In this document: positions 1 to 64,000 of the stretch, one piece after another
Layout of the letters: each line of letters starts with the position of its first letter
Position numbering within the stretch: position 1 is the stretch's first letter
IMG/VR virus record: IMGVR_UViG_2721755721_000001
Length of the DNA: 64,000 bases
DNA from: a virus
Taxonomy: Duplodnaviria; Heunggongvirae; Uroviricota; Caudoviricetes
Reading direction: 5' to 3' (one strand)
Notes under the pieces: generated by a model
Told to the model about the DNA's origin: nothing
Database searches by the model: none
What the model saw: the letters and a program-made list of their open reading frames with translations, nothing else
Program-made: the position numbers and the translations under genes

Positions 1-384
1 TTATGCGCGTGGATATACTTTCCGGCTAATTCTGCAGCTTTCTGCGGCAAAAGTGCATTTTCGCTTTCCTGAGCCGCCAGCAGCTCATCAAAATCCTCAA
101 GCGTTTCTCGTCCCAGCGCAATTTCCGTGCGCAGTTTTTTCATTTCCTTTGAGACCACGCCCTGACTTTCACGAAACAGCGTGCGCCACTCCTCATTCAG
201 TGTGTTCGTCGTGGCTTCCATTTCAGCGCGACGCTGGCGGATTGTCGCAATATTATCCGCTGCCGCTTTCTGCTGACGACGTGCTTCAAGCCATGCGTTT
301 CTGGCTGTGTTCATGGTTTCCAGTGCCCGCTGCGTTACAGCCGGAAAAGTGGAAAGGTTGTTATTTACTGCGGTATTGTTCATG
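1..384 (-). CDS. hypothetical coiled-coil protein (127 aa) downstream of primase and ori
   Basis: Not in ORF track (window edge). ATG at 382-384 (minus) preceded by AGGAG; stop at 1-3; translation MNNTAVNNNLSTFPAVTQRALE... Confidence 0.5.
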
Positions 385-559
385 ACTTCTCCTGTCGGGT
401 TGGTTCGTTACGTCAATTGTGTCGTGGCTGACACAAGCACACTATCGGTGCTCAGTGTGTGGTGGCTGGCACAACGGGCGCTTGCGGTTATTCAGACGTG
501 GCTATGAAAGCCAGCCAGATAAAAATGCCCTCTGTTTCAGTCTGCTTTATGTCCCTGAT

Positions 560-755
560 GCGGTGGAACAGGTGAAACATGTGTTACAGCTTTGTTTTAT
601 AAGGCATTTATATACACTGCACCGGTGGAACATCGCGGGTAACAAGGTGAAACAGCGGATTGGCTGGCGTTACATCTGTTCCACCTCACTATTTCAGAAG
701 GTGGAACAGGTTCAGCCCTGTAAAATACGGTTGTTCCACCTGTTTCACCTGTTAC
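560..755. repeat. Iteron cluster, about 8 copies of GGTG(G/A)AACA in both orientations; putative satellite replication origin
   Basis: Repeated ggtggaaca / ggtgaaaca and inverse tgttccacc / tgtttcacc in the 400-bp gap just downstream of the primase gene; P4 ori/crr lie at the equivalent position and carry short repeats bound by alpha. Confidence 0.6.
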
Positions 756-783
756 CCTTAATAAATAAGACTCACGCAAAGCC

Positions 784-3456
784 TTAACCCGGCACCTCGC
801 TGTTGAAGACATAGAGCCTGCGGGGATTCATCTCTGGCGGGCGAATGGTTGTCTGGAGTTTGCCATCAGTGGAGGGCAGCAGGTATCCACGATCTGCGCA
901 CAGACGCGCCACCTTGCGCGGGTCAAATCCCCTGCAGATTTCTTTCCAGCCGGACGGCATGACATAGAACGTAGTGACAGCTTCCGTGCCCTGCGCGGTA
1001 CTGCCTTTCTCCACCCTTCGCCAGCCCACCATATTGCCGGGGCGGTTGCGCTCGTCATACCAGTCTGCAAAGCGGCTGTACTGATTCGCGGTAAAGAAAC
1101 TGCGAACCTGCTCCAGTGCGGCGATATCTTCCTGATTGGCGGTGTGCCCGCGATCTTTCAGCCATGCGTTCAGGCAGACGCGGGTTGCCCGCAGTGCTTC
1201 ACCCTCAGGCCAGCCGGTGATACCCAGACGGGTTGCCAGTTCACCTGCCATCGCCACCAGTGCAAAGCGGTTCACAGCCCGGCCCACCTGATTGCCTGCA
1301 TCTTTCGGAGTCAGGGCGGCAGCATATTCCTTCATCAGCGATTTTGCCTGTGCCGTTAGTCCGTTAAGATCAGCGGTCAGTGCTTTCAGCCACTCCCGGA
1401 ACGGCGAACCGTAGTAGCAGGACGTGGCCCATTCAAGATGCTCTGCCAGAGCCTTGCCGCTGTCGAAGCCGTGCAGCTCCTCAAAAACGCCAAACTTCCC
1501 GGAATCGCTGGGGATCTGGATCATCCTGACTTCCATCCCGGCAAAAGTACGCTCACCGGCCTTTGCCGCATGTTCGGTCAGAGACAATTCGCCAGTTGAA
1601 AAGAACAACAGGCGCCACTGCTTACGGGTACGCAGCTCACCGTCCGTACCGGCACGGCCCTTGCCCTGACCGTTTGCCAGCATGTAGGCGATATTGCCTG
1701 CCTCGCGTCCGTCAACTTCCCGGATCTCATCAAGCATCATGGCGGCATCGTTGCGGCGGCTGGCGCATCCCTCCAGTGCGTTGCCGGTGGCCCGCCATGT
1801 CTGCCAGTAGTCAGGCCCGCCGCAGACGGAGGTTGCTGCTTTCATGGTGGTGGTCTTACCGTCTGTCGATTCCCCTTTGAGGTGGTAGCCGCCGCCGTCC
1901 ATACCAACCAGCCGTAACAGTGGTGCAGCAAAGGCCAGGCTGACAGCAAATGCCACGCGGGAGTTGCCGGTACAGTAGCGGGATACATGCTCCCGCCATT
2001 CCTCTGTTGTGCCCGACACGCGGAAATCACGCCCCTGCACGGAAGTGGTCTGGAGAATGACACCCTCTGCACCTTCACCGCTGACCTCATCCTGCAGGAC
2101 GTAAACCTGACCATGCCAGCCAGTACGACTGACGCAGGTCACGCGGCGTTCCGGTTTACACAGTGAGATATATTCCATCAGGCGTGCGCGTGCCTCACCG
2201 GTGGTGCTGATATAAGACAGCCCGTTAACCAGCAGTACCCGGCGCAGTTCCTCACCACTGCCGCTCAGCATTTCCATCGGCATCGCCCAGCGGCGACACT
2301 CACCCCACGTATCTTCCCATTCCAGCAGTCGTCCGAAGTTACCGCCATCGGCATCGCAGGTGATTGCCGTCACGCGCAGCGGGCTGCATATTTTGACGTT
2401 CTGGATCTCCGTCTCACCGTTGCGCTGTACCTGCTTTTCATACCAGAGATATTCCTGGGTAAGACGGAACCCGTGCGGCAGTTGCGTGCGGCTTTCCCCG
2501 CAGAGTACCAGACCGTTGCGAAAGGCTTCACGGGCACGGGTAATACCGTGCTCCCGATGAAAGTCATTCCAGTCAGCCTTAATCTCTTCTGGTGGCAGCG
2601 TCATCCAGCCGCCAACAGCTTTTGCCGCCCGTTCAGCAAAGGCTCTGCCGGGATTCTCACCCCCGTCCTGAAAATCGTTATCACCGGCGATGATAATTTT
2701 TACCTCAGGCCAGCGTGCCCGCAGCGACTGCGCCACATTGGGCAGGTTGCCCGCAGATATGGCAGCCACTACGCATCCGGCAGTGAGCTGGCTTACCGTC
2801 AGCGCCGTAGCGTAACCTTCGGTAATCACCACCTGTATCGGTGGTTCAGACGGTAACGGGCTGAGCGACACAAACGCGCCTTTCATCGTGCTGCCGGGCA
2901 GTATGCTTTTTTCACCCGTCGGGGCGATAAGCTGTGCACCGGTCACGGCTCCGGTGTTGGTCGTGAGTGGTAACAGCAGGGAACCGGCAGGAAAATCCTT
3001 ACCGCTGATATGCTGTACGCTTCCGGTCAGAGAGGCCGGGTATCCGGCGAACCCTTTTCCTGTCAGATAGGCGCTTTCTCCCGTGTGGCTCTCTTTCATC
3101 AGCGCCGCCACGGTAAGACCCATGTCGCGTTTAGGGGCTTTTTGTCTGGCAGGCTTAACAGGCAGTTCCTGCATATCCGGCACATTAAGCACCTGCGCCA
3201 CCTCCTGCGCAGCCTTTCTGACGTTGTAACCGGTTACGAGCTTAACCAGATCCAGACCGTCACCATTGCCACACTGGCTGCAGATCCACGTCCCGCGCCC
3301 GTCAAGGTCATCAAGGCGAAAACGATCCTTGCCCCCACATTTCGGGCAGGGACCGTGCCTGCCGTTTTCAGGTACATCAATACGCAGCATCTGCAGAATA
3401 ACGGGCCATTTCCCCCGTGCGGCGGCTGAAACCTGCGTAACCGTCTGTATTGTCAT
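784..3456 (-). CDS. P4 alpha-like DNA primase-helicase (890 aa)
   Basis: N-terminal zinc finger CPKCGGKDRFR...CSQCG, TOPRIM-like ITEGYATALTV/IIIAGDND, Walker A GESTDGKTT in C-terminal helicase part. Confidence 0.85.
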   Translation of the reverse strand: MTIQTVTQVSAAARGKWPVILQMLRIDVPENGRHGPCPKCGGKDRFRLDDLDGRGTWICSQCGNGDGLDLVKLVTGYNVRKAAQEVAQVLNVPDMQELPVKPARQKAPKRDMGLTVAALMKESHTGESAYLTGKGFAGYPASLTGSVQHISGKDFPAGSLLLPLTTNTGAVTGAQLIAPTGEKSILPGSTMKGAFVSLSPLPSEPPIQVVITEGYATALTVSQLTAGCVVAAISAGNLPNVAQSLRARWPEVKIIIAGDNDFQDGGENPGRAFAERAAKAVGGWMTLPPEEIKADWNDFHREHGITRAREAFRNGLVLCGESRTQLPHGFRLTQEYLWYEKQVQRNGETEIQNVKICSPLRVTAITCDADGGNFGRLLEWEDTWGECRRWAMPMEMLSGSGEELRRVLLVNGLSYISTTGEARARLMEYISLCKPERRVTCVSRTGWHGQVYVLQDEVSGEGAEGVILQTTSVQGRDFRVSGTTEEWREHVSRYCTGNSRVAFAVSLAFAAPLLRLVGMDGGGYHLKGESTDGKTTTMKAATSVCGGPDYWQTWRATGNALEGCASRRNDAAMMLDEIREVDGREAGNIAYMLANGQGKGRAGTDGELRTRKQWRLLFFSTGELSLTEHAAKAGERTFAGMEVRMIQIPSDSGKFGVFEELHGFDSGKALAEHLEWATSCYYGSPFREWLKALTADLNGLTAQAKSLMKEYAAALTPKDAGNQVGRAVNRFALVAMAGELATRLGITGWPEGEALRATRVCLNAWLKDRGHTANQEDIAALEQVRSFFTANQYSRFADWYDERNRPGNMVGWRRVEKGSTAQGTEAVTTFYVMPSGWKEICRGFDPRKVARLCADRGYLLPSTDGKLQTTIRPPEMNPRRLYVFNSEVPG

Positions 3457-3836
3457 ACTTCCCCCTCATACAACGTCACACCGGTACTGCAGAAGTCATC
3501 AAATGCCGCCGGAAGCGTGCGGTACATCTCCGCCATCACTTCACAGCCGCGCGCGGTCAGTACCGGCGGCGCGGTCAGCAGTGACGGCTCCAGCATGTCA
3601 GTCAGCAGTGCCAGCGCGGCAGCGGCGCCCTGCACTTCGCCGTACTCGTTAATCAGTACGCACTCGATATGCAGCGCAATGGCCATTTCAATACGCTCCA
3701 CCGTCAGGCTGTGCGGACCATACTGATCACTGCCAGTTTCGTTCAGCATTTTCTGCCGCCATGCTGAAGCAATAGCCCGCCGGTAAAGCGCGGTGGTCAT
3801 TTCTACCGGGAAAATGGAAACCTGCGGCTGGTTCAT
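3453..3836 (-). CDS. hypothetical protein (127 aa), satellite early operon
   Basis: ORF overlaps the primase start by 4 bp (translational coupling). Confidence 0.5.
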   Translation of the reverse strand: MNQPQVSIFPVEMTTALYRRAIASAWRQKMLNETGSDQYGPHSLTVERIEMAIALHIECVLINEYGEVQGAAAALALLTDMLEPSLLTAPPVLTARGCEVMAEMYRTLPAAFDDFCSTGVTLYEGEV

Positions 3837-4117
3837 CTGGCACCTCCTTCAATCAGTGCGCAGCTGTGTGCAATATCCGTCAAATCTGCCAGCAGGTACT
3901 CCATCAGCGCGGCGACACCAGGCGCACAGCCTGCGTCCAGTGCTCCGGCCTGAGACGGGTATTCAGAAAAGAGAAGCTGGAGCATGTCGCAGGCATTTCT
4001 TGCGCGGGTCAGCTTTCCGAAACTGTCCTCTGACAACCCATAGGCAAAAGCACCGGTATTGTGTTTTTCAGGCAAAGTGTGGCCCTGAGCACCGTTGTGC
4101 CCGTTTGAAATATTCAT
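3833..4117 (-). CDS. hypothetical protein (94 aa)
   Basis: ORF overlaps downstream gene by 4 bp, same operon. Confidence 0.45.
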   Translation of the reverse strand: MNISNGHNGAQGHTLPEKHNTGAFAYGLSEDSFGKLTRARNACDMLQLLFSEYPSQAGALDAGCAPGVAALMEYLLADLTDIAHSCALIEGGAR

Positions 4118-4148
4118 CGTGGATTACTCCGTTTTCAGCGGTATTTTG

Positions 4149-4538
4149 TCAGAGAAACTTTGAATAGTGACCGTCGTCAGGCTCAGCAGAACGCCGTATG
4201 CTACGCTCCCGCCAGCGGATAAATAGCACAGACGGATGCAGTGTCAGCGGGCCGGAACCACTACCGCCAGCAGGAGCTGGTGCAGGCTTCAAGAGCGGTA
4301 CATCAAACAGGCGCGTATACCGCTGTTCAAACCATGCCAGAGGGCAGGAAGAAAGCTTGTTGTCGCTGTCATGACGTATCAGCACTTCACAGCTGAATTC
4401 AGGATTAACCAGCGCCACAGAGGGCGAGGCTTCTATTAATCGGATAATCGTGACCGTCCAGCCACGTTCATGCTGCCAGCGTTCGCCGGGGTGCGGATAA
4501 TTACGCATGTTCACCTCCGCAGGGAATGCGCCCGGCAA
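4149..4538 (-). CDS. hypothetical protein (about 120-129 aa, start uncertain)
   Basis: ORF in operon orientation; overlaps the Icd-like gene. Confidence 0.4.
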   Translation of the reverse strand: MPGAFPAEVNMRNYPHPGERWQHERGWTVTIIRLIEASPSVALVNPEFSCEVLIRHDSDNKLSSCPLAWFEQRYTRLFDVPLLKPAPAPAGGSGSGPLTLHPSVLFIRWRERSIRRSAEPDDGHYSKFL

Positions 4539-4677
4539 AGCTCAGTACATAGTCCGGGGCAAGTCTGCGCCGCGCTGATCGTTCGTTATCTGCGGTGATC
4601 CTTAACATCACAGGACGGGCATTGCGTTGACTGCGGTTGATCGCCGCAAATAACCAGGTACACTTCTGTTTAGCCAT
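4501..4677 (-). CDS. Icd-like cell-division-inhibitor family small protein
   Basis: MAKQKCTWLFAAINRSQRNARPVMLRITADNERSARRRLAPDY... resembles P4-family Icd-like proteins; start placed at the internal MAKQK. Confidence 0.55.
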   Translation of the reverse strand: MAKQKCTWLFAAINRSQRNARPVMLRITADNERSARRRLAPDYVLSFAGRIPCGGEHA

Positions 4678-4793
4678 CTTCGTTACCTCATATAACGTGC
4701 TGGTCAGACGCCTCGGTGCTGCTGCAAACACTCCGGGGCGTTGCTATTTTGTTTTTCTGTGTGTAATGTGTCATTACACATAAATACATTACA

Positions 4794-4988
4794 ATGGGTG
4801 TAATTGACGTGTCAACACACAAAAATGAAAGACGTGGGAATCCGCCATTCCAGTTCCGACTTGACCCTGAACTGCGTGAACTGATGGAACAAGCACAACA
4901 GCAGGATGGCGATGAATCGCTAGCGGCTTGGATCAAGCGCATTCTACGCAAAGAGTTACAAAGCCGAGGTTTAGAACCAAAGAATTGA
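4794..4988 (+). CDS. small hypothetical protein (64 aa), divergent from the early operon
   Basis: ORF only; basic C-terminus. Confidence 0.3.
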   Translation: MGVIDVSTHKNERRGNPPFQFRLDPELRELMEQAQQQDGDESLAAWIKRILRKELQSRGLEPKN

Positions 4989-5037
4989 TTAATACGTTGG
5001 GGAGGCTTTTTTCTCCCCAGCTTTGTTAATATTGTCA

Positions 5038-5253
5038 TTACACTACTTCCTCCAATCCTGCTGATTGAGCTTTAACCCACTGCCTAATTTCTTGTGCATC
5101 GTAAACAGATACCCGTTTTGAAATGCGTATAGATTTGGGAAATTCAGGATTGTTCTTTTCCCAGCGCCAGAGAGTAACCGTACTTATTTGCAAAAAGTCA
5201 GCAGTAGCTCGTGGGCGGGCATGTCCAGTGATAGGATAAGTTTTTAATGTCAT
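5038..5253 (-). CDS. alpA: AlpA-family phage regulatory protein (HTH)
   Basis: MTLKTYPITGHARPRATADFLQISTVTLWRWEKNNPEFPKSIRISKRVSVYDAQEIRQWV - typical AlpA/Vis-type HTH. Confidence 0.8.
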   Translation of the reverse strand: MTLKTYPITGHARPRATADFLQISTVTLWRWEKNNPEFPKSIRISKRVSVYDAQEIRQWVKAQSAGLEEVV

Positions 5254-5355
5254 GAAATTACCTGCCGTATTATGTAATGAACACGGCAGATACTATGGGG
5301 ATATCAAAATGCTGTGAAGGTAGTGTAATCAACTCTACCTGTAGATTGTTTCAGT

Positions 5356-6237
5356 CTACCCCTTTTGTTTTAATCCCGCATGATTAACCGCTAATCGTAA
5401 TTTTCTTAAGATTTCTTGTTCATTAGTGATAAATATTGGAGGTAGCTCTCCTAAATGTTTAATTATGGCGTTAGTCCACTTTTCAGGACTTATCTCTTTT
5501 CTTTCACCACGACATTCGCTTGGGTATTTTGCTAATATATATATGGCTGCATTTAATAACCCCTCCCTATTTTTTGCATGATGCTCAGCAGTGTTATTTA
5601 ATCGCTTGGGGATTTTAGGTTCAGATGAAATTCTTTTCGTAAGTAAACTTGGCATAGGAATTCCAGTTTTTACTGATTTCCATATTAACTCTAAATCTCT
5701 TCGCATGATAAGAAGATCTTCAAATGGAATCTTAATTACCTTATTTCCTTCATATGAGGCCGTTGCCATCAAAACATTATCTCGTATTTTTACCGGTTTA
5801 AGCCTGAATTCATAATCTGGATCTATAGCTAATCCATTTTTTATGTCACTTATCATATCATCGGCGTACCAAATACCACAGGCAAATCCTATAATTTGAA
5901 GCCCATTTTCAAAATGTTCAAAGGAATCATCTTTAAGGTCATACCATATTGTTGAAAATTCCATCTCTAGTGATTGATTAGTTAATACGGGATGAATTAA
6001 GTCAATTTCCATTTTCTGATTTTTATTGAGGAAATTAACATTAAATCTAACTGCAAGTCCATCCGCCTTGAATGCGATATTAAAAGCGCCTATTTCGTAT
6101 AGATGTAATAAATCATCAATCTCGCATTCTAATAGTCTTGAAGCGCGTTCAAATGAACAATATTCTAATGGTGGTATTTTTTTGTCAATCCATAGATTTC
6201 CTAAGAATATAGTTTCATTCTCTGTTGAATGCTGCAT
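5356..6237 (-). CDS. hypothetical AT-rich cargo protein (293 aa) between integrase and alpA
   Basis: Long ORF with AGAGG Shine-Dalgarno; markedly AT-rich versus flanks; no motif recognised. Confidence 0.65.
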   Translation of the reverse strand: MQHSTENETIFLGNLWIDKKIPPLEYCSFERASRLLECEIDDLLHLYEIGAFNIAFKADGLAVRFNVNFLNKNQKMEIDLIHPVLTNQSLEMEFSTIWYDLKDDSFEHFENGLQIIGFACGIWYADDMISDIKNGLAIDPDYEFRLKPVKIRDNVLMATASYEGNKVIKIPFEDLLIMRRDLELIWKSVKTGIPMPSLLTKRISSEPKIPKRLNNTAEHHAKNREGLLNAAIYILAKYPSECRGERKEISPEKWTNAIIKHLGELPPIFITNEQEILRKLRLAVNHAGLKQKG

Positions 6238-6267
6238 TATGACCTCTGTTTTAAATTATAAGAGTAT

Positions 6268-7554
6268 TTAATTGATAATGTTAATACCTGATAAGTCATA
6301 AGGAGCATGGAATTCGTCCTTATTTAGTTCCAGATAATTAGACCACCATTGCATCATTCTGCGGCGTTCCTGCATGTGCTGCGCAAGATGCACATATGCT
6401 GCCCGCACTTCGTTTCTTTCTTGGTGACTCATCTGCCGTTCAACTGCATCGCGTGACCAGAGTCCTGATTCGGTCAGTGCAGAGCAGGCCATCGCCCTGA
6501 ACCCATGCAAGCAAACATCAGTTTGAGTGTCGTAACCCATCGTTCGCAGTGCTTTATTAACTGTGTTTTCGCTCATCGGTTTATATGGGTTGCTGTCACC
6601 GGGAAAAACCAGCAGATATTCACCACTGATTTTCCTTATATCCTCCAGTACCCCGATAGCCTGACTAGATAGCGGGACATAATGAGCAGCCCCCATCTTT
6701 GCACCCCGATCTGAGAATTTAACCCCTGCGATCTCTTCACGTTGTCCTGGTATCGTCCATAGCCCATTTTCAATGTCGATCTCCTCCCATCTGGCATGTC
6801 GTAGTTCGCTGGATCGCACAAAAGTGTGCAGGGAAAAGAGAACTGCTAGGCGAGTCAATGGTCTTCCCGTGTAACTTCTCGTTTTCGCTAACAGTTCAGG
6901 TAAACGTTCGAGAGGTAGTGCGGGGCGATGTCGTACTTTGGGGGCCGTAATTGCACCTTTTAGATCGTGGGCAGGGTTGTAATCGACAATTCCACGTTGC
7001 ACGGCATAACGGAAGATGCTCGTCATAGTGGTTTTTACACGGCTCGTTGTGGCACCAATTCCTTTCTCAGTCATCTCAACCAGCATCGGCATCAAGTCAC
7101 GGGTTTTGAGCGTATCGATAGGCTTTGAACCGATGGCAGGAAAGAGGTGGTTTTCCATTTCTCGGAGAATTTTTTTACGGGTGATCTCTTTCCACTCAGG
7201 ATGCCCCATCGTTCCACTATGCCACTCTCTGGCAACACTCTCGAACGTGGGGGAAATTGGGTCTTCCTTTTTGGGTTTCTTTGCTTCGCGAGGATCACGA
7301 CCATCGGCTAGTAGTTGCCTGGCTTCATCACGCCGTTTCCGCGCTGTTGCAAGTGAGACATCTGGGTAGACCCCTAATGCCAATGTCACTTGTTTTCCAT
7401 CAAAACGATAATTCATACGCCAGTATTTTCCACCAGTCTTTCGTACCAGTAGATACAAACTCCCTCCATCGGTAAGTTTGTAATCATTGGTCTTCGGCTT
7501 GGCGTTTTCTATCTGTTTGGGGGAAAGCACATTAATGGCCATATCTGTACTCAT
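6268..7554 (-). CDS. int: P4-type tyrosine integrase (start uncertain, ORF extends to 7602)
   Basis: N-terminus LSPKQIENAKPKTNDYKLTDGGSLYLLVRKTGGKYWRMNYR typical of P4-family integrases; C-terminal catalytic region with HGFR...Y. Confidence 0.85.
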   Translation of the reverse strand: MSTDMAINVLSPKQIENAKPKTNDYKLTDGGSLYLLVRKTGGKYWRMNYRFDGKQVTLALGVYPDVSLATARKRRDEARQLLADGRDPREAKKPKKEDPISPTFESVAREWHSGTMGHPEWKEITRKKILREMENHLFPAIGSKPIDTLKTRDLMPMLVEMTEKGIGATTSRVKTTMTSIFRYAVQRGIVDYNPAHDLKGAITAPKVRHRPALPLERLPELLAKTRSYTGRPLTRLAVLFSLHTFVRSSELRHARWEEIDIENGLWTIPGQREEIAGVKFSDRGAKMGAAHYVPLSSQAIGVLEDIRKISGEYLLVFPGDSNPYKPMSENTVNKALRTMGYDTQTDVCLHGFRAMACSALTESGLWSRDAVERQMSHQERNEVRAAYVHLAQHMQERRRMMQWWSNYLELNKDEFHAPYDLSGINIIN

Positions 7555-7814
7555 TTTGGTAAATTGATGGTATCTGCATATCGAACTGGGGAATACCATC
7601 ACTTATACCATCACGAGGTTGTAATGTCATGAAATTAACTGAAATGAAAATCAGGCCGATTCGGTGATAACTTACTGTTTTTTTAAGTGGTTATGTAATG
7701 AAGTGAAATGTAGAGAAAGGTCTTTAAAGTGTCCCCTGCAGACATCTACTTGAGGCAGCAGGGGATTGATTGGAATGGTGTTTTTTAGGTGTGAGAAATA
7801 TTTTACCCGCTATT

Positions 7815-8015
7815 TTACCCATTGGCGCGGCTTAAGAGCTTATTTTTGAATTCACAATGGTCACGATATAACCATCTTGCTCGACCGTGGATAACTTTGG
7901 CTTTTGGCAGGTCGCCGGACTTAATCCGGTCGTAGATGAAGGTTTTACCAAAGCCAGTATCGGCCATGATGAATTTCAAATCAACCAGTGAATCAGGTTG
8001 TAGTTCGTGTTGCAT
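7815..8015 (-). CDS. xis: excisionase / AlpA-like HTH DNA-binding protein (66 aa)
   Basis: Small basic HTH protein directly upstream of the integrase, GGAGA Shine-Dalgarno. Confidence 0.6.
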   Translation of the reverse strand: MQHELQPDSLVDLKFIMADTGFGKTFIYDRIKSGDLPKAKVIHGRARWLYRDHCEFKNKLLSRANG

Positions 8016-8057
8016 GAGTGCTATCTCCGAATAGGGAATCGAACCTGCAAATCAGGC

Positions 8058-8090
8058 AAGAAAAAACCGCCATCAGGCGGCTTGGTGTTC
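8058..8090 (-). terminator. rho-independent terminator (minus strand)
   Basis: Minus-strand GCCGCCTGATGGCGG hairpin followed by a T-run. Confidence 0.5.
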
Positions 8091-8146
8091 TTTCAGTTCT
8101 TCAATTCGAATATTGGTTACATTGTTTTCATATATGAATAAATAAA

Positions 8147-8359
8147 TTAGCTTTTTTCGTTGCCTTCGCGTTCTTTATTAATTTTGACAAAATCGTTTTT
8201 ACCACGCTCTCCAAATGCGTCTTTAGAGTCGTTGTATCCGCAATCGCAGCACACATAATCATCAGACCATCCACGCATTGTTTTTTCTTTTGCAATATTT
8301 CCAGAACCGCATTTTGGACAAGACATATCACTACCTCCAAAGCATGAGAGAGATGACAA
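8147..8359 (-). CDS. zinc-ribbon small protein (70 aa)
   Basis: CPKCGSG...CCDCG paired Cys motifs. Confidence 0.5.
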   Translation of the reverse strand: MSSLSCFGGSDMSCPKCGSGNIAKEKTMRGWSDDYVCCDCGYNDSKDAFGERGKNDFVKINKEREGNEKS

Positions 8360-8422
8360 CGTAACATTGATTGGAGATTAACAATAGATTGCTGATGTAA
8401 AAGATATGTATAAGCTTAGCTA

Positions 8423-8797
8423 TCAAAGGGGAGGCTCTGGTAGCGGCATCCAGTGTGACGGTTTCCACGACGCACCAGGAATTATCCACCCATCATTAGC
8501 GTCAGGATGCCCCGGGATGTAAGTCGCCCATTTCATTCGCCAGTCACCTTTCCTGTCAAACTCCCTGGCAACAAGAACGGCTGTTTTGGTATCCGGCATT
8601 CGCTCACTACAGCTTATCCAACCATCAGGAGTTACCGGAGAGTTGCCGGGTTCTTTAATGTGCAAGCGAGGCTCACCATCTTTTGGCTCAGGCCACTGGC
8701 GCTCCATGTTGATCTTCAATTTATCTTCCATAGCAGCGGTAATTTCAGCATCGCTGATGCCAGCACGGCGCTGTGCATCCCACAACAGGAAATGCAT
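8423..8797 (-). CDS. lambdoid early-left hypothetical protein (DUF551-like)
   Basis: ORF in the early-left operon; separated in-frame from the upstream ORF by a single TAG. Confidence 0.5.
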   Translation of the reverse strand: MHFLLWDAQRRAGISDAEITAAMEDKLKINMERQWPEPKDGEPRLHIKEPGNSPVTPDGWISCSERMPDTKTAVLVAREFDRKGDWRMKWATYIPGHPDANDGWIIPGASWKPSHWMPLPEPPL

Positions 8798-8806
8798 ATC
8801 AGCCCA

Positions 8807-9052
8807 CTAGCTGAGATCGTCTGGTTCGGCTGCGGCTTCCAGAGCCTCTTTTGAGAGGTGTTTCAGTGGACCAATGGGGCCAACGCAGCCAAATGTGGAG
8901 TCAGACCATTTGGCATGCTCGTGGCGAATCAGTTCGCGTTCCAGTGATGCCAGTGCAATTCGTGCCAGTTCCATTTGTTCGCCACGAGTAAGCCCGTTTT
9001 CAAGCGGATTTTTAATGAACAATTCAATACGTTCTTTGGTAATAGTGGTCAT
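8807..9052 (-). CDS. hypothetical protein (81 aa)
   Basis: ORF in the early-left operon. Confidence 0.4.
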   Translation of the reverse strand: MTTITKERIELFIKNPLENGLTRGEQMELARIALASLERELIRHEHAKWSDSTFGCVGPIGPLKHLSKEALEAAAEPDDLS

Positions 9053-9062
9053 TTGTTAGTCC

Positions 9063-9818
9063 TTAAACTGCTAGTTGCAATTGCATTTCAAAGCGGTCGC
9101 GTTGTTCACAATACGCAAGAGAACCAGGGCTATTGTGTGCCTCAATCCGTTCTACCATTAATGCTGCGCGTGTCTCTTTACTTGCAGGTGCATAAGCCCC
9201 AGACCAGGCTTTATCAATACCGATGTTTCGAGCGACGTTCGTACTATCTGCGCTGGCTAAGGGTAATTTTGTGAATATCAGCGGATTTAACATGCGCAAT
9301 CCATGTAGTTTCGTAACCGGCTGACCATGCCCATCAACAATGTGACGAATCAGGTCTTTCATTCTGGCTACCGCAAGAGTTGGGCGCTTTACGTCATAGT
9401 CGCCACAACTACCGATAGCCACTCGCGGAAACTCATTGCACAAATGAATAAATCGCGCGTCACTTTCATTCATGTGCCACACTGGAACGCCAGCTAGTTT
9501 TCCGTGAGGCCACTCATTCAGAAGCGCATCATTTTCCTCCTCTCCGCCATCAATAATATCCGGGATAATGGCAAAATCGAATCCTGGGTGATTCTTCCAG
9601 CGAGCAACAAACTCGTAGTAATCGCTCCAGTCGATTTTGTTTTTGCCAGCTGCTTTCCAGGCGGTGAATGCACCGTTGTCCAGCGCGAACGACTGACAGT
9701 ATTCAGCCGCGAGATTGATCTGGCCTGAATGCGCAAAACTGATAAACGCATGTCGCCCTTTCCATGCTCTCATTGCGCACGTATCAGGAGTAATAGGCCC
9801 ACCGTGGTAGTGAATCAT
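9063..9818 (-). CDS. hypothetical protein (251 aa); weak, unverified resemblance to TGT/DpdA-like transglycosylases
   Basis: Start at MIHYHGG with AAGGAG Shine-Dalgarno, coupled to the upstream stop; DNGAF motif. Confidence 0.55.
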   Translation of the reverse strand: MIHYHGGPITPDTCAMRAWKGRHAFISFAHSGQINLAAEYCQSFALDNGAFTAWKAAGKNKIDWSDYYEFVARWKNHPGFDFAIIPDIIDGGEEENDALLNEWPHGKLAGVPVWHMNESDARFIHLCNEFPRVAIGSCGDYDVKRPTLAVARMKDLIRHIVDGHGQPVTKLHGLRMLNPLIFTKLPLASADSTNVARNIGIDKAWSGAYAPASKETRAALMVERIEAHNSPGSLAYCEQRDRFEMQLQLAV

Positions 9819-9819
9819 C

Positions 9820-10227
9820 TCACTCTCCTTTGATGCGAATGCCAGTAGCGCGGATTGCATCGATGACTTCAGAAACTTTGTATGCCATTACCGTTTGGTA
9901 ATCATCGTGAAAATCTGTTCGATGAAGCATGCTGCTACGTTCCGGGAGCAGTATTTCCCGCGCTTCCAGTTCTGCAATGCGCTTTTTTGCTGCTTCCAGT
10001 TCATCCAGTAATTCCAGCACGGTAGCCGGATTAGCCTTGGCAACAAAATCCCGGACTGGCTTACAATCAATCTCCGCAATGGGTTGATACGATGTGTAGC
10101 CATGCTGTCTTGTATAACTACCGTGACGAATAACGAAAAAATCACCATTTATTTTTTTAGCCTGCCACTTATCTTCACCGGCTTTCTCTGCCGCTTCACG
10201 CAGTGCCTGAGAGTTAATTTCGCTCAC
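9820..10227 (-). CDS. Ead/Ea22-like protein
   Basis: Position and coiled-coil C-terminus typical of Ea22-like early proteins. Confidence 0.5.
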   Translation of the reverse strand: MSEINSQALREAAEKAGEDKWQAKKINGDFFVIRHGSYTRQHGYTSYQPIAEIDCKPVRDFVAKANPATVLELLDELEAAKKRIAELEAREILLPERSSMLHRTDFHDDYQTVMAYKVSEVIDAIRATGIRIKGE

Positions 10228-10445
10228 TTCGAACCTCTCTGTTTACTGATAAGCTCCAGATCCTCCTGGCAACTTGCACAAGTCCGACAACCCTGAACGG
10301 CCAAGCGTCTTCGTTCATCTATCGGATCGCCACACTCACAACAATGAGTGGCAGATATAGCCTGGTGGTTCAGGCGGCGCATTTTTATTGCTGTGCTGCG
10401 CTGTAATTCTTCAATTTCTGATGCTGAATCAATGATGTCTGCCAT
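10224..10445 (-). CDS. TraR/DksA-family zinc-finger protein
   Basis: CCECGDPIDERRR...CRTCASC four-Cys zinc finger. Confidence 0.6.
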   Translation of the reverse strand: MADIIDSASEIEELQRSTAIKMRRLNHQAISATHCCECGDPIDERRRLAVQGCRTCASCQEDLELISKQRGSK

Positions 10446-10543
10446 CTTTCATTAATCCCTGAATTGTTGGTTAATACGCTTGAGGGTAAATGCGAGCAAT
10501 AAAAAAGGAGCCTGTAGCTCCCTGATAATTTTGTTTTTCATGT

Positions 10544-10759
10544 TCATCGTTCCTTAAAGACGCCGTTTAACATGCCGATTGCCAGGCTTAAATGAGTCGG
10601 TGTGAATCCCATCAGCGTTACCGTTTCGCGGTGCTTCTTCAGTACGCCACGGCAAATGTCATCGACGTTTTTATCCGGAAACTGCTGTCTGGCTTTTTTG
10701 ATTTCAGAATTAGCCTGACGGGCAATACTGCGAAGGGCGTTTTCTTGCTGAGGTGTCAT
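10544..10759 (-). CDS. lambda orf61-like protein
   Basis: MTPQQENALRSIARQANSEIKKARQQFPDKNVDD... matches lambda early-left small ORF as recalled. Confidence 0.55.
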   Translation of the reverse strand: MTPQQENALRSIARQANSEIKKARQQFPDKNVDDICRGVLKKHRETVTLMGFTPTHLSLAIGMLNGVFKER

Positions 10760-10835
10760 TGAACAAGCCCCATGTCGGCAAGCATAAGCACACAGAATAT
10801 GAAGCCCGCTGCCAGAAAAATGCATTCAGTGGTTG

Positions 10836-11027
10836 TCATACCTGGTCTCTCTCATCTGCTTCTGCTTTCGCCACCATCATTTCCAGCTTTTGTGAAAGGG
10901 ATGTGGCTAACGTATGAAATTCTTCGTCTGTTTCTACTGGTATTGGCACAAACCTGACTCCAATTTGAGCAAGGCTATGTGCCATCTCAATGCTCGTTCT
11001 TAACTCAACAGGAGATGCTTTGTGCAT
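10836..11027 (-). CDS. lambda orf63-like protein
   Basis: Position between orf61 and orf60a, size 63 aa. Confidence 0.5.
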   Translation of the reverse strand: MHKASPVELRTSIEMAHSLAQIGVRFVPIPVETDEEFHTLATSLSQKLEMMVAKAEADERDQV

Positions 11028-11188
11028 ACAGCCCCTCGTTTATTATTTATCTCCTCAGCCAGCCGCTGGGCTTTCAGTGGATTTTGGATAACAGAAAGGT
11101 CGGGAAATACCCAGCCTCGCTTTGTAACGGAGTAGACGAAAGTGATCGCACCTACCCGGATATTATCGTGAGGATGCTTCATCGCCAT
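11000..11188 (-). CDS. lambda orf60a-like protein
   Basis: [29 protein letters not shown]..., immediately downstream of exo. Confidence 0.5.
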
Positions 11189-11859
11189 TGCTCCCCAAAT
11201 ACAAAACCAATTTCAGCCAGTGCCTCGTCCATTTTTTCGATGAACTCCGGCACCATCTCGTCAAAACCCGCCATGTACTTTTCATCCCGCTCAACCACGA
11301 CATAATGCAGTCCTTCACGCTTCATACGCGGGTCATAGTTGGCAAAGTACCAGGCATCTTTTCGCGTCACCCACATGCTGTACTGCACCTGGGCCATGTA
11401 AGCTGACTTTATGGCCTCGAAACCACCGAGCCGGAACTTCATGAAATCCCGGGAGGTAAACGGGCATTTCAGTTCAAGGCCGTTGCCGTCACTGCATAAA
11501 CCATCTGGAGAGCAGGCGGTACGCATACTTTCGTCGCGATAGATGATCGGTGATTCAGTAACATTCACGCCGGAAGTGAACTCAAACAGGGCTCTGGCGT
11601 CGTTCTCGTACTGTTTTCCCCAGGCCAGCGCTTTAGCGTTAACTTCCGGAGCCACACCGGTGCAAACCTCAGCAAGCAGGGTGTGGAAGTAGGACATTTT
11701 CATGTCAGGCCACTTTTTTCCGGAGCGGGGTTTTGCTATTACGTTATGAACTTCTGAAGCTGTGATGACGCCGAGCCGTAATTTGTGCCACGCATCATCC
11801 CCCTGTTCGACAGCTCTCACGTCGATCCCGGTACGCTGCAGGATAATGTCCGGTGTCAT
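11179..11859 (-). CDS. exo: lambda exonuclease (Red alpha)
   Basis: 226 aa, [40 protein letters not shown]... near-identical to lambda Exo. Confidence 0.95.
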
Positions 11860-12641
11860 GCTGCCACCTTCTGCTCAGTGGCTTTCTGTTTCAGGAATCC
11901 AAGAGCTTTCACTGCTTCGGCCTGTGTCAGTTCTGACGATGCGCGAATGTCGCGGCGAAATATCTGGGAACAGAGCGGCAATAAGTCGTCATCCCATGTT
12001 TTATCCAGGGCGATTAGCAGAGTGTTAATCTCCTGCATGGTTTCATCGTTAACCGGAGTGATGTCGCGTTCCGGCTGGCGTTCTGCAGTGTATGCAGTAT
12101 TTTCGACAATGCGCTCGGCTTCATCCTTGTCATAGATACCAGCAAATCCGAAGGCCAGACGGGCACACTGAATCATGGCTTTATGCCGTAACATCCGTTT
12201 AGGATGCGACTGCCACGGCCCCGTGATTTCTCTGCCTTCGCGAGTTTTGAATGGTTCGCGGCGGCATTCATCCATCCATTCGGTAACGCAGATCGGATGA
12301 TTACGGTCCTTGCGGTAAATCCGGCATGTACAGGATTCATTGTCCTGCTCAAAGTCCATGCCATCAAACTGCTGGTTTTCATTGATGATGCGGGACCAGC
12401 CATCAACGCCCACCACCGGAACGATGCCGTTCTGCTTATCAGGGAAGGCGTAAATTTCTTTCGTCCACGGATTAAGGCCGTACTGGTTGGCGACGATCAA
12501 CAATGCGATGAACTGCGCATCGCTGGCATCGCCTTTAAATGCCGTCTGGCGAAGAGTGGCGATCAGTTCCTGTGGGTCGACAGAATCCATGCCGACACGT
12601 TCAGCCAGCTTCCCTGCCAGCGTTGCGAGTGCTGTACTCAT
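11856..12641 (-). CDS. bet: lambda Bet (Red beta) single-strand annealing protein
   Basis: 261 aa, near-identical to lambda Bet. Confidence 0.95.
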
Positions 12642-12665
12642 CCGTTTTATACCTCTGAATCAATA

Positions 12666-13064
12666 TCAACCTGGATGGTGAGCAATGGTTTCAACCATGT
12701 ACCGGATGTGTTCTGCCATGCGCTCCTGAAACTCAACATCGTCATCAAACGCACGGGTAATGGCTTTTTTGCTGGCCCCGTGGCGTTGCAAATGATCGAT
12801 GCATAGCGATTCAAACAGGTGCTGGGGCAGGCCTTTTTCCATGTCGTCTGCCAGTTCTGCCTCTTTCTCTTCACGGGCGATCTGCTGGTAGTGACGCGCC
12901 CAGCTCTGAGCCTCAAGACGATCCTGAATGTAATAAGCGTTCATGGCTGAACTCCTGAAATAGCTGTGAAAATATCGCCCGCGAAATGCCAGGCTGATTA
13001 GGAAAACAGGAAAGGGGGTTAGTGAATGCTTTTGCTTGATCTCAGTTTCAGCATTAATATCCAT
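12666..13064 (-). CDS. gam: lambda Gam, C-terminus altered by apparent 1-bp insertion
   Basis: [22 protein letters not shown]... matches lambda Gam; ends ...IAHHPG while the -1 frame (12647-12670) encodes QVDIDSEV-stop. Confidence 0.85.
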
Positions 13065-13162
13065 TTTTTATAAGCGTCGACGGCTTCACGAAACATCTTT
13101 TCATCGCCAATAAAAGTGGCGATAGTGAATTTAGTCTGGATAGCCATAAGTGTTTGATCCAT
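13019..13162 (-). CDS. kil: lambda Kil
   Basis: [36 protein letters not shown]... Confidence 0.75.
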
Positions 13163-13295
13163 TCTTTGGGACTCCTGGCTGATTAAGTATGTCGATAAGG
13201 CGTTTCCATCCGTCACGTAATTTACGGGTGATTCGTTCAAGTAAAGATTCGGAAGGGCAGCCAGCAACAGGCCACCCTGCAATGGCATATTGCAT
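13131..13295 (-). CDS. cIII: lambda CIII (FtsH inhibitor)
   Basis: [54 protein letters not shown]. Confidence 0.85.
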   Translation of the reverse strand: MQYAIAGWPVAGCPSESLLERITRKLRDGWKRLIDILNQPGVPKNGSNTYGYPD

Positions 13296-13367
13296 GGTGT
13301 GCTCCTTATTTATACATAACGAAAAACGCCTCGAGTGAAGCGTTATTGGTATGCGGTAAAGCCGCAC

Positions 13368-13736
13368 TCAGGCGGCCTTGATAGTCATATCATCTGAATC
13401 AAATATTCCTGATGTATCGATATCGGTAATTCTTATTCCTTCGCTACCATCCATTGGAGGCCATCCTTCCTGACCATTTCCATCATTCCAGTCGAACTCA
13501 CACACAACACCATATGCATTTAAGTCGCTTGAAATTGCTATAAGCAGAGCATGTTGCGCCAGCATGATTAATACAGCATTTAATACAGAGCCGTGTTTAT
13601 TGAGTCGGTATTCAGAGTCTGACCAGAAATTATTAATCTGGTGAAGTTTTTCCTCTGTCATTACGTCATGGTCGATTTCAATTTCTATTGATGCTTTCCA
13701 GTCGTAATCAATGATGTATTTTTTGATGTTTGACAT
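13368..13736 (-). CDS. ea10: lambda Ea10
   Basis: 122 aa, MSNIKKYIIDYDWKASIEIEIDHDV... Confidence 0.8.
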   Translation of the reverse strand: MSNIKKYIIDYDWKASIEIEIDHDVMTEEKLHQINNFWSDSEYRLNKHGSVLNAVLIMLAQHALLIAISSDLNAYGVVCEFDWNDGNGQEGWPPMDGSEGIRITDIDTSGIFDSDDMTIKAA

Positions 13737-13916
13737 CTGTTCATATCCTCATAGATAAAAAATCGCCCTCACACTGGAGGGCAAAGAAGATTTCCAATAA
13801 TCAGAACAAGTCGGCTCCTGTTTAGTTACGAGCGACATTGCTCCGTGTATTCACTCGTTGGAATGAATACACAGTGCTGTGTTTATTCTGTTGTTTATGC
13901 CAAAAATAAAGGCCGA

Positions 13917-14540
13917 CTATGCGGCCTCGGAAGGAAGTCCAATCATCTTATTCAAATCTTCTACCCGTAAAGCAGGAAGTGCTGTACTTGCTTTATCTGC
14001 TTCTTTTGGTAGCAATTCTTTGCTTTCAGGCCAAACTTCAATAAGTCGCTTAACTGTTGTTACTGAGTTCAAAGCAGCCCATACATTTGATTCGATATCC
14101 TTTTTCCTGGCTTCAAGTTTTTGTTGCAATGCGCAGATTTCATCAAACCTTTTTGTTATTTCGTGTTCTGCGTTAAACATGCATTTATCTCTGTTAGGAG
14201 TAGGGAGCAATATATCTTCGCCGTTACCGTCTTTTCCATATGAATACCAGCCAACCCTTCTGCCAGATACAGTCAGATAAATTGAAGTAGAACGAACATC
14301 GTATGAGTAAAATGAACATCCCATCTTTTCAAGTTCTTCACTTATAGCCATTAATCTGGATGATAACTGATCCACTTCTTCAGTTTTCTTTTTACCGCCA
14401 AACGCAACAACTCTGGCGTCAAGTGCAAGCCGGTTCTTTAACTTTGTTACTTCTTCAAGTTCGGTGAAAACCCCGGACTTAATTAAAGCGTTACGAGCGA
14501 TATCCTCTTTCATTCTCGTAGTTAAGCGGATTGATGACAT
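13917..14540 (-). CDS. hypothetical protein (about 207 aa) in the ral/sieB slot between ea10 and N
   Basis: Start at MSSIRLTTRM with GAGAGG Shine-Dalgarno; no motif recognised. Confidence 0.55.
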   Translation of the reverse strand: MSSIRLTTRMKEDIARNALIKSGVFTELEEVTKLKNRLALDARVVAFGGKKKTEEVDQLSSRLMAISEELEKMGCSFYSYDVRSTSIYLTVSGRRVGWYSYGKDGNGEDILLPTPNRDKCMFNAEHEITKRFDEICALQQKLEARKKDIESNVWAALNSVTTVKRLIEVWPESKELLPKEADKASTALPALRVEDLNKMIGLPSEAA

Positions 14541-14601
14541 ATTAATTCCTCTCAAATAAGTGGTTTGCTGCCTGATTTCATTTTCTGGTGACCAACACAA
14601 G

Positions 14602-14985
14602 TCATCTTGCTGTCAGTTGTTTTGATTTCCGGTAGCCTGCCGCGTAAATGGCTACGTTTGGAAGACATACACCAGTTTCTGGTTGCTTATGTCCAAACTC
14701 ATTCGCGTACACAATGGCCGCTCGCTCCAGATTGCGTCTGTATTCTTTCTGTTGCCAGATCACGTCCTGTGCCATGAACTTAATTGGCTTAGCGTCTTCT
14801 ATGCGCTCAGGCGTTTCGTGAGTACCTTTAGCCTGAATCTGCGCTCTGCTTAGAGTAGGGCGGTGTAATACTTCTGAACTTATTGCTTCTTCGCGGGCCA
14901 GTACGCCGTTAGCTAATGCCTTTGCCTTTAAACGCTCACGACGACGAGAACGTGAATTGCCTTTGAACTGAGTTCTGCGTGTCAT
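14602..14985 (-). CDS. N-like transcription antiterminator (arginine-rich N-terminus)
   Basis: MTRRTQFKGNSRSRRRERLKAKALANG... arginine-rich motif; first gene leftward of the immunity region. Confidence 0.6.
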   Translation of the reverse strand: MTRRTQFKGNSRSRRRERLKAKALANGVLAREEAISSEVLHRPTLSRAQIQAKGTHETPERIEDAKPIKFMAQDVIWQQKEYRRNLERAAIVYANEFGHKQPETGVCLPNVAIYAAGYRKSKQLTAR

Positions 14986-15454
14986 ATAGACCTCCTGATG
15001 AACTTTGGTGGTGTGGTAGGTGGGAGACCCATTTCGACCTGTTTCGGCCTACTTCAATTCGGCAATAGTCCCGCAGGCCTCGCCGCTTTACGTGCGACAT
15101 ATTCCCGTCCATGAACCCTTCACCACACCCCAAAGTTCACTTTGGTTATTGCGCTTTGTCAGCGCCGTAGATTCATATTCGAATCGTTGTATATTCACCG
15201 CCCTGGTGAGTAATGCGTCCTGCTGACGACGATAATAATGAACCAATAGTTCGACATTATTAAGAACTATTGGTACGAATTTTGGTGATTTATTAACTCT
15301 ACGAAGTATGATTCTGATATATAAGGAAATTTATTTTTGAAAATGTGGCTGATGAAGGTTATGCGGCAGGGATCATAACTGCATGGTTTAGCGAGTTACA
15401 TCAACAAATACAATTGGTTATGGTGTTTTTAGGTGGGGGATCGAGAGGCAAAGA

Positions 15455-15485
15455 AAACCCGGCTCGGTGGCCGGGGTTAGATTTT
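15455..15485 (-). terminator. rho-independent terminator downstream of the 341-aa gene
   Basis: Minus-strand CCCGGC-cacc-gaGCCGGG hairpin followed by TTTTCTTT, directly after the stop at 15489. Confidence 0.55.
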
Positions 15486-15488
15486 CTG

Positions 15489-16514
15489 TTATGGGCGAGT
15501 GATGGTTGATGCGTTTCCGTTTTCTATTACACCTGCTCGTATCGTGTAGCTTCCCAAGATTTTTACTGTCCTGTTTTCTTTCATTGCATCAAACAGTATG
15601 GCGATCTCGTCTTTATCATCTATGAACGACGTGTCCACCGAAACAGGGAAACTGTCTTCACTAGATGGTTCGCGGCAGCTTAGGGTTATCTTTTCCGCAG
15701 TACGCTTGATTCCATCAATGACTAATTCAAGGTTTCTTTCTTCTTTTTTTGCTTTTTCGATAGGGTTCTTGATTAGTTCGTGGATTTCTTTGTTAGACAG
15801 TTCAACTGTGCTTGCGCCTGATATGACAATTTTGTCAGCATCAGACGCGCCTTTTAATACCCCTGTATACGCTTTTGCAGTATGCTCTTGAATCCCTTCG
15901 GCGCGCTCTACTGCATCTATGCCCGCTTTAGCTCTAATCGCCTCAAGCATTCCGTCCCTTAATATCGTCATGCGCTCGTTTTCTGATTTAATCTTGGCTT
16001 CTTCGAGCTTTGTTTCTTCTTGCTTGACTTCTACTTCGGCTTTTTTCTCTAAGTATGATGTACCAACCCATGCACCGCCTATAACGGTGACAGCAAACAA
16101 GAAGCATAATGTTTTTTGGCTAGGACTCATACCGTGTGTTACCTTCTCAAAGGCTTTACCGAATGCTTCAAAAAGCTTTGTTAATGCAGCAAGTATATCA
16201 GTACAACCTTCATTAATGGTAAAGATGATCTCTGCTTCCTCTTTATCTTTACCAGTTAACCTTTGAAGGTTGTCAGTTTTATATTTTATTAGTGTGAAAA
16301 CTTTATAAATTTCAGTCTGAAATTCGCATAAACCCTGAGCTAGAGGAGATGGAAGCGTTCCGTTGTAGCGAGAAGGATCACCATAAATCTTAAAATTCAC
16401 ATTATTGAAGAGGTCTAACTTGATCCTGTCGATAGTGATCTCTTCGCCACCATCTAACCTTGCAAACAAAGATTCAATGTCGTCCAGACTTGAAACATTA
16501 ATAATATCTTTCAT
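15489..16514 (-). CDS. unassigned membrane-anchored protein (341 aa) in the rexAB position downstream of cI
   Basis: GAAGGTG Shine-Dalgarno; AT-rich; one predicted TM helix (LCFLFAVTVIGGAWVGTSYL) then K/E-rich coiled coil; no motif recognised. Confidence 0.7.
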   Translation of the reverse strand: MKDIINVSSLDDIESLFARLDGGEEITIDRIKLDLFNNVNFKIYGDPSRYNGTLPSPLAQGLCEFQTEIYKVFTLIKYKTDNLQRLTGKDKEEAEIIFTINEGCTDILAALTKLFEAFGKAFEKVTHGMSPSQKTLCFLFAVTVIGGAWVGTSYLEKKAEVEVKQEETKLEEAKIKSENERMTILRDGMLEAIRAKAGIDAVERAEGIQEHTAKAYTGVLKGASDADKIVISGASTVELSNKEIHELIKNPIEKAKKEERNLELVIDGIKRTAEKITLSCREPSSEDSFPVSVDTSFIDDKDEIAILFDAMKENRTVKILGSYTIRAGVIENGNASTITRP

Positions 16515-16594
16515 TACAACACCTTCGGCACAACCTTGCTAGTTAAATTAGTGATTATAAAAATTGGATACTTACCAGCTATGTGACGATGAAG

Positions 16595-17302
16595 TCACGA
16601 ACTTTTCAGCCACTCCCTTGCCTCGATGTCATCCAGATGGCGAGATTGCTTCAGAATACCAGCTACATACTCCACCTTTGCTACTTGATGATAAGGCAAC
16701 GTTATAGGCCTGTGATCCTGGTTAATGCTTGTAAATTGGTATTCTCCATCTCTGTCATAGCCAAGAACCTTAATCATGTTGTGTCCTTCAACGGTTCTGA
16801 CAAACACCTCATCACCCGGGAATACTTTGGTGTTAGGCTCAATGAGTACATATTCTCCTGATTTTATTCTGGGCCACATGCTGTCTCCTTTCACACGAAG
16901 ACCAAAGGCATCTGGATCATCGCTATAAATTTTGAGCCACCCATCGCGCTCTTCGGTCATCTCGATGGCACCATCAACACCAAGAATTGCCTCACCAACC
17001 ACGCGCACTAACCCTTTTTTTAATTTGCCAACAAATGAAAGAGTATCTTCATCATTCGCTCCATTTAACGAAGTGCCGTGCTGAAGCCAAACAACATCAA
17101 CGTTTAGAAATTTCGCAAGCGCATTCATTTTTTCCTGACGCGGTAAAGACTCAGCATTAAACCATTTGCTAACGCCTTTGGACGAAAGAGAAAGGGCACG
17201 GGCTATAGCCATTCCCCTACCATGTTCATCAAGACCAGCTTCTTTACAGGCTTGCGCTAGCCGCTGGGCGAATTCTTTGCGCACTTTTTCATTCTGAACC
17301 AT
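16595..17302 (-). CDS. cI: CI-type prophage repressor (HTH + S24 LexA-like peptidase)
   Basis: N-terminal HTH, C-terminal GDSMWP Ser/Lys dyad region; divergent from cro. Confidence 0.9.
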   Translation of the reverse strand: MVQNEKVRKEFAQRLAQACKEAGLDEHGRGMAIARALSLSSKGVSKWFNAESLPRQEKMNALAKFLNVDVVWLQHGTSLNGANDEDTLSFVGKLKKGLVRVVGEAILGVDGAIEMTEERDGWLKIYSDDPDAFGLRVKGDSMWPRIKSGEYVLIEPNTKVFPGDEVFVRTVEGHNMIKVLGYDRDGEYQFTSINQDHRPITLPYHQVAKVEYVAGILKQSRHLDDIEAREWLKSS

Positions 17303-17380
17303 GAGTACGATACTAAAGCACTTGCAAAAACTTTCAGTTCAACCATAATACGTACTGAAAGTACGAAAAAGGATATTCCT
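17303..17380. promoter_or_regulatory. cI-cro intergenic operator/promoter region (oR, pRM/pR analogue)
   Basis: 78-bp divergent intergenic region with partially symmetric GTACTGAAAGTAC-type elements. Confidence 0.5.
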
Positions 17381-17608
17381 ATGCAAAATCTTGATGAGCC
17401 GATTAAAGGTGTCGGCATCCCTGAAGTTGCGAAGGCTTGTGGAGTTAGCGAAAGGGCTGTCTATAAGTGGCTCAAAAACGGCTTCCTCCCTAAGACTGAG
17501 TTTTTTGGGAAAACTAAATACGCATCAAAAATCGAAGAGATTTCTGGTGGCAAATATCAAGCAAGCGAAATGCTTGAAATAAGCAAAAAGAACCTTCTGG
17601 CTGCATAA
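17381..17608 (+). CDS. cro: Cro-like HTH repressor
   Basis: 75-aa HTH protein divergent from cI. Confidence 0.7.
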   Translation: MQNLDEPIKGVGIPEVAKACGVSERAVYKWLKNGFLPKTEFFGKTKYASKIEEISGGKYQASEMLEISKKNLLAA

Positions 17609-17746
17609 GTAACACCGCTATTTTCACAATGGACATTCGTCCTACGTCGCTGACAAAGCGAGTCCCAATATATCTGACCAACTAAGGCCATATGCGTTTC
17701 CACGCATACCTTTCAACTAGCTATTCGCTATTGGAAATCTTAAGAA

Positions 17747-18043
17747 ATGGAACAAACAAGTTACAGCAAACTATCACAGCGAGAAATTGATCGCGCTGAA
17801 ACTGATTTACTCATCAACCTGTCAACGCTTACCCAGCGCGGTCTGGCAAAGATGATTGGCTGTCATGAATCGAAGATAAGCAGAACAGACTGGAGGTTTA
17901 TAGCTTCGGTCTTGTGTGCTTTTGGCATGGCATCAGACATCAGTCCGATTAGCAGAGCTTTTAAGTATGCGCTTGATGAAATCACAAAGAAAAAATCCCC
18001 GGTGGCCGCCGGGGACTCTAAGCAAATTGATATGCAATTCTGA
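17747..18043 (+). CDS. cII: CII-like transcriptional activator
   Basis: C-terminal ...KKKSPVAAGDSKQIDMQF resembles lambda CII ...KKRPAATERSEQIQMEF. Confidence 0.75.
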   Translation: MEQTSYSKLSQREIDRAETDLLINLSTLTQRGLAKMIGCHESKISRTDWRFIASVLCAFGMASDISPISRAFKYALDEITKKKSPVAAGDSKQIDMQF

Positions 18044-18075
18044 GGGAATTACTGGATCAATCCACAGGAGTCATT

Positions 18076-19014
18076 ATGACAAATACAGCAAAAATACTCA
18101 ACTTCGGCAGAGGTAACTTTGCCGAACAGGAGCGTAATGTGGCAGATCTCGATGATGGTTACGCCAGACTATCAAATATGCTGCTTGAGGCTTATTCAGG
18201 CGCAGATCTGACCAAGCGACAGTTTAAAGTGCTGCTTGCCATTCTGCGTAAAACCTATGGGTGGAATAAACCAATGGACAGAATCACCGATTCTCAACTT
18301 AGCGAGATTACAAAGTTACCCGTCAAACGGTGCAATGAAGCCAAGTTAGAACTCGTCAGAATGAATATTATCAAGCAGCAAGGCGGCATGTTTGGACCAA
18401 ATAAAAACACCTCAGAATGGTGCATCCCTCAAAACGAGGGAGGTTCCCCTAAAATGAGGGACATCCCTCAAAACGAGGGAAAATCCCCTAAAACGAGGGA
18501 TAAAACATCCCTCAAATTAGGGGATTGCTATCCCTCAAAACAGGGGGACACAAAAGACACTATTACAAAAGAAAAAAGAAAAGATTATTCGTCCGAGAAT
18601 TCTGGCGAATCCTCTGACCAGCCAGAAAACGATCTTTCTGTGGTTAAACCGGATGCTGCAATTCAGAGCGGCAGCAAGTGGGGGACAGCAGAAGACCTGA
18701 CCGCCGCAGAGTGGATGTTTGACATGGTGAAGACCATCGCGCCATCAGCCAGAAAACCGAATTTTGCAGGGTGGGCTAACGATATCCGCCTGATGCGTGA
18801 ACGTGACGGACGTAACCACCGCGACATGTGCGTGCTGTTCCGCTGGGCATGCCAGGACAACTTCTGGTCCGGTAACGTGCTTAGCCCGGCCAAACTCCGC
18901 GACAAGTGGACCCAGCTCGAAATCAACCGTAACAAGCAACAGGCAGGCGTGACAGCCAGCAAACCAAAACTCGACCTGACAAACACTGACTGGATTTACG
19001 GGGTGGATTTATGA
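18076..19014 (+). CDS. O: replication initiator O
   Basis: 312 aa with ori iterons embedded mid-gene; followed by P. Confidence 0.9.
   Translation: MTNTAKILNFGRGNFAEQERNVADLDDGYARLSNMLLEAYSGADLTKRQFKVLLAILRKTYGWNKPMDRITDSQLSEITKLPVKRCNEAKLELVRMNIIKQQGGMFGPNKNTSEWCIPQNEGGSPKMRDIPQNEGKSPKTRDKTSLKLGDCYPSKQGDTKDTITKEKRKDYSSENSGESSDQPENDLSVVKPDAAIQSGSKWGTAEDLTAAEWMFDMVKTIAPSARKPNFAGWANDIRLMRERDGRNHRDMCVLFRWACQDNFWSGNVLSPAKLRDKWTQLEINRNKQQAGVTASKPKLDLTNTDWIYGVDL
18424..18549. repeat. lambda-type ori iterons (about 6 copies of ATCCCTCAAAACGAGGGA-like 18-mers) inside O
   Basis: Direct repeats tccctcaaaacgaggga / tcccctaaaatgaggga etc. Confidence 0.85.
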
Positions 19015-19712
19015 AAAACATCGCCGCACAGATGGTTAACTTTGACCGTGAGCAGATGCGTCGGATCGCCAACAACATGCCGGAACAGTACGACGAAAAG
19101 CCGCAGGTACAGCAGGTAGCGCAGATCATCAACGGTGTGTTCAGCCAGTTACTGGCAACTTTCCCAGCGAGCCTGGCTAACCGTGACCAGAACGAACTGA
19201 ACGAAATCCGCCGCCAGTGGGTTCTGGCTTTCCGGGAAAACGGGATCACCACAATGGAACAGGTTAACGCAGGAATGCGCGTAGCCCGTCGGCAGAATCG
19301 ACCATTTCTGCCATCACCCGGGCAGTTTGTTGCATGGTGCCGGGAAGAAGCATCCGTTACCGCCGGACTGCCAAACGTCAGCGAGCTGGTTGATATGGTT
19401 TACGAGTATTGCCGGAAGCGAGGCCTGTATCCGGATGCGGAGTCTTATCCGTGGAAATCAAACGCGCACTACTGGCTGGTTACCAACCTGTATCAGAACA
19501 TGCGGGCCAATGCGCTTACTGATGCGGAATTACGGCGCAAGGCTGCCGATGAACTGACCTGTATGACAGCGCGAATTAACCGTGGTGAGACGATACCTGA
19601 ACCAGTAAAACAACTTCCTGTCATGGGCGGCAGACCTCTAAATCGTGTTCAGGCGCTGGCGAAGATTGCAGAAATTAAAGCTAAGTTCGGACTGAAAGGA
19701 GCAAGTGTATGA
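19011..19712 (+). CDS. P: lambda replication protein P (DnaB loader)
   Basis: 233 aa, matches lambda P as recalled. Confidence 0.9.
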   Translation: MKNIAAQMVNFDREQMRRIANNMPEQYDEKPQVQQVAQIINGVFSQLLATFPASLANRDQNELNEIRRQWVLAFRENGITTMEQVNAGMRVARRQNRPFLPSPGQFVAWCREEASVTAGLPNVSELVDMVYEYCRKRGLYPDAESYPWKSNAHYWLVTNLYQNMRANALTDAELRRKAADELTCMTARINRGETIPEPVKQLPVMGGRPLNRVQALAKIAEIKAKFGLKGASV

Positions 19713-19999
19713 CGGGCAAAGAGGCAATTATTCATTACCTGGGGGCGCATAATAGCTTCTGTGCGCCGGACGTTGCCGCGCTAACAGGCGCAACAGTAAC
19801 CAGCATAAATCAGGCCGCGGCTAAAATGGCACGGGCAGGTCTTCTGGTTATCGAAGGTAAGGTCTGGCGAACGGTGTATTACCGGTTCGCTACTAGGGAA
19901 GAACGGGAAGGAAAGATGAGCACGAACCTGGTTTTTAAGGAGTGTCGCCAGAGTGCCGCGATGAAACGGGTATTGGCGGTATATGGAGTTAAAAGATGA
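19709..19999 (+). CDS. ren: lambda Ren
   Basis: 96 aa, MTGKEAIIHYLGAHNSFCAPDVAALTG... Confidence 0.85.
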   Translation: MTGKEAIIHYLGAHNSFCAPDVAALTGATVTSINQAAAKMARAGLLVIEGKVWRTVYYRFATREEREGKMSTNLVFKECRQSAAMKRVLAVYGVKR

Positions 20000-20072
20000 C
20001 CATCTACATTACTGAGCTAATAACAGGCCTGCTGGTAATCGCAGGCCTTTTTATTTGGGGGAGAGGGAAGTC

Positions 20073-20513
20073 ATGAAAAAACTAACCTTTGAAATTCGAT
20101 CTCCAGCACATCAGCAAAACGCTATTCACGCAGTACAGCAAATCCTTCCAGACCCAACCAAACCAATCGTAGTAACCATTCAGGAACGCAACCGCAGCTT
20201 AGACCAAAACAGGAAGCTATGGGCCTGCTTAGGTGACGTCTCTCGTCAGGTTGAATGGCATGGTCGCTGGCTGGATGCAGAAAGCTGGAAGTGTGTGTTT
20301 ACCGCAGCATTAAAGCAGCAGGATGTTGTTCCTAACCTTGCCGGGAATGGCTTTGTGGTAATAGGCCAGTCAACCAGCAGGATGCGTGTAGGCGAATTTG
20401 CGGAGCTATTAGAGCTTATACAGGCATTCGGTACAGAGCGTGGCGTTAAGTGGTCAGACGAAGCGAGACTGGCTCTGGAGTGGAAAGCGAGATGGGGAGA
20501 TCGGGCTGCATGA
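20073..20513 (+). CDS. ninB: NinB recombination protein
   Basis: MKKLTFEIRSPAHQQNAIHAVQQILPDPTKP... Confidence 0.85.
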   Translation: MKKLTFEIRSPAHQQNAIHAVQQILPDPTKPIVVTIQERNRSLDQNRKLWACLGDVSRQVEWHGRWLDAESWKCVFTAALKQQDVVPNLAGNGFVVIGQSTSRMRVGEFAELLELIQAFGTERGVKWSDEARLALEWKARWGDRAA

Positions 20514-21037
20514 CTATCAAATCAAATACGCCAGCACACGACAAGGACTGCTGGCAAACGCCGCTTTGGCTTTTTGATGCACTGGATATTGAGTTTGGAT
20601 TCTGGCTGGATTCGGCAGCGAGCGACAAAAATGCTCTGTGTGCTCACTGGCTAACTGAGGCCGACGACGCGCTCAATTCTGAGTGGGTAAGCCACGGTGC
20701 AATCTGGAATAACCCACCGTACAGCAATATCAGGCCGTGGGTGGAAAAAGCCGCTGAGCAGTGCATACAACAGCGACAGACGGTAGTTATGCTTGTGCCA
20801 GAGGATATGTCAGTCGGATGGTTCAGCAAGGCTCTGGAGAGTGTCGACGAAGTTCGCATTATCACTGATGGACGGATTAATTTTATCGAACCATCGACAG
20901 GGCTGGAGAAGAAGGGAAACAGCAAAGGCTCCATGCTGCTGATTTGGCGACCGTTCATCAGTCCTCGACGGATGTTTACTACCGTATCCAAAGCGGCATT
21001 GATGGCGATCGGGCAGGGCGTCAGGAGGGCGGCATGA
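20510..21037 (+). CDS. phage DNA N6-adenine methyltransferase (Dam family)
   Basis: [15 protein letters not shown] and NPPYS motifs; occupies the ninC/ninD slot. Confidence 0.8.
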
Positions 21038-21216
21038 GGCGACAGCGACGAAGTTTCACCGACATAATCTGTGAAAACTGCAAATACCTTCCAACGAAAC
21101 GCTCCAGAAATAAACGCAAGCCAATCCCAAAAGAATCTGACGTAAAAACCTTCAATTACACGGCTCACCTGTGGGATATCCGGTGGCTAAGACATCGTGC
21201 GAGGAAAACAAGGTGA
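21034..21216 (+). CDS. ninE: NinE
   Basis: [40 protein letters not shown]... Confidence 0.75.
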
Positions 21217-21490
21217 TTGACGCGATGATTTATTCGGGGCTATATTCCTCACGCGCCAGCAAAATCTGGCGTCGGGATTGGCGTCCTGGATAGAGACCGC
21301 GACAGATACACGCCGCGAGCGTGTTTTTTATTGTCGTATGCACGCGCACATCTGAATTATGGTGGGCTGTGTGGGGGCGGAGAGATCCGCGCCGGTCGGT
21401 TTCCCGGTTACGCCAACCCTGCACAGTTCACCACCAGACGATTGGCGTCGTCGGTGGTGAGTTATTAAGAAACCACCAGAGGGCGTCATT

Positions 21491-22225
21491 ATGACAACTC
21501 AAATTTCTGTTGAAACTCTCTCCCCGATCACCCATAACCAGATTCCTGTTATTACCACCGAACTTTTGGCGCAGCTTTACGGCACTGAGCCGGTGCGTAT
21601 TCGCCAGAATCATCATGAGAACAAAGTACGCTTCGTTGAAGGGAAACACTTTTTCAAAGTTGTTGGTAATGACCTTAAAGAATTGCGGGTAGCTTTAAAC
21701 TACTCACAAAATTTGCGGGTTACTTTAAGTAACTCACAAAATTTGCAACCATCTTTAAGAGGGTTACAAATTTCCCCGAAAGCCCGCTCCCTCATACTCT
21801 GGACAGAACGAGGCGCAGCCCGTCACGCAAAAATGCTCGAAACTGATCAGGCGTGGGATGTGTTCGAAAAACTGGAAGACTGCTATTTCAGCCAGTGCGA
21901 GAAAAATACTGGCAAACAAGAGAAGAAGCTCAACGGGCTTTCCGCAAAAGAAACAGACAGCCTTGTATGGCTGTGGGATTATGCCAACCGCTCACAGGCA
22001 TTGTTCCGTGAGTTGTATCCCGCATTAAAACTGATTCAGTCTGGCTATTCCGGCATATGCCACGACTACGGCTATGAGTTCTCGTATATCATCGGGAGGG
22101 CGAGGGGCGTTTTAATTAATCACACGCGGGATATAGATATTTATGAGCCTGACGGGCCGACGAACCTTCTGGCATGGGAAAGGCTTAAGAACAAAGAGTT
22201 GCCGCCTTCACTGCATCGCTACTGA
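21491..22225 (+). CDS. ORF6N-domain antirepressor-like DNA-binding protein
   Basis: N-terminus [38 protein letters not shown] typical ORF6N domain; internal short repeats. Confidence 0.65.
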
Positions 22226-22293
22226 CAATTGACAACTTAACAAACCCAGCTTCGGCTGGGTTTTTTATTGCTGAATTTTCAATGTGAGAGGAC

Positions 22294-23022
22294 ATGACAA
22301 TGAATGAGCTGATAAATAGCAATGCCATCAAAATGACAAGCATTGAAATCGCTGAGTTGGTGGGAAGCCAACACGGTAATGTCAGAATATCAATAGAACG
22401 TCTGGCAAAGCGTGGGGTGATTCAACTTCCTTCAATGCAAAAAGTTGAAAATAAACAAACAATTAGCCCTAACAAATTCACAAGCGTGTATATATTCGAA
22501 GGCGAACAAGGTAAGCGAGACAGCATTATTGTCGTCGCTCAGTTGTCGCCGGAATTCACCGCTCGCCTTGTTGACCGCTGGCGAGAACTCGAAGGGGCAA
22601 CCGCGAAAATACCACAAACCTTTTCTGAGGCATTGCGCCTTGCGGCCGACCTTGAAGACCAGAAGGCTGAACTGGAGAAACAGCTTGCTCTCGCAGCACC
22701 TAAAGTTGAGTTTGCCGATCGCGTTGGCGAGGCCAGCGGAATTTTGATTGGAAACTTTGCAAAGGTTGTTGGTATTGGTCCAAACAAACTGTTTGCGTGG
22801 ATGCGCGATCACAAAATCCTTATTGCTTCAGGTGCCCGGCGCAATGTGCCAATGCAGGAATATATGGATCGCGGCTATTTCACAGTGAAAGAAACAGCGG
22901 TCAATACAAATCACGGAATACAGATATCGTTCACCACAAAAATCACCGGGCGTGGTCAACAGTGGCTGACAAGAAAGCTGCTAGATAACGGAATGCTTAA
23001 AGTAACAGGGGAGGCTGCTTAA
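22294..23022 (+). CDS. Rha-family regulator with KilAC antirepressor domain
   Basis: N-terminal [27 protein letters not shown] (Rha), C-terminal KilAC-like region. Confidence 0.7.
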
Positions 23023-23627
23023 TGGCTAAACCAGCGCGAAGGAAATGCAAAATCTGTAAGGAATGGTTTCACCCGGCATTCTCAAATCAGTGGTGGTGCA
23101 GCCCGGAACACGGAACTAAATTAGCGCTCGAACGACGAAATAAAGAACGCGAAAAGGCGGAAAAAACAGCAGAGAAGAAACGACGACGAGAGGAGCAGAA
23201 ACAGAAAGATAAACTTAAGATTCGAAAACTCGCCTTAAAGCCCCGCAGTTACTGGATTAAACAAGCCCAACAAGCCGTAAACGCCTTCATCAGAGAAAGA
23301 GACCGCGACTTACCATGTATCTCGTGCGGAACGCTCACGTCTGCTCAGTGGGATGCCGGACATTACCGGACAACTGCTGCGGCACCTCAACTCCGATTTG
23401 ATGAACGCAATATTCACAAGCAATGCGTGGTGTGCAACCAGCACAAAAGCGGAAATCTCGTTCCGTATCGCGTCGAACTGATTAGCCGCATCGGGCAGGA
23501 AGCAGTAGACGAAATCGAATCAAACCATAACCGCCATCGCTGGACTGTCGAAGAGTGCAAGGCGATCAAGGCAGAGTACCAACAGAAACTCAAAGACCTG
23601 CGAAACAGCAGAAGTGAGGCTGCATGA
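23022..23627 (+). CDS. ninG: NinG (Rap) recombination endonuclease
   Basis: [31 protein letters not shown]... Confidence 0.85.
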
Positions 23628-24289
23628 ATATCTACGAAAGAATTGATGGCAGCAAATACCGAAATATTTGGGTAGTTGGCGATCTGCACGGATGCTACAC
23701 GAACCTGATGAAAAAACTGGAGACGATAGGATTCGACACCAAAAAAGACCTGCTTATCTCGGTTGGCGATTTGGTTGATCGTGGTGCAGAGAACGTTGAA
23801 TGCCTGGAATTAATCACATTCCCCTGGTTCAGAGCTGTACGTGGAAACCATGAGCACATGATGATTGATGGCTTATCAGAGCGTGGAAACGTCAATCACT
23901 GGCTGCTTAATGGCGGTGGCTGGTTCTTTAATCTCGATTACGACAAAGAAATTCTGGCTAAAGCTCTTGCCCATAAAGCAGATGAACTTCCGTTAATCAT
24001 CGAACTGGTGAGTAAAGGAAAAAAATATGTCATCTGCCACGCCGATTATCCTTGTGATGAATACGAGTTTGGAAAGCCAGTTGATCATCAGCAGGTAATC
24101 TGGAACCGCGAACGAATCAGCAACTCACAAGACGGGATCGTGAAAGAAATCAAAGGCGCGGACACGTTCATCTTTGGTCATACGCCAGCAGTGAAACCAC
24201 TCAAGTTTGCCAACCAGATGTATATCGATACCGGCGCAGTGTTCTGCGGAAACCTCACATTGATTCAGGTACAGGGAGAAGGCGCATGA
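23624..24289 (+). CDS. lambda-type Ser/Thr protein phosphatase (NinI)
   Basis: GDLHG, GDLVDRG, GNHE metallophosphatase motifs. Confidence 0.9.
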
Positions 24290-24909
24290 GACTCGAAAGC
24301 GTAGCTAAATTTCATTCGCCAAAAAGCCCGATGATGAGCGACTCACCACGGGCTACGGCTTCTGACTCTCTTTCCGGTACTGATGTGATGGCTGCTATGG
24401 GAATGGCGCAATCACAAGCCGGATTCGGAATGGCTGCATTCTGTGGTAAGCACGAACTCAGCCAGAACGACAAACAAAAGGCTATCAACTATCTGATGCA
24501 ATTTGCACACAAGGTATCGGGGAAATACCGTGGTGTGGCAAAGCTCGAAGGAAATACTAAGGCAAAGGTACTGCAAGTGCTCGCAATATTTGCTTATGCG
24601 GATTATTGCCGTAGTGCCGCGACGCCGGGCGCAAGATGCAGAGATTGCCACGGTACAGGTCGGGCAGTTGATATAGCCAAAACAGAGCTGTGGGGGAGAG
24701 TTGTTGAGAAAGAATGCGGAAGATGCAAAGGTGTCGGCTATTCAAGAATGCCAGCAAGCGCCGCATATCGCGCTGTAACGATGCTAATCCCAAACCTTAC
24801 TCAACCCACCTGGTCACGCACTGTTAAGCCGCTGTATGACGCTCTGGTTGTGCAATGCCACAAGGAAGAGTCAATCGCAGACAACATTTTGAATGCGATC
24901 ACACGTTAG
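24286..24909 (+). CDS. Q: late antiterminator Q (lambda Q type)
   Basis: 207 aa, zinc-finger CRDCHGTG...CGRCKG; matches lambda Q. Confidence 0.9.
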
Positions 24910-24939
24910 CGCCATGATTGCCACGGATGGCAACATATT

Positions 24940-24995
24940 AACGGCATAATATTGACTTTTTGAATAACTTTGGGGAAACTTGACACCAATAATGG
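24940..24995 (+). promoter_or_regulatory. putative late promoter pR'/qut region
   Basis: attgactttttgaataactttggggaaacttgaca resembles the lambda pR' region just downstream of Q. Confidence 0.35.
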
Positions 24996-25145
24996 GCGTT
25001 TTTTACATGTCATTGATGAGCTCAATAACCTGCCGCCGAGTAGTTTTTATGCTCTGAATTGTATTTGTGTAGTAAACATGCTGACTGCAATGTAATAGAG
25101 TTTTTTTAGCCTGTAACCTCTTGACGGCATTGAATTGCTTTTGTT

Positions 25146-25904
25146 ATGAGTTGTAAGCCAATGTTATCATCTTGTATTGGGGTGGTTATGAAGGATGGTG
25201 CGCTGCTCAGGAGTTCTTCACTTTTTATTGCCTACATGGGATGCCTTGGATGGGGGAGTGCTTATTTCTATGGATGGGGTACTTCTTTTTACTACGGCTT
25301 CCCATGGTGGATTGTAGGTGCAGGTGTTGATGATGTTGCCAGAAGTTTATTTTTTGCAGTTATCGTCATTGCTATATTTCTTATCGGTTGGGGTATTGGT
25401 GTTGTATTCTTTTTCGCAGTGAAAAGAAAACATTCTATGCAAGAGCTAAATGTATTTCGCCTTTATTTTGCTGTGGAATTATTGTTTGTGCCGGCAATTA
25501 TTGAGTTTTCTATATTGAGACAGAAGATTCAGGTACCTCTTTTGCTACTGTCAGCAGCGATTGCGCTGGCGGTTACAATTTCGATAAGATCTTATGGGCG
25601 ATTTTTATCGGTATCATGCTTCTATGATAAGCCATTTATAAAAAAACATTTTTTTGAGATTGTGATGATTGCTTTTGTGGCATATTTCTGGCTTTTTTCA
25701 TTTCTGACAGGATATTACAAACCACAGTTTAAGAAAGAATATGAAATGATTAATTATAATGATGATTGGTATTATGTTCTTGCTCGTTATGATAATTGTC
25801 TGGTTTTGTCTACTTCTTTCAATGCAGGTAGTAAAAGGTTTGTCATTTATCAATCAGCACAAGATAAGAATCTTCAGGTTGATATTGTAAGGACCAGAAT
25901 TTAA
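25146..25904 (+). CDS. hypothetical multi-pass membrane protein (252 aa; start may be the internal MKDGALL)
   Basis: AT-rich ORF with 4-5 hydrophobic segments; located between Q and the lysis genes. Confidence 0.55.
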   Translation: MSCKPMLSSCIGVVMKDGALLRSSSLFIAYMGCLGWGSAYFYGWGTSFYYGFPWWIVGAGVDDVARSLFFAVIVIAIFLIGWGIGVVFFFAVKRKHSMQELNVFRLYFAVELLFVPAIIEFSILRQKIQVPLLLLSAAIALAVTISIRSYGRFLSVSCFYDKPFIKKHFFEIVMIAFVAYFWLFSFLTGYYKPQFKKEYEMINYNDDWYYVLARYDNCLVLSTSFNAGSKRFVIYQSAQDKNLQVDIVRTRI

Positions 25905-26445
25905 TTGGCTGCATAAATAATATTTTAAGTTGCAAGTTGGCTATTCGTAGGAATAGAACCTCAGGCATGCTGAATGCGTTTTCTGAACATTGTTTTATAA
26001 ACTGTGTCTGCTTGCTGTTGTGATCCTGCTTTTAGTGATGGTGATGATGGATTTCACCAGCAGGATAATGTTGGTACTGACTGATGGCGCTCTGGTCTGC
26101 GGCATTGTGGTATTGCTGTGGCCGATGATGAAAGAACAGAATGAATAATTCTTGACTTTTTTGTTTACTGTTTATTAAAAAACCAACCGCATGGTGAATC
26201 CTCCTTGGAGGGGCTAAATGATCGAGTTTTAAGGGCACGTAGCGAGTTCTGTTTGATCATTGCAGAACTTAGCGGGAGGCGCCATGCGTACATCACTAGT
26301 GTTATTCCTTTTATCATTTTCCTTGTGAGTTCTGGCTGCGCATTGCGCAGCTTTTTTTTATGACCTGCCACTGGCAGATGGTCATCCTGTGATTTGATTC
26401 CGGTTCCGGCTTTTTAACTCTGTTCCTGTACACGGGAGAAATTCG

Positions 26446-28296
26446 ATGTCGATTAAACATTACGATGTTGTCAGGGCGGCGTCGCCGTCAGACCTTGCGG
26501 AAAAGCTGACACACAAACTGAAAGAGGGCTGGCAGCCATACGGCGGACCGGTTGCCATTACGCCGTACACACTGATGCAGGCGGTGGCTATTGAAGGAGA
26601 GCCACAGGTCGGCCCTTCATCTGAGCCGGATTGGTACTACGTCATCGTACTGGCCGGGCAGTCCAATGCCATGGCTTACGGTGAAGGGCTTCCGCTGCCG
26701 GATTCATACGATGCTCCGGATCCGCGCATTAAACAGCTGGCGCGCCGCAGTACAGTGACGCCGGGCGGGGCTGCCTGCAGATATAACGATATTATTCCGG
26801 CTGACCACTGTCTGCATGATGTGCAGGATATGAGTACGCTGAATCATCCGAGGGCTGACCTGAGCAAAGGGCAGTACGGCTGTGTCGGCCAGGGTTTACA
26901 TATTGCCAAAAAACTGCTCCCGTATATCCCGAATAACGCGGGGATCCTGCTGGTACCATGCTGTCGTGGTGGTTCGGCATTTACCCAGGGCGCGGAGGGG
27001 ACATTCAGCGAGTCCACGGGGGCCAGTCAGGATTCGGCACGCTGGGGGGTGGGCAAGCCGTTATATCAGGATCTGATTTCCCGCACAAAAGCGGCATTGC
27101 AGAAAAATCCCAAAAACGTTCTGCTGGCCGTCTGCTGGATGCAGGGTGAGTTTGACATGAGCGCCGCCACCCACGCACAGCAACCTGCGCTGTTTACAGC
27201 CATGCTGACACAGTTTCGTGCTGACCTCTCCGTGTTTAACGCGCAGTGCCATGGTGGCAGCGCTGCAGATGTGCCGTGGATTTGTGGTGACACGACGTAT
27301 TACTGGAAAAATACATACGCTACCCAATACGACACCGTGTACGGCGGGTATAAAAACAGGGAGAGTGAGGGCGTTTATTTTGTGCCCTTCATGACAGACG
27401 GTAACGGCGTCAATACCGCCACTAACGCGCCGGCAGAAGATCCGGATATTCCGGCATCAGGATATTACGGTGCGGCATCGAGAACGAATGGAAACCAGGT
27501 ATCATCAAACCGCCCGACACATTTCAGTTCATGGGCGCGCAGGAGCATTATTCCGGATCGTCTGGCAACCGCTATTCTGAACGCAGCCGGGCGCACCTCA
27601 GCCTTCATCAGTGGTAAGGCACCGGAAATCAAACCCTCGCCCGGCGGCAACACACCATCGGGTCCGTCTGCAGATACGTCCGTTCGCACAATCTCCCTGC
27701 TGCCGACAGCCGGAGAGGCTGCTGCGCAGGGCTGGACCATTAAGGACGGCGGAATTCAGTTGTCGGGTGGTGTATTTAAGATCGCCAAGCAGAGCAATAA
27801 AACCTGGTCCCTGACGCATCCGGTGGATGACGCAATTACCCTGCTGACACAGGGCGGCAGACTGACCTGTAAGTTCCGCCTGTCAGGCGCACTGACCAAC
27901 AATCAGTTCGGGCTGGGGATTTATCTGTATACGGATGCTCCCGTTCCTGATGGTGTGGCGATGACGGGTACCGGTAATCCGTTCCTGATGTCGTACTTCA
28001 CTCAGACCACTGACGGCAGAGTGAATCTGATGCATCACAGGAAAGCCGGAAACACGAAGCTGGGGGAGTTCGGCGATTACGGTAACGACTGGCAGACGCT
28101 GGAGCTGGTGTTCACCGCCGGCAGTGCCACGGTTACTCCGAAACTGAATGGAGTGGCTGGCCCGGCATTCCAGGTTATAAAAGACAGTCTGACACTGGGA
28201 CTGAATGCGCTGACGCTGACGGATGTTACAAAAAATGCAGCGTATGGCGTTGAGATAGAAAGTCTGGTGCTGGAGATAAATGCACCGGCAGCATAA
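26446..28296 (+). CDS. nanS: NanS-p-like prophage sialate O-acetylesterase (DUF1737 + SGNH/SASA domain)
   Basis: N-terminal MSIKHYDVVRAASPSDLAEKLTHKLKEGWQPYGGPV, then VIVLAGQSNAMAYGEG esterase motif; classic position downstream of Q. Confidence 0.8.
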   Translation: MSIKHYDVVRAASPSDLAEKLTHKLKEGWQPYGGPVAITPYTLMQAVAIEGEPQVGPSSEPDWYYVIVLAGQSNAMAYGEGLPLPDSYDAPDPRIKQLARRSTVTPGGAACRYNDIIPADHCLHDVQDMSTLNHPRADLSKGQYGCVGQGLHIAKKLLPYIPNNAGILLVPCCRGGSAFTQGAEGTFSESTGASQDSARWGVGKPLYQDLISRTKAALQKNPKNVLLAVCWMQGEFDMSAATHAQQPALFTAMLTQFRADLSVFNAQCHGGSAADVPWICGDTTYYWKNTYATQYDTVYGGYKNRESEGVYFVPFMTDGNGVNTATNAPAEDPDIPASGYYGAASRTNGNQVSSNRPTHFSSWARRSIIPDRLATAILNAAGRTSAFISGKAPEIKPSPGGNTPSGPSADTSVRTISLLPTAGEAAAQGWTIKDGGIQLSGGVFKIAKQSNKTWSLTHPVDDAITLLTQGGRLTCKFRLSGALTNNQFGLGIYLYTDAPVPDGVAMTGTGNPFLMSYFTQTTDGRVNLMHHRKAGNTKLGEFGDYGNDWQTLELVFTAGSATVTPKLNGVAGPAFQVIKDSLTLGLNALTLTDVTKNAAYGVEIESLVLEINAPAA

Positions 28297-28743
28297 TAAA
28301 AAAAGAGCCAGCGACTGACCTGAAAGAAGACGCTGGCTAAAAGGCCTTATATGTTTGTAGAGACTTATTTTTCACAGACAGCAATGATGCCTGTCAATAT
28401 ATTATCAATATGCGGATTGTTTCAGTTACAGATGCTTTATTAAGGAAAAAAACAGCCAGCACTGACTTTCGGTGGAGAGGTGCTGGCTCAGAAGGATAGT
28501 TGGATTTCACATGATACTTATGCCTGGCGGTATATTTTCTGACAGACAGTGACGGGTGTTGTCAAGATATTGTGTCATTTATAACCTGAATCAGGGGAGG
28601 CCGGAATGTTATCTGGCATTTTTAGCAGAGCCTGAATGCCATAATCACGGCTCCCGGAGTTGGCCGTCAGTGGGTGACACTGGCGGTTTTTTTGTTTTTC
28701 TTTACTTTCATTTTCTGTCGGCGGTGACGGAGACATACATCAG

Positions 28744-28950
28744 ATGGAAAAAATCACAACGGGTGTGTCATACACCACGTCAGCGGTGGGGACGGGATAC
28801 TGGTTACTGCAGCTGCTGGACAAAGTCTCTCCGTCCCAGTGGGTGGCAATCGGTGTGCTGGGGAGTCTGCTGTTTGGCCTGCTGACGTATCTGACTAACC
28901 TTTATTTCAAGATTAAAGAAGATAAGCGTAAGGCGGCGCGGGGAGAGTAA
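28744..28950 (+). CDS. class II holin (phage-21 S-like pinholin)
   Basis: 68 aa, two TM segments, charged C-terminus [13 protein letters not shown]; precedes a SAR endolysin. Confidence 0.75.
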
Positions 28951-28954
28951 AGCG

Positions 28955-29299
28955 ATGAAGAAAAAATACGAACTGGTTGTTAAAGGGATAAATAATTACC
29001 CGGATAAGATTACTGTTACTGTGGCACTGGAAATTGGTGGGTATCCGTCACTGTTGTTGCCAAATGTGGCGATTAGTCTTGACCGTACTGAAGGTGCCAC
29101 GCTGGAGTTTTACGAAGCGGAGGCGAAAAAGCAGGCGAAGCAGTTTTTCATGGATGTTGCTGCCGGGTTATGTGAAGGGGATGGTCCGTTGCCGGAAAAG
29201 CGGCCCATCATTTTAGAGGCGCAGGATGTGTTGATAACCTACAGAGGAAAACTACCGGGAATAATTACTGGTTCTCTGAAGACTCCACCGCTGGCCTGA
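28955..29299 (+). CDS. hypothetical protein (114 aa) between holin and endolysin
   Basis: ORF only; unusual position. Confidence 0.5.
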   Translation: MKKKYELVVKGINNYPDKITVTVALEIGGYPSLLLPNVAISLDRTEGATLEFYEAEAKKQAKQFFMDVAAGLCEGDGPLPEKRPIILEAQDVLITYRGKLPGIITGSLKTPPLA

Positions 29300-29349
29300 A
29301 GACTTAACATATCCAGGGATTTGAAATCGATAAACCCTGATAAATATCC

Positions 29350-29883
29350 ATGAACACCAAAATCAAATACGGCCTGTCGGCTGCCGTTCTGGCGCTGATT
29401 GCCGCAGGTGCGCCTGCGCCTGAAATCCTCGACCAGTTTCTGGATGAAAAGGAAGGTAACCACACCACGGCATACCGTGATGGCGCGGGTATCTGGACCA
29501 TCTGCCGCGGTGCCATCCTGGTGGATGGTAAACCTGTCGTTCCGGGCATGAAGTTGTCGAAGGAAAAATGCGACCAGGTTAACGCCATTGAACGTGATAA
29601 GGCGCTGGCATGGGTGGAGAAAAACATCAAAGTGCCACTGACCGAACCCCAGAAAGCGGGGATCGCGTCATTCTGTCCGTACAACATTGGTCCCGGTAAA
29701 TGTTTCCCGTCGACGTTTTACAGACGAATTAATGCAGGTGATCGCAGGGGAGCGTGTGAGGCGATTCGCTGGTGGATTAAGGACGGTGGCAGAGACTGCC
29801 GTATTCGCTCAAATAACTGTTACGGTCAGGTATCCCGTCGCGACCAGGAGAGTGCGCTGGCGTGCTGGGGAATTGACAGATAA
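29350..29883 (+). CDS. R: SAR endolysin (T4-type lysozyme, GH24)
   Basis: N-terminal SAR segment YGLSAAVLALIAAGAPA, E-x8-D-x5-T catalytic motif (EGNHTTAYRDGAGIWT). Confidence 0.9.
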   Translation: MNTKIKYGLSAAVLALIAAGAPAPEILDQFLDEKEGNHTTAYRDGAGIWTICRGAILVDGKPVVPGMKLSKEKCDQVNAIERDKALAWVEKNIKVPLTEPQKAGIASFCPYNIGPGKCFPSTFYRRINAGDRRGACEAIRWWIKDGGRDCRIRSNNCYGQVSRRDQESALACWGIDR

Positions 29884-29972
29884 GCAGAATATTTTGCTGA
29901 AAAATGCGGTTTGCTCACACGGACGGATAACACGAAATCCTGAGAACTGACAAAAACTAAGTGAATAAAAGT

Positions 29973-30010
29973 AAAAACCCCATTTGTTGGCTGCAAGCGG
30001 GGTTTTGTGT
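29973..30010 (+). terminator. putative rho-independent terminator after the endolysin (repeated at 34865-34903)
   Basis: aaaacccc...cggggtttt stem followed by a T-rich run. Confidence 0.4.
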
Positions 30011-30181
30011 TTCCTGACTCCGGAAAAGTCAAAGGAGAAAGTGTGTTTGATTTTAGCAAACTGATTCGGGAGATTCGAGTGATGGCTGAAAAATTATCCA
30101 CCTGGAAGTTCATCCTTATCTGGCTGGTGTTTGTGATTATGGCCTCCGGTTATTTCATCGGTCAGATACGCTGGTGGTGAA

Positions 30182-30676
30182 ATGAACCGCGTACTGTGCG
30201 TGGTCATCATTGCCCTGCTGGTGGCCTGTGGTGCGCTTAGTCTGGGGCTGAATCATTACCGTGATAACGCCATAACCTACAAAGAGCAGCGCGATAAAAA
30301 AGTCAGTGAGCTGGAGCTGGCAAATGCAACCATTACTGATATGCAGCAGCGCCAGCGTGATGTTGCTGCACTTGATGCCAGATACTCGAGGGAATTAGCC
30401 GATGCGAGAGCTGAAAATGAAACTCTTCGCGCTGACGTTGCCGCTGGTCACCGCAGCCTGCGGATCAACGCCACCTGTCCAGGTCCCGTGCGTGAAGCCA
30501 CCGGCACCGCCCGCGTGGATAATGCAACCGGCCCCCAACTGGCAGACACCGTTACACGGGATTATTTCACCCTCAGAGAGCGGCTGATGACGATGCAGAA
30601 GCAACTGGAAGGGGCACAGGACTATATCCGCACTCAGTGTACTAAGCAGGCTTTTTATTATCCGGAGGATGTATGA
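30182..30676 (+). CDS. Rz: Rz i-spanin
   Basis: N-terminal TM, coiled-coil; embedded Rz1 in +1 frame. Confidence 0.8.
   Translation: MNRVLCVVIIALLVACGALSLGLNHYRDNAITYKEQRDKKVSELELANATITDMQQRQRDVAALDARYSRELADARAENETLRADVAAGHRSLRINATCPGPVREATGTARVDNATGPQLADTVTRDYFTLRERLMTMQKQLEGAQDYIRTQCTKQAFYYPEDV
30402..30587 (+). CDS. Rz1: Rz1 o-spanin lipoprotein (embedded in Rz)
   Basis: Lipobox LVTAAC, proline-rich. Confidence 0.6.
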   Translation: MRELKMKLFALTLPLVTAACGSTPPVQVPCVKPPAPPAWIMQPAPNWQTPLHGIISPSESG

Positions 30677-30897
30677 AGAAATTACAGGTAACGGTAAAAC
30701 CTTTTCAGGGAACAATTCCGTTCCGTGTTTTGCAACATGGCCGTGTTCTGCTTGAAGAGGTGTTCAGAGGTAAATGCACTGAATGTTATTCACGAACATA
30801 TGAAGTGAATGCCACGCATGAAGAATTCACCGTTGAGTGTGTGATGAATACTGATAAATGCCGAATGGTATCCGCTGAATTACAGCCAGTGTGTTGA
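30673..30897 (+). CDS. hypothetical protein (74 aa) after Rz
   Basis: ORF coupled to the Rz stop; conserved in the second copy at 35756-35980. Confidence 0.45.
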   Translation: MKKLQVTVKPFQGTIPFRVLQHGRVLLEEVFRGKCTECYSRTYEVNATHEEFTVECVMNTDKCRMVSAELQPVC

Positions 30898-31256
30898 GCG
30901 ACCTTATTATCCATGCGCGGTATTGTCGCCGTATTCCTGCATTAACAGAGACCGCAGCCCGACAGGGCGACTCCTCTGCGGGAGTGTGCGGGGATAATCA
31001 AAAACGATACACACCGGGGTTTACCGCGTAAACGGAGCGCGGCGTTCTCCCCTCATGGTCGCCCGTCCGGTGCGATGGTGGAAGAAACTGGAATCTGTTC
31101 AATAAAAAAAACTGCCGTGTTGGAGTCACAGCAGTAATGTACTGATTGGGTAGAAGATTATTATTGTTATGCTTTATTCTTATTCTATATGGCTGATTAT
31201 TTGGTAACCGGCTCATTTAAACCGTCTGGTCTGTTTCCTCCGGCTCTACAAAAATA

Positions 31257-31934
31257 ATGTCCATCATTTTTAATGGACACTATCGTATGAAACACCGGAC
31301 CTGGATCACTGAAGCTTTACGTCTTCACTTTGAAGAACATTTACCCCGGGTTGTGGCCGGGCGTCGCCTGAGTGTACCAAAATCAACAGTTTGTAGTATG
31401 TTCGTGCGCTTTCGGAGAGCTGGCCTTTCGTGGCCTTTGCCCGCAGGCATGTCGGAGCAGGAACTTGATGCCTGCCTTTACGGACAATTTTCCACGGTAC
31501 CAGTCGTACGTCCTGAAAGCACCGTTATATCCGAAGCCCCCGTGGTAAAAAAACGTCCCCGGCGGCCCAACTTCCCTTATGAGTTTAAAATCGCCTTAGT
31601 GGAGCAGTCACTACAGCCCGGAGCCTGTGTGGCGCAGATCGCCCGGGAAAACGGAATCAACGATAACCTGCTCTTCAACTGGCGCCATCAATACCGGAAA
31701 GGTGGCCTGCTGCCTTCCGGAAAAAATATGCCGGCACTGCTTCCCGTGACGTTAACGCCGGAGCCGGATAATAAAATCCCGGCCCCCGCACAGGAACCAG
31801 AGCAGATAAATACACCGTCCGACAGTCTGTGTTGTGAGCTGGTTCTGCCGGCCGGAACTCTCAGGCTTAAAGGTAAACTGACGCCGGCGTTATTACAGAC
31901 ACTTATCCGCGAAATAAAAGGGAGCAGCCACTGA
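31257..31934 (+). CDS. tnpA: IS66-family accessory protein TnpA (orf1)
   Basis: First ORF of the IS66 triad. Confidence 0.7.
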   Translation: MSIIFNGHYRMKHRTWITEALRLHFEEHLPRVVAGRRLSVPKSTVCSMFVRFRRAGLSWPLPAGMSEQELDACLYGQFSTVPVVRPESTVISEAPVVKKRPRRPNFPYEFKIALVEQSLQPGACVAQIARENGINDNLLFNWRHQYRKGGLLPSGKNMPALLPVTLTPEPDNKIPAPAQEPEQINTPSDSLCCELVLPAGTLRLKGKLTPALLQTLIREIKGSSH

Positions 31935-32281
31935 TGATATCTCTCCCTGCAGGTTCGCGTATCTGGCTGGTTGCAGGTATCACCGATATGCGAAATGGCT
32001 TTAACGGCCTGGCATCAAAAGTTCAGAACGTCCTGAAGGATGACCCGTTCTCCGGACACCTGTTCATCTTCCGCGGACGCCGGGGTGACCAGATAAAAGT
32101 GTTGTGGGCTGACAGTGACGGACTGTGCCTCTTCACCAAACGCCTGGAGCGGGGCCGCTTCGTCTGGCCAGTCACCCGTGACGGCAAGGTGCACCTTACT
32201 CCGGCTCAGTTATCCATGCTTCTTGAAGGTATCAACTGGAAGCACCCGAAACGAACGGAACGCGCTGGAATCCGCATATAA
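31934..32281 (+). CDS. tnpB: IS66-family TnpB (orf2)
   Basis: 115 aa, ATGA overlap with orf1, typical IS66 orf2. Confidence 0.8.
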   Translation: MISLPAGSRIWLVAGITDMRNGFNGLASKVQNVLKDDPFSGHLFIFRGRRGDQIKVLWADSDGLCLFTKRLERGRFVWPVTRDGKVHLTPAQLSMLLEGINWKHPKRTERAGIRI

Positions 32282-32300
32282 CCCGTTGTAAAGTGAGGAT

Positions 32301-33872
32301 ATGGACACCTCACTTGCTCATGAGAACGCCCGCCTGCGGGCACTGTTGCAGACGCAACAGGACACCATCCGCCAGATGGCTGAATACAACCGCCTGCTCT
32401 CACAGCGGGTGGCGGCTTATGCTTCCGAAATCAACCGGCTGAAGGCGCTGGTTGCGAAACTGCAACGTATGCAGTTCGGTAAAAGCTCAGAAAAACTTCG
32501 TGCAAAAACCGAACGGCAGATACAGGAAGCACAGGAGCGAATCAGCGCACTTCAGGAAGAAATGGCGGAAACGCTGGGTGAGCAATATGACCCGGTACTG
32601 CCATCCGCCCTGCGCCAGTCTTCAGCCCGTAAACCGTTACCGGCCTCACTTCCCCGTGAAACCCGGGTTATCCGGCCGGAAGAGGAATGCTGTCCTGCCT
32701 GTGGTGGTGAACTCAGTTCTCTGGGATGTGATGTGTCAGAGCAACTGGAGCTTATCAGCAGCGCCTTTAAGGTTATCGAAACACAACGTCCGAAACAGGC
32801 CTGTTGCCGGTGCGACCATATCGTGCAGGCACCAGTACCTTCAAAACCCATTGCACGCAGTTATGCCGGAGCGGGGCTTCTGGCCCATGTTGTCACCGGG
32901 AAATATGCAGACCATCTGCCGTTATACCGCCAGTCAGAAATATACCGTCGTCAGGGAGTGGAGCTGAGCCGTGCCACACTGGGGCGCTGGACAGGTGCTG
33001 TTGCTGAACTGCTGGAGCCGCTGTATGACGTCCTGCGCCAGTATGTGCTGATGCCCGGTAAAGTCCATGCTGATGATATCCCCGTCCCGGTCCAGGAGCC
33101 GGGCAGCGGTAAAACCCGGACAGCCCGGCTGTGGGTCTACGTCCGTGATGACCGTAACGCCGGTTCACAGATGCCCCCGGCGGTCTGGTTCGCGTACAGT
33201 CCGGACCGGAAAGGTATCCATCCACAAAATCACCTGGCCGGTTACAGCGGTGTGCTTCAGGCCGATGCTTACGGTGGTTACCGGGCGTTATACGAATCCG
33301 GCAGAATAACGGAAGCCGCGTGTATGGCTCATGCCCGGAGAAAAATCCACGATGTGCATGCAAGAGCGCCCACCTACATCACCACGGAAGCCCTGCAGCG
33401 TATCGGTGAACTGTATGCCATCGAGGCAGAGGTCCGGGGCTGTTCAGCAGAACAGCGTCTGGCGGCAAGAAAAGCCAGAGCCGCGCCACTGATGCAGTCA
33501 CTGTATGACTGGATACAGCAACAGATGAAAACACTGTCGCGTCACTCAGATACGGCAAAAGCGTTCGCATACCTGCTGAAACAGTGGGATGCACTGAACG
33601 TGTACTGCAGTAATGGCTGGGTGGAAATCGACAACAACATCGCAGAGAACGCCTTACGGGGAGTGGCCGTAGGCCGGAAAAACTGGATGTTCGCGGGTTC
33701 CGACAGCGGTGGTGAACATGCGGCGGTGTTGTACTCGCTGATCGGCACATGCCGTCTGAACAATGTGGAGCCAGAAAAGTGGCTGCGTTACGTCATTGAA
33801 CATATCCAGGACTGGCCGGCAAACCGGGTACGCGATCTGTTGCCCTGGAAAGTTGATCTGAGCTCTCAGTAA
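32301..33872 (+). CDS. tnpC: IS66-family transposase (TnpC)
   Basis: 523 aa; leucine-zipper N-terminus, CPACGG/CCRCDH zinc-finger region, DDE-type core. Confidence 0.9.
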
Positions 33873-33902
33873 ATATCAATACGGTTCTGACGAGTCGCTT
33901 AC

Positions 33903-34193
33903 ATTACTGTTACTGTGGCACTGGAAATTGGTGGGTATCCGTCACTGTTGTTGCCTGATGTGGCGATTAGTCTTGACCGTACTGAAGGAGCCACGCTGGA
34001 GTTTTACGAAGCTGAGGCGAAAAAGCAGGCGAAGCAGTTTTTCATGGATGTTGCTGCCGGGTTATGTGAAGGGGATGGTCCGTTGCCGGAAAAGCGGCCC
34101 ATCATTTTAGAGGCGCAGGATGTGTTGATAACCTACAGAGGAAAACTACCGGGAATAATTACTGGTTCTCTGAAGACTCCACCGCTGGCCTGA
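33903..34193 (+). pseudogene. 5'-truncated second copy of the 114-aa holin-endolysin intergenic gene
   Basis: Homology to copy A resumes at 29009 = 33903, mid-gene, immediately after the IS66 right end. Confidence 0.7.
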
Positions 34194-34243
34194 AGACTTA
34201 ACATATCCAGGGATTTGAAATCGATAAACCCTGATAAATATCC

Positions 34244-34777
34244 ATGAACACCAAAATCAGATACGGCCTGTCGGCTGCCGTTCTGGCGCTGATTGCCGCA
34301 GGTGCGCCTGCGCCTGAAATCCTCGACCAGTTTCTGGATGAAAAGGAAGGTAACCACACCACGGCATACCGTGATGGCGCGGGTATCTGGACCATCTGCC
34401 GCGGTGCCATTCTGGTGGATAGTAAACCTGTCGTCCCGGGCATGAAGTTGTCGAAGGAGAAATGCGACCAGGTTAACGCCATTGAACGTGATAAGGCGCT
34501 GGCATGGGTGGAGAAAAACATCAAAGTGCCACTGACCGAACCCCAGAAAGCGGGGATCGCGTCATTCTGTCCGTACAACATTGGTCCCGGTAAGTGTTTC
34601 CCGTCGACGTTTTATAAACGAATTAATGCAGGTGATCGCAGGGGAGCGTGTGAGGCGATTCGCTGGTGGATTAAGGACGGTGGCAGAGACTGCCGTATTC
34701 GTTCAAACAACTGCTACGGTCAGGTATCCCGTCGTGACCAGGAGAGCGCGCTGGCGTGCTGGGGTATCGACAGATAA
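34244..34777 (+). CDS. R: SAR endolysin, second (divergent) copy
   Basis: 177 aa, 3 substitutions versus copy A. Confidence 0.85.
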   Translation: MNTKIRYGLSAAVLALIAAGAPAPEILDQFLDEKEGNHTTAYRDGAGIWTICRGAILVDSKPVVPGMKLSKEKCDQVNAIERDKALAWVEKNIKVPLTEPQKAGIASFCPYNIGPGKCFPSTFYKRINAGDRRGACEAIRWWIKDGGRDCRIRSNNCYGQVSRRDQESALACWGIDR

Positions 34778-35258
34778 GCAGAATATTTTGCTGAAAAATA
34801 AAGCATGGCCACGCGGGCGGATAACATGAAATCCTGCGAACTGGCGAAACGTAAGTGAATAAAAGTAAAAACCCCGTTTGTTGGCACCAAGCGGGGTTTT
34901 GTGTTTCTGACCTTGAGTAAGGCAAGGGAGAACATGGCGAAGTATAAACGAATTCTGTTGAGGTTGACCATGAAAAACGGCCTTGAACTGAAAGCGCCTG
35001 TAACTGATGACATCAGCAGAGCACTGGCTTTTGCCATTAAGTGGGTGGCGGTCGGTGTTGCTGTGTCCCCGATGCTGTATGGGCTGGCAAAACTGGTCAT
35101 TGCGTTGAAATCGTGAAGGGAGGATTAAGCATGTCAGACAAACTCATAACGCTGGCGAAGATCCTCTGTGTAATTGTCGGCATTTCATTTTCACTAATGC
35201 TGGTTGCTCTTTTTCTTTCCATGGCCTGGATGATGTTGTCTTCGTCGGGGCTGCTGGG

Positions 35259-35759
35259 GTGAACATAAACCGAATGCTTTCCGCGTTTATCGTTATTCTG
35301 CTGGTGGCCTGTGGTGCGCTGTGGATGGCAACAGACCATTACCGTGATAACGCGATTACCTACAAAGCGCAGCGCGATAACAAAGCCAGTGAACTGAAGC
35401 TGGCGAACGCAACCATTACTGATATGCAGGTGCGCCAGCGCGATGTTGCTGCGCTCGATGCAAAATACTCGAGGGAATTAGCCGATGCGAGAGCTGAAAA
35501 TGAAACTCTTCGCGCTGACGTTGCCGCTGGTCGTAAGCGCCTGCGGATCAACGCCACCTGTCCAGGCTCCGTGCGTGAAGCCCCCACCACCTCCGGCGTG
35601 GATAATGCAACCGGCCCCCGACTGGCAGACACCGCTGAACGGGATTATTTCATCCTCAGAGAACGGTTGATGACAATGCAGAAGCAGCTGGAAGGGGCGC
35701 AGGAATATATCCGCACTCAGTGCACTAAGCTGGCTTTTTATTATCCGGAGGATATATGA
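35259..35759 (+). CDS. Rz: Rz i-spanin, second copy (divergent N-terminus)
   Basis: 166 aa; embedded Rz1 at 35485-35670. Confidence 0.8.
35485..35670 (+). CDS. Rz1: Rz1 o-spanin lipoprotein, second copy
   Basis: Lipobox LVVSAC, Pro-rich. Confidence 0.6.
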
Positions 35760-35980
35760 AGAAATTACTGGTAACCGTAAAGCCTTTTCAGGGAACAATT
35801 CTGTTCCGTATTTTGCAGCGTGGTCGTGTTCTTGTTGAAGGTTCGTTCAGTGGTAAATGTACGCAATTACACTCCCGGACCTTTCAGGTGAATGCCACGA
35901 ATGAAGAGCTAACCGTTGAGTGTACGATGAATGCCGCTAAATGCCGCATGGTATCCGCTGCATTACAGCCAGTGTGTTGA
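35756..35980 (+). CDS. hypothetical protein (74 aa), second copy
   Basis: Paralogue of 30673-30897. Confidence 0.45.
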
Positions 35981-36312
35981 GCGACCTTATTATCCATGCG
36001 CGGTATTGTCGCCGTATTCCCGCATTAACAGAGACCGCAGCCCGACCGGGAGACTCCTCTTCGCGAGTGTGCGGGGATAATCAAAAACGATACACACCGG
36101 GGTTTACCGCGTTAACGGAGCGCGGCGTTGCCCCTCATAGTCGCCTGTCCGGTGCGATGGTGGAAGAAGCCGGACGATGTGTTACCTCGCAAGCCCTGTT
36201 ATGTGTCTGATTTGTGATTTAAGTCGGATAATTGTCGTTGCCATCAAGCAGAGGATTGATGACCGACAGGGTGGCATTGTTAGAATAAGACTTATTCTTA
36301 TCTGTGCCGGGA

Positions 36313-36645
36313 ATGAAAATGAAAAGAAATCTTCCGTTAATTATTTTGTTGTCTTCTCTGGTTATGGGCTGTACGCAACATAAAACAGATATGCCCCGAC
36401 AATTGGTGAAGGCATTACCACAATATCCGGCCTATGCAGCGGCAAATTATATAAAGGGACGGGTTGATGTGAAGTTTGATATTGGTGCTGATGGTACTGT
36501 CACCCGAATTGAGTTTATCCGTTCAGAGCCGCACCATCTGTTTGATGAGCAGGTTGTAAAGGCGATGGCAAAATGGCGATTTGAGAAGGACAGGCCGCGT
36601 AAAGGCGTGAAGAAAACGTTTATCTTTAGTCCTTCTGCACCCTGA
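36313..36645 (+). CDS. lipoprotein with TonB C-terminal-like domain
   Basis: Signal peptide plus lipobox LVMGC; YPAYAAANYIKGRVDVKFDIGADGTVTRIEFIRSEP...FDEQVVKAMAKWRFE resembles the TonB_C fold motif. Confidence 0.6.
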   Translation: MKMKRNLPLIILLSSLVMGCTQHKTDMPRQLVKALPQYPAYAAANYIKGRVDVKFDIGADGTVTRIEFIRSEPHHLFDEQVVKAMAKWRFEKDRPRKGVKKTFIFSPSAP

Positions 36646-36776
36646 TTATTTCATCAGAAATTAATTATCACTCTGTTGTTATTCTGTACATCCCGGCTGG
36701 GTAAGTCTTGTTCCGCCGGGTATGAAGATGAAATATTGTTGGAGGACAGTGGGTACCTGCTCCTGTAACCGAACGT

Positions 36777-36977
36777 TCATTTCTCGTTATTTGTCATGCT
36801 GGCCGTACGCAGATGCGTTGCATCTGTTGCCAGCCTTCTCCTGCAGGCTTCAATAACCCACGCTGAAAAGTTACCGGACCCTTTATGCTCAAGGGCGATG
36901 TTGATCTGTTCAATCATCTGGTTTGGAAATCGGATGTTGCGGGTTGTTGTTCTGCGGGGCCGGTTTTTCGATGACAT
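36777..36977 (-). CDS. ylcI: YlcI/YnfO-family prophage protein
   Basis: MSSKNRPRRTTTRNIRFPNQMIEQINIALEHKGSGNFSAWVIEACRRRL. Confidence 0.7.
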   Translation of the reverse strand: MSSKNRPRRTTTRNIRFPNQMIEQINIALEHKGSGNFSAWVIEACRRRLATDATHLRTASMTNNEK

Positions 36978-37018
36978 TTTCTTTCCTCTGGTGACAAGCT
37001 ATATGGCGAGGATTTTAC

Positions 37019-37384
37019 ATGGCTGTGCTTCGTACGTTACCGGGCAGAATCAAAACTCTGAACACCCGGCGGGTGAATGTCCTGAAGGGTGAACAGCGTC
37101 GTGTCAGTGGCAGTGCACGTGTTTCCCTCAAGCGTCATATCTGGCTCAGGGATGCCGGGCAGTGCTGTCTCTGTGGTCGTGTGGTTGACCTCTGTGACAG
37201 TGAACTCGATCACCGAATTGCACTTCAGTTCGGTGGTGGTAATGAGGAGACGAATCTCTGGACGCTCTGTACCGAATGCCATCGACAAAAGTCTGCTCGT
37301 GAAGCGGCGGGTGGTATGCCGGACCCGACGCTGCCGGAGGTGTCCGGAGGTCATGGCAGGGCAGACGATATCATCGGACTGTGA
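37019..37384 (+). CDS. HNH endonuclease (terminase-associated)
   Basis: CCLCG...DHRIALQFGG...NLWTLCTECHRQK HNH motif; upstream of terS. Confidence 0.8.
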   Translation: MAVLRTLPGRIKTLNTRRVNVLKGEQRRVSGSARVSLKRHIWLRDAGQCCLCGRVVDLCDSELDHRIALQFGGGNEETNLWTLCTECHRQKSAREAAGGMPDPTLPEVSGGHGRADDIIGL

Positions 37385-37476
37385 CCCGCCCCGGGGGGGG
37401 GATCATCCGGCGAAAAAAACGATCGCTCCGGACACCGCCCCCCCTCTCATGCAGAGAAAAAATTCCTGTTTCAGGG

Positions 37477-37604
37477 CAGTTAACATGTTAACTGGCTGCC
37501 CGGGCATTTTTGCGGTTTTTATCTTTATTATTCAGTTTGTTGTGCGAAAAAAATGTTAACTGGCTTTTTCAGCAAATGTTAACCAAGCAGCAGTTAACAT
37601 TTGC
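37477..37604. repeat. cluster of TGTTAAC-centred palindromes in the HNH-terS intergenic region (putative cos/terminase recognition)
   Basis: cagttaacatgttaactg (18-bp perfect palindrome), aaatgttaactggc, gcaaatgttaac-N9-gttaacatttgc; a G9 tract lies at 37393-37401. Confidence 0.5.
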
Positions 37605-37674
37605 GGCATGAGACGCCGGGAAAAATGGGCTGAACCATACCCGGCTGAGTGCGTTCTGGACCCGGGAGGAGGCT

Positions 37675-38238
37675 GTGCTGACAACGCAAAAACGAAAATT
37701 TGCGCTGGCGCTCATGTCCGGGAAAAACAAAACAGCGTCAGCCATTGCCGCCGGTTATTCGGCGAAGACCGCCAGGGTTAAAGGCTCGCAGCTGGCAAAA
37801 GATCCGGAGGTGCTCGCGTTTATAGCCCGTAAACAGTGCGAGACGGTGGAGGTGGATGAGGTTCCTGTTTACCGGCAGAAAAAATCAGAGCAGGAGGATA
37901 AACCCCGTCGCCGTGAGGTGGCTGCAATACCACAGCCGGACGAAAACAATCCGGAGATGCCACCGTCCGCGGTGATGTCTCCTGGTATTGAATATATGGA
38001 GGATGGTCTTCCCGATCCGGTGAAAGCCATGGGGCGGATCCTGGTGGAAAACCTCTGCATTGATCCGAAACTGGCACTGGATGCGGCCTGGCGTCTGGCG
38101 CAGTTCACGCACCATAAAAAAGGCGATGCCGGTAAAAAATCGGCAAAAGGTGATGCCGCGAAAAAAGCGGCTAACCGTTTTGCGGTGCCACCACCTCCCC
38201 GGCTGGTGGTGAATAACCAGAATGAGGAAAGCGGATGA
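37675..38238 (+). CDS. terminase small subunit (P27/HK97-like)
   Basis: MLTTQKRKFALALMSGKNKTASAIAAGYSAKTARVKGSQLAK... Confidence 0.8.
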   Translation: MLTTQKRKFALALMSGKNKTASAIAAGYSAKTARVKGSQLAKDPEVLAFIARKQCETVEVDEVPVYRQKKSEQEDKPRRREVAAIPQPDENNPEMPPSAVMSPGIEYMEDGLPDPVKAMGRILVENLCIDPKLALDAAWRLAQFTHHKKGDAGKKSAKGDAAKKAANRFAVPPPPRLVVNNQNEESG

Positions 38239-39896
38239 TACCTGTATGGAGCACGGCATGTCCGGACTGGGCAGAGCGCCTGCAAAAGGGACTGTCGATT
38301 ATTCCGGCTCCGATTTATCCGGACCAGGCTGCACATGCCCTGGCGATTTTTAAACAACTGCGGATTGTGGATGCACCGGGTAGCCCGACGTTCGGGGAGT
38401 CCTGCGCACCGTGGGTGTTTGACCTGGTGGCGGCCCTGTTTGGCTCCTATGATGCGCAGACCGGTGTACGCCATATCAAGGAAGTGTTTATCCTTATCCC
38501 CAAGAAAAACAGTAAGTCCACGCTGGCCGCGGGGATCATGATGACGGCGCTGTTACTGAACTGGCGGCAGGCGGCGGGCTACACCATTCTGGCCCCGACC
38601 GTGGAGGTGGCGGCCAACGCCTTCAACCCTGCCAGGGATATGGTGCGACGGGACGATGATCTGGATGACCTCTGTCAGGTGCAGACACATATCCGGACCA
38701 TCACCCATCGGGTGACGGACACCACCCTGAAGGTGGTGGCAGCCGATCCGAATACGGTGTCCGGTATCAAGTCCGTGGGGACACTGATTGATGAACTGTG
38801 GCTGTTTGGCAAGCAGTACAAAGCGGAAGACATGCTACGTGAAGCCATCGGCGGGCTTGCCTCCCGTCCGGAAGGATTTGTGGTGTACACAACCACCCAG
38901 TCGAATGAGCCGCCAGCCGGGGTGTTCAGACAGAAACTGCAGTACGCCCGGGATGTCCGTGACGGCAAAATTCATGATCCGCACTTTCTGCCGGTGATAT
39001 TTGAACACCCTCCTGAAATGGTGGAAAGCGGGGCTCACCTGCTGATGGAAAACCTCGCCATGGTTAACCCGAATCTCGGTTATTCGGTGGATGAGGCTTT
39101 TCTGTACCGGGAGTACCGTAAAGCCCGGGAGGCTGGTGAGGAAGCATTTCGTGGCTTCATGTCAAAACACGCCAATGTGGAAATCGGTCTTGCCCTGCGT
39201 TCTGACCGCTGGGCGGGCGCGGATTTCTGGGAGCAGCAGGGCAGGCGCGTCAGCCTGGACGATATCCTGCAGCGCGCTGATGTGGTGACGGTGGGGATTG
39301 ACGGCGGGGGCCTGGATGATCTGCTGGGAATGTACGTGACTGGCCGTGACAGGGAAACCCGCGAATGGCTGGGCTGGGGCCATGCCTGGGTGCATGAAAC
39401 CGCGGTGGTCAGACGGAAGAGTGAGGCATCCCGGTTTCAGGATTTTGTGGCCTGTGGAGACATGACGATTGTCCGTCGGGTCGGGGATGACACGGCGGAA
39501 GTGGCGGAGTATGTGCGTCGTATTCATGAGGCTGAGTTACTGGACCATATCGGTATTGACCCGTCAGGGGTGGGGCAGATTCTGGATTCACTGGCGGAAG
39601 CCGGGATCCCCGATGAGAGTGTGGTGGGGATAAGCCAGGGCTGGAAGCTGGGCGGGGCCATCAAAACCACCGAGCGCAAACTGGCTGAAGGGGTGCTGAT
39701 TCACGGTGATCAGCCCCTGATGGCCTGGTGTGTCGGTAATGCCCGGGTGGAGCCTAAAGGTAACGCCATTCTTATCACCAAACAGGCCAGCGGACGGGGA
39801 AAAATTGACCCGCTGATGGCGCTCTTCAATGCGGTGTCCCTGATGTCCCTTAACCCGGAACCGAAAAAGAAAGCGTATGAGGTTTTTTTCATATAA
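38235..39896 (+). CDS. terminase large subunit (complete copy)
   Basis: 553 aa, ATGA-coupled to terS; ATPase and nuclease regions. Confidence 0.9.
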   Translation: MIPVWSTACPDWAERLQKGLSIIPAPIYPDQAAHALAIFKQLRIVDAPGSPTFGESCAPWVFDLVAALFGSYDAQTGVRHIKEVFILIPKKNSKSTLAAGIMMTALLLNWRQAAGYTILAPTVEVAANAFNPARDMVRRDDDLDDLCQVQTHIRTITHRVTDTTLKVVAADPNTVSGIKSVGTLIDELWLFGKQYKAEDMLREAIGGLASRPEGFVVYTTTQSNEPPAGVFRQKLQYARDVRDGKIHDPHFLPVIFEHPPEMVESGAHLLMENLAMVNPNLGYSVDEAFLYREYRKAREAGEEAFRGFMSKHANVEIGLALRSDRWAGADFWEQQGRRVSLDDILQRADVVTVGIDGGGLDDLLGMYVTGRDRETREWLGWGHAWVHETAVVRRKSEASRFQDFVACGDMTIVRRVGDDTAEVAEYVRRIHEAELLDHIGIDPSGVGQILDSLAEAGIPDESVVGISQGWKLGGAIKTTERKLAEGVLIHGDQPLMAWCVGNARVEPKGNAILITKQASGRGKIDPLMALFNAVSLMSLNPEPKKKAYEVFFI

Positions 39897-39920
39897 CCCT
39901 GCTCACCCTGTAACCATCAT

Positions 39921-39945
39921 GAACCGCTGCGGCGGTTTTTTTATT
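39921..39945 (+). terminator. hairpin plus T-run after terL (repeated at about 41750-41775)
   Basis: accgctgcggcggtttttttatttt. Confidence 0.45.
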
Positions 39946-39959
39946 TTCAGGAGGCTGAT

Positions 39960-40544
39960 GTGACTCTTAAACGGGCCTGTTCCCTGCTGACGGTGAAATC
40001 CTTCAGTGAGGATGAGCGGGTGATCACCGGGATTGCGTCAACGCCTTCTCCGGATCGGGATGGTGACATCCTGGAGCCGGAGGGCGCGGAGTTTGGCAGT
40101 GCGATCCCGTTTCTCTGGCAGCATGACCATTCCCGCCCGGTGGGGCAGTGTACGGTGCGCCGGGTCAGCGAAGGGCTGGAAATCACGGCAACACTGGCGA
40201 AGCCCGTGCCGGATATGCCATCGCAACTGGTTGCCCGGCTGGATGAGGCCTGGGCGGCCATTAAGACCGGGCTGGTCAGGGGGCTTTCCGTGGGCTTCCG
40301 TCCCCATGAATACACCTTTCTGGACGGAGGCGGACTGCATTTTCTGCGCTGGGAACTGATGGAGGTGTCTGCCGTCACCGTGCCCGCGAATGCGGAATGC
40401 ACCATCCGGACCATTAAATCTTACGACCGCCCGTTTTCTGCACTAACGCCTTCAACCCTGCCAGGGATATGGTACGACGGGACGATGATCTGGATGACCT
40501 CTGTCAGGTGCAGACACATATCCGGACCATCACCCATCGGGTGA
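39960..40544 (+). pseudogene. truncated prohead protease fragment (first copy), broken at the duplication junction near 40443
   Basis: First about 160 aa match the N-terminus of the 645-aa protease-capsid protein; the reading frame then runs into the duplicated terL segment. Confidence 0.7.
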
Positions 40545-41725
40545 CGGACACCACCCTGAAGGTGGTGGCAGCCGATCCGAATACGGTGTCCGGTATCAAG
40601 TCCGTGGGGACACTGATTGATGAACTGTGGCTGTTTGGCAAGCAGTACAAAGCGGAAGACATGCTACGTGAAGCCATCGGCGGGCTTGCCTCCCGTCCGG
40701 AAGGATTTGTGGTGTACACAACCACCCAGTCGAATGAACCGCCTGCCGGGGTGTTCAGACAGAAACTGCAGTACGCCCGGGATGTCCGTGACGGCAAAAT
40801 TCATGATCCGCACTTTCTGCCGGTGATATTTGAACACCCTCCTGAAATGGTGGAAAGCGGGGCTCACCTGCTGATGGAAAACCTCGCCATGGTCAATCCG
40901 AATCTCGGTTATTCGGTGGATGAGGCTTTTCTGTACCGGGAGTACCGTAAAGCCCGGGAGGCTGGTGAGGAAGCATTTCGTGGCTTCATGTCAAAACACG
41001 CCAATGTGGAAATCGGTCTTGCCCTGCGTTCTGACCGCTGGGCGGGCGCGGATTTCTGGGAGCAGCAGGGCCGTTGTATCAGCCTGGACGATATCCTGCG
41101 TCGTGCTGATGTGGTGACGGTGGGGATTGACGGCGGAGGGCTGGATGATCTGCTGGGAATGTACGTGATTGGGCGTGACCGGGAGACCCGCGAATGGCTG
41201 GGCTGGGGCCATGCCTGGGCGCATGAAACCGCGGTGGTCCGACGGAAGAGCGAGGCGTCCCGGTTTCAGGATCTTGTTGCCTGTGGAGATATGACCATTG
41301 TCCGGCGTGTCGGGGATGACACGGCGGAAGTGGCGGAATATGTGCGTCGCATTCATGAGGCTGAGTTACTGGACCATATCGGTATTGACCCGTCAGGGGT
41401 GGGGCAGATTCTGGATTCACTGGCGGAAGCCGGGATCCCCGACGGAATTGTGGTGGGGATAAGCCAGGGCTGGAAACTGGGCGGGGCCATCAAAACCACC
41501 GAGCGCAAACTGGCTGAAGGGGTGCTGATTCACGGTGATCAGCCCCTGATGGCCTGGTGTGTCGGTAATGCCCGGGTGGAGCCTAAAGGTAACGCCATTC
41601 TTATCACCAAACAGGCCAGCGGACGGGGAAAAATTGACCCGCTGATGGCGCTCTTCAATGCGGTGTCCCTGATGTCCCTGAATCCGGAACCGAAAAAGAA
41701 AGCGTATGAGGTTTTTTTCATATAA
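40469..41725 (+). pseudogene. partial second copy of terL (C-terminal 418 aa, no N-terminal ATPase start)
   Basis: About 95% identical to terL residues from about 129 to the end; begins at the junction. Confidence 0.7.
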
Positions 41726-41788
41726 CCCTGCTCACCCTGTAACCATCATGAACCGCTGCGGCGGTTTTTTTATTTTCAGGAGGCTGAT

Positions 41789-43726
41789 GTGACTCTTAAA
41801 CGGGCCTGTTCCCTGCTGACGGTGAAATCCTTCAGTGAGGATGAACGGGTGATCACCGGGATTGCGTCAACGCCTTCTCCGGATCGGGATGGTGACATCC
41901 TGGAGCCGGAGGGGGCTGAGTTTGGCAGTACGATCCCGTTTCTCTGGCAGCATGACCATTCCCGCCCTGTAGGACAGTGTACGGTGCGTCGGGTCAGGGA
42001 AGGGCTGGAAATCACGGCAATGCTGGTGAAGCCGGAGCCGGGGATGCCCTCCCAGATGGCAGCCCGGCTGGATGAGGCCTGGGCTGCCATTAAGACCGGG
42101 CTGGTCAGGGGGCTTTCTGTGGGCTTCCGGCCCCATGAATACACTTATCTGGACGGAGGCGGACTGCATTTTCTGCGCTGGGAGCTGATGGAGGTGTCTG
42201 CCGTCACCGTGCCCGCGAATGCGGAATGCACCATCCGGACCATTAAATATTTCGACCGCCCGTTTTCTGCCGCGTCCGGCAACCGGAAACCGGTGGTGAA
42301 AATCGCATCTTCTGCCGGCGCTGCGGCACAGTCAATAACCTCTTTTCATAAGGAAAAGTCAGCAATGAATACTGGTGAACAGATTAAAAGTTTTGAAAAC
42401 AAGCGTGCGGCGCTGGCAGCCTCCCTTGAGGAGATCATGAACAAAGCCGCAGAGGAAGGCCGCACACTGGATGTGGAAGAGGAAGAGCACTACGACAACA
42501 CCGCAGCGGAAATCCGTCAGGTGGATGCGCACCTGAAGCGTCTGCGTGAACTGGAAACCAGTAAGGCCGCCACGGCACAGCCGGTGAAACAGGCCGGTAA
42601 CGGGAATGTGGCCACGGTGGCTTCAGCGCCGGTGATCCGTGTTGAGCAGAAACTGGAGAAGGGGATTGGTTTCGCCCGCTTTGCCAAATCACTGGCCGCG
42701 GCTAAAGGTGTCCGCTCTGAAGCCCTGGAAGTGGCCCGTCGTCAGTATCCGGATGACAGCCGTCTGCATCATGTCCTGAAATCGGCGGTGGGGGCAGGGA
42801 CCACCACGGACCCACAGTGGGCAGGCAGCCTGTCTGAATATCAGGAATATGCGCAGGACTTTATTGATTACCTGCGTCCGCAGACCATTATCGGGCGATT
42901 TGGTCAGGGCGGGATCCCTGCACTTCGTCAGGTGCCGTTCAATATCCGCGTGCATGCCCAGGTGTCCGGCGGTGCTGCCAGCTGGGTGGGGGAGGGTAAG
43001 GCCAGACCCCTGACGAAGTTTGATTTTGAGTCCATCACCTTCAGTCATGCGAAGGTGTCGGCCATTGCGGTACTGACGGAAGAGCTGATCCGTTTTTCCA
43101 GTCCGGCAGCTGATGCGCTGGTCCGTAATGCGCTGGCAGAAGCGGTGGTGGCGCGTCTGGACACAGACTTTGTGGACCCGAAAAAAGCCGCAGTGGCAGA
43201 TGTCTCCCCGGCGTCCATCACCCATGATGTGAAGGGCACGGCATCAACCGGTAACCCGGATGCGGATGCCGAGGCGGCGTTTGGCCAGTTTGTGGCAGCA
43301 AACCTGCAGCCCACCGGTGCGGTCTGGCTGATGTCCAGCACCAATGCCCTGGCACTGTCCATGCGTAAAAATGCGCTGGGTCAGAAGGAATACCCGGACA
43401 TGACCCTGCTGGGTGGCTCCTTCCAGGGGCTGCCGGTGATTGTCTCCCAGTACGTGGGTGACCAGCTGGTGCTGGTGAATGCCCCGGATATTTATCTGGC
43501 GGATGACGGCGGTGTGGCAGTGGATATGTCCCGTGAAGCGTCACTGGAAATGCAGTCTGAGCCGGGCGGCGACAGCACCACACCGTCGCCGGTGGAGCTG
43601 GTTTCCATGTTCCAGACCGGCAGCGTGGCCATCCGTGCGGAGCGCTGGATCAACTGGCGTCGTCGCCGTACTGCGGCGGTGGCTGTGATCACCGGTGTGA
43701 ACTACGGCAGTGCGTCCGGCGGCTGA
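41789..43726 (+). CDS. HK97-family prohead protease fused to major capsid protein (645 aa)
   Basis: N-terminal protease domain, linker, C-terminal HK97-fold capsid region. Confidence 0.8.
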   Translation: MTLKRACSLLTVKSFSEDERVITGIASTPSPDRDGDILEPEGAEFGSTIPFLWQHDHSRPVGQCTVRRVREGLEITAMLVKPEPGMPSQMAARLDEAWAAIKTGLVRGLSVGFRPHEYTYLDGGGLHFLRWELMEVSAVTVPANAECTIRTIKYFDRPFSAASGNRKPVVKIASSAGAAAQSITSFHKEKSAMNTGEQIKSFENKRAALAASLEEIMNKAAEEGRTLDVEEEEHYDNTAAEIRQVDAHLKRLRELETSKAATAQPVKQAGNGNVATVASAPVIRVEQKLEKGIGFARFAKSLAAAKGVRSEALEVARRQYPDDSRLHHVLKSAVGAGTTTDPQWAGSLSEYQEYAQDFIDYLRPQTIIGRFGQGGIPALRQVPFNIRVHAQVSGGAASWVGEGKARPLTKFDFESITFSHAKVSAIAVLTEELIRFSSPAADALVRNALAEAVVARLDTDFVDPKKAAVADVSPASITHDVKGTASTGNPDADAEAAFGQFVAANLQPTGAVWLMSSTNALALSMRKNALGQKEYPDMTLLGGSFQGLPVIVSQYVGDQLVLVNAPDIYLADDGGVAVDMSREASLEMQSEPGGDSTTPSPVELVSMFQTGSVAIRAERWINWRRRRTAAVAVITGVNYGSASGG

Positions 43727-43937
43727 GTCTGATGAGGAGGGCGGGAGGTAAGAGCGTCCCGCAGTAACTGATGGCAAAAATCCGATATCTGCAGGGTACA
43801 CATGATGCCCGGCCCGGGGATATCCGGGATGTCGCACAGCCGTGTGCGGAGGTGCTGGTTCGCCTGAGGAAGGCGGAGTACATCACAGTGCGACGTCCGG
43901 CAGGTCAGAAAAAGAAACGTGATGCGGAGCATGGCGA

Positions 43938-45302
43938 ATGTGGAACCTTTTGCGGCGAACCCGAAAAAACCAGAAATCAGGACGTGACGTAAGAGAAGTG
44001 GGCTGGCGGTCCCTGTTTCAGGCGGTGGCTGAGCCTTTTGCCGGTGCCTGGCAGCAGGGTGTGAAAGCCGATCCGGAAACCGTTTTGTCCTTTCACGCGG
44101 TGTTTTCATGCATTTCGCTGATATCCCAGGATATTGCCAAAATGCGGCTTCGCCTGATGCAGACTGATGTACAGGGAATACGCCGGGAAAAGCGGCAGGG
44201 AGATACTGCCCGTCTCTGTCGTCGTCCTAATGCACAGCAGAATCGCATCCAGTTTTTTGAACTGTGGCTGAATTCCAAATTGCGTCACGGCAATACGGTG
44301 GTGCTGAAAATCCGCAACCACCGGGGGCAGATCAAAGAACTGCGTATTCTGGACTGGAGCCGGGTTGAACCTCTGGTGGCGGATGACGGCGACGTGTTCT
44401 ACCGCATCACGCCGGACCGGAACTGTGGGATCACGGAGGCGGTGACGGTGCCTGCCCGGGAGGTGATCCACGACCGTTTTAACTGTTTTTTTCATCCGCT
44501 TGTGGGGCTGCCGCCGGTGTATGCCGCAGGACTGGCCGCCATGCAGGGGCATCATATTCAGGCAAATTCGACGTATTTTTTCAGAAATGGCGGGCGACCA
44601 TCAGGCGTGATTGAGGTCCCCGGCAGTATTACGGAAGAAAACGCGAAAAAACTGAAGGGGAACTGGGACAGCGGATATACGGGCGAAAATGCGGGGAAAA
44701 CGGCCATACTGAGCAACGGGGCAAAATACAGCCCTACGACGTTTTCACCGGTGGATGCGCAGACGGTGGAACAACTGAAAATGACGGCTGAAATTGTCTG
44801 TTCGGTGTTCCGTGTCCCGGCCTACAAGATTGGCGTTGGCCACCCGCCTTCCAGTGACAACGTGGAGGCGCTGGAGCAGCAGTATTATTCCCAGTGTCTG
44901 CAGACGCTGATTGAGTCCATTGAGCTGTTACTGGATGAGGCGCTGGAAACGGGGGAAAACGAGAGCACGGAGTTTGACGTCACCACGCTGCTGAGAATGG
45001 ACAGCGAACGGCGCATGAAAACACTGGGTGAATCGGTGAAAAATACGCTTCTCACGCCCAATGAGGCCCGTAAACGTGAGAACCTGCCGCCCCTTGCGGG
45101 AGGTGATGCACTGTATCTTCAGCAGCAGAACTACAGTCTGGAGGCGCTGTCCCGTCGTGATGCCCGTGAAGATCCGTTTGCGTCGTCCGGGAAAAGAGTT
45201 TCAGCCCAACTGCCTGACGGCGCATCTGACGGTAATAAGGCAATCAGTGAAACAGAGCATGGTGCGTTGAAAGCGATGTTGAGGGGGATACTGCGAAAAT
45301 GA
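43938..45302 (+). CDS. phage portal protein (start uncertain)
   Basis: 454-aa ORF with portal-like central region; position after the capsid gene. Confidence 0.65.
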   Translation: MWNLLRRTRKNQKSGRDVREVGWRSLFQAVAEPFAGAWQQGVKADPETVLSFHAVFSCISLISQDIAKMRLRLMQTDVQGIRREKRQGDTARLCRRPNAQQNRIQFFELWLNSKLRHGNTVVLKIRNHRGQIKELRILDWSRVEPLVADDGDVFYRITPDRNCGITEAVTVPAREVIHDRFNCFFHPLVGLPPVYAAGLAAMQGHHIQANSTYFFRNGGRPSGVIEVPGSITEENAKKLKGNWDSGYTGENAGKTAILSNGAKYSPTTFSPVDAQTVEQLKMTAEIVCSVFRVPAYKIGVGHPPSSDNVEALEQQYYSQCLQTLIESIELLLDEALETGENESTEFDVTTLLRMDSERRMKTLGESVKNTLLTPNEARKRENLPPLAGGDALYLQQQNYSLEALSRRDAREDPFASSGKRVSAQLPDGASDGNKAISETEHGALKAMLRGILRK

Positions 45303-46036
45303 CGGAACGGGAACTGTCCATTATTCGTGCACTGGGCGAAGAATTCGCCACGGTGCTGGCGGATTTACAGCACACATTTGAGGAGAAGATGGCCGCGCAG
45401 GCACAAGCGTTTGAAGAGAAACTGGCTTCCCTGTCGGCGGTATTACAGAAGCATGTGACGGTGGATGAGGTACATCCGGTTCTGCAGGCGATGGTGGATG
45501 ACGCTGTGGGGGCCATTTCGGTACCGCGTGATGGTCGTGACTACGATCCCGATGTTCTGCGGAAGGCGGTTCTGGAGGCGGTGAATGCCCTTCCGGCTCC
45601 GCAGGACGGGCGTGATGCCACGGCACTGGAAGTGCTCCCCGCTATTGACGATCAAAAATCCTTTCCCCGGGGCACGTATGCCACACACCTGGGTGGACTC
45701 TGGCGGGCGTATGAAAAAACGCACGGGATGCGGGGATGGGAATGCCTGGTTGACGGGGTGGCGGATATCGACGTCAGCATGACGGATGAGCGGTTGTTCT
45801 CTGTGGTGATCCGGCAGAGCAGTGGCCAGTGTACGGAAAAAACATTTTCCCTGCCGGTGATGCTCTACCGCGGTGTGTTCAGAGCCGGTGAAACCTACCA
45901 CCCCGGCGATACGGTGACGTGGGGGGGCTCGCTGTGGCACTGCAACAGTATGACCGGTGATAAACCCGGAGAAGCTCATTCATCAGGCTGGACCCTGGCT
46001 GCAAAACGTGGACGGGATGCAGGAGGCGGAAAATGA
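45299..46036 (+). CDS. hypothetical head-associated protein (245 aa)
   Basis: ORF coupled to the portal gene. Confidence 0.5.
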   Translation: MTERELSIIRALGEEFATVLADLQHTFEEKMAAQAQAFEEKLASLSAVLQKHVTVDEVHPVLQAMVDDAVGAISVPRDGRDYDPDVLRKAVLEAVNALPAPQDGRDATALEVLPAIDDQKSFPRGTYATHLGGLWRAYEKTHGMRGWECLVDGVADIDVSMTDERLFSVVIRQSSGQCTEKTFSLPVMLYRGVFRAGETYHPGDTVTWGGSLWHCNSMTGDKPGEAHSSGWTLAAKRGRDAGGGK

Positions 46037-46359
46037 CGGCATTACTGACACTGGAAGAGATCAAGGCACATCTGCGTGTTGACCATGACGCGGATGATGA
46101 CATGCTGATGGACAAGGTTCGTCAGGCTACCGCCGTGCTGCTGGCCTACATTCAGGGTAGCCGGGATAAAGTGATTCGTGAGGACGGTGAGCTGATCCCG
46201 GGCGAGGCATTAACCCGGATGAAGGGGGCTGCCATGCGACTGACCGGGATGCTGTACCGGAATCCGGATCTTGCTGAGCGGGAAGACCTCGTGCAGGGGG
46301 AACTGCCGTTTTCTGTGTCCGTGCTGATTTACGATTTGCGTTGTCCGACGGTGTTATGA
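46033..46359 (+). CDS. head-tail connector (gp6-like)
   Basis: MTALLTLEEIKAHLRVDHDADDDMLMDKV... typical gp6-like N-terminus. Confidence 0.7.
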   Translation: MTALLTLEEIKAHLRVDHDADDDMLMDKVRQATAVLLAYIQGSRDKVIREDGELIPGEALTRMKGAAMRLTGMLYRNPDLAEREDLVQGELPFSVSVLIYDLRCPTVL

Positions 46360-46369
46360 GGAGGGAGGA

Positions 46370-46720
46370 ATGGCAATATCTGCAGGTCGTCTGACACAGA
46401 TGATAAGTGTTCTGAAGCCGGTGTTAACCCGTAATGCTGCCGGAGAAATGACGGAAGAATGGGTGTCATGCGGGAAAATTCATGCGGATATCCGTGGCAG
46501 GAGCAGCCGGGAGCGGATGCAGTCCGGTGCGGAAATGGCGCAGGCGGAAATCCGCATCTGGGTGCGCGGTCAGTCCGGTCGGGAAATCACGGCAGCGTCA
46601 CGACTTCATGTGCTGAGTGGTCCCTGGCGTGACCGGATCCTGAACGTTGTCGGGCTGCCCGTGCCGGATGCGACCGGTGGGCGTCTGGAAATTCTCTGTC
46701 GGCTGGGAGGGGAAAAATGA
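46370..46720 (+). CDS. head closure / head-tail adaptor protein
   Basis: Size and position. Confidence 0.6.
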   Translation: MAISAGRLTQMISVLKPVLTRNAAGEMTEEWVSCGKIHADIRGRSSRERMQSGAEMAQAEIRIWVRGQSGREITAASRLHVLSGPWRDRILNVVGLPVPDATGGRLEILCRLGGEK

Positions 46721-47163
46721 TCGAAACCCTGCTGGATTTTTCGGGGCTGGAGGACATCAGCCGCGATTTGCAGCTTCTGAGTGGTGCAGAAAATAACCGG
46801 GTGCTGCGTGAGGCAACCCGTGCGGGTGCGAATGTGCTGAAAGAAGAAGTGGTGTCACGGGCACCGGTACGCAGGGGAAAACTGCGCCGCAATGTGGTGG
46901 TCCTTTCCCGGCGCTCCCGCGATGGCGGGATGGAATCCGGTGTCCATATCCGTGGTGTTAATCCGGACACCGGTAACAGCGATAACACCATGAAGGCGGA
47001 TAACCCGCGCAATGCTTTCTACTGGCGGTTTGTGGAAATGGGGACCGTGAATATGCCACCGCACCCGTTTGTGCGCCCGGCATTTGATGTGCGCAGTGAA
47101 CAGGCAGCTCAGGTGGCGATTGCGCGGATGAACCGGGCCATTGATGAGGTACTGAGACGATGA
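46717..47163 (+). CDS. HK97 gp10-family tail-completion protein
   Basis: Size and position. Confidence 0.6.
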   Translation: MIETLLDFSGLEDISRDLQLLSGAENNRVLREATRAGANVLKEEVVSRAPVRRGKLRRNVVVLSRRSRDGGMESGVHIRGVNPDTGNSDNTMKADNPRNAFYWRFVEMGTVNMPPHPFVRPAFDVRSEQAAQVAIARMNRAIDEVLRR

Positions 47164-47504
47164 CGGAGGCGGATTTGTATCCTCATCTGGCACATCTTGC
47201 CGGCGGGCAGGTGTACCCGTATGTGGTCCCCCTGCTGGATGGCAGGCCGTCGGTGGCGCTTCCGTGGGTGGTTTTCAGCCTGATTTCATCGGTGTCTGCG
47301 GACGTGATGGGCGGGCAGGCGGAGTCCTCAGTGTCGGTGCAGATCGACGTTTATGCCGGGACTGTGACGCAGGCGCGTCAGATACGTCAGGACGCCCGTG
47401 AAGCCATAATGCTGCTGGCCCCGGGATCCGTCAGTGAAATGCAGGACTATATTCCGGAAAACCGCTGTTACCGTGCAACCCTGGAGTTTCAGGTCACGGT
47501 GTGA
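47160..47504 (+). CDS. tail-terminator-like protein (114 aa)
   Basis: Position before the major tail gene. Confidence 0.5.
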   Translation: MTEADLYPHLAHLAGGQVYPYVVPLLDGRPSVALPWVVFSLISSVSADVMGGQAESSVSVQIDVYAGTVTQARQIRQDAREAIMLLAPGSVSEMQDYIPENRCYRATLEFQVTV

Positions 47505-47570
47505 CTTTTTCTTTTTTTCTACAAAACCCATACCCCGCCGCGAGCGGGTTTTTTATTATCAGGAGGCAGA

Positions 47571-48287
47571 ATGTCTGCTTTGTATGAACGCTCACAGCTG
47601 ACGCAGGTGATGATTTCATCTGCCCCGGCGACTGCTGAAACCATGGATAAGGCGGAATATCTGCGCCTGGACTGCACCATCAAGGAAGTCCAGTTCACCG
47701 CCGGTCAGAAACAGGATATTGATGTGACCACGCTCTGCTCCACAGAGCAGGAGAACATCAACGGTCTGGGGGCGTCGTCCGAGATTTCCATGTCGGGTAA
47801 TTTTTATCTGAATCAGGCCCAGAACGCCCTGCGTGATGCCTATGACAATGACACGGTGTATGCGTTTAAGGTGCAGTTTCCGTCCGGTAAGGGCTTTAAG
47901 TTCCTGGCGGAAGTGCGTCAGCACACCTGGTCATCCGGTACCAACGGCGTGGTGGCTGCAACGTTCTCACTTCGCCTGAAGGGTAAACCGGTGTCCTATG
48001 TGGTACCGCTGGCGTTTGTGAAAAATCCGGAGAAGACACTTACCGTGAATACCGGTGCGCTGCTGACAATGTCAGTCAGTGTCAACGGGGGAACGCCGCC
48101 TTATAAACACGCCTGGAAGAAGGATGGTCAGCCGGTAGAGGGACAGACTACTGACACTTTCAGTAAAGCCAATGCGCAGTCAGGTGATAAGGGGGCTTAT
48201 ACCTGCGAGGTAACGGATTCTGCAGAACAGCCGCAGAGCATTACCTCTGATGCGTGTACAGTAACGGTTAATGGTGCGGGCGGATAA
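47571..48287 (+). CDS. major tail protein with C-terminal Ig-like domain
   Basis: Position before the chaperone/tape-measure genes; Ig-like C-terminus. Confidence 0.7.
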   Translation: MSALYERSQLTQVMISSAPATAETMDKAEYLRLDCTIKEVQFTAGQKQDIDVTTLCSTEQENINGLGASSEISMSGNFYLNQAQNALRDAYDNDTVYAFKVQFPSGKGFKFLAEVRQHTWSSGTNGVVAATFSLRLKGKPVSYVVPLAFVKNPEKTLTVNTGALLTMSVSVNGGTPPYKHAWKKDGQPVEGQTTDTFSKANAQSGDKGAYTCEVTDSAEQPQSITSDACTVTVNGAGG

Positions 48288-48292
48288 GGCTT

Positions 48293-48667
48293 ATGGCAAA
48301 AGATCTGAAAACACTGGCGCTGGCCAGACTGTCGGGGTTCCGTCATAAAACGGTGAAGGTGCCGGAATGGGGAAATGTCAGCGTGGTGCTGCGGGAGCCT
48401 TCGGCAGAGGCCTGGTATCTGTGGCAGGAAGTGCTCAATGGTGATGGAGAGGATGACGATACCCTGTCGGTGGTGGCGAAAACCCGCCGTAACCTGGAAG
48501 CGGATGTGACGCTGTTCTGCGATGTCCTGTGTGATACGGACCTGCAACGGGTGTTCACTCCGGACGACCGTGAGCAGGTGCTGGCCGTCTATGGTCCGGT
48601 ACATGCCCGGTTGCTGCGTCAGGCACTGGAACTGATCGCTGATGCAGAGTCGGCCAGAAAAAAGTAG
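48293..48667 (+). CDS. tail assembly chaperone (G-like)
   Basis: Position immediately upstream of the tape measure, with a following T-like ORF. Confidence 0.6.
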   Translation: MAKDLKTLALARLSGFRHKTVKVPEWGNVSVVLREPSAEAWYLWQEVLNGDGEDDDTLSVVAKTRRNLEADVTLFCDVLCDTDLQRVFTPDDREQVLAVYGPVHARLLRQALELIADAESARKK

Positions 48668-48690
48668 CCCGCCCGGAAATTCGCTTTCTG

Positions 48691-48972
48691 ATGCGACTTG
48701 CGCTCCGTCTGGGGCGCACCTTATCCGAACTGCGGCACAGCCTGAGTGCGAGCGAGGCGATGATGTGGATGGAGTTCGACAGGGTATCCCCGCTGGGTGA
48801 TGAGCGCGGGGATATCCGTAATGCACAGATCGTGAAAGCGGTTTTCGGGGCACAGGGGATGAATGTTGCACTGAAGGACGCCATGCTCTGCTGGGGCGAG
48901 GATGAGGATAAGCCGGAGGTGGATCCGTTTGCGGCGCTGGAAGACGCGCTGAGCTTTGCAGCACAGTCATGA
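48691..48972 (+). CDS. tail assembly protein T-like (probable frameshift extension partner)
   Basis: Small ORF between G-like and tape-measure genes. Confidence 0.45.
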   Translation: MRLALRLGRTLSELRHSLSASEAMMWMEFDRVSPLGDERGDIRNAQIVKAVFGAQGMNVALKDAMLCWGEDEDKPEVDPFAALEDALSFAAQS

Positions 48973-48980
48973 ATGATGAG

Positions 48981-49001
48981 AACCGCTGAGGCGGTTTTTT
49001 T
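48981..49001 (+). terminator. hairpin plus T-run between the T-like gene and the tape measure
   Basis: aaccgctgaggcggttttttt. Confidence 0.4.
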
Positions 49002-49019
49002 ACGCCCGGAGAAAGGTGA

Positions 49020-52000
49020 ATGGCGACGTTACGTGAACTGATTATCAAAATTTCGGCAAATTCACAGTCATTCCAGTCGGAGATCCAGCGGGCTTCCCGT
49101 ATGGGCAGTGAATATTACCGGACCCTGCAGAATGGCGGGCGTCAGGCCGCTGCGGCAGCCCGGGAGCAGCGACGTGCCCTGGCAGAACTGAACAGCCAGT
49201 TGACGGAAATCCGCGCTTCGGCTGTCGGAATGGCTGGCGCATTTGCCGGTGCCTTTGCCACCGGACACCTGATTTCACTGGCTGATGAGTGGAGTTCCGT
49301 GAATGCCCGTCTGAAACAGGCATCACAGTCATCCGATGAATTTTCGTCATCACAGAAAGTGCTGATGGATATCAGTCAGCGGACAGGTACCGCTTTTTCG
49401 GATAATGCGGCCCTGTTTGCCCGTTCGGCTGCCTCGATGCGTGAATATGGTTACAGTGCCGGTGATGTACTGAAGGTGACGGAGGCCATTTCCACGGGGC
49501 TGAAAATCTCCGGTGCCAGTACGGCTGAGGCGGGTTCGGTGATCACCCAGTTCAGCCAGGCGCTGGCACAGGGTGTGTTGCGCGGTGAGGAATTTAATTC
49601 GGTCAATGAAAGTGGTGACCGGATCATTCGTGCACTGGCTGCAGGCATGGGCGTGGCCCGTAAAGATCTGAAGGCGATGGCGGACGATGGTCAACTGACG
49701 GCGGATAAAGTCGTGCCCGCGTTAATCAGCCAGCTGGGGACATTGCGTGATGAATATGCCGCCATGCCAGAAACGGTCTCTGACGGGATCACAAAGGTGG
49801 AAAACGCCTTTATGGCCTGGGTGGGCGGTGCGAATGAGGCCAGCGGAGCGACGAAAACGCTCTCCGGCGTGCTGAACGGTGTTGCCGGTAATATTGATAA
49901 TGTGGCAACAGCCGCGGGGGCGCTGGTTGCCGTCGGGGTTGCCCGGTACTTTGGCAATATGGCCTCCGGAGCGATGTCTGCCACGGCAGGACTTGTGACG
50001 GCTGCACGTAATGAAGTTGCACTGGCGGAAGCACAGTTCAGGGGAACGCAGATTGCCACGGCGCGGGCAAGGGCAGCCGTGTACCGTGCTCAGCAGGCCG
50101 TGGCGGCAGCCCGCGGGACGGAGATGCAGATTGCTGCAGAGGCCCGTCTGGTGGCCACACAGGAACGCCTGAACAGAAATATTGCTGCCAGAAGCGCCGC
50201 CCAGAATGCGCTGAACAGTACAACGGCGGTGGGCTCACGTCTGATGAGCGGTGCGCTGGGGCTGGTTGGTGGCGTACCCGGACTGGTGATGCTGGGGGCT
50301 GCAGCATGGTACACGCTGTACCAGAATCAGGAGCAGGCCAGGGAGTCTGCGCGCCAGTATGCACTGACGATAGATGAAATCGCGCATAAAACGCCGTCAA
50401 TGTCTTTGCCTGAAGCCTCAGATAATGAAGGACGAACACGGGCGGCTCTGGCAGAGCAGAACCGGCTGATTGATGAACAGGCCAGCCGGGTGAAATCCCT
50501 GCAGGAAAAAATCGCTGGATATCAGTATGTTCTGGCTAACCCTGGCTGGACAACCGGTGACGGATTCATGATAAACCATCTGACCTCGGTGAAGACCGTA
50601 ACGGAAGGGCTTTCTCAGGCAACAGAGCAGCTTGCCGTTGAGCAGTCCCGTCTGGCACAGATGCAGGAAAAAGCGCAGTCCATTCAGGATGTGCTTGCCG
50701 GGCTGGAAGACCGTCGTGTGGCGTTAATTCGTCAGCAGGCGGCAGAGCAGAATAAGGTGTACCAGTCCATGCTGGTTATGAACGGTCAGTATACGGAATT
50801 CAACCGTCTGCTGGGGCTGGGGAATGAACTGCTTCAGCAGCGGCAGGGACTGGTGAATGTGCCGTTACGGCTGCCACAGGCCACTCTGGATGATAAACAG
50901 CAGAGTGCCCTGACAAAAACAGAGCGTGAGCTGGCCCTGTCCAGACTGAAAGGGGAAGAAAAAGAGCGCGTCCGGCTGGGGTATGCGGCGGATGACCTCG
51001 GTTTTGTGGGTGAACCGTATCAGGAGGCGAGACAACGTTATATCAGTAATGCCCTGGAAGCCTGGCGCAATAACGAGGCGAATAAACCCAAATCCCGGGG
51101 TGGAAAATCAGAGACGGAAAAAGCGGAAGACAGTTTTTCCCGGCTGCTGAAGCAGCAGAAAGAGCAACTGGCACTTGCGGGGCAGAATACAGAGCTGGCG
51201 AAGCTGAAATACCAGACTGCGCAGGGCGAACTGAAAACCCTGACGGAGATGCAGAAGCAGGAACTGCTGCGCAATGCGGCCCTGATTGACCAGCAAAAAA
51301 TCCGGGAACAGTTGCGGTCCCGGGAAGAGACCCTGAAGAATGATAATGTGGCTGCGCGTGCATCAAATGAAGCGGAACTGCTGGGGTACGGGCAGGGAGA
51401 GCGGCTCCGTGAACGCATGCGGGAGTTGCAGCAGATCCGCGACAGTTTCCGCCAGAAGGATGCGGACCTTCAGTCTCAGTATCAGACCGGGGATATCAGT
51501 GAGGATTTTTACAGACAGGCGCTGGCACAGAACGCGCAGTATCTGAGTGAACGTCTGAAAGAGCAGGAAGCCTTTTATGCCGAATCGGATGTGCAGCGTG
51601 CGGACTGGCAGAAAGGGCTGCAGGAGGGATTCAGTAACTGGGTGGATAATGCGTCCGATTACGCCTCACAGGCAGCACAGCTTGCGACGGAGGGTATCTC
51701 AGGGATGGTGAATAACATCACGGAGATGCTGAACGGAAATAAAGTGGAATGGCGCAGCTGGGCCTCATCAGTGCTGCAGGAAATATCAAAAGTTCTTATG
51801 AATGCCGCGATTGTCAACGGAATTAAGACGGCGGCAAACGGTATGTCCGGTGCGGGAGGATTTCTCGGCAGCATTGGTGACTGGCTGGGCGGGGCGGTGG
51901 CCAATGCAAAAGGCGGCGTGTATACCTCGGCAAACCTGAGTGCGTACAGCAACAGTATTGTGGATACGCCCACGTACTTTGCCTTTGCAAAAGGGGCGGG

Positions 52001-52262
52001 ACTGATGGGGGAGGCCGGACCTGAAGCCATTATGCCTCTGACGCGGGCGGCGGATGGCTCGCTGGGTGTGCGAGCGGTGGGCAGTATGTACGGCAGTGCG
52101 GGTCTGGTGTATTCCCCGGTCTACCATATCGCCATTCAGAATGACGGGACTAATGGCCAGATAGGGCCGGAGGCGGCAGGCAGCCTTGTGCAACTGATTG
52201 ACCAGCGGGTGCAGGCGGTGATGCTGTCCATGCGACGTGACGGAGGAATGCTGAGTGGCTGA
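49020..52262 (+). CDS. tail tape measure protein (1080 aa)
   Basis: Long Ala/Gln-rich coiled-coil protein. Confidence 0.9.
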   Translation: MATLRELIIKISANSQSFQSEIQRASRMGSEYYRTLQNGGRQAAAAAREQRRALAELNSQLTEIRASAVGMAGAFAGAFATGHLISLADEWSSVNARLKQASQSSDEFSSSQKVLMDISQRTGTAFSDNAALFARSAASMREYGYSAGDVLKVTEAISTGLKISGASTAEAGSVITQFSQALAQGVLRGEEFNSVNESGDRIIRALAAGMGVARKDLKAMADDGQLTADKVVPALISQLGTLRDEYAAMPETVSDGITKVENAFMAWVGGANEASGATKTLSGVLNGVAGNIDNVATAAGALVAVGVARYFGNMASGAMSATAGLVTAARNEVALAEAQFRGTQIATARARAAVYRAQQAVAAARGTEMQIAAEARLVATQERLNRNIAARSAAQNALNSTTAVGSRLMSGALGLVGGVPGLVMLGAAAWYTLYQNQEQARESARQYALTIDEIAHKTPSMSLPEASDNEGRTRAALAEQNRLIDEQASRVKSLQEKIAGYQYVLANPGWTTGDGFMINHLTSVKTVTEGLSQATEQLAVEQSRLAQMQEKAQSIQDVLAGLEDRRVALIRQQAAEQNKVYQSMLVMNGQYTEFNRLLGLGNELLQQRQGLVNVPLRLPQATLDDKQQSALTKTERELALSRLKGEEKERVRLGYAADDLGFVGEPYQEARQRYISNALEAWRNNEANKPKSRGGKSETEKAEDSFSRLLKQQKEQLALAGQNTELAKLKYQTAQGELKTLTEMQKQELLRNAALIDQQKIREQLRSREETLKNDNVAARASNEAELLGYGQGERLRERMRELQQIRDSFRQKDADLQSQYQTGDISEDFYRQALAQNAQYLSERLKEQEAFYAESDVQRADWQKGLQEGFSNWVDNASDYASQAAQLATEGISGMVNNITEMLNGNKVEWRSWASSVLQEISKVLMNAAIVNGIKTAANGMSGAGGFLGSIGDWLGGAVANAKGGVYTSANLSAYSNSIVDTPTYFAFAKGAGLMGEAGPEAIMPLTRAADGSLGVRAVGSMYGSAGLVYSPVYHIAIQNDGTNGQIGPEAAGSLVQLIDQRVQAVMLSMRRDGGMLSG

Positions 52263-52596
52263 GATAAAAACGCTGCATCTGGTCCCGCGTGAAGGGATGC
52301 AGGTGAGTGAGAAGCCGTCGGTGGTGAGGGTGCGGTTTGGTGACGGTTATGAACAGCGCCGCCCCACAGGGCTGAATCCTCAACTGAAGACGTTTCAGGC
52401 GGTGTTCCGGGTGACGGATGAGTCAACCCGGCGCTGGCTGGAAGAGTTTTTATCGTGGCATGGTGGTTACCGTGCCTTTTTGTGGCGACCGCCGAAACAT
52501 AACCGGACGGTGAGGGTTGTGTGCCGTGAGTGGAGTGTCACGGATAATGCCCGGTACAGTGATTTCAGTTGCACGATAGAGCAGGTGGTGAACTGA
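52255..52596 (+). CDS. M: minor tail protein M
   Basis: VRFGDGYEQRRPTGLNPQLKTF... resembles lambda M. Confidence 0.85.
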   Translation: MAEIKTLHLVPREGMQVSEKPSVVRVRFGDGYEQRRPTGLNPQLKTFQAVFRVTDESTRRWLEEFLSWHGGYRAFLWRPPKHNRTVRVVCREWSVTDNARYSDFSCTIEQVVN

Positions 52597-53294
52597 TGCA
52601 GGATATTCACGAAGAAAGCCTGAACGAGTCGGTTAAATCAGAGCAGTCACCGCGGGTGGTACTCTGGGAAATCGACCTGACGGTACAGGGCGGTGAGCGG
52701 TATTTTTTCTGCAATGAGCTGAATGAAAAAGGGGAGCCGGTGACCTGGCAGGGGCGGAAGTACCAGGCATACCCGATTGACGGCAGTGGCTTTGAGATGA
52801 ACGGGAAGGGCAGCAGTGCCCGCCCGTCGCTGACGGTGTCGAATCTGTTTGGTCTGGTCACCGGGATGGCGGAGGACCTGCAGAGCCTGGTGGGGGCCAC
52901 GGTGGTCCGCCGCCGGGTGTATGCCCGTTTTCTGGATGCGGTGAATTTTGTGGCAGGCAATCCGGAAGCGGACCCGGAGCAGGAGCTGAGCGACCGCTGG
53001 GTGGTGGAGCAGATGTCATCGCTGACGGCCATGACGGCCTCGTTTGTGCTGGCGACACCGACGGAGACGGACGGGGCGCTGTTTCCCGGTCGCATCATGC
53101 TGGCGAATACCTGTATGTGGACCTACCGCTCTGATGAGTGTGGTTACACGGGCGGGGCTGTGGCGGATGGGTTCGATAAACCCACCACCGATATCCGTAA
53201 GGACAGATGCAGCAAGTGCATGCGCGGGTGTGAGATGCGCGGCATGGTGGCTAATTTTGGCGGTTTCCTTTCCATTAATAAACTTTCGCAGTAA
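52596..53294 (+). CDS. L: minor tail protein L
   Basis: MQDIHEESLNES...VVLWEIDLT...; ATGA overlap with M. Confidence 0.85.
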   Translation: MQDIHEESLNESVKSEQSPRVVLWEIDLTVQGGERYFFCNELNEKGEPVTWQGRKYQAYPIDGSGFEMNGKGSSARPSLTVSNLFGLVTGMAEDLQSLVGATVVRRRVYARFLDAVNFVAGNPEADPEQELSDRWVVEQMSSLTAMTASFVLATPTETDGALFPGRIMLANTCMWTYRSDECGYTGGAVADGFDKPTTDIRKDRCSKCMRGCEMRGMVANFGGFLSINKLSQ

Positions 53295-53304
53295 ATCCCG
53301 GTTT

Positions 53305-54048
53305 ATGACACAGACTGAATCAGCGATTCTGGCGCATGCCCGGCGGTGTGCGCCTGCGGAGTCGTGCGGCTTCGTGATAAGCACGCCGGAGGGGGAGCGG
53401 TATATCCCTTGTGTGAATATTTCCGCAGAGCCGGAGGCGTATTTTCGTATCGCACCGGAAGACTGGCTGCGGGCAGAGATGCAGGGGGAGATTGTGGCAC
53501 TGGTCCACAGTCATCCCGGTGGGCTGCCCTGGCTGAGCGAGGCTGACCGGCGGCTGCAGATAAAAAGTGCACTGTCCTGGTGGCTGGTCTGCCGGGGGGA
53601 AATTCACAAATTCCGCTGCGTGCCGCACCTGACCGGGCGTCGTTTTGAGCACGGGGTGACGGACTGTTACACCCTGTTCCGGGATGCCTACCATCTGGCG
53701 GGGATAACGCTGCCGGATTTTGTGCGTGAGGATGACTGGTGGCGCAACGGTCAGAACCTTTACCTGGACAATATGGCGGTCACCGGCTTTTACCGGGTGC
53801 CCCTGTCCTCTGCACAGGCGGGCGATATCCTGCTGTGCTGCTTTGGCGCATCGGTGGCCAATCATGCCGCCATTTACTGCGGCAACGGTGAACTGCTTCA
53901 CCATCTGCCTGAACAACTGAGTAAACGGGAGAGGTATTCCGAAAAATGGCAACGACGAACGCATTCTGTCTGGCGTCACCGCCACTGGCACGCATCTGCC
54001 TTCACGGGGATTTACAACGATTTGGCCGCCGCCTCAGCCTGTACGTGA
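53305..54048 (+). CDS. K: tail tip assembly protein K (JAB/MPN + NlpC/P60-like)
   Basis: MTQTESAILAHARRCAPAESCGFV...HSHPGG; 3' end overlaps I by about 100 bp, so the true end is uncertain. Confidence 0.75.
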   Translation: MTQTESAILAHARRCAPAESCGFVISTPEGERYIPCVNISAEPEAYFRIAPEDWLRAEMQGEIVALVHSHPGGLPWLSEADRRLQIKSALSWWLVCRGEIHKFRCVPHLTGRRFEHGVTDCYTLFRDAYHLAGITLPDFVREDDWWRNGQNLYLDNMAVTGFYRVPLSSAQAGDILLCCFGASVANHAAIYCGNGELLHHLPEQLSKRERYSEKWQRRTHSVWRHRHWHASAFTGIYNDLAAASACT

Positions 54049-54626
54049 ACACGGCAGCGGAAGCCATCCGGGCGCTGTCGTTACAGGTGCCGGGATTCCG
54101 CCGTCAGATGAACGAAGGCTGGTACCAGATACGTATTCGCGGTGAGGACACGGCACCGGAGGCGGTGTACGCCCGTCTTCACGAACCTCTGGGTGAGGGG
54201 GCGGTCATCCATATTGTGCCGCGACTGGCCGGAGCCGGAAAGGGCGGACTGCGGATTGTGCTGGGGGCGGCAGCCATCGTGGGCTCTTTCTTCACTGCCG
54301 GAGGCTCGATGGCGTTATGGGGTACAGCCCTGAGTGCCGGTGGTTTTTCTGCCACCACGATGCTGTTTTCACTGGGTGCCAGCATGATTCTGGGTGGTGT
54401 GGCCCAGATGCTGGCACCGAAGGCAAAAACACCGGATTACCGCGCAACGGATAACGGTAAACAGAACACGTATTTTTCGTCACTGGACAATATGATTGCC
54501 CAGGGTAACCCGATGCCGGTGCCTTACGGGGAAATGCTGGTTGGTTCACGACGGATATCCCAGGACATCAGCACCCGTGATGAAGGCGGGGGCGGAAAGG
54601 TCGTGGTTATCGGGCGGCAGGGGTAA
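53946..54626 (+). CDS. I: tail tip assembly protein I
   Basis: ...ARICLHGDLQRFGRR... resembles lambda I. Confidence 0.8.
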   Translation: MATTNAFCLASPPLARICLHGDLQRFGRRLSLYVNTAAEAIRALSLQVPGFRRQMNEGWYQIRIRGEDTAPEAVYARLHEPLGEGAVIHIVPRLAGAGKGGLRIVLGAAAIVGSFFTAGGSMALWGTALSAGGFSATTMLFSLGASMILGGVAQMLAPKAKTPDYRATDNGKQNTYFSSLDNMIAQGNPMPVPYGEMLVGSRRISQDISTRDEGGGGKVVVIGRQG

Positions 54627-54861
54627 AAAGAATAAAAAAATCCCGCAGAGTTGCGGAACTGAGGGAGCGTTACGAAGATTAAGTGTAAGGAATTATTCTT
54701 ATGTCACGACAAAAAACATTAACGCAGAGAAATTATTAGCACCACAGTCAGTTTGTAAAAATGTGAAGATATTCAGAAGTTTTATTCAGTGATGATACAG
54801 GCATCCTCAGGGATGCCTGTTGTTTTTGTGCGTAACAGTTATCACAGTAAAGGGTGAGACA

Positions 54862-56754
54862 ATGGGCAAAGGTGGCGGCAAGGCGCACACACCGCGCGAG
54901 GCGAAGGACAATCTCAAATCCACGCAGATGATGAGTGTGATTGATGCGATTGGTGAGGGACCGATAGAAGGCCCGGTGAAAGGCCTGCAGAGTATTCTGG
55001 TGAACAAAACCCCGCTGACGGACACGGACGGTAATCCCGTGATACACGGTGTGACGGCGGTCTGGCGCGCCGGGGAGCAGGAGCAGACACCACCGGAAGG
55101 CTTTGAGTCCTCCGGAGCTGAAACCGGACTGGGCGTGGAAGTGACGAAGGCAAAACCGGTGACGCGCACCATTACGTCTGCGAACATTGACCGCCTGCGG
55201 GTTACCTTCGGGGTGCAGTCACTGGTGCAGACCACGTCAAAGGGCGACCGTAATCCTTCCTCTGTCCGGATTCTGATTCAGTTACAGCGTAATGGCCGCT
55301 GGGTGACGGAAAAGGACGTCACCATTAACGGCAAGACCACCTCACAGTTCCTGGCCTCGGTGATTCTGGAGAATCTGCCTCCCCGGCCCTTTAACATCCG
55401 GATGGTCAGGGAGACGGCGGACAGCACCACGGACCAGCTGCAGAATAAGACGCTCTGGTCGTCATACACCGAAATCATCGATGTGAAACAGTGCTACCCG
55501 AACACGGCCATTGTGGGGCTGCAGGTGGATGCGGAGCAGTTCGGCGGCCAGCAGATGACGGTGAACTACCATATCCGCGGTCGCATCATTCAGGTACCGT
55601 CAAACTATGACCCGGAAAAACGCACGTACAGCGGCATCTGGGACGGCAGCCTGAAACCGGCATACAGCAACAACCCGGCCTGGTGCCTGTGGGACATGCT
55701 GACTCACCCGCGCTACGGCATGGGAAAACGCCTGGGGGCCGCGGATGTGGACAAGTGGGCGCTGTATGCCATCGGGCAGTACTGTGACCAGCGTGTCCCG
55801 GACGGCTTCGGAGGGACAGAGCCGCGGATGACCTTTAATGCGTACCTGTCACAACAGCGTAAGGCGTGGGACGTTCTCAGTGATTTCTGCTCGGCGATGC
55901 GCTGTATGCCGGTATGGAACGGCCAGACGCTGACGTTCGTTCAGGACCGCCCGTCGGATGTGGTGTGGCCGTACACCAACAGCGATGTGGTGGTGGATGA
56001 TAACGGCGTGGGGTTCCGCTACAGCTTCAGCGCCCTGAAGGACCGCCACACGGCGGTGGAGGTGAATTACACCGACCCGCAGAACGGCTGGCAGACCTCC
56101 ACGGAACTGGTGGAAGACCCGGAAGCCATACTGCGCTACGGGCGCAACCTGCTGAAGATGGATGCGTTCGGTTGCACCAGTCGCGGTCAGGCCCACCGTG
56201 CCGGGCTGTGGGTGATAAAGACCGGACTGCTGGAAACGCAGACGGTGGATTTCACGCTCGGGTCACAGGGGCTGCGTCACACACCCGGTGACATTATTGA
56301 AATCTGTGATAACGACTATGCCGGGACCATGACCGGCGGACGTATCCTGTCCATCGATGCCGCCAGCCGCACCCTGACACTGGACCGTGAGGTGACCCTG
56401 CCGGAGACCGGTGCCGCCACGGTGAACCTGATTAACGGCAGCGGTAAGCCGGTGAGTGTGGACATCACCGCACACCCCGCGCCGGACCGGATACAGGTCA
56501 GCACCCTGCCTGATGGTGTGGAGACATACGGTGTATGGGGACTATCCCTGCCGTCACTGCGCCGTCGCCTGTTCCGCTGTGTCTCCGTCCGGGAAAACAC
56601 GGACGGCACCTTTGCCATCACGGCGGTGCAGCACGTACCGGAAAAAGAAGCCATCGTGGATAACGGTGCCCGCTTTGAGCCGCAGTCAGGCACCCTGAAC
56701 AGCGTCATCCCTCCGGCAGGTGCAGCACCTGACGGTGGAGGTGAGCGCAGCTGA
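54862..56754 (+). CDS. J: host specificity protein J, N-terminal part (frameshifted)
   Basis: [22 protein letters not shown]... resembles lambda J; frame ends shortly after ...SVIPPA. Confidence 0.8.
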
Positions 56755-58336
56755 CGGCCAGTATCTGGCGCAGGTGAAATGGGACACGCCGCGGGTGGTG
56801 AAGGGCGTGCGCTTCAGTCTGCGCCTGACCAGTGGAAGCGGTCAGGACAGCCGTCTGGTGACCACCGCCATCACCGCGGATACAGAGCACCGTTTCAGCG
56901 GTCTGCCGCCGGGGGAATACACCCTGACGGTCAGGGCGATTAACAGTTATGGCCAGCAGGGGGAACCGGCCACCACCACGTTCAGGATTAATGCACCTGC
57001 GGTACCCGCCACGATTGAGCTGACACCGGGCTATTTTCAGATAACAGCGGTCCCGCGTCTTGCGGTGTATGACCCGACGGTACAGTTTGAGTTCTGGTTT
57101 TCGGAGACAAAAATCGCAGATACATCTCAGGTGGAAACCTCTGCCCGTTATCTGGGGACCGGCAGTCAGTGGAGTGTATCCGGCCCGCACATTAAGCCCG
57201 GGAAGGATTTCTGGTTTTACGTGCGCAGCGTCAACCTGGTGGGGAAATCTGCTTTTGTGGAAGCCAGTGGCCGGGCCAGCAATGATGCAGAAGGGTATCT
57301 GGGGCTGTTTCGGGAAAAAATAGGAAAACTGCATCTGGCTCAGGGGCTGTGGGAGCTGATAGACAACAGCCAGCTTGCGGATGAGATGGCGGAGATGAAG
57401 ACCACCATCACAGAAACCCGCAATGAAATCACGCAGACGGTCAGTAAAACCCTGGAAGACCAGAGTGCCACCATACAGCAGATACAGCGGGTGCAGACAG
57501 ACACAAATAACGACCTGGCTGCGCTGTATATGCTGAAGGTGCAGAAAACGAAAAACGGCATTCCGTATGTTGCCGGTATAGGTGCGGGGATTGAGGATGC
57601 TGATGGCCAGCCCCTGAGCAATATTCTGCTGCAGGCAGACCGTATCGCGATGATTAACCCGGAGGACGGCAACAGCACGCCGTTATTTGTGGCGCAGGGG
57701 AATCAGTTGTTCATGAACGATGTGTTCCTGAAGCGGCTGTTTGCGGTGAGTATCACCTCGTCCGGCAATCCCCCGACGTTTTCCCTGACGCCGGAGGGCA
57801 GGCTGACCGCAAGAAATGCTGATATCAGCGGTAACGTGAATGCGAATTCCGGGACGCTCAACAACGTCACGATTAACGAGAACTGTCGGGTTCTGGGAAA
57901 ACTGTCCGCGAACCAGATTGAAGGCGATCTCGTTAAAACAGTGGGCAAAGCTTTCCCCCGGGATTCCCGTGCACCGGAGCGGTGGCCATCAGGGACCATT
58001 ACCGTCAGGGTTTATGACGATCAGCCGTTTGACCGGCAAATTGTTATTCCGGCGGTGGCATTCAGCGGCGCTAAACATGAGAGAGAGCATACTGATATTT
58101 ACTCCTCATGCCGTCTGATAGTGCGGAAAAACGGTGCTGAAATTTATAACCGTACCGCGCTGGATAATACGCTGATTTACAGTGGCGTTATTGATATGCC
58201 TGCCGGTCACGGTCACATGACGCTGGAGTTTTCGGTGTCAGCATGGCTGGTAAATGACTGGTATCCCACAGCAAGTATCAGCGATTTGCTGGTTGTGGTG
58301 ATGAAGAAAGCCACCGCAGGCATCAGTATCAGCTGA
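56720..58336 (+). CDS. J: host specificity protein J, C-terminal part (continues in another frame)
   Basis: [28 protein letters not shown]... continues lambda J homology to a conserved C-terminus. Confidence 0.8.
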
Positions 58337-58403
58337 ATTTTATAACCCATATACGGGCGCCAGAAATGGCGCCTTTTTTATTGCAGAAAAGCGAGAGGTA
58401 ATT

Positions 58404-59003
58404 ATGCGTAAACTTTATGCCGCCATTTTGTCCGCAGCCATTTGTCTGGCCGTATCCGGTGCGCCTGCATGGGCGTCTGAACATCAGTCCACGCTGAGCG
58501 CGGGGTATCTTCATGTCTCGACGAACGTTCCTGGCAGCGATAATCTTAACGGGATTAACGTGAAATACCGTTATGAATTCACGGACACGCTGGGGCTGGT
58601 GACGTCATTCAGCTATGCAGGAGACAGGAATCGCCAGCTGACCCGTTACAGCGATACCCGCTGGCATGAAGATTCCGTTCGTAACCGCTGGTTCAGCGTG
58701 ATGGCGGGGCCCTCTGTGCGCGTGAATGAATGGTTCAGTGCGTATGCGATGGCGGGCGTGGCTTACAGCCGTGTGTCGACTTTTTCCGGGGATTATCTCC
58801 GCGTAACTGACAACAAGGGGAAAACGCATGATGTGCTGACCGGAAGTGATGACGGTCGCCACAGCAACACGTCTCTGGCGTGGGGAGCTGGCGTGCAGTT
58901 TAACCCGATCGAATCCGTGGCCATTGATATTGCTTATGAAGGCTCCGGCAGTGGCGACTGGCGCACTGACGGGTTCATCGTGGGTGTCGGTTATAAGTTC
59001 TGA
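58404..59003 (+). CDS. lom: Lom/Ail-family outer membrane protein
   Basis: Signal peptide, beta-barrel pattern, C-terminal ...GVGYKF. Confidence 0.85.
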   Translation: MRKLYAAILSAAICLAVSGAPAWASEHQSTLSAGYLHVSTNVPGSDNLNGINVKYRYEFTDTLGLVTSFSYAGDRNRQLTRYSDTRWHEDSVRNRWFSVMAGPSVRVNEWFSAYAMAGVAYSRVSTFSGDYLRVTDNKGKTHDVLTGSDDGRHSNTSLAWGAGVQFNPIESVAIDIAYEGSGSGDWRTDGFIVGVGYKF

Positions 59004-59061
59004 TTAGCCAGGTAACACAGTGTTATGACAGCCCGCCGGTTCAGGCGGGCTTTTTTGTGGG

Positions 59062-60381
59062 GTGAATATGGCAGTAAAGATTTCAGGTGTACTGAAAGAC
59101 GGCACAGGAAAACCGGTAGAGAACTGCACCATTCAACTGAAAGCCAGACGGACCAGCAGCACGGTGGTGGTGAACACGGTGGCCTCTGAAAATCCGGATG
59201 AAGCCGGTCGTTACAGCATGGACGTTGAGTACGGTCAGTACAGCGTCATTCTGTTGGTGGAGGGCTTCCCGCCGTCACATGCCGGGACCATCACCGTGTA
59301 TGAAGATTCTCAACCCGGTACGCTGAATGATTTTCTCGGTGCCATGTCGGAGGATGACGTCCGGCCGGAGGCACTGCGCCGTTTTGAACTGATGGTGGAA
59401 GAGGTGGCGCGTCACGCCGGGGAGGCGAAGAAGAATGCCGGAGAAGCAGAGACGTCCGCGAGGAATGCCGGCATATCAGCCAGTAAGGCAGAAGAGAGCG
59501 CTGCACATGCTGACACTTCAGCAGGGGATGCATCGGAGTCAGCCCGGCAGGCGGCAGAAAGTGCAGCCGCTGCAAAGAAGTCAGAGGAAGCGTCCTCGTC
59601 CTCGGCCTCTGAGGCCGCTCAAAAAGCCAGTGAGTCATTACAAAGTGCAGCAGATGCTGAGTTGTCAAAAAAGACGGCAGAAAGTGCAGCCGGTAATGCA
59701 GCCAGGGATGCAACGACCGCAACAGAAAAAGCCCGGGAGTCAGCAGAAAGCGCACAGTCAGCGGAACAAAGCAGGATAGCGGCGGAAGAGGCCGTAAACC
59801 GAATCCCCACCGTGGTGGGACCTCCCGGGCCAAAGGGGGAACCGGGGCCCGTGGGTCCTCAGGGGCCGAAGGGTGATAAGGGAGAGCGCGGTGACACCGG
59901 CCCTGTCGGGGCAACCGGCGAACGGGGACCGGCAGGTGATGCTGGTCCGGCAGGCCCGCAGGGGCCGAAAGGCGACAGGGGAGAGCGGGGAGAGACCGGG
60001 CTGACAGGAAGTACAGGTCCACAGGGGCCAAAGGGAGATACCGGGGCAACAGGCCCGGCAGGCCCACAGGGACCGAAAGGAGAAACAGGTGCGGCTGGCC
60101 CGGTGGGGGCAACCGGACCTCAGGGACCAAAGGGCGACCCGGGGGAGACACAAATCCGTTTTCGTCTGGGGCCGGGAAACATTATTGAGACAAACAGCAA
60201 TGGCTGGTTCCCGGATACAGATGGTGCGCTCATCACCGGACTGACCTTTCTTGACCCCAAAGATGCCACACAGGTTCAGGGGCTGTTTCAGCATTTGCAG
60301 GTCAGATTTGGTGACGGGCCGTGGCAGGATGTTAAGGGGCTGGATGAAGTGGGCAGTGATACAGGCAGAACAGGAGAATGA
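59062..60381 (+). CDS. stf: side tail fiber protein with collagen-like G-X-Y repeats
   Basis: N-terminus [27 protein letters not shown] like lambda Stf; about 35 consecutive G-X-Y triplets. Confidence 0.8.
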
Positions 60382-60382
60382 C

Positions 60383-60652
60383 ATGAATATACTAAAAAAA
60401 CTTATGCAGCGTCTGTGTGGTTGCGGAAAGCATGATGACCGTGAACACGGGGAGTTACTTACAGCACAGCTGCGGCTGGGACCGGCAGACATTCTGGAGT
60501 CAGATGAGAATGGCATTATCCCGGAGCAGGCCAGGGTAATCACGCAGGTGGTGATACTGGATGCGGATAAAAAGCAGATACAGTGCGTGGTAAGACCGCT
60601 GCAAATCCTGCGTGCTGACGGGACGTGGGAAAATATTGGCGGAATGAAATAG
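60383..60652 (+). CDS. hypothetical small protein (about 89 aa) after the tail fiber gene
   Basis: CAGGAG Shine-Dalgarno, followed by a strong terminator. Confidence 0.5.
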   Translation: MNILKKLMQRLCGCGKHDDREHGELLTAQLRLGPADILESDENGIIPEQARVITQVVILDADKKQIQCVVRPLQILRADGTWENIGGMK

Positions 60653-60665
60653 CCGACAGCTTCAC

Positions 60666-60693
60666 AAAAACCGGAGTCCGGCTCCGGTTTTTT
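60666..60693 (+). terminator. rho-independent terminator
   Basis: ccggagtccggctccgg hairpin followed by TTTTTT. Confidence 0.7.
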
Positions 60694-60911
60694 GTTGTCA
60701 TGTCAGGTGGATGTTTGTTAGGAATGTTCAGACAGGTTTATTTTGAATTTACACAGAATCCTAAACAGGTTCTAGAATTAAGAAAGAGGTTGTATGTTTA
60801 GCATAAGAACCCTACTACCTATTAGCGCCAGTGTATCAGTTCCGACAAAACAATCTCGTAATGCTGCCAACTTACTGATTTAGTGTATGATGGTGATTTT
60901 AAGGTGCTTGC

Positions 60912-64000: not shown

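Follow-up and report, generated by a model that had tools for sequence, protein, structure and literature searches.

In the 64,000-nucleotide stretch of phage DNA analysed here (the window), a single ORF of 341 aa lies between a CI-type repressor gene and a rho-independent terminator, and by alignment it is an exact substitute for rexA-rexB in a lambda-type immunity operon (cI - X - Timm). The lambda cI-rexAB operon is the textbook prophage exclusion system expressed with its repressor, and it is still incompletely understood. What our analysis adds is the breadth of the family to which the 341-aa protein belongs, its capture behind at least ten repressor types and at other cargo sites, the shared Timm junction and the predicted anatomy of the product. 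An earlier sequence-only reading of this DNA proposed an exclusion or abortive-infection function for the gene; judged from position and cargo behaviour, that function is a candidate. The gene is a solid and easily testable candidate rather than a demonstrated system, and it is readily testable because culturable carriers exist (PhiR12_1-5 on E. coli K-12 and C, mEp332 and phi458).

Replacement of rexA-rexB and the Timm junction

The gene occupies 15489..16514 on the minus strand, with an ATG start and a stop codon at 15489-15491 in the ORF listing. Its upstream neighbour on the same strand (16595..17302) ends exactly 80 bp before the ATG, counted from the repressor stop codon, and this spacing agrees with the sequence-only reading. 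The same reading named the neighbour cI, which is right insofar as the product is a CI-type prophage repressor (HTH_3 and Peptidase_S24 in Pfam, PHROG 4), but the allele is not lambda cI; it is one common to many Stx2a-converting phages. A cro-like gene (17381..17608) runs divergently from the repressor, with homologues of cII, O and P after it, and a k-mer search for shared oR/oL operators gave no match of 9 or more bases. The 80-bp spacer between repressor and gene (16515..16594, minus strand) recurs unchanged in RM10740 and has a similar counterpart in MDK9L1. It holds a good Shine-Dalgarno sequence (AAGGTG, 16520-16525), no terminator-like site in the terminator scan, and a TATAAT element with a poor -35.

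The downstream side of the gene is where the relationship to lambda is most direct. The terminator scan placed a rho-independent terminator at 15450..15475 (minus strand), with a hairpin (CCCGGCC-ACCGA-GCCGGG, 15458-15475) separated by 13 bases from the stop codon of the 341-aa gene and followed on the minus strand by TTTTCTTT. This terminator and about 70 bp past it align with the lambda DNA directly downstream of rexB, and the terminator aligns as well with the annotated Timm of phage mEp332. Lambda has the same stem and the same TTTTCTTTGCCTC tail, and the alignment continues with ...AAAACACATAACCAATTGTATTT... in the DNA past the terminator (15385..15449, minus strand), which is homologous to the lambda Timm-oL interval and forms the left junction of the replaced segment. 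Since the terminator and the distal DNA match the lambda Timm region just after rexB, the alignment indicates that the 341-aa gene replaces rexA-rexB exactly. A hairpin with a T-run after the gene had been noticed from the letters as the gene's own terminator; the structure is there, but by alignment it is a homologue of lambda Timm. The AT-richness of the gene was similarly read as setting it apart from its surroundings. Its GC content is indeed 40.4% against 51.8% for the window, but the neighbours are low too (45% for cI, and 37-47% throughout the immunity/early-left region at ~13-18.5 kb), so that AT-richness does not distinguish the gene within this stretch.

The same order of genes is found in phage mEp332 (GenBank EF120456, annotated 'immunity region'), where a genuine lambda cI is followed by a 345-aa homologue, mEp33204 (42% identical over its full length), and then by the annotated Timm. 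The entry describes mEp33204 as an E. coli UTI89_C5141-like 'conserved hypothetical protein'. We take the source of EF120456 to be Degnan et al. 2007. A 'conserved hypothetical' gene in the place of rexAB has been on record since that 2007 GenBank entry, and slot substitution itself is not new, because the entry already records a gene replacing rexAB. The view that the gene sits in a rexAB slot, put forward from the sequence, is upheld by the Timm-region alignment, by the mEp332 order and by recurrence of the gene behind at least ten unrelated repressor types.

Family breadth and cargo behaviour

The 341-aa protein matches PHROG 6191 (function unknown) at E 2.5e-98, with residues 5-340 aligned to positions 8-333 of the 338-position profile, and this is its sole family assignment. 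A profile search of 1.84 billion representatives (E<=1e-3) returned 728 relatives (50%-identity representatives), nearly all of them 310-380 aa long and aligned end to end. In Enterobacterales we found 59 homologue clusters at 90% identity, all annotated as hypothetical, in genera that include Citrobacter, Cronobacter, Dickeya, Pantoea, Yersinia, Klebsiella, Serratia and Salmonella (both pathogens and plant-associated hosts); family members also occur in Pasteurella and Leptospira phages. Comparison with one 90%-identical copy gave a dN/dS of ~0.1, and by this measure and its conservation the ORF is a real gene under purifying selection, not a chance ORF. At the DNA level, copies were present in 5 of 5426 complete E. 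coli genomes (one of the five truncated), and the cultured phages PhiR12_1 to _5 carry a near-identical gene (99.7% amino-acid identity, with 99.3% identity over the surrounding 2.1 kb of DNA).

The protein was initially described as belonging to no recognisable family, and this description survives database comparison in that PHROG 6191 was the only match. Sequence searches of Pfam, NCBIfam, PADLOC and the PDB with the 341-aa protein and with a 64-member profile gave no family match (cut-off E<=1 for Pfam and PADLOC). In PADLOC-DB 2.0.0 the protein had no match and the 64 relatives gave only four single-member matches at chance level. A literature search for this family, including under PhiR12, mEp332, phi458, rexAB hotspots and the combination of OB fold, TM and prophage, found no paper. 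PHROG 6191 and mEp33204 are true homologues in the same slot; they name the family without explaining its function.

Our data indicate that the gene and its Timm-type terminator behave as a mobile prophage cargo cassette. When five loci were compared, the cargo proteins were 76-99.7% identical, whereas the repressors in front of them were only 19-30% identical in nine of ten pairs (the exception being the window and RM10740, at 71%); behind repressors this dissimilar (19-30%), the cargo was still 76-90% identical. A CI-type repressor ORF lies 26-231 bp upstream on the same strand in 21 of 37 IMG/VR loci, as well as in E. coli, Dickeya and Cronobacter loci, and the upstream repressors of the IMG/VR and genome loci fall into 10 clusters at 50% identity. 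The position directly behind CI, a slot whose conservation across lambdoid prophages the sequence-only reading had proposed to check, recurs in these 21/37 IMG/VR loci and also for a ~20% identical relative, P0111. Here the distance to the HTH+S24 repressor is 35 bp, and the prophage has YqaJ/RecT genes. Orf11 of phi458, 25% identical, likewise lies 25 bp behind its own CI.

Other copies occupy quite different sites. In Yersinia ruckeri, P0186 and Serratia-like loci they are found at prophage ends beside Gin-type invertase and tail-fibre genes; a copy at a Salmonella prophage boundary adjoins a giant MuF/LPD polyvalent protein; one copy adjoins an integrase, with an Abi_2 gene nearby; and the distant relative P0147 lies in the Arc/antirepressor region of a podophage, near tail genes. 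Genes near family members include Abi_2, NYN and AAA_15/21. Nearly all copies have a CCCGGC-N6-GCCGGG hairpin and a T-run behind them, indicating that gene and terminator travel together. In Stx2a phages that share the cI allele of the window, the slot is filled by unrelated cargo, a 113-aa ORF and a 285-aa ORF, which marks the slot as a variable cargo site. For the 113-aa ORF, a Yersinia ruckeri homologue matches DUF3024, and the 285-aa ORF appears NYN/LabA-like by eye. Truncated and IS-interrupted copies of the gene occur, and the gene is mosaic, its C-terminal third being nearer to a Klebsiella/Yersinia lineage and its N-terminal part nearer to an E. coli/Citrobacter lineage.

Predicted anatomy and topology of the protein

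An AF2 model built from a 32-sequence alignment (mean pLDDT 80, pTM 0.67) divides the protein into four parts. The N-terminal alpha/beta domain (residues 1-128, of which 1-125 in the model; 16131..16514, minus strand) has a pI of 4.8, shows the strongest conservation in the wide family and is predicted to be cytoplasmic; a search for a fold match to it gave none. It is followed by a predicted single TM helix (residues 135-155, TLCFLFAVTVIGGAWVGTSYL; 16050..16112, minus strand), a charged helical stalk (residues 157-225; 15840..16046, minus strand), defined by AF2 secondary structure and pLDDT, and a C-terminal beta-rich domain (residues 226-341; 15492..15839, minus strand) with a pI of ~5.1. 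A layout of N-terminal domain, one TM helix and C-terminal domain had been deduced from the translation, and the model, together with an uncharged run kept in place in 63/64 relatives, bears this out. The model has a long helix at residues 131-161 and two more at 171-196 and 199-222, with low confidence at 160-172. The stalk contains 13 K+R and 15 D+E among its 69 residues and varies more than any other region (15% pairwise identity across the wide family). In the segment once read as a coiled coil, only helices and charge were seen.

The protein has just one long uncharged stretch, residues 135-155. Relatives down to 19% identity have their longest uncharged run at this place too, in 63 of the 64 diverse sequences compared (median length 20). 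The run varies in sequence, and aromatic residues are frequent at its C-terminal end. An uncharged stretch kept in place without sequence conservation is the signature of a predicted TM helix, here one of only marginal hydrophobicity (a Kyte-Doolittle peak of 1.65 and a crude Hessa sum of +1.7). Exactly one such hydrophobic segment was present in 136 of 184 relatives. Weak PDB profile matches to MotB, PBP5 and Tom20 (E 0.015-0.2) cover only this TM-plus-helix segment; they are compositional, and we rejected them.

Topology was judged from the N-terminus and the flanks of the helix. A signal-like segment at the N-terminus was found in 0 of 184 full-length relatives, and in the same 184 the net charge of the N-side flank is more positive by +1.7 on average (in 78% of members), while the K+R counts of the two flanks are equal (2.5 vs 2.5). 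An N-in/C-out topology is favoured by the lack of a signal-like segment and by the more positive N-side flank, and we regard it as probable. The model confidence of the N-domain falls when it is modelled alone, suggesting that this domain may pack against the downstream helices, an arrangement that would fit poorly with a simple two-sided topology.

In the model the C-terminal domain is an OB fold, a five-stranded closed beta-barrel (residues ~254-341) superposable on solved OB folds. All soluble parts of the protein are acidic, and the C-terminal part is net-positive in only 11% of relatives; the acidity of the OB part speaks against nucleic-acid binding of the SSB kind and is consistent with a periplasmic head that binds protein or glycan. 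The only full-length-like structural matches in BFVD were two uncharacterised phage proteins. Near-invariant residues in the wide family are limited to G45, L86, G103 and M129, the family was searched for a conserved catalytic constellation or toxin motif and yielded none, and members that are longer or differ at the C-terminus, scanned for clues to topology and function, revealed no fused domains.

A candidate exclusion function and its alternatives

We propose that the 341-aa protein may be a lysogen-expressed, membrane-level exclusion or defence protein, a reading to which we give slightly less than half of our confidence. A defence role taken broadly, whatever its mode, is for us close to evenly balanced, judging by position and cargo behaviour. 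By analogy with lambda, cI and the 341-aa gene would be co-transcribed from PRM/PRE, in which case the protein would be made in the lysogen. The product would be a bitopic inner-membrane protein, with its acidic ~130-aa N-domain probably in the cytoplasm, one TM helix at residues 135-155, a charged helical stalk, and an acidic OB-fold head probably in the periplasm, and it could shield the lysogen from superinfecting phages at the cell envelope. The stalk-mounted head might bind a DNA-delivery component of the incoming phage, or the inner-membrane partner through which that phage enters, and such binding could keep the phage genome from entering, in the way of Sie-type proteins; oligomerisation or signalling may be the task of the conserved N-domain. 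Inner-membrane superinfection-exclusion proteins include T4 Imm, HK97 gp15 and lactococcal Sie2009. The specific mode (envelope exclusion in which a periplasmic OB head interferes with genome delivery) is possible, if somewhat doubtful. We consider unlikely, as a whole, a larger picture in which the family would constitute a class of single-gene transmembrane defence, widespread and undescribed, that serves in place of RexAB: the periplasmic OB head would detect or capture the injection apparatus or the incoming genome end and then either block entry directly or signal through the TM helix to the cytoplasmic N-domain, and mosaic exchange of N- and C-terminal halves would retune specificity.

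Counting against exclusion or defence are the negative PADLOC and motif searches, the rarity of the gene in E. coli, the equal K+R counts and marginal hydrophobicity of the TM helix, and the possible packing of the N-domain against downstream helices. Cargo in rexAB-type slots is not always defence, and a lysogenic-conversion factor outside phage defence, such as an envelope protein that alters stress tolerance, adhesion, serum resistance or biofilm (as lambda bor and lom do), would also suit a predicted envelope protein in a lysogen-expressed cargo position with its own terminator. The inclusion of pathogens and plant-associated Enterobacterales among the hosts and the lack of a match to any defence family are in keeping with such a factor. 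We nevertheless consider it unlikely, since a family of 728 representatives with members in Pasteurella and Leptospira phages argues against a role specific to one host niche, and the gene's neighbours elsewhere (Abi_2, NYN and AAA_15/21) and the rexAB identity of the slot it fills also count against it. Tight linkage to many types of CI repressor, 26-231 bp downstream on the same strand, would be expected if the protein instead served its own phage's life cycle in concert with CI, for example by tuning induction or the maintenance of lysogeny, or as a checkpoint at the membrane, with no action on other phages. That linkage breaks down in copies that lie at a distance from any repressor, at the ends of prophages and next to invertases and integrases; the gene is also exchanged among unrelated repressors, it is dispensable (other cargo is present in phages that share the cI allele) and it occurs in truncated and IS-interrupted form, and we think a role of this kind very improbable.

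The chief competing mechanism is abortive infection in the manner of AbiP and PdpSau: a cytoplasmic OB domain would bind phage nucleic acid or protein, and disturbance of the membrane by the TM helix would follow, killing or arresting the infected cell. The classical occupant of the slot, RexAB, is itself a membrane-depolarising Abi system, and the equal K+R counts beside the TM helix leave the topology unfixed. PdpSau of S. aureus prophages is a single prophage gene with an N-terminal TM anchor and an OB-like, positively charged domain that causes Abi with membrane depolarisation (PMC10127798), and lactococcal AbiP, anchored in the membrane, binds nucleic acids and has a tail protein as its trigger (PMC13064643); the two are precedents for single-gene defence by TM plus OB. 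The likeness to PdpSau and AbiP/AbiC extends to a single accessory gene with a TM anchor and an OB-type beta domain, and in PdpSau to carriage by a prophage (PMC10127798; PMC13064643). The 341-aa protein differs in that its TM helix is central rather than N-terminal, in the extra conserved 130-aa N-domain, and in an OB domain that is acidic (pI 5.1) whereas that of PdpSau is positively charged; its family occurs in Gram-negative hosts, probably in the opposite orientation; a signal-less N-domain ahead of the first TM helix places the C-terminal half outside the cytoplasm by default. The profile comparison covered PdpSau, for which hhalign gave the family profile a probability of 0.2%, and we rejected homology to PdpSau; a search for AbiC/Abi_C or other Abi families in Pfam or PADLOC found none. 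An Abi sensor-effector of this type therefore seems distinctly unlikely to us.

A last alternative stems from annotation: GenBank entries PV340549-54 and PV340541 (PhiR12, mEp332) label the gene product 'T2SS GspM containing protein', and GspM of type II secretion is also a bitopic inner-membrane protein. At the level of sequence this reading is effectively refuted, as the protein has no Pfam match at E<=1 (T2SSM included), the 64 relatives have no T2SSM match and the PDB search gave no sequence match; the C-terminal domain is an OB fold and no T2SS genes lie nearby. We rejected GspM identity on these grounds. Homology to a characterised non-defence protein, the outcome that the sequence-only reading had named as speaking against exclusion, was not found in Pfam, NCBIfam or the PDB. 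If its function is indeed exclusion or defence, the protein would represent a new architecture (N-domain, one TM helix, stalk and acidic OB head) and a simple model in which one gene suffices to sense or block the entry of phages at the inner membrane of Gram-negative hosts; if it proves to have no part in defence, it is still a recurrent, predicted lysogen-expressed envelope protein.

Set beside lambda RexA/RexB, the 341-aa protein shares the slot between the CI repressor gene and Timm, the flanking DNA homologous to that of lambda, a homologue (in mEp332) behind genuine lambda cI, presumed expression in the lysogen and a product predicted to be membrane-associated. It differs in being one gene with one predicted TM helix and large domains on both sides, whereas Rex is two genes. 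RexB is a multi-pass membrane protein paired with the soluble sensor RexA. Homology to either was rejected, as the protein matches no Pfam-A family at E<=1 and none is common to the 64 relatives. The defining features of Rex, SieA, AbiC/P, PdpSau and GspM were each looked for and found lacking, so the protein is a member of none of these groups.

P22 SieA offers an analogy in proposed mode, since the 341-aa protein, likewise a single prophage-expressed predicted membrane protein, would by this comparison block DNA entry at the inner membrane. SieA, located in the inner membrane, is a protein of 162-164 aa with three (or four) predicted TM segments, small soluble parts and an FnRYPnEAnnFNK motif (PMC10461980). 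The larger 341-aa protein has one TM helix and two folded domains, and we rejected SieA membership given its length, its one hydrophobic segment, the absence by eye of the FnRYPnEAnnFNK motif and the lack of a sequence relationship. The Arc/antirepressor setting of the distant relative P0147 does resemble the neighbourhood of sieA (PMC10461980).

Mosaic structure and decay of the rexAB-slot gene

Our comparison of the 341-aa ORF that lies behind the CI-type repressor gene (window 15489-16514) with homologues at four loci (L018, L026, L033, and L008, the last from Yersinia ruckeri) revealed that its parts differ sharply in divergence. Relative to a 90%-identical E. coli-type copy, dS was 0.26-0.31 in the first two thirds of the gene versus 1.7 in the C-terminal third. 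Relative to the Klebsiella/Yersinia/Serratia lineage, the C-terminal third was much closer to the window gene than the N-domain was (dN of 0.08-0.12 versus 0.27-0.30). The gene is an intragenic mosaic, and these contrasts between its parts imply recombination between N- and C-terminal modules.

Decayed copies were also found. The homologue at L052 (4001-5290) is broken at codon 203, and the break, judged by eye from ORF translations, looks like an insertion of an IS-type transposase. In E. coli STEC1585 (H30), two fragments together cover only 72% of the gene. Given these decayed copies, the gene is dispensable to the host.

Alternative occupants of the rexAB slot

In Stx2a phages that share the window's cI allele, the rexAB slot is filled by a different two-gene insert, consisting of 113-aa and 285-aa ORFs; in phage Stx2_EH0505 (L002), positions 3183-4529 are the slot equivalent of window 15489-16514. 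The translated 285-aa ORF looks, by eye, like an NYN/LabA protein, and a NYN gene is also found near P0111, a relative of the rexAB-slot gene with ~20% identity. The DUF3024 match itself falls on an ORF (L008 4596-4937) that immediately precedes the homologue in Yersinia ruckeri, and it is the similar size of this ORF that underlies the DUF3024 label for the 113-aa Stx2a ORF.

Regulatory elements and flanking early genes

The presumed oR (window 17303-17380) and oL (15250-15450) had no common k-mer of at least 9 bases, with only short TACGAA-type half sites recurring in the two regions. Within the cI 3' end, ~170 bp 5' of the rexAB-slot gene, a sigma-70-like site (ATCACA-17-TATCAT, 16688-16716, minus strand) matches the consensus at 9/12 positions and could be a pLit-like internal promoter.

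In the pL operon, a minus-strand gene (13917-14600) that begins right where the N antiterminator gene (14602-14985) ends encodes a 227-aa Nmad5 protein (PF18757, "nucleotide modification associated domain 5", E 1e-71), beyond which lies a DUF2528 protein gene (13368-13736, minus strand); both proteins are uncharacterised early-left cargo. Rfam also detects the thermoregulator RNA element of lambda cIII at 13250-13308 (minus strand; RF01804, 88.5 bits), so that from cIII outward the left arm resembles that of lambda, while the immunity region does not.

On its plus strand, the nin region carries at window 21240-22225 an immI-like antirepressor module under antisense control of the P1/P7 type, in which Rfam places isrK (21253-21329), C4 antisense RNA (21355-21438) and the a1/b1 target of that RNA (21240-21292) shortly 5' of a 244-aa ORF (21491-22225).

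Follow-up and report, generated by a model that had tools for sequence, protein, structure and literature searches.

Lambdoid prophages carry late-region morons such as stx, LT-II and the nanS-p esterase gene, and lambda itself carries bor and lom. In a 64,000-nucleotide stretch of Caudoviricetes DNA (IMG/VR record IMGVR_UViG_2721755721_000001; hereafter, the window), we analyzed a block that shares with such genes the slot between Q/pR' and the lysis genes, a foreign composition and absence from relatives. It differs from them in encoding no toxin or enzyme but a membrane protein, a micro-protein and an sRNA, and its own promoter is a candidate only.

Among the closest described copies is that of phage 434 (OL657226), in which CPT_434_68 ('putative membrane protein') and CPT_434_69 ('TciB') are the same genes in the same order. 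The same genes are also present in phage 2B8, in Sp3 of O157:H7 Sakai (ECs_0816) and in PP2 and PP4 of EPEC E2348/69 (E2348C_0686/0687 and E2348C_1012), with protein identities to the window of 99.6% for the membrane protein and 100% for TciB. The copies differ at their borders. At the left junction, the window and 2B8 have a lambda-type Q/pR' and no terminator hairpin, whereas 434, O157 and EPEC keep a hairpin before the gene; on the right, the block of O157 Sp3 and EPEC PP4 abuts the holin gene directly, with no esterase gene, unlike in the window.

The micro-protein is homologous to TciB of phage P1 over all of its 52 residues (42% identity); both proteins have two hydrophobic helices and share the motifs DFTS.I and LVWP. 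In P1, the ATG start of tciB overlaps the stop codon of tciA (TerB-like) and tciC follows. In contrast, the gene in the window has a TTG start and lies 85 nt downstream of an unrelated TfpB-like gene, and neither a TerB match nor tciC could be identified. It should be noted that the P1 label 'tellurite/colicin resistance/cell division' derives solely from the similarity of TciA to TerB. The membrane protein shares label and architecture with the PF27470 'TfpB' family, which we take to be named after tfpB, an ORF in the pilin inversion region of Moraxella bovis; in the window, the gene lies in the late region of a prophage instead of at a pilin locus. Finally, the sRNA gene corresponds to PasD1/PasD2 of EPEC (EcOnc13 in EHEC; related to Rfam STnc100). 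Conserved PasD neighbours include Q and LpxR (Zhu et al., bioRxiv 2026.05.13.724894), and PasD2 of the window has the same neighbours as in EPEC, with the DUF3927 gene upstream and the esterase gene downstream.

Borders, composition and spread of the block

The features identified are as follows (positions in the window, strand):

24286..24909 (+): lambda-type antiterminator Q, 207 aa, left border of the block (Pfam Antiterm, E = 4e-57)
24953..24988 (+): predicted late promoter pR' and qut-like region, -35 TTGACT at 24953-24958, -10 GAAACT at 24975-24980, inferred start at ~24988 (base-by-base alignment to lambda Q-pR')
25025..25048 (+): degraded remnant of a tR'-type terminator upstream of the membrane-protein gene (comparison with phage 434, O157 and EPEC)
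25121..25170 (+): two overlapping candidate sigma-70 promoters for the membrane-protein gene, TTGACG-18-TGtTATGAG and TTGTTA-18-TATCAT preceded by TG (consensus scan)
25188..25904 (+): TfpB-family (PF27470) inner-membrane protein, 238 aa, start corrected from that of ORF 25146-25904 (103 homologues, conserved start, AF2 model, PHROG 1521)
25990..26148 (+): tciB/DUF3927 gene, 52 aa, two transmembrane helices, TTG start, no evident Shine-Dalgarno sequence (PF13064, PHROG 1470, hhalign to P1 TciB)
26152..26180 (+): candidate PasD2 promoter, -35 TTGACT at 26152-26157, 17-nt spacer, TTAAAA at 26175-26180 (read from sequence)
26189..26359 (+): PasD2 sRNA gene, Hfq-dependent, STnc100-related (identity to E2348/69 pasD2, probe match, Rfam)
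26334-26360 (+): only strong intrinsic terminator of the block, part of PasD2 (folds at -15.5 kcal/mol)
26446..28296 (+): NanS-p-type sialate O-acetylesterase (DUF1737 + SASA + DUF6645), 616 aa, right border of the block (Pfam)
28446..28530 (-): PasA-like sRNA gene between esterase and holin genes (published PasA probe, exact match at 28455-28479)
28744..28950 (+): P21-type class II holin, 68 aa, the genuine holin of the prophage (Pfam Phage_holin_2_1, E = 1.2e-32)

We found that the interval 25050-26360 is a mobile low-GC cargo block in a lambdoid prophage, which is located between the late promoter and the esterase/lysis genes and contains the TfpB-family gene, the tciB/DUF3927 gene and the sRNA gene PasD2, whose terminator closes the block. 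The GC content of the large ORF is 36.1%, compared with 50.0% for Q, 55.9% for the esterase gene and 51.8% for the window, and lambda, HK97 and relatives share Q/pR' but do not have the block. The first-pass annotation, made from the sequence alone, had described an AT-rich large ORF and a small frame as a moron in the late-region slot of Stx genes and the like, which is borne out by the GC content, the Antiterm Q gene and the lambda-like pR' directly upstream. It was also right that stx genes are absent, as far as the Q-to-holin interval is concerned, which is occupied only by these two ORFs, an sRNA gene and the esterase gene. The latter matches E2348C_0688 in length and position, and a canonical P21-type set of holin, endolysin (29350-29883) and spanin genes is present downstream of the block. 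No tRNA genes were found in the window.

Over the block, the DNA of the window is 98-99% identical to that of phages 434 and 2B8, of O157 strains, Sakai Sp3 (ECs_0816) among them, and of EPEC E2348/69 PP2, and the block was found in 682 of 5426 complete E. coli genomes (about one in eight). Its left border is mosaic: the block adjoins a lambda-type Q in the window and a Q82-type Q in phage 434. In the alignment, the 3' end of the Q gene is almost the same as that of lambda Q, and the likeness to lambda stops ~10 nt past the pR' start point.

The two membrane proteins

Counted from its first ATG, the large ORF (25146-25904, +) encodes 252 aa. It is not a chance ORF, as 103 homologues were identified (best E = 1e-157). 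These are 236-238 aa long, and in an alignment of the upstream regions of eight diverged loci the start codon aligned to 25188 (M15), behind a G-rich Shine-Dalgarno-like stretch; the upstream ATGs at 25146 and 25161 were not conserved in the same alignment. On the basis of this conserved start, the length given at first has to be revised to 238 aa. The exact 247-aa form is present in public collections. Membership in PF27470 was read indirectly, from a precomputed PF27470.1 label on all 103 homologues and not from a direct HMM scan; the labelled protein P0001 (99% identical) represents the cluster that holds the exact sequence encoded by window positions 25161-25904. PHROG 1521 (function unknown) was also matched (E = 1.5e-153).

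The protein had been described as a multi-pass membrane protein, and the AF2 model (pLDDT 81, pTM 0.72), whose alignment included Neisseria and Pasteurellaceae sequences, agrees with this: it contains five long helices (6-36, 47-78, 89-111, 116-136 and 155-181), with which Kyte-Doolittle peaks agree, and a small C-terminal beta domain with strands within 184-235. An earlier model with an enterobacterial-only alignment (pLDDT 60) was set aside. Across the family, two conserved N-terminal helices rich in aromatic residues and glycine are followed by a helical core that varies and by a conserved beta domain (YKPQ..EY..YYVLAR..LILS). Sequence identity is 39-68% across enterobacterial genera and ~25% into Neisseria and Pasteurellaceae, with invariant motifs and intact frames. 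The family appeared to be small: a profile search of 1.84 billion representative proteins yielded ~72 clusters at 50% identity, and the 72 matches came from enterics, Neisseria and Pasteurellaceae or were unnamed metagenomic proteins; none of the matches looked up was from Moraxella. One E. coli member was named 'protein tfpB' by its source.

Searches of NCBIfam and PADLOC with the 238-aa protein gave no usable match, a sequence-profile search of the PDB gave no match at E <= 1, and nothing significant was found when the AF2 model was compared with BFVD and PDB by Foldseek; weak Foldseek resemblance to MscS and to an integrase SH3-like domain suggests just 'helices plus a small beta barrel'. 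Thus, the profile and structure searches, which the first-pass annotation had listed among its checks, revealed neither homology nor fold match to lysis, structural or known defence functions. Literature matches for 'TfpB' concerned unrelated chemistry, anaesthesia and Acinetobacter PilB-like proteins.

In other genomes, the Avibacterium and Neisseria homologues are solo chromosomal genes among housekeeping genes, with no phage nearby. The Salmonella gene adjoins sseJ, the C. rodentium gene adjoins lpxR and the ETEC plasmid gene adjoins eltAB, and in these three cases the gene has been kept where the surrounding prophage decayed. No DUF3927 gene lies beside it in any of the three. TciB as a partner of TfpB was considered and rejected, because diverged TfpB genes never neighbour DUF3927 and DUF3927 genes occur without TfpB. 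A 41-aa ORF after the Salmonella homologue was unrelated.

As for the micro-protein, the 52-aa ORF matched Pfam PF13064 (DUF3927) over residues 7-50 (E = 3.4e-14; 53 bits versus a cutoff of 25) and PHROG 1470 'TciB-like' (E = 2.5e-17), and hhalign to P1 TciB gave 98.7% probability over residues 1-52. The 36-codon frame proposed at first (26038-26148) is thus part of a real conserved coding sequence and yields exactly the peptide given for it, but it covers only the 3' two-thirds of the 52-codon ORF 25990-26148. Since the Pfam and hhalign matches begin at residues 7 and 1 of the longer ORF, the ATG chosen for the shorter frame falls inside the first transmembrane helix. Nor was the frame unannotated: RefSeq has an entry for the identical protein (WP_000499454.1, 'DUF3927 family protein'), and the phage 434 record names it 'TciB'. 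In the literature searched, DUF3927 was found in only two papers, in at least one of them in passing. Therefore, both reading frames are real but already catalogued, a 'known unknown' and not a new kind of element.

Comparison of tciB with other lambdoid copies gave a dN/dS of 0.6, and comparison with P1 gave 0.3. A frameshift disrupts the gene in E. albertii and a stop codon in Escherichia sp.; the TfpB-like gene next to it is intact in both. Copies of tciB in other lambdoid prophages have a GTGA overlap with the 3' portion of a tciA ORF (TerB-like). From such comparisons of sequence, TciB looks like a decaying accessory gene. On the other hand, tciB is intact in prophages in which tciA is already truncated, which argues for a TciA-independent function and against a 'decaying remnant'.

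Promoters, terminators and sRNA genes

Related phage records annotate a promoter/qut site at the same place as the predicted pR'. Its -10 element (GAAACT) differs from that of lambda (TAAATT) at two positions and is weaker. Downstream, the phage 434 terminator site AAACCCGCUGCCGAGUGGGU8 folds at -12.5 kcal/mol (z = -3.5), compared with -2.2 kcal/mol and U5 for the homologous sequence of the window and 2B8. Because this terminator is degraded, the first strong stop after pR' is the PasD2 terminator, ~1.37 kb downstream. With regard to signals of its own, the block contains this one strong terminator and the promoter candidates at 25121-25170; such sites were no more frequent in the consensus scan than in shuffled sequence, and the ETEC plasmid copy retains the TTGACG...TTATG element together with ~70 nt of upstream sequence.

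PasD2 (26189-26359) is 99.4% identical over 171 nt to pasD2 of E2348/69 (NC_011601 741157-741328), and the published northern probe matches 26321-26344 with one mismatch. The Rfam STnc100 score was 41.3 bits (E = 4.5e-7), below the gathering score of 47. The candidate PasD2 promoter begins 4 nt after the tciB stop codon and has a weak -10, and its location agrees with position 26189, to which the published 5' end of PasD2 maps. It should be noted that PasD2 lies just past the end coordinate of the interval first described, in which the ownership of the block terminator by an sRNA gene was missed. A third ORF (26205-26363) was rejected as coding, since PasD2 and the PasD2 terminator overlap with it; where the phage 434 and RefSeq records show a 'third ORF', the actual feature is the sRNA PasD2. 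The PasA-like gene is 94% identical to E2348/69 PasA over its 3' 68 nt and differs at its 5' end.

Published RNA-seq data are available for EPEC E2348/69, that is, for a near-identical locus in another strain, with identical proteins and another Q/terminator arrangement than in the window. There, baseMean values were 226 for E2348C_0686 (TfpB-like), 147 for the second copy E2348C_1012, 37 for E2348C_0687 (tciB) and 11017 for pasD2, compared with 3.2-5.4 for holins and endolysin and 0.4-1.4 for upstream phage genes (PMC8550237). The two protein genes were thus transcribed ~10-65 times more strongly than the lysis genes in cultures that had not been deliberately induced (Pearl Mizrahi et al. 2021, PMC8550237 supplementary table), which fits lysogenic-conversion cargo. 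Bulk RNA-seq cannot exclude that a few spontaneously induced cells contributed to these values, but the near-silence of the lysis genes makes this less likely. As the EPEC copies keep the upstream terminator, their expression says nothing about a pR' route.

Possible role of the block

We propose that the block is lysogenic-conversion cargo, composed of a TfpB-like envelope protein that benefits the host and a decaying tciB, and not a contribution to virion production or lysis; we assign this reading a rough probability of 0.55. In the resting prophage, promoter-like elements lying no more than ~70 nt from the 25188 start would drive low to moderate transcription of the block. In the lambda-Q variant, some transcription might be added from pR', the upstream terminator of phage 434 being degraded here; given the weaker -10, such read-through is conjecture. 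After induction, Q-modified polymerase would read through the block into the esterase and lysis genes and boost expression. The TfpB-like protein would insert into the inner membrane and act alone, as its relatives are solo genes in other contexts, and most likely it would have an envelope function that benefits the host, be it exclusion or adaptation to host-associated stress. TciB may be the membrane partner left from a P1-type tciA(TerB)-tciB pair in which tciA was replaced; left with a TTG start, judging from its sequence, tciB would probably be weakly translated and drifting to loss.

Alternatively, the TfpB-like protein might be a superinfection-exclusion or anti-phage membrane protein of the lysogen that blocks DNA entry or aborts infection, similar to P22 SieA, HK97 gp15 or lambda RexB. 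A prophage-encoded protein predicted to lie in the inner membrane, the moron position and foreign GC content, and transcription of the identical gene in EPEC cultures without deliberate induction would all suit such a role, and the solo chromosomal copies in Neisseria and Pasteurellaceae are compatible with a stand-alone defence gene. No PADLOC model and no significant solved or viral fold pointed to known defence or exclusion proteins, which speaks neither for nor against an exclusion role. We regard this possibility as fairly unlikely.

It seems somewhat less probable still that the block is selectively neutral baggage, in which the TfpB-like gene and an untranslated tciB ride with Q, PasD2 and the lysis region as successful prophages spread. 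The 98-99% identity of the E. coli copies indicates recent spread and not long retention, and tciB, with its TTG start, lack of a Shine-Dalgarno sequence, dN/dS of ~0.6 and breakage in two lineages, fits this view. STM1630, which from its gene order is probably the TfpB-family gene beside sseJ, is co-regulated with SPI-2 (PMC2639726) and was picked for macrophage expression (PMC6785131), in line with the cargo reading proposed above. Its deletion, on the other hand, caused no intramacrophage defect, and it is naturally silenced in ST313 (PMC6785131), which agrees with neutrality. However, the family is conserved across genera with invariant motifs and intact frames, the gene is kept in the decayed prophage surroundings of C. 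rodentium, Salmonella and the ETEC plasmids, and tciB is conserved at full length from P1 to lambdoid phages.

Finally, modulation of lysis by one or both proteins, as holin, antiholin or lysis-timing factor with the late operon, is very improbable: it would fit the location of two genes for small or multi-pass membrane proteins after Q/pR' and before the lysis cassette, as well as the size and two-helix layout of TciB, which are those of class II holins, but searches of Pfam, PHROGs and NCBIfam gave no holin family for either ORF, a P21-type holin with endolysin and spanins is encoded downstream, a 1.85-kb esterase gene and two sRNA genes intervene, P1 tciB is in the tciABC operon away from lysis genes and non-essential by CRISPRi, TfpB-family genes exist with no phage nearby and the EPEC block is transcribed with holins nearly silent, so that the holin-like role suggested earlier finds nothing in its favour.

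None of this would surprise a phage specialist. Both proteins are already catalogued; phage 434, a textbook phage, carries them, and so do many genomes of EHEC, EPEC and ETEC. What the present analysis adds is an annotation clean-up and a sharper question: M15 is the first residue of the membrane protein, the micro-protein is TciB with 52 aa and the 'third ORF' is PasD2. A broader idea, which we consider improbable, is that TfpB-family proteins are an envelope-factor class travelling with toxin/effector genes, and that the loss of tR' makes one Q-independent pR' transcript of the TfpB gene, tciB and PasD2; the sequence neighbourhoods that suggest it are the lambdoid stx slot, eltAB on ETEC plasmids, sseJ in Salmonella and lpxR in Citrobacter and EHEC. 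If true, a prophage 'late' promoter would constitutively drive lysogenic-conversion genes and feed an abundant Hfq sRNA, and TfpB-family proteins would aid host-associated fitness or toxin/envelope biology. In any case, the TfpB family, which is small and conserved, has no fold relative found in these searches and recurs beside horizontally acquired virulence loci, is a reasonable candidate for deletion studies in EHEC, EPEC and Salmonella.

Setting and spread of the block

The region examined here lies in the late control region of the lambdoid prophage, and its features are listed below. No tRNA genes were found in the window.

Features of the late control region (window positions; strand where assigned)
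23624-24289: NinI-type phosphatase
24286-24909: Q antiterminator, 207 aa (Pfam Antiterm, E = 4e-57)
24953-24958: pR' -35, TTGACT (alignment to lambda)
24975-24980: pR' -10, GAAACT (lambda counterpart TAAATT)
25990-26148: tciB (DUF3927), 52 codons, TTG start (Pfam DUF3927 and alignment to P1 TciB)
26189-26359, plus strand: PasD2 sRNA gene, 99.4% identity to EPEC E2348/69 pasD2
26334-26360, plus strand: intrinsic terminator, -15.5 kcal/mol, the only strong one of the block
26446-28296: NanS-p-type esterase, 616 aa (DUF1737, SASA and DUF6645)
~28446-28530, minus strand: PasA-like sRNA gene, between esterase and holin
28744-28950: P21-type holin
29350-29883: endolysin

From the 3' end of Q through the -35 and Q-binding region to the -10, the sequence aligned almost collinearly with phage lambda, and this similarity stopped ~10 nt past the inferred start point (near 24988). 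The block is missing from lambda, HK97 and related phages, which have this Q/pR' sequence in common. The AT-richness reported for 25146-25904 was also borne out (36.1% GC; Q, 50.0%; esterase, 55.9%; whole window, 51.8%). Thus, the block shows both the deviant composition and the absence from Q/pR'-sharing relatives that characterize a moron. Its left junction is mosaic: the window and phage 2B8 have a lambda-type Q/pR' upstream, and a Q82-type Q precedes the block in phage 434, O157 and EPEC, with homology beginning at window 25027-25044.

At 98-99% identity, the 1.4-kb stretch 25040-26450 recurs in phages 434 (OL657226) and 2B8, in O157:H7 strains (among them Sakai, in prophage Sp3, ECs_0816) and in EPEC E2348/69 prophage PP2. 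Of 5426 complete E. coli genomes, 682 carried at least 80% of it, and the exact 247-aa form of the membrane protein was found in public collections. The block is real and was correctly spotted by the first-pass annotation, but its parts are already in databases and in the classical phage 434. A 3054-bp contig labelled as a Veillonella sp. metagenome-assembled genome shared 98.8% identity with window 24000-26500 and almost certainly represents mis-binned E. coli prophage DNA.

The TfpB-like membrane protein and its relatives

The 252-codon frame at 25146-25904 is present in the sequence, and matches to 103 database proteins (best E = 1e-157) set it apart from a chance ORF. Its start codon, on the other hand, had been placed too far upstream. 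Alignment of the sequences preceding the gene in eight diverged loci placed the start codon (ATG; GTG in ETEC) at 25188, behind a Shine-Dalgarno-like stretch rich in G; neither 25146 nor 25161 was a conserved ATG, and full-length homologues had 236-238 aa. The precomputed family label is PF27470 'TfpB' for every homologue; a direct Pfam scan was empty because this model postdates the Pfam copy scanned. PHROG 1521 (function unknown) was also matched (E = 1.5e-153). Profile search indicated a small family (72 clusters among 1.84 billion representative proteins), with members in Escherichia, Citrobacter, Cronobacter, Klebsiella, Enterobacter, Salmonella and Yersinia, and distant ones (~25% identity) in Neisseria, Avibacterium, Gallibacterium, Actinobacillus, Pasteurella and Mannheimia.

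With the distant members aligned, AlphaFold2 gave a usable model (pLDDT 81, pTM 0.72; pLDDT 60 from an enterobacterial-only alignment), in which helices at 6-36, 47-78, 89-111, 116-136 and 155-181 are followed by a five-stranded beta domain within 184-235. The proposal of a multi-pass membrane protein agrees with this five-helix model. Conservation was highest in an aromatic and glycine-rich N-terminal helix pair (AY.G.LGWGSAYFYGWG.S.YYGFPWW) and in the segment YFW.FSF..G.YKPQ.KKEY...YYVLAR....LILS, the helical middle being the variable part. Positive charge was concentrated in loops 79-88 and 137-154, which suggests that these loops are cytoplasmic and the beta domain periplasmic, although the lysine-rich start of the beta domain is a counterweight to this placement. 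No fold relative was detected by Foldseek against PDB and BFVD at E <= 1e-3, and a PDB sequence-profile search gave no match.

Diverged TfpB members are solo genes. The Avibacterium gene is flanked by M48 peptidase and ABC-F genes and that of Neisseria arctica by guaA and a SulP transporter gene, neither with a nearby phage. The Salmonella gene adjoins sseJ divergently and, judging from gene order, is probably STM1630, which is reported to be co-regulated with SPI-2 (PMC2639726). STM1630 was chosen for study from macrophage RNA-seq and is naturally silenced in ST313, and no intramacrophage replication defect was reported for its deletion (PMC6785131); one screen found it hypermotile (PMC4219756). 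In Citrobacter rodentium the gene adjoins lpxR, and lpxR also lies directly upstream of Q in 434, O157 and EPEC. The C. rodentium and Salmonella loci (L005 4863-6717 and L015 4349-6717) have their TfpB genes in a shared chromosomal neighbourhood (adh, MCP and LysR genes), the adjacent gene being a split lpxR in the former and sseJ in the latter, which suggests an old insertion site with differing surviving cargo. On ETEC plasmid contigs (L006-L009), a 59%-identical copy (6001-6714) flanked by IS elements lies divergent to eltAB (3987-5134, minus strand) at a distance of 0.87 kb, and ~70 nt of sequence upstream of this copy is conserved in the window. A lambdoid late region may have left a relic at the LT locus.

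TciB and the small RNAs

The 36-codon micro-ORF proposed at 26038-26148 encodes the predicted peptide exactly, but it is just the 3' two-thirds of the 52-codon tciB. Residues 7-50 matched Pfam DUF3927 (53 bits, cutoff 25; E = 3.4e-14) and residues 1-52 aligned by profile to phage P1 TciB (98.7% probability, 42% identity). Since the N-terminal hydrophobic helix is kept in all DUF3927 family members, the ATG originally chosen falls inside the first of two transmembrane helices. Nor was the gene unannotated, the identical protein being WP_000499454.1 'DUF3927 family protein' in RefSeq and 'TciB' in phage 434. 'Tci' refers by homology to tellurite/colicin resistance and inhibition of cell division, the P1 tciABC operon having been so named because of the likeness of TciA to TerB; all three P1 genes are non-essential by CRISPRi (PMC10695390).

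In P1 and other EHEC-type prophages, the ATG or GTG start of tciB overlaps the stop codon of the TerB-like ORF, whereas in the window the TfpB-like gene stands in place of tciA and tciB starts with TTG, its Shine-Dalgarno not recognisable. Homology to tciA-tciB loci begins within a few codons of this start. In two TfpB-less Stx-phage-like prophages (L024 and L029, both at 4858-5004), a 48-aa ORF is a C-terminal fragment of TerB-like TciA, and its stop codon overlaps the GTG start of tciB (GTGA), so tciA is truncated there and tciB intact. Pairwise dN/dS of tciB was ~0.6 against other lambdoid copies and 0.3 against P1. In E. albertii NBRC 107761 (L011 5805-5992), expansion of a 21-nt repeat (LEAGGWR units, found in 1-3 copies in other E. 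albertii proteins) has frameshifted the gene, and in Escherichia sp. MOD1-EC7003 (L012 5807-5908) it is interrupted by an in-frame stop codon; both broken copies follow intact TfpB-like genes. We read tciB as a genuine and conserved gene for a small membrane protein, weakly constrained in this arrangement. No DUF3927 gene was found beside the diverged TfpB loci (Avibacterium, Neisseria, Salmonella, Citrobacter and ETEC), and many lambdoid prophages have a DUF3927 gene without TfpB; thus, the two ORFs are independent modules and not a pair.

The Hfq-dependent sRNA PasD2 was located at NC_011601 741157-741328, between E2348C_0687 (159 nt) and the esterase gene E2348C_0688 (Pearl Mizrahi et al., 2021; PMC8550237). 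Genes (WP_001302581.1 and WP_000499454.1) and spacing match the window, and the published northern probe fits 26321-26344 with one mismatch, a single probe mismatch for PasD2 being reported by the authors themselves (PMC8550237). Rfam STnc100 gave a full-length, sub-threshold match at 26159-26363 (41.3 bits, gathering score 47; E = 4.5e-7); PasD has been related to STnc100, with Q and LpxR as conserved neighbours (Zhu, Shabalina and Storz, bioRxiv 2026.05.13.724894). With PasD2 mapped, the sole strong terminator of the block is that of PasD2. A candidate -35 (TTGACT, 26152-26157) lies four bases past the tciB stop, at the right spacing for the reported PasD2 5' end. The 62-aa 'putative membrane protein' of 434 and the PGAP minus-strand pseudogene/hypothetical over PasD2 are probably mis-calls. 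The PasD2 5' region (26198-26236) contains an inverted repeat, CCTCCTTGGAGGGG, then a four-codon mini-ORF (ATG ATC GAG TTT TAA), the second repeat arm resembling a strong Shine-Dalgarno. An exact match of the published PasA probe at 28455-28479 identifies the PasA-like sRNA on the minus strand; identity to E2348/69 PasA is 94% over its 3' 68 nt, its 5' end diverges, and 5'-end differences have been reported for PasA variants.

Expression and possible function

In RNA-seq of EPEC cultures that were not deliberately induced (PMC8550237 supplement), baseMean was 226 and 147 for the PP2 and PP4 copies of the TfpB-like gene, 37 for tciB, 11017 for pasD2, 102 for the esterase, 3.2-5.4 for holins and endolysin, and 0.4-1.4 for upstream phage genes. 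For these identical genes in another strain, the pattern is that of lysogenic-conversion cargo, unlike that of late genes.

The sequence within 70 nt of the 25188 start contains two overlapping promoter-like elements (TTGACG-18-TGtTATGAG, kept in the ETEC copy, and TTGTTA-18-TATCAT preceded by TG); in a promoter scan, sites were no commoner than in shuffled sequence. Upstream of the gene, 434, O157 and EPEC have a good terminator (AAACCCGCUGCCGAGUGGG plus U8; L001, phage 434, 3976-4012; -12.5 kcal/mol, z = -3.5). The homologous site is degraded in the window (25025-25048) and in 2B8 (-2.2 kcal/mol, U5), both of which have lambda-type Q. Because of this degraded tR'-type hairpin, no intrinsic terminator remains between pR' and the PasD2 terminator. 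Lambda pR' is constitutively active; if the same holds here, a Q-independent transcript of ~1.37 kb would cover both ORFs and end at the PasD2 terminator, although the -10 of pR' is weaker here than in lambda. After induction, Q-modified polymerase would read through the entire block.

We consider it somewhat probable (roughly 55%, for the class, and much less for any specific activity) that the TfpB-like protein is host-benefiting inner-membrane cargo, acting alone and expressed from the resting prophage, with a probable role in envelope adaptation under host-associated conditions or in exclusion. A defence or exclusion function is a less likely but live rival that homology does not support; PADLOC and NCBIfam searches with the protein gave no match. 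It is still more doubtful that the block is neutral baggage, a reading that applies above all to tciB, and a role in lysis is very improbable. For the block as a whole, the analysis provides corrected gene boundaries, a small ORF recognized as TciB parted from its TerB partner, PasD2 and PasA identified nearby, and a TfpB family that recurs beside horizontally acquired virulence loci.

Follow-up and report, generated by a model that had tools for sequence, protein, structure and literature searches.

An ISCro1 element at the joint of two lysis-cassette alleles in a probable hybrid prophage of Escherichia coli S50

The window analysed here, a stretch of 64,000 nucleotides, derives from E. coli S50 (CP010238.1) and carries, in a prophage, two copies of a lysis cassette on either side of an insertion sequence (IS) (Table 1). 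Cassette A is complete: a P21-type holin, DUF1327/YdfR, a putative SAR endolysin, Rz with Rz1, and a gene for a 74-aa product (ORF74). Its holin, upstream of endolysin A, is the only one in the doubled region, and cassette B begins within ydfR, its first base being nucleotide 55 (codon 19) of that gene, directly after the right end of the IS (...GAGTCGCTTAC/ATTACTG). The N terminus of endolysin A is Gly/Ala-rich and hydrophobic (YGLSAAVLALIAAGAPAP), giving it a SAR-like appearance, and an E-8-D-5-T triad is legible in the sequence. In both cassettes Rz1 is embedded in the +1 frame of Rz, and both Rz1 copies match PF06085. Spacer B contains two small membrane-type ORFs (34934–35116 and 35131–35262) that are also found in intact B-type cassettes elsewhere.

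Table 1 Features of the doubled region and its surroundings (window coordinates).
Feature	Position	Strand	Basis or remark
Class II (phage 21 type) holin	28744–28950	+	Pfam PF04971 Phage_holin_2_1, E=1.2e-32
ydfR_A (DUF1327), full length, 114 aa	28955–29299	+	Pfam PF07041, E=3e-45; ORF list
Endolysin A, 177 aa	29350–29883	+	Pfam PF00959 Phage_lysozyme
Spacer A, 151 nt	30019–30169	+	Unrelated to copy B spacer; gap in pairwise BLAST
Rz_A, 164 aa; Rz1_A embedded at 30402–30587	30182–30676	+	Pfam PF03245, PF06085
74-aa ORF, copy A	30673–30897	+	Without Pfam family
A-type spacer, ORF74 to ynfO	30898–31202	+	Homology to other strains stops at 31202
Single G between A-type flank and first IS base	31203–31203	+	
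ISCro1 (IS66 family), intact, 2,699 bp	31204–33902	+	99.9% identical to annotated ISCro1-family elements; Pfam domains
tnpA (ISCro1)	31257–31934	+	ORF of 225 aa
tnpB (ISCro1)	31934–32281	+	ORF of 115 aa
tnpC (ISCro1)	32301–33872	+	ORF of 523 aa
Truncated ydfR_B, from nt 55; residual ORF 33915–34193, 92 aa	33903–34193	+	ORF list, A/B alignment
Endolysin B, 177 aa	34244–34777	+	Phage_lysozyme; 3 aa off endolysin A
Spacer B, 341 nt	34912–35252	+	Unrelated to spacer A
Rz_B, 161 aa; Rz1_B embedded at 35485–35670	35274–35759	+	Precomputed Pfam PF03245 (Rz_B); PF06085 (Rz1_B)
74-aa ORF, copy B	35756–35980	+	ORF list
TonB_C lipoprotein (B-type continuation, 35981–38238)	about 36319–36645	+	
ynfO/DUF3950 (B-type continuation)	36777–36977	-	
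HNH (B-type continuation)	37019–37384	+	
terS (B-type continuation)	37675–38238	+	
Second out-of-register join, terL/capsid	38616–42270	+	4.3 kb downstream

The two copies align at 96.2% identity over 1,010 nt (A, 29009–30018; B, 33903–34911) and, beyond their unrelated spacers, at 87.5% over 921 nt (A, 30170–31086; B, 35253–36168). Identical residues number 91/92 for YdfR, 174/177 for the endolysin, 130 of 161–164 for Rz, 53/61 for Rz1 and 55/74 for ORF74; the endolysin genes differ at 15 nt, and differences between A and B are mostly synonymous. To judge from the sequences, both cassettes are natural alleles and not sequencing errors. Most of what the original prediction had said of them stands: two copies with the gene content described, a copy B that starts mid-gene exactly at the right end of the IS and lacks a holin, nearly identical endolysins and a different segment upstream of Rz. 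The copies are also collinear as claimed, although their ends needed correction: weaker homology runs on to 31092 and 36174, and does not stop at 31088 and 36140.

Each cassette has closer relatives in other genomes. Cassette A is 99.1% identical to its counterpart in strain F8704-2, with a single mismatch over the last 1.6 kb (29566–31202), and positions 30950–31202 find a 100% match in F8704-2 and Z1323HEC0393. In other strains (for example, F8704-2) the A-type spacer continues into ynfO/HNH/terS without interruption; the segment of 111 nt that separates copy A from the IS (31093–31203) is normal A-type ORF74–ynfO spacer and not junk. On the other side, positions 33903–37392 (~3.5 kb) have exact counterparts (100% identity) in four further genomes (L045–L048), each with a single, intact B-type cassette that a holin and a full-length ydfR precede. 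The downstream modules also differ in type, with the ynfO spacer after copy A and a TonB_C gene after copy B. Because each cassette is identical or nearly so to those of other genomes and the two are only 96% and 87.5% identical to each other, they are independent natural alleles and not the product of duplication in place.

The element between them belongs to the IS66 family, as had been predicted, and is ISCro1. Its Pfam domains (PF01527, PF05717 and PF13007/PF13005/PF03050/PF13817) include both TnpB_IS66 and DDE_Tnp_IS66, and its ends (GTAACCGGCTC... and ...GAGTCGCTTAC) form imperfect inverted repeats that begin with GTAA and match at 16 of the 22 outermost bases. Its boundaries were set by comparison with three further insertions, each flanked by an 8-bp duplication (in one case with a one-base difference); 8-bp target-site duplications are seen at the ISCro1 copies of L002, L004, L018 and L019, among others. 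At the window copy there is no such duplication: the flanks (ATTATTTG and ATTACTGT) match at 5/8 positions, the left one being A-type phage sequence (the ORF74–ynfO spacer), the right one B-type phage sequence (ydfR). This copy of the element is not a simple insertion. A clean ISCro1 insertion also leaves the G at 31203 unaccounted for. We asked whether it might be a polymorphism already present in A-type spacers, but none of the 1,113 matching uninterrupted sites found has it; in the ten sites inspected individually, the base is C. Of the two presumed parental states, a duplication-flanked ISCro1 within the A spacer and one within ydfR at ATTACTGT, no example was seen.

Retrieval by identical TnpA gave five identical ISCro1 copies in S50. 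The other four are simple insertions with duplications of 8, 8, 9 and 6 bp, and none has the reciprocal flanks of the window copy, so that none of them offers a partner for a flank swap. The prophage itself is a single unit at the argW/KplE1 locus, extending from torI to intS. Its torI-like xis (7815–8015) adjoins a P4-like element, as it does in Z1322HEC0003 beside csc/dsdA, and intS (62843–64000) has its counterpart in Z1323HEC0393 beside tRNA-Arg and yfdC. An inversion between two distant prophages was rejected, since the five copies include no reciprocal IS junction and the two ends of the prophage point to the same locus. The right arm (33903–58000) is collinear with B-type prophages of 1,229 genomes. 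Compared with relatives, gpJ has a 1-nt insertion.

A second out-of-register join, which the original prediction had missed, lies in the terL/capsid region. In copy 1 (38616–40441), the 3' 1.28 kb of terL is followed by 482 nt from the start of the capsid gene; after one filler base (A at 40442) the same content follows in another allele (copy 2, 40443/40445–42270), 96.3% identical to copy 1. The joint (40441/40443) shows no IS, no homology and no repeat, and the 418-aa and 194-aa ORFs that it creates are not on record in an exact-protein look-up. To the right of 40443 the best match is L016 (99.85–100%). L016 carries a B-type cassette, which lends no support to a natural pairing of the phage right of this joint with the A-type arm. 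The occurrence of two very rare joins inside 9 kb points to a single complex event or else to a fault in the data.

Among 5,426 complete genomes of E. coli there is no match to the 8.2-kb region or to any of the three junctions (left IS junction, right IS junction and terL/capsid junction). The exact junction strings are likewise absent from IMG/VR, that of terL/capsid from JGI metagenome contigs, and the double cassette from all 50,697 phage records (0/50,697). High-coverage matches to the 8.2-kb region (H1, H4 and others) proved to be single cassettes close to an unrelated ISCro1 insertion. Carriers of the 92-aa ORF (L008–L015) were considered as a sign of a rearrangement hotspot and dismissed: they are short-read contigs or scaffolds that are broken, have N runs or are misjoined at ydfR nucleotides 57–66, where prophage copies of the same genome start sharing sequence. 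The IS junctions and the second join are therefore known from one assembly only, whose record (NZ_CP010238.1) was in RefSeq in 2019 and is missing from the current complete-genome RefSeq set searched.

We consider it probable that the window holds a real and very recent hybrid prophage, formed by an ISCro1-associated non-homologous join of two lambdoid genomes. The recombination scar between two related prophages that the original prediction had proposed is thus supported, and its alternative, an assembly chimera, is disfavoured. The left arm would come from an A-type lambdoid phage, through the complete phage-21-type lysis cassette up to the spacer after the 74-aa gene; ISCro1 would link it to a B-type right arm that begins within ydfR, takes in endolysin, spanins, the cos region and terminase, and reaches the head and tail genes. 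As the IS flanks stem from two different target sites, the join was probably made by the IS and not by homologous recombination between the phages. The IS-mediated mechanism and the order of events are what we infer, and two routes are conceivable. In one, ISCro1 of one phage would have moved into the other by transposition, whether within a single molecule, as an adjacent deletion in a tandem double lysogen, or through a cointegrate later resolved elsewhere; in the other, each phage would have carried one ISCro1 copy and the two recombined. In map terms the A breakpoint lies 2.2 kb downstream of the B breakpoint, and because of this overlap every gene is kept, with endolysin, Rz/Rz1 and ORF74 doubled and one holin only. 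With the resulting direct repeats of 1.0 kb (96%) and 0.9 kb (87.5%), the structure is expected to be unstable: through RecA-mediated recombination between the repeats it would lose 4.9–5.1 kb, the IS among them, and become a clean mosaic in register.

The collinear gene order of the copies and the IS at their joint would also fit a lysis cassette that was duplicated in tandem in place, for example by an IS acting between sister chromosomes, with the copies diverging later. However, cassettes of other genomes resemble each copy far more closely (100% and about 99% identity) than the copies resemble each other, the spacers of the copies are unrelated, the modules after them are of different types and no second IS follows copy B; on these comparisons such a duplication is refuted, with next to no probability left to it. 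The denial of a simple target duplication in the original prediction is borne out likewise by the closer relatives of each copy.

An assembly chimera would require two ISCro1-bearing prophages and an assembler that crossed from the left flank of one IS copy to the right flank of another or dropped the DNA between direct copies. A 2.7-kb repeat present in five identical copies is a classic misjoin spot, and the single assembly, the record's departure from the RefSeq complete set and the gpJ insertion, which shows the consensus not to be flawless, all speak for such an error. Against it, a flank swap needs an IS copy with complementary flanks, and none was found because the other four S50 copies have proper, matching duplications. 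The prophage ends on the torI and intS sides lie at a single locus of the chromosome, both flanks reproduce natural alleles without error, and the contig passes through three IS elements as well as kilobase repeats of 96% identity, implying reads longer than the IS. Nor can repeat collapse explain the nearby terL/capsid join, at which there is no repeat. We regard a chimera as unlikely, and give about the same small weight to a transfer in one event, in which positions 31203–40442 (ISCro1 and 6.5 kb of B-type DNA) moved whole into a recipient prophage and replaced ~2.3 kb. Both out-of-register joins would then be the two ends of one 9.24-kb piece from a B-type phage, which transposase cleavage at the left end of the IS could have released and end-joining or template switching inserted. 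The joins lie 9.2 kb apart and are otherwise unseen, which suggests linkage; each outer junction has one untemplated base (G 31203 and A 40442), and both joins duplicate rather than delete sequence. Yet the closest match to the DNA right of 40443 is the B-type-cassette phage L016 and not a relative of the A-type arm, IS66-family elements are not known to mobilise flanking DNA, and two sequential joins fit the data equally well. If true, a transfer of this kind would make an IS66-family element a homology-free vehicle for lysis, cos and terminase modules between phages, and the locus an untrimmed intermediate of it.

Lambdoid phages are mosaics whose joints are nearly always seen late, trimmed and in register. 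In E. coli O157 Sakai, the co-resident prophages Sp5 and Sp15 form chimeric lambdoid phages by homologous, in-register recombination within shared segments, which leaves no scar (Asadulghani et al. 2009, PMC2669165). The S50 prophage resembles these in combining arms of two related lambdoid prophages, with a crossover between the Q/lysis and terminase genes. In contrast, its IS join is out of register, lies at an IS terminus and doubles 2.2 kb of genes, and neither S50 join is an in-register join inside shared sequence.

Adjacent deletions by IS elements and recombination between IS copies occur in prophages, usually with gene loss as the outcome. As in such deletions, the S50 element lies between prophage modules that are not normally adjacent; unlike in the usual case, the breakpoints overlap, nothing is lost and the cassette is partly doubled from two alleles. 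A similar junction exists in L026 (GCA_001264175.1), where ISCro1 stands between integrase and terS with unrelated flanks (GTACAAGC and TTGCGTGG) and no target-site duplication. In the Stx1a prophage of E. coli O103:H2 strain 129 (NZ_AP038976.1), ISCro1 (99.9%) sits in ydfR in the same orientation, some 30 bp upstream of where the S50 junction falls, but there it has a perfect 8-bp duplication (GTTAAAGG), collinear flanks and one cassette, and forms no hybrid.

The illegitimate-recombination model of Hendrix and Hatfull holds that novel joints arise without homology and that viable products favour kept or duplicated genes, tidied later; it is usually inferred from ancient, trimmed joints. Both S50 joins have the form that the model predicts, but they are untrimmed, with flanks identical to living relatives. 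The locus is a fresh but ordinary example of phage genome shuffling, and appears to capture an unresolved intermediate, with two natural module alleles side by side and an apparently active IS at their joint. If the hybrid is confirmed, S50 could show how such joints resolve and whether ISCro1 drives prophage exchange. Annotation pipelines will call the endolysin and spanin genes twice here, together with a truncated ydfR, and short-read assemblies will break at this position.

Self-comparison of the 64-kb window returned only three repeat pairs, two of which are blocks of a lysis cassette present as a left, complete copy (copy A) and a right, 5′-truncated copy (copy B), in agreement with the original prediction of a doubled cassette. 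Positions 29009–30018 of copy A match 33903–34911 of copy B at 96.2% identity over 1,010 nt, and 30170–31086 matches 35253–36168 at 87.5% over 921 nt, with homology fading out at 31092 and 36174; the stretches separating the two blocks (151 and 341 nt in copies A and B, respectively) are unrelated. Copy A is a full phage-21-type cassette: holin (PF04971), DUF1327/YdfR, a Phage_lysozyme protein whose N-terminus is SAR-like and which bears an E-8-D-5-T motif, Rz with Rz1 embedded in it, and a 74-aa ORF (ORF74). Copy B has no holin, as predicted, and its ydfR (the DUF1327 gene) also misses the first 54 nt; the rest of the copy downstream is intact. Protein comparison likewise reproduced the differences described earlier, with nearly identical endolysins and divergent Rz N-termini.

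Each copy has close counterparts in other genomes, which bears out the earlier view that this is not a simple target duplication. Copy B and the sequence after it (33903–37392, 3.5 kb) show zero differences from the intact single cassettes of B-type phages (lambdoid lineages with cassettes resembling copy B; A-type is used likewise for copy A) in four other genomes, where the genes run holin, full-length ydfR, endolysin, two small ORFs, Rz/Rz1, ORF74, a TonB_C gene, ynfO, HNH and terS. Copy A is 99.1% identical overall to Escherichia coli F8704-2, with one mismatch within the final 1.6 kb. Because the copies match these outside alleles and differ from each other mostly at synonymous sites, an origin by in-place duplication and later divergence is excluded. 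The right arm (33903–58000) is collinear with B-type prophages in 1,229 genomes. Copies A and B are two pre-existing alleles that were probably brought together recently.

The element between the cassettes is 99.9% identical to elements named as ISCro1 family in RefSeq, and its ends were set by three other insertions flanked by 8-bp duplications, of which one contains a mismatch and the others are GTTTATAG and GTTAAAGG. Its own flanks, ATTATTTG on the left and ATTACTGT on the right, do not match, which rules out a simple insertion for this copy. To the left lies the usual post-ORF74 spacer of A-type phages, and 30950–31202 is 100% identical to F8704-2 and another E. coli strain, Z1323HEC0393, in which the spacer runs on to ynfO, HNH and terS; the right flank is B-type ydfR from nt 55 onward. 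A single base, G at 31203, separates the end of the A-type spacer from ISCro1. Across 544 genomes, not one of the 1,113 uninterrupted sites that matched has this G, and all ten sites read base by base have C. Over 20.3 kb the window shows 100% identity to E. coli CP010238.1 (GCA_001901405.1), an accession that one paper assigns to strain S50. S50, the source of the window, carries five ISCro1 copies, counted as those retrieved by identical TnpA, which are identical at every base. Since the four others also have G at the matching position, it is conceivable that the base was brought along from a donor site. All four are bounded by matching duplications, 8, 8, 9 and 6 bp long, the last of which was checked against an uninterrupted relative. 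The 9-bp and 6-bp duplications, rather than 8 bp, at two S50 loci (L020 and L021; 3.53 Mb and 4.30 Mb) reflect either true variation or small indel errors where the IS meets its flanks.

The third repeat pair is a tandem of 1,826 nt at the terL/capsid boundary, with 96.3% identity and no indels. Comparison to relatives resolves the junction (...TTTCTGC / A / CTAACGCC...) into capsid sequence, a lone filler base at 40442 and terL starting near its nt 379; the two sides share no homology where they meet. Copy 2 and its right flank form a contiguous allele with 99.85–100% identity to another prophage (L016), extending ~540 nt beyond the repeat end, and the 38 nt differences in the terL part of the repeat produce eight amino-acid changes. 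The intact terL is that of copy 1 and the intact capsid gene that of copy 2, so that no gene was lost at this second join, as at the first. The junction was absent from 5,426 complete E. coli genomes, IMG/VR and JGI metagenome contigs, and was seen in S50 only.

Features of the prophage-bearing window
Feature	Position	Strand	Details
P4-like satellite	1 to ~7.7 kb (1–7750)		Adjoins torI end of lambdoid prophage; also holds an AlpA gene
Satellite primase	784–3456		TOPRIM/DUF927
Satellite integrase	6268–7602		
torI-like excisionase gene	7815–8015	minus	First gene of lambdoid prophage
ISCro1	31204–33902		2,699 bp; tnpA, tnpB and tnpC all intact
terL/capsid repeat, copy 1	38616–40441		3′ 1.28 kb of terL and first 482 nt of capsid gene
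terL/capsid repeat, copy 2	40445–42270		Same content, different allele
intS start	62843–64000		Far prophage end

The prophage runs from torI through early-left genes, cI/cro, O/P, nin, Q and the late region to intS. In E. coli Z1322HEC0003 the same P4-like element is likewise paired with torI, next to csc/dsdA, and in Z1323HEC0393 intS neighbours tRNA-Arg and yfdC; KplE1-type prophages at argW are bounded by torI and intS. The lambdoid prophage is therefore one unit of ~56 kb at a single chromosomal locus. Between the tail-fibre genes and intS lie an IS1 copy (~60.9–61.6 kb) and then an OspG/NleH-type effector kinase gene (61785–62375), as in O157 prophages. The tail-tip gene J (gpJ, 54820–58336) is split into ORFs of 644 and 538 aa by one extra G at 56719 relative to two relatives, which is either a real frameshift or an assembly consensus error.

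As organized, the prophage would carry one pinholin, two SAR-type endolysins and two spanin pairs, with ISCro1 and the truncated ydfR expected within the late transcript, between lysis and packaging genes. The cos region is probably single and, judging by related phages, would be placed on the B arm between HNH and terS. Identical runs between the cassette repeats reach 246 bp, and therefore RecA-mediated deletion of 4.9–5.1 kb should excise ISCro1, leaving a clean A/B mosaic.

That the doubled structure is an assembly artefact seems improbable to us. The arrangement is known from a single assembly with one probable gpJ frameshift, the S50 record is missing from the current complete-genome RefSeq set (in which the best match to 28400–36600 was 96% identical), and a sixth, variant ISCro1 copy in S50 is possible. 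However, the contig traverses ISCro1, IS1 and kilobase-long repeats (96% identity), the terL/capsid junction is without a repeat, both prophage ends fit one locus, and none of the four other ISCro1 copies is a flank-swap partner, as their flanks match. In draft assemblies (L008–L015), short-read contigs break, hold N runs or misjoin at ydfR nt 57–66, including one fusion of parE-like sequence to ydfR (L012); these positions mark the boundary where prophage copies in one genome start sharing sequence.

If the structure is genuine, a join bounded by an IS would require an IS-mediated step. This could be intramolecular transposition within a tandem double lysogen (adjacent deletion), a cointegrate of two phage genomes that was then resolved by homologous recombination in the left arms, or recombination between two ISCro1 copies; these routes are indistinguishable because each would give an identical product. 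Inversion between distant prophages is disfavoured by the single-locus context and the missing reciprocal junction, which was found at none of the five ISCro1 copies retrieved. The joins may have arisen independently of each other. An alternative that we consider quite unlikely is a single transferred piece (31203–40442), which has the joins as its ends and an untemplated base at either one.

IS copies without duplications are common at prophage deletions. One such case is an ISCro1 between a prophage integrase and terS (L026, 5948–8646; GCA_001264175.1), with unrelated flanks GTACAAGC and TTGCGTGG, an arrangement suggestive of a deletion, associated with the IS, that removed most of a prophage. 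What is unusual in S50 is the duplicative, untrimmed join with a second, homology-free join nearby. In O157 Sakai, chimeric lambdoid phages arise from co-resident prophages, but by homologous, in-register exchange (PMC2669165). The S50 hybrid is a new instance of an already known process, and its significance is modest unless the two joins bound a single piece. In the Stx1a prophage of E. coli O103:H2 strain 129 (L004, 3452–6150), an independent ISCro1 interrupts ydfR within its first 32 nt, ~30 bp upstream of where the S50 ydfR junction lies; unlike the S50 copy, it is a simple insertion flanked by a perfect 8-bp duplication. ISCro1 may preferentially target the 5′ end of ydfR.

Follow-up and report, generated by a model that had tools for sequence, protein, structure and literature searches.

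A lambdoid prophage lipoprotein built on a TonB C-terminal domain and its possible role in damping TonB-dependent entry

Gene and prophage setting

The TonB_C lipoprotein is a small protein encoded by a lambdoid prophage in a 64,000-nucleotide stretch of viral DNA, referred to here as the window. The gene order around it is holin, lysozyme, Rz/Rz1, a 74-aa open reading frame (ORF), the TonB_C lipoprotein gene, a ylcI/ynfO-family gene, an HNH endonuclease gene, and the genes of the small and large terminase subunits (Table 1). This is a lambdoid phage gene order, and the prophage label given in the initial annotation is correct. A distance of 560 nt separates the end of Rz from the start of the TonB_C lipoprotein gene. 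Lambdoid phages classically carry morons at the junction between the lysis and terminase genes; in phage 21, the TonB_C lipoprotein gene at this site adjoins bor and lies a few hundred bases from cos. No intrinsic terminator was found 3′ of the gene in the window.

The C-terminus of the prophage J protein is of the VT1-Sakai/Stx-phage type and is about 50% identical to lambda J; it could not be assigned to any known TonB-dependent host-range type. Among the ORFs scanned in the prophage, there was no cor-like exclusion gene near the tail genes.

The ORF was first delimited as 36313–36645, and the reading frame, which ends with the stop codon at 36643–36645, stands. Its start does not. The in-frame ATG at 36313, which yields a 110-aa reading, lies two codons 5′ of the conserved start and occurs in only some alleles; it is missing in phage 21 and 26 related loci, which have AATAAAAATG at this position. 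The RefSeq CDS WP_000828070.1, named “TonB family protein”, begins at the second ATG, 36319. A Shine-Dalgarno-like GGGAA precedes this codon, and phage 21 has AGGAA at the equivalent position. Based on the RefSeq start, the Shine-Dalgarno spacing, and the missing first ATG in relatives, position 36319 is taken as the start codon.

Table 1. Coordinates of the TonB_C lipoprotein gene, its parts, and its neighbours in the window
Feature	Position	Strand	Remarks
Lysozyme gene	34244–34777		Prophage lysis cassette
Rz gene	35259–35759		Canonical Rz
Rz1 gene	35485–35670		Embedded in Rz; lipobox VVSAC
Candidate promoter	36259–36286	+	ATGACC, 16-nt spacer, TAGAAT; predicted by consensus scan
Perfect 8-1-8 palindrome	36282–36298		AGAATAAG-A-CTTATTCT; overlaps the −10 element; from the sequence
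Shine-Dalgarno-like GGGAA	36309–36313	+	5 nt 5′ of ATG 36319; from the sequence
TonB_C lipoprotein CDS	36319–36645	+	108 aa, stop codon included in the coordinates; from the ORF list and the sequence
Lipoprotein signal peptide	36319–36372	+	MKRNLPLIILLSSLVMG followed by Cys; PROSITE-type lipobox rule
Cys18 codon	36370–36372	+	Predicted lipidation-site Cys
TonB C-terminal domain	36394–36630	+	Residues 28–106 of the 110-aa reading; corresponds to E. coli TonB 153–231
ylcI/ynfO-family gene	36777–36977	−	Convergent with the TonB_C lipoprotein gene
HNH endonuclease gene	37019–37384		Between the ylcI/ynfO-family gene and the terminase genes

Lipoprotein signal and predicted location

The TonB_C lipoprotein begins with MKRNLPLIILLSSLVMGC, an N-terminus that conforms to the PROSITE-type rule for lipoproteins. 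The lipobox Cys follows a basic n-region and a hydrophobic h-region and is invariant in all 13 aligned members of the family, and the lipobox claimed at the outset is thereby borne out. The residue at +2 after Cys18 is Thr in the window protein and A, S, T, or V, but never Asp, in the family members examined. In E. coli, the +2 rule holds that Thr at this position predicts Lol export to the outer membrane. The outer membrane is the location predicted for the TonB_C lipoprotein by this rule.

A tether of seven residues, TQHKTDM, lies between Cys18 and the TonB_C domain. The mature protein comprises 91 residues, with one folded domain of approximately 80 residues. The earlier premise of a membrane-anchored TonB C-terminus is upheld: the protein is predicted to be an outer-membrane lipoprotein, and the TonB C-terminal domain is all that it carries.

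The TonB C-terminal domain

The TonB_C domain was first noticed through a spelled-out motif pattern, and the domain is indeed present; one spacer of the pattern was miscounted (V.......S rather than V......S), which is immaterial. The profile search that had been proposed as a check gives a match to Pfam TonB_C (PF03544) over residues 36–103, with an E-value of 5.5e-15 and a score of 56 bits against a gathering cut-off of 24.6. TIGR01352 scores 56.5 bits against its cut-off of 27.1. PDB chains of the E. coli and Salmonella TonB C-terminal domains align without gaps at E-values of about 1e-16, with 31 of 79 residues identical. The TonB_C identity of the window protein is confirmed and far beyond chance.

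An AF2 model built on a 13-sequence alignment has pLDDT values above 90 over residues 28–110, which reach the C-terminus of the protein. In Foldseek comparisons, the model lies within an rmsd of 1.3 Å of 1u07, 1.1 Å of 2gsk_B, which is TonB bound to BtuB, and 1.2 Å of 2grx_C, which is TonB bound to FhuA; the target-normalised TM scores to these three structures are 0.88–0.92. The last β strand of the model spans residues 96–105, and its counterpart in TonB is the strand that pairs with the Ton boxes of receptors. The window protein keeps TonB residues Y163, P164, F180, G186, F202, W213, and F230, and it carries Phe in place of Y215, Tyr in place of R166, and Leu in place of Q160. A search of the BFVD viral structure library returned no significant match for the TonB_C lipoprotein.

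Family, distribution, and selection

The TonB_C lipoprotein belongs to a small family. An exhaustive, profile-free search over 1.8 billion representative proteins yielded about 15 further proteins of approximately 110 aa that are 33–49% identical to it, and an alignment of 13 members shows the common motifs YP.YA.AN, SEP.HLFD, and KWRFE..KP. The clusters bear the names of E. coli, Salmonella enterica, the Klebsiella pneumoniae complex, Raoultella, Gibbsiella, and Rahnella, and the only description attached to any of them is “TonB family protein”.

Prophages with a family gene occur in E. coli, Salmonella, Klebsiella, and Serratia. In both viral contigs and annotated phages, the gene always lies directly 3′ of the lysis cassette, co-oriented with it and ahead of the terminase genes. 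The endolysins beside it are of four unrelated types (GH108 with PG_binding_3, GH19, T4-type Phage_lysozyme, and the window’s lysozyme), and the terminase large subunits are of at least four types (Terminase_6N, Terminase_3, GpA, and the window’s type). A single-gene unit that recurs across hosts with unrelated flanks implies that its target is conserved in those hosts, as the Ton system is.

The family also has members outside of phages. Six Raoultella and Klebsiella species share a syntenic chromosomal copy beside lacZ/lacI, a glycine-zipper lipoprotein gene, and a hydrolase or DUF1440 gene. Serratia grimesii has a chromosomal copy between a ycgN-like gene and dsbB/nhaB, and a second copy in Raoultella planticola adjoins EAL, GNAT, and IS110 genes. 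The family thus spans phage and non-phage chromosomal members, and both are under purifying selection. Between the window and phage 21 alleles, whose proteins are 71% identical, dS is 1.34 and dN is 0.19, giving a dN/dS of 0.14; in other lineages, dN/dS ranges from 0.09 to 0.22.

Among 5426 complete E. coli genomes, the window allele is present in 417 and the phage 21 allele in 1225. The share of complete E. coli genomes with a related gene is roughly a quarter to 30%; the two allele sets may overlap. Stx phages are among the carriers of the gene.

A neighbour-joining (NJ) tree places the lipoproteins apart from the enterobacterial TonB domains, a split recovered in only 23 of 100 bootstraps, and phage and chromosomal members are intermixed within the lipoprotein part. 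Relative to TonB, the family has signature residues: R166 is replaced by Tyr in 22 of 24 members, A196 by Ser, and M201 by Leu. The assignment to a distinct subfamily is based mainly on the shared lipobox, length, and signature residues. The protein was first described as a TonB mimic, but the gene is not a recent copy of host tonB and is more aptly placed in a distinct lipoprotein subfamily of TonB_C proteins.

Promoter region and Fur boxes

The candidate promoter of the TonB_C lipoprotein gene contains an extended −10 element, TGtTAGAAT, at 36278–36286. The consensus scan alone finds promoters no more often than expected by chance. The −10 block is kept in phage 21 (TGTCAGAAT) despite a gene dS of approximately 1.3, and it is invariant, together with the palindrome, in all window-type alleles. 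The palindrome sits at the position of the canonical Fur box in other lineages. It is likewise invariant in an allele whose protein is 89% identical (L204), where the flanking bases vary, while only half of it is left in phage 21.

For each family member, the 150 nt upstream of the gene were scored against the Fur 19-mer. The controls were 341 upstream regions of other ORFs from the same loci, including genuinely Fur-regulated genes such as tonB. Scores of at least 15/19 occur in six of about 14 lineages, compared with 7 of the 341 control regions, and the motifs in these relatives lie 6–52 nt before the start codon. Perfect TGATAATnATTATCA sites are found in the Raoultella/Klebsiella lineage and in the Salmonella prophage lineage. 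In the former, Raoultella lignicola and Klebsiella sp. R390 (loci L085 and L086) carry the perfect 7-1-7 box TGATAATTATTATCA; in the latter, one locus (L158) has the perfect 7-1-7 box TGATAATCATTATCA and another (L164) has TGATAATTATTATCA, also a perfect 7-1-7. A second Raoultella/Klebsiella lineage has the box TGAGAATTATTATCA. Serratia grimesii scores 17/19, the Serratia prophage lineage and Erwinia typographi each score 16/19, the Pantoea/Erwinia lineage scores 13–14/19, and the Klebsiella-phage lineage scores 12–14/19.

No canonical Fur box is present in the window and phage 21 alleles, including further upstream. The best Fur match of the window allele is 13/19, at 36284–36302 on the minus strand and overlapping the palindrome; 29 of the 341 control regions also reach 13/19, and by itself this match is not significant. 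More than 30 lambda-cos-type loci also have exact Fur 7-1-7 words 3′ of the gene. These words lie about 40 nt to the left of cosN and were set aside as part of the cos region.

Because the Fur boxes exceed the controls, the family is very probably iron-repressed, and its phage copies are very probably genuine morons, each under a regulated promoter of its own. The boxes before many members also tie the family to iron and the Ton regulon. Iron regulation of the window and phage 21 alleles themselves is uncertain.

Proposed mechanism and alternative explanations

The TonB_C lipoprotein may act as a decoy that damps TonB-dependent entry by competing with TonB. This main reading is tentative and is given a probability of roughly 0.45. 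In it, the gene would be a moron, a self-contained accessory gene that a lambdoid prophage carries and that has a promoter of its own immediately upstream, with late-operon read-through probably adding to its expression during lytic growth. In the many related lineages with a Fur box over the promoter, the protein would be produced under iron shortage, when TonB-dependent receptors are plentiful; in the E. coli allele of the window, this operator may have degenerated to the palindrome.

By its seven-residue tether, the TonB head would hang from the outer membrane on the periplasmic side, just beneath the TonB-dependent transporters. There it could dock on Ton boxes, on the periplasmic faces of transporters, or on TonB itself, but it would deliver no energy. 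Energy transduction is impossible for this protein because both the ExbB/ExbD-coupled anchor and the proline-rich rod are absent. The last strand of the head would pair with Ton boxes and so compete with TonB. The expected outcome would be damped entry of T1- and phi80-type phages, group B colicins, microcins, and siderophore-drug conjugates, at the cost of some siderophore and vitamin B12 uptake. Fur coupling would scale this shield with receptor abundance.

The decoy or exclusion idea put forward at the outset is plausible, and it has a laboratory precedent in engineered TonB fragments; its nearest counterpart in nature is Llp of phage T5. The TonB_C lipoprotein matches none of the PADLOC defence models. 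One consideration weighs against a decoy: inhibition coupled to Fur would strike iron uptake just when it is needed, which is costly, especially for the stable non-prophage chromosomal copies. A broader claim is rather doubtful. It holds that ancestrally Fur-regulated TonB heads, spread by prophages through E. coli and into many Salmonella and Klebsiella and placed at the outer membrane, cap the Ton boxes of all TonB-dependent transporters and thereby give lysogens a graded, iron-coupled resistance. Such resistance would cover TonB-dependent phages, group B colicins, microcins, and siderophore-antibiotic conjugates.

The foremost alternative is that the TonB_C lipoprotein serves as an accessory of iron homeostasis, its tethered TonB head assisting or adjusting uptake when iron is limiting. 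The head might provide a docking site for periplasmic binding proteins, keep ligand-loaded receptors ready for TonB, or ration TonB among receptors. Carried on a prophage, the gene would then act as a moron that favours fitness or virulence in host niches poor in iron. The canonical Fur boxes of many lineages fit this role, as do the syntenic non-prophage copies of six Raoultella and Klebsiella species and the Serratia grimesii copy, all under purifying selection. The non-phage chromosomal members are as compatible with a physiological role outside defence as with a defensive one. The main reading is held at its present level mainly because the accessory role accounts equally well for the Fur boxes and the chromosomal copies.

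The signature residues R166Y, A196S, and M201L hint at a set of partners unlike that of TonB. Arg166 of TonB contacts FhuA in the crystal complex, and its replacement by Tyr in nearly all members suggests that the partner may differ from TonB’s, a point that also weighs against the decoy. Against an accessory role, the protein lacks any coupling to the proton-motive force, and transporter, binding-protein, and siderophore genes adjoin the gene in none of the contexts examined. Anchorless TonB domains, moreover, inhibit rather than help in experiments, according to PMC9841981. An accessory role in uptake is regarded as unlikely, although it remains the strongest competitor of the decoy.

Three further readings are, in the order given here, progressively less compatible with the data. 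The first is that the domain acts as a generic strand-augmentation module for some outer-membrane or periplasmic partner other than Ton boxes. Such a role may be peptidoglycan or envelope tethering, or serum resistance of the Bor/Iss kind; the gene occupies the same moron site as bor and adjoins it in phage 21. The TonB/TolA C-terminal fold does serve varied partners, and TolA domain III complexes appear as weak Foldseek hits. The resemblance to TonB is nevertheless much closer, with E-values near 1e-16 and an rmsd of 1.1–1.3 Å, compared with at least 5 Å for TolA and other users of the fold. Since the Fur boxes also point to iron and Ton biology, a partner of this sort is improbable.

The second is a spanin-like accessory of lysis, that is, a late outer-membrane lipoprotein that aids envelope disruption. 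In every phage examined, the gene is directly 3′ of the lysis cassette and co-oriented with it, and the PHROGs family phrog_1267, which matches the protein end to end at 1.9e-42, is labelled “Rz-like spanin”. This label is wrong: the genuine Rz and Rz1 are present, the gene is not adjacent to them, and the protein is a folded domain. The label most likely stems from gene position and the lipobox. The window prophage already has Rz with an embedded Rz1, and in phage 21 both spanins, i and o, are annotated besides its TonB_C lipoprotein. A folded 80-residue domain is unlike the short, proline-rich o-spanins, and the non-phage loci and Fur boxes of the family also speak against a lysis function, which is very improbable.

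Lastly, a functionless remnant of the 3′ end of host tonB caught by a phage would account for the legacy annotation “partial tonB-like membrane protein” and for the presence of the C-terminal domain alone, but such a decaying fragment is effectively refuted by dN/dS values of 0.09–0.22, an acquired and invariant lipoprotein signal peptide, a putative promoter/operator region of its own, family signatures distinct from host TonB, and intact copies in hundreds of genomes.

Significance

The TonB_C lipoprotein gene was already annotated, and its existence is not new. A full-text literature search that covered mainly papers outside subscription journals found no functional study of the protein. 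What is added here is its recognition as part of a distinct lipoprotein family with phage and chromosomal members, canonical Fur boxes before many members, and high prevalence, together with the correction of its PHROGs label.

If the decoy reading is true, receptor-blocking exclusion could act on a whole class of transporters through the Ton box rather than on a specific receptor. If Ton boxes are indeed capped, the protein would be the first natural dominant-negative TonB. A single gene would then shift sensitivity to phages, colicins, microcins, and Trojan-horse antibiotics, which would bear on the choice of receptors in phage therapy, on the prediction of cefiderocol-type drug uptake, and on the trade-off of a lysogen between iron supply and protection. 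If the protein instead helps uptake, the well-studied Ton system would gain a new accessory component.

Comparison with known systems

Rz1-type o-spanins are outer-membrane lipoproteins encoded near the lysis genes, as is predicted for the TonB_C lipoprotein. However, Rz1 genes overlap or adjoin Rz, whereas the TonB_C lipoprotein gene does neither and encodes a folded TonB_C domain. The Bor/Iss moron occupies the same niche between the lysis cassette and cos/terminase and, as predicted for the TonB_C lipoprotein gene, specifies a small outer-membrane lipoprotein whose expression is independent of the phage programme. Its fold is unrelated, and bor is antisense to the late operon, whereas the TonB_C lipoprotein gene is co-oriented with it.

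E. coli TonB (P02929; 1u07, 1xx3, 2gsk, 2grx) shares the C-terminal fold, the YP motif, the aromatic residues, and the last strand with the TonB_C lipoprotein. TonB is a 239-aa protein with an N-terminal transmembrane anchor that engages ExbB/ExbD and a proline-rich rod, whereas the TonB_C lipoprotein has 108 aa, a lipoprotein signal, and a predicted outer-membrane anchor. The two features of a TonB transducer, the N-terminal transmembrane anchor and the proline-rich spacer, are both absent from it. TonB equivalog models (NCBIfam, PRK10819) reach only 50–73 bits against cut-offs of 265–448, and the match is confined to roughly the final 85 positions of the models, at about 152–240.

When overexpressed, engineered periplasmic fragments of TonB inhibit the iron import that depends on it (Howard, Herrmann, Stratilo, and Braun 2001, J Bacteriol 183:5885, as recounted in PMC9841981). 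These engineered fragments are likewise anchorless C-terminal portions of TonB in the periplasm. Unlike them, the TonB_C lipoprotein is natural, predicted to be lipid-anchored, shorter (corresponding to TonB 153–231), and diverged, and it probably has its own promoter. The fragments of the 2001 work are also said to have blocked phi80 and colicin M.

The Cor protein of phi80-, N15-, and HK022-type phages is a small phage-encoded exclusion lipoprotein. Llp of phage T5 is a lipoprotein of the inner leaflet of the outer membrane that binds FhuA from the periplasmic side and excludes phages, as described in PMC9586334 and bioRxiv 2026.03.26.714494. The TonB_C lipoprotein resembles both in being a small phage-encoded lipoprotein, with its own location a predicted one. 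It has no detectable homology to Llp or Cor: a PHROGs search found no exclusion family at E ≤ 1, and its matches at that threshold are phrog_1267, two “Rz-like spanin” families, and families of unknown function. Llp and Cor each address one receptor, whereas a TonB head, if it binds as predicted, could in principle act on TonB-dependent transporters as a class.

Architecture of the window

The lysis region of the lambdoid prophage is present in two copies, at 29009-31086 and 33903-36168 of the window. The copies share 96% nucleotide identity between 29009-30018 and 33903-34911, and 87.5% between 30170-31086 and 35253-36168. Transposase ORFs (phrog_2422 and phrog_688) occupy the interval between them (31257-33872), and the TonB_C lipoprotein gene follows the second copy only, an arrangement suggesting that two prophage late regions were joined or duplicated through IS activity.

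The left end of the window is a P4-like satellite element separate from the lambdoid prophage; RefSeq annotations of DNA matching it name, among others, a TOPRIM/DUF927 primase, an integrase, and a phage polarity suppression protein. Past Lom and the tail-fibre genes, the right end holds an ORF resembling a transposase, together with a second integrase, which may mark the edge of the prophage or a further integrated element.

Features at the window ends and DUF1440 genes at related loci
Feature	Location	Strand	Remark
P4-like satellite element	window 1-8120		RefSeq names over matching DNA
Lom	window 58404-59003		
Transposase-like ORF	window 61106-61609		right end
Second integrase	window 62843-64000	(-)	right end
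DUF1440 gene	L087, L089, L090, about 8730-9315		Raoultella/Klebsiella chromosomal loci
DUF1440 gene	L003 1277-1903		Klebsiella phage also carrying the lipoprotein gene

The TonB_C lipoprotein gene and its family

The window (36120-36210) and phage 21 (L001 3852-3989) contain a conserved block (CCGGTGCGATGGTGGAAGAA...) just upstream of the TonB_C gene. In phage 21 this block corresponds to a 45-aa hypothetical ORF (CPT_21_72), so the moron, or self-contained accessory unit, may include a second small gene.

The PHROGs family phrog_1267, which matches window 36313-36642 and is labelled 'Rz-like spanin', is the TonB_C lipoprotein family itself. The label can probably be traced to the lipobox and the location behind the lysis genes, and is likely a propagating misannotation. 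At E<=1e-3, no viral protein structure in the BFVD library matched the AF2 model of the TonB_C lipoprotein, although the family is common in prophages.

At 6793-6807 of the related locus L039, and likewise in >30 similar loci, the lambda-type cosN sequence GGGCGGCGACCT has the exact Fur-box word TGATAATTATTATCA ~40 nt to its left. This word belongs to the cos region, and thus Fur predictions made from the motif alone can mislead in lambdoid phages.

Gene neighbours in other lineages

The chromosomal TonB_C lipoprotein gene of Raoultella and Klebsiella is followed, ~400 nt downstream, by a gene for a DUF1440 membrane protein. The DUF1440 gene of the lipoprotein-bearing Klebsiella phage is 61% identical to these chromosomal genes, and the DUF1440 and lipoprotein genes may form a recurrent pairing. 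In Pantoea and Erwinia (L095, L098, and L101, about 8517-8972), a Phage_holin_8 gene comes next after the lipoprotein gene, with icd, a known prophage integration site, nearby; this locus may be a cryptic prophage remnant.

Follow-up and report, generated by a model that had tools for sequence, protein, structure and literature searches.

The window analyzed here, a stretch of 64,000 nt, comes from E. coli S50 (GenBank accession no. CP010238.1, assembly GCA_001901405.1) and contains a lambdoid prophage. The prophage is bounded by torI on its left side and intS on its right, which form one coherent integration module, the same as that of KplE1 in strain K-12, and it has head genes similar to those of Stx1/Stx2c phages. 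The head region (Table 1) keeps one intact terL, which belongs to an allele that we call A, and one intact protease-capsid gene, which is a hybrid of A and a second allele, B. Additionally, it carries a fragment of each of these two genes.

The full-length TerL has the parts expected of an HK97-type large terminase, namely, an ATPase domain with Walker A-like (PKKNSKST, around residues 88 to 96) and Walker B-like (LIDE, around residues 185 to 188) motifs and a C-terminal nuclease domain, and the exact protein is also encoded on 14 other contigs. The terL fragment is different, as PF20441 alone was detected in it and both Walker A and the native start are missing. A sequence-only reading of this DNA had described the fragment as a start-less partial terL created by the junction, which is correct; its open reading frame (ORF) starts from an internal methionine. 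The same reading had reduced it to a nuclease domain, and this does not hold, since the Walker B part of the ATPase domain (the same LIDE motif) is retained. The only SD-like sequence of the fragment, AGGGA, lies just 1 nt from its ATG.

The first protease copy is indeed cut short at the junction, as had been proposed, and survives as a stub of 194 codons without the scaffold or capsid part. Its residues 48 to 152 align to positions 51 to 155 of the 165 in the Peptidase_S78 profile, and the S78 motifs WQHDH and GLSVGF are retained. The second protease gene had been considered simply a protease; it is full length, but its product is not a stand-alone enzyme, being a fusion of protease, scaffold, and HK97-fold major capsid protein, whereas the stub has only the S78 domain and out-of-frame residues. 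The protease end of the fusion gene is of B type and the capsid end of A type, and the exact protein occurs only in this genome.

Table 1. Coordinates of the features discussed in the E. coli S50 prophage
Feature	Position	Strand	Description
Lysis-cassette overlap duplication	29009..36168	+	Two copies around an ISCro1-like IS66 element
terS (terminase small subunit), intact, allele A	37675..38238	+	Pfam Terminase_2, PHROG 641; 100% identical to L020
terL, full length, 553 aa, allele A	38235..39896	+	PF03354 + PF20441 (ATPase + nuclease domains); sole complete terL
Copy 1 (allele A)	38615..40443	+	terL codons 127-553, 63-nt spacer, protease-capsid codons 1-162; from offset-1829 identity
Protease-capsid stub	39960..40544	+	161-162 native residues (S78 domain), then ~32 out-of-frame codons through terL
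Novel nonhomologous junction	40443..40444	.	Protease codon 162 (allele A) abuts terL codon 127 (allele B)
Minimal allele B patch	40444..42412	+	Copy 2 plus 142 nt; may reach 42813
terL fragment, 418-aa ORF	40469..41725	+	From internal Met136; PF20441 only; Walker B and nuclease domain kept, Walker A gone
Protease-scaffold-major capsid fusion, intact, 645 aa	41789..43726	+	PF04586 + PF05065, PHROG 617
12-nt stretch	42271..42282	+	In allele B (645-aa capsid protein), not in allele A (641 aa); exactly at repeat boundary
B-to-A switch interval	42413..42813	.	A and the B-like relative identical here; inferred homologous crossover
Portal gene, allele A	43938..45302	+	PF04860, E = 1e-79; 100% identical to L019 and L020

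Geometry and divergence of the repeat

A tandem partial duplication of the 3' part of terL and the 5' part of the protease gene had been noted at 38615 to 42270. Comparing the sequence with itself at an offset of 1829 nt, with identity scored per 50 nt, confirmed it: identity is approximately 0.25 outside the repeat, reaches 0.9 to 1.0 within 38616 to 40441, and drops again on both sides. The period is 1829 nt, and the two copies (38616 to 40441 and 40445 to 42270, 1826 nt each) differ by 68 substitutions and no indels. The resulting identity of 96.3% is far above chance; the first estimate was approximately 95%. The copies abut head to tail, with nothing between them and one novel joint at 40443/40444.

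The divergence between the copies is patchy, as blocks of 0.8% alternate with blocks of approximately 7.5%, and similar patchiness is present between any two alleles of this head-gene family. The identical stretches common to alleles A and B reach up to 263 nt; 38646 to 38908 and 39648 to 39850 are examples. Furthermore, 48 of the 69 differing sites (38615 counted in) are third codon positions, and the differing sites fall in haplotype blocks also found in other genomes, from which it follows that both copies evolved as working genes in different phages. The divergence had previously been read as an argument against a recent duplication in place. The copies are indeed separate natural alleles, but their divergence does not date the event, since relatives in the databases still match the flanks at 100%.

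Allelic origin of the copies and structure of the junction

To the left of the junction, positions 37000 to 40443 (allele A) are 100% identical to a contig from an independent sequencing run (L020), with no mismatches over 37000 to 40441. The identity with this contig is again 100%, without a mismatch, over 42413 to 45540. The equivalent of base 40443 runs directly into the equivalent of 42284 in L020, and since both sides are 100% identical, this contig represents the empty site. The segment from 40443/40444 to 42412-42813 (allele B) matches another prophage lineage, L013, at approximately 99.9% (99.85 to 99.9%). The comparison with L013 gave 3 mismatches in 2.37 kb (40443 to 42813), and that with L020 over the patch gave 68 substitutions, a 12-nt indel, and a single nucleotide polymorphism (SNP) at 42412. 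Copy 1 is thus entirely of the L020 type and copy 2 almost entirely of the L013 type, so they were not identical at birth as copies of the same molecule would be. The order along the prophage is that of a donor segment within a recipient, with A up to 40443, B from 40444 to 42412-42813, and A again up to 45540, and L020 is the uninterrupted backbone; the net gain over allele A is 1,840 nt. The terL block of the B patch at 41060 to 41490 is found at an identity of at least 99% in 655 E. coli records.

At the right-hand side, the minimum extent of B beyond the repeat is set by the 12-nt indel and the single SNP at 42412; the capsid genes of relatives with an A-type TerL encode 641 aa. The switch back to A falls within 401 nt of identity, between the last B-specific site (42412) and the first site differing from L013 (42814).

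The junction itself is clean, with one common base (C at 40443) and no filler. The natural reading of the left-hand allele is ...CTGC-AC-GGAAACC (the variant of the capsid gene with the 12-nt deletion) and that of the right-hand allele is ...GGCGGCT-AACGCC. The trinucleotide ACT (40442 to 40444) was considered as a nontemplated filler of 3 nt and rejected, since the comparison with L020 and L013 derives AC from A and CT from B. B-specific sites extend up to the junction: the first, T at 40444, is 1 to 2 nt away from it, and the next is at 40474. Both sides of the junction end no more than 1 nt from an allele-discriminating position, a coincidence with a joint chance of approximately 0.005 by a simple post hoc count. 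Recombination with a related prophage or an assembly collapse had been offered as the origin of the repeat. The L020-type and L013-type copies support the former. A collapse is the wrong type of artifact because it removes copies, and the artifact to be considered is a chimeric join.

Occurrence in other genomes

The head-gene family is single copy at the corresponding spot in 94 of 94 phage records and in each of the approximately 1,250 complete E. coli genomes in which it occurs. The junction at 40443/40444 was not found in 5,426 complete E. coli genomes, phage records, GTDB representatives, IMG/VR, or metagenome contigs, and no protein spanning it was present among 5.8 billion protein clusters. 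Exact-product look-ups gave no public-collection record for the product of the stub ORF (39960 to 40544) and no match on record for that of the terL-fragment ORF (40469 to 41725). The junction is private to one GenBank record. A search for a sister genome with the same prophage minus the duplication gave no candidate covering more than 75% of the early region. Stx1a_EH182 was evaluated as a second case, as its head region is longer by approximately 1.3 kb; judging from the length and from a gap in the comparison, this would fit an IS insertion in terL and not a duplication.

A second duplication in the prophage

The lysis cassette bears an overlap duplication of its own. Its first copy (29009 to 31086) belongs to a stretch, beginning at 28751 and ending at the IS, that matches L016/L018 at 100%, and its second copy (33903 to 36168) is 100% identical to L029-L035. 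The ISCro1-like IS66 element at 31203 to 33902 has no target-site duplication. As in the terL/protease repeat, the overlapping copies are different alleles and point to a related donor lineage. Unlike this IS-bounded event, the terL/protease junction contains neither an IS nor any other repeat, and its bases are joined directly. IS elements are classic sites of mis-joined sequence. The gpJ gene of the prophage is also split, by a 1-nt frameshift, possibly a sequencing error.

Discussion

The repeat is probably a real and functionally inert rearrangement scar in the S50 prophage, left by an out-of-register splice of the type known as homology-facilitated illegitimate recombination (HFIR), an exchange with homology on one side. 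We infer both the recombination pathway, for which RecA and phage Red/Erf are candidates, and the presence of the structure in the cell, as opposed to the assembly only. The donor DNA would have been a linear segment from the genome of a related prophage or phage (allele B), beginning at terL codon 127 and ending at some point within the first third of the protease-scaffold-capsid gene. Once this fragment of 2.0 to 2.4 kb had entered an A-type prophage, its right end would have been resolved by a homologous crossover within 42413 to 42813, and its left end would have been joined without homology, save for one base in common, to A DNA broken after protease codon 162. Since the left join sits 1.8 kb downstream of the allelic position, the product would be a head-to-tail partial duplication with copies approximately 4% different from birth. 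Its by-products would be the protease stub and a terL fragment without start or Walker A, both presumably inert. Such an outcome may be expected of HFIR or, equally, of one illegitimate and one homologous crossover between two co-replicating lambdoid genomes. A circular B fragment entering by a single crossover was also considered and rejected; it would leave B on both sides of the joint, and the left side is pure A.

HFIR has been described in Streptococcus pneumoniae, Acinetobacter baylyi, Pseudomonas stutzeri, and E. coli conjugation, and the joints in E. coli had 0 to 1 nt of homology in four of four clones (PMC3240628). The left joint of the S50 prophage is likewise illegitimate, being nonhomologous with one common base. 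Other shared traits are that the donor segment is a related but distinct allele and that one end was probably resolved within perfect identity. However, classical HFIR usually replaces or deletes recipient DNA, whereas the illegitimate joint of S50 lies downstream of the allelic position, and recipient DNA was duplicated (+1,840 nt) instead of deleted. In addition, the donor was fully homologous phage DNA and not foreign DNA with a single anchor.

Tandem duplications by illegitimate recombination in phage lambda belong to the classical genetics of the 1970s. The S50 structure shares with them an internal head-to-tail repeat, a new joint, the survival of each interrupted gene in one intact copy, and a longer genome in a cos-packaged lambdoid phage. 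Lambda duplications are identical at birth, in contrast to the S50 copies, which are alleles of two lineages; consequently, the event was between genomes and not within one. Recombination between co-resident lambdoid prophages has been documented in EHEC (PMC2669165). The S50 prophage is of the same phage family as those mosaics, with Stx1/Stx2c-type and Sp-type head genes, and its segments are 100% identical to different circulating prophages, as in lambdoid mosaics. The typical joints of such mosaics are in register, either homologous or at gene boundaries, and leave no overlapping duplicated fragments, whereas the S50 joint does.

It is less likely, although it deserves serious consideration, that a chimeric read or a mis-stitched contig placed 1.84 kb of a second prophage allele, of B type and originating at another site in the genome or in contaminating DNA, into a single-copy A-type prophage. 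The uniqueness of the junction to a single record fits such an artifact, and the coincidence of the junction ends with allele-specific positions is what stitching of allele-specific contigs might give. The second overlap duplication next to an IS66 copy without target-site duplication and the gpJ frameshift could be signs of the same kind. Furthermore, the record was cited as NZ_CP010238.1 in 2019 and is absent from the 2026 RefSeq complete-genome set. Nevertheless, no k-mer graph makes a join with a 1-nt overlap unless reads contain the junction. Bubble arms of a de Bruijn graph laid in series were rejected as a source, given that the joint has only 1 nt in common and that identical stretches of up to 263 nt would break allele-specific unitigs. 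Every segment to the left and right of the junction has an independent record that it matches at or close to 100% and without indels, so the assembly is accurate at the base level. Of the flanking proteins, the two that were checked (the exact A-type TerL and the copy-2 lysozyme) have a single entry each in CP010238.1, with no second copy found, and other genomes are listed with up to four places. Finally, the window is not a splice of two loci, because its torI and intS ends belong to the one integration module.

A tandem duplication in place within one prophage, with the second copy later overwritten by gene conversion from a related prophage, appears improbable. The lambda precedent makes its first step familiar, and the alternating blocks of low and high divergence resemble conversion tracts. 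However, equal patchiness separates any two alleles of the family, and copy 2 matches L013 as a whole rather than in patches. Moreover, B-type sites reach the junction, where a conversion tract could not have started, since copy 2 has no homology to the donor terL left of it, and two rare events would be needed in place of one. Even less credible is maintenance of the duplication for its products, with a Walker-A-less TerL or a free prohead protease poisoning packaging by superinfecting relatives or by the prophage itself, a variant of the speculative interference with packaging that the sequence-only reading had raised: both fragments are ORFs within the late operon, the His and Ser motifs of S78 persist in the stub, and the terL fragment retains its nuclease and presumed portal-binding end, but the terL fragment has no native start or properly spaced ribosome-binding site, the stub has lost the part that tethers the protease to the capsid protein, the prophage shows other decay (IS66 insertion, split gpJ), and occurrence in one genome only gives no sign of selection or spread.

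We regard the repeat as a recombination scar of the ordinary kind, with an assembly error as a possible alternative, and not as a new system. For annotation, two terminases or two capsid genes should not be attributed to the E. coli S50 prophage, and in comparative genomics the region should be validated with reads before it is used as a reference. We give very little credence to the broadest reading, in which a real structure would be the natural footprint of HFIR-type exchange, out-of-register capture would offer temperate phages a way to lengthen their genomes and acquire spare gene fragments, and, as a further step, the start-less TerL fragment or the untethered protease stub would be expressed from the late operon and hamper packaging by related phages.

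Mosaicism and illegitimate joints in lambdoid phages are already textbook knowledge, and the value of the S50 case is therefore illustrative and its nature unsurprising. If real, it would be a cleanly resolved natural case of out-of-register DNA exchange between lambdoid prophages, in which one can identify the donor lineage and the recipient allele as well as the empty site and, to the exact base, the joint. The exchange would have been illegitimate on one side and homologous on the other, leaving spare gene fragments behind and the essential genes intact.

The repeat and its gene content

Base-by-base comparison within the window resolved a direct repeat whose units begin 1829 nt apart. Its left and right copies (copy 1, 38616-40441; copy 2, 40445-42270; each 1826 nt) differ by 68 substitutions and no indels (96.3% identity). 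Identity per 50 nt at an offset of 1829 rises from about 0.25 outside to 0.9 to 1.0 within 38616-40441, and the head region from terS to portal measures 6401 nt, compared with 4572 nt in phage records with a single copy. The tandem partial duplication of the terL 3' part and the protease 5' part proposed in the sequence-only reading is thus confirmed, as is its claim that the joint (40443/40444) truncates the first protease copy and leaves a partial terL without a start.

Gene identities were obtained from Pfam and PHROG scans together with the ORF list. Since the period of 1829 equals 2 modulo 3, the reading frame shifts at the joint. The Walker A-like PKKNSKST of terL (approximately residues 88 to 96) lies upstream of the duplicated part and the Walker B-like LIDE (approximately residues 185 to 188) lies within it; consequently, terL and the protease-capsid gene each survive in one complete copy, alongside a surplus protease stub and a surplus terL fragment, the latter without Walker A. 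The earlier description of this fragment as nuclease domain only agrees with Pfam but overlooks the LIDE motif in the duplicated part. The fragment has no native start, its sole Shine-Dalgarno-like sequence lies 1 nt from an internal ATG, and, judged by its missing Walker A, it is predicted to be unable to power packaging. Both S78 motifs, His and Ser (WQHDH and GLSVGF), are retained in the stub, which lacks the scaffold and capsid part. As that part would position the protease within the procapsid in the fusion architecture, the stub would probably remain outside the capsid. The late operon would carry both as extra ORFs.

Features across the repeat region and the neighboring insertion element
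Feature	Position	Remarks
IS66 element, ISCro1-like	31203-33902	2,700 nt; between lysis-cassette copies
terS	37675-38238	Intact
terL	38235-39896	553 aa; ATPase and nuclease domains
Protease stub	39960-40544	194-codon ORF; 161-162 residues of Peptidase_S78 prohead-protease domain, then out-of-frame codons
terL fragment	40469-41725	418-codon ORF; starts at terL internal Met136; Pfam, nuclease domain only
Protease-scaffold-major-capsid fusion	41789-43726	645 aa; Peptidase_S78 and Phage_capsid
Portal	43938-45302	Intact

Two natural alleles meet at a base-exact joint

The substitutions between the copies are clustered, with about 0.8% divergence in 38616-39240 and 39648-40015 and about 7.5% in 39243-39647 and 40016-40423. 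Third codon positions account for 48 of the 69 differing sites when 38615 is counted in, and the amino acid changes amount to 8 across 427 codons of terL and 11 across 160 codons of the protease. In a first panel of 11 relatives, both variants were present at 38 of the 68 differing sites and the copy 1 variant alone at a further 27, while 655 E. coli records match the block 41060-41490, seemingly private to copy 2, at 99% identity or more. Within this head-gene family, any pair of alleles is 2 to 5% apart, without indels. The copies therefore differ as alleles of separate phages ordinarily do, and not through decay after a duplication.

A reference for the flanking sequence type (allele A) was found among contigs carrying the exact A-type TerL, namely, L020, from the Logan assembly of run SRR12961195. 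This contig shows no mismatch to 37000-40441, differs on the right-hand side at the 68 copy 2 sites, a 12-nt indel (42271-42282), and 42412, and then runs without mismatch up to 45541, near its end. In L020, ...CCGTTTTCTGC runs straight into ACGGAAACC..., with window base 40443 contiguous with 42284, which makes it the uninterrupted allele A backbone. The inserted patch (allele B) is matched by L013, a prophage of strain PRO_A-1443-6M-A_ESBL, with 2 mismatches in 40443-41748 and 1 in 41741-42813, beyond which L013 departs from the window by about 3%. Thus, allele A extends to 40443, allele B from 40443/4 to a point within 42412-42813, and allele A thereafter, for a net gain over allele A of 1,840 nt.

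The 12-nt polymorphism, which separates 641-aa from 645-aa proteins of the protease-capsid gene, lies exactly at the duplication boundary. The allele A capsid gene is the 641-aa variant, lacking the 12 nt exactly where AC continues, and allele B naturally reads CT upstream of AACGCC, most alleles having GGCGGCT. A reading of the ACT between the copies as 3-nt filler was accordingly rejected: AC continues allele A, CT belongs to allele B, and the joint is base exact with a single shared C, the apparent spacer being due to the indel polymorphism. A B-specific T occurs at 40444, 1 to 2 nt from the joint. In protein record P0003 (95 aa), from a Logan contig of another sample, the called terL product is in frame to ...ANAFNPA, after which an alternative frame matches the junction-ORF tail (VIWYDGTMIWMTSVRCRHISGPSPTG); this frameshift, probably a sequencing error, falls a few codons 3' of the breakpoint position.

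The prophage and its other anomalies

The region is identical over 28235-49896, joint included, to the 4.80-Mb chromosome of E. coli S50 (CP010238.1, GCA_001901405.1). The repeat affects a head-gene module common to Stx1a and Stx2c phages and many non-Stx lambdoid E. coli prophages, single copy in all 94 matching phage records; the family occurs in about 1,250 of 5,426 complete E. coli genomes, none with the joint. The prophage (8071-64000, at least 56 kb) adjoins a P4-like satellite (1-8070) with a primase (TOPRIM and DUF927 domains), psu, a sid-like gene, alpA, and an integrase. Its right end is intS, and at its left boundary the sequence diverges from a close relative where the latter carries torI. 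The integration module is of the KplE1/CPS-53 type, the prophage being the full-length counterpart of that K-12 remnant. Searches of the window for tRNA genes and stx genes or stx-sized ORFs returned none. In the closest relatives, annotations near the right end include an OspG-family effector kinase, a Lom-type outer membrane protein, and IS1.

A second direct-repeat pair duplicates the lysis cassette (29009-31086 and 33903-36168; 96%, then 87.5% identity), comprising a ydfR-like gene, lysozyme, Rz, and a 74-aa ORF. The intervening IS66 element has no target-site duplication, as its 8-nt flanks differ. The left lysis copy is 100% identical to two relatives (L016 and L018) and the right (33903-37000) to six loci (L029 to L033 and L035). 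The prophage is thus pieced together from at least three circulating lineages and contains two out-of-register joins. Furthermore, an extra G at 56719, absent from the intact gene of L013, splits the tail-tip gene gpJ (54820-58336) into 644-aa and 538-aa ORFs; it is an inactivating mutation or else a sequencing error. The prophage is probably defective.

RefSeq annotates the portal gene as frameshifted in every fetched relative containing it; in the window, the 454-aa portal ORF overlaps the following ORF (245 aa; together 43938-46036) by ATGA, as expected of separate coupled genes. The 245-aa ORF contains a 162-nt (54-aa) tandem repeat of variable copy number, with two units (324 nt) fewer than in the relative L017 (7880-8300). 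The Stx1a phage EH182 (L003, LC744189.1; 501-6385) has about 1.3 kb of extra DNA between terS and portal and no match to window 38126-38430, a pattern that fits an IS inserted into terL, not a duplication.

Origin of the joint

We consider a real recombination event somewhat probable. The simplest history would be one event, in which illegitimate joining linked a B-type DNA end within terL to A-type DNA with a break in the protease domain, and a homologous crossover within 401 nt of identity (42413-42813) resolved the other side. Tandem duplications through illegitimate recombination are classical in phage lambda. The combination of an illegitimate and a homologous end is the pattern of homology-facilitated illegitimate recombination, for which four joints in E. 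coli had homologies of 0 or 1 nt (PMC3240628), and co-resident lambdoid prophages of O157 Sakai were shown experimentally to recombine into chimeric phages (PMC2669165). A circular B fragment integrated by a single crossover is excluded, as it would leave B sequence on both sides of the joint. The earlier suggestion of recombination with a related prophage is hence supported and sharpened, copy 1 being L020 type and copy 2 L013 type.

An assembly chimera seems unlikely, although it deserves serious weight. The joint was absent from complete E. coli genomes, phage records, GTDB representatives, IMG/VR, and metagenome contigs; no other record holds the exact product of either junction ORF, and no match in 5.8 billion protein clusters spans the joint. 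On either side of the joint, the allele ends no more than 1 nt from a site that discriminates the alleles (combined chance of about 0.005 by a simple post hoc count), the second anomaly coincides with an IS element, where misjoins classically occur, and the S50 record, cited under a RefSeq accession in 2019, is missing from the RefSeq complete set of 2026. On the contrary, a 1-nt overlap is impossible in a k-mer graph without reads containing the joint, and each segment is matched by independent records at or near 100% identity, without indel noise. Additionally, the exact A-type TerL and copy 2 lysozyme are each listed once in the S50 genome, against up to four places in other genomes, and the outer prophage ends form one coherent integration module. 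Duplication in place followed by gene conversion is very improbable, since the B-specific T at 40444 lies hard against the joint, to the left of which the donor terL has no homology to the protease sequence.

It is conceivable that the fragments interfere with packaging, as had also been proposed, but nothing in this analysis supports such a role. The structure was found once, in a prophage with other damage. Out-of-register mosaic joints of lambdoid prophages are already known as a class, of which one genome provides the present case; its general interest is low, and an assembly chimera is a substantial caveat.
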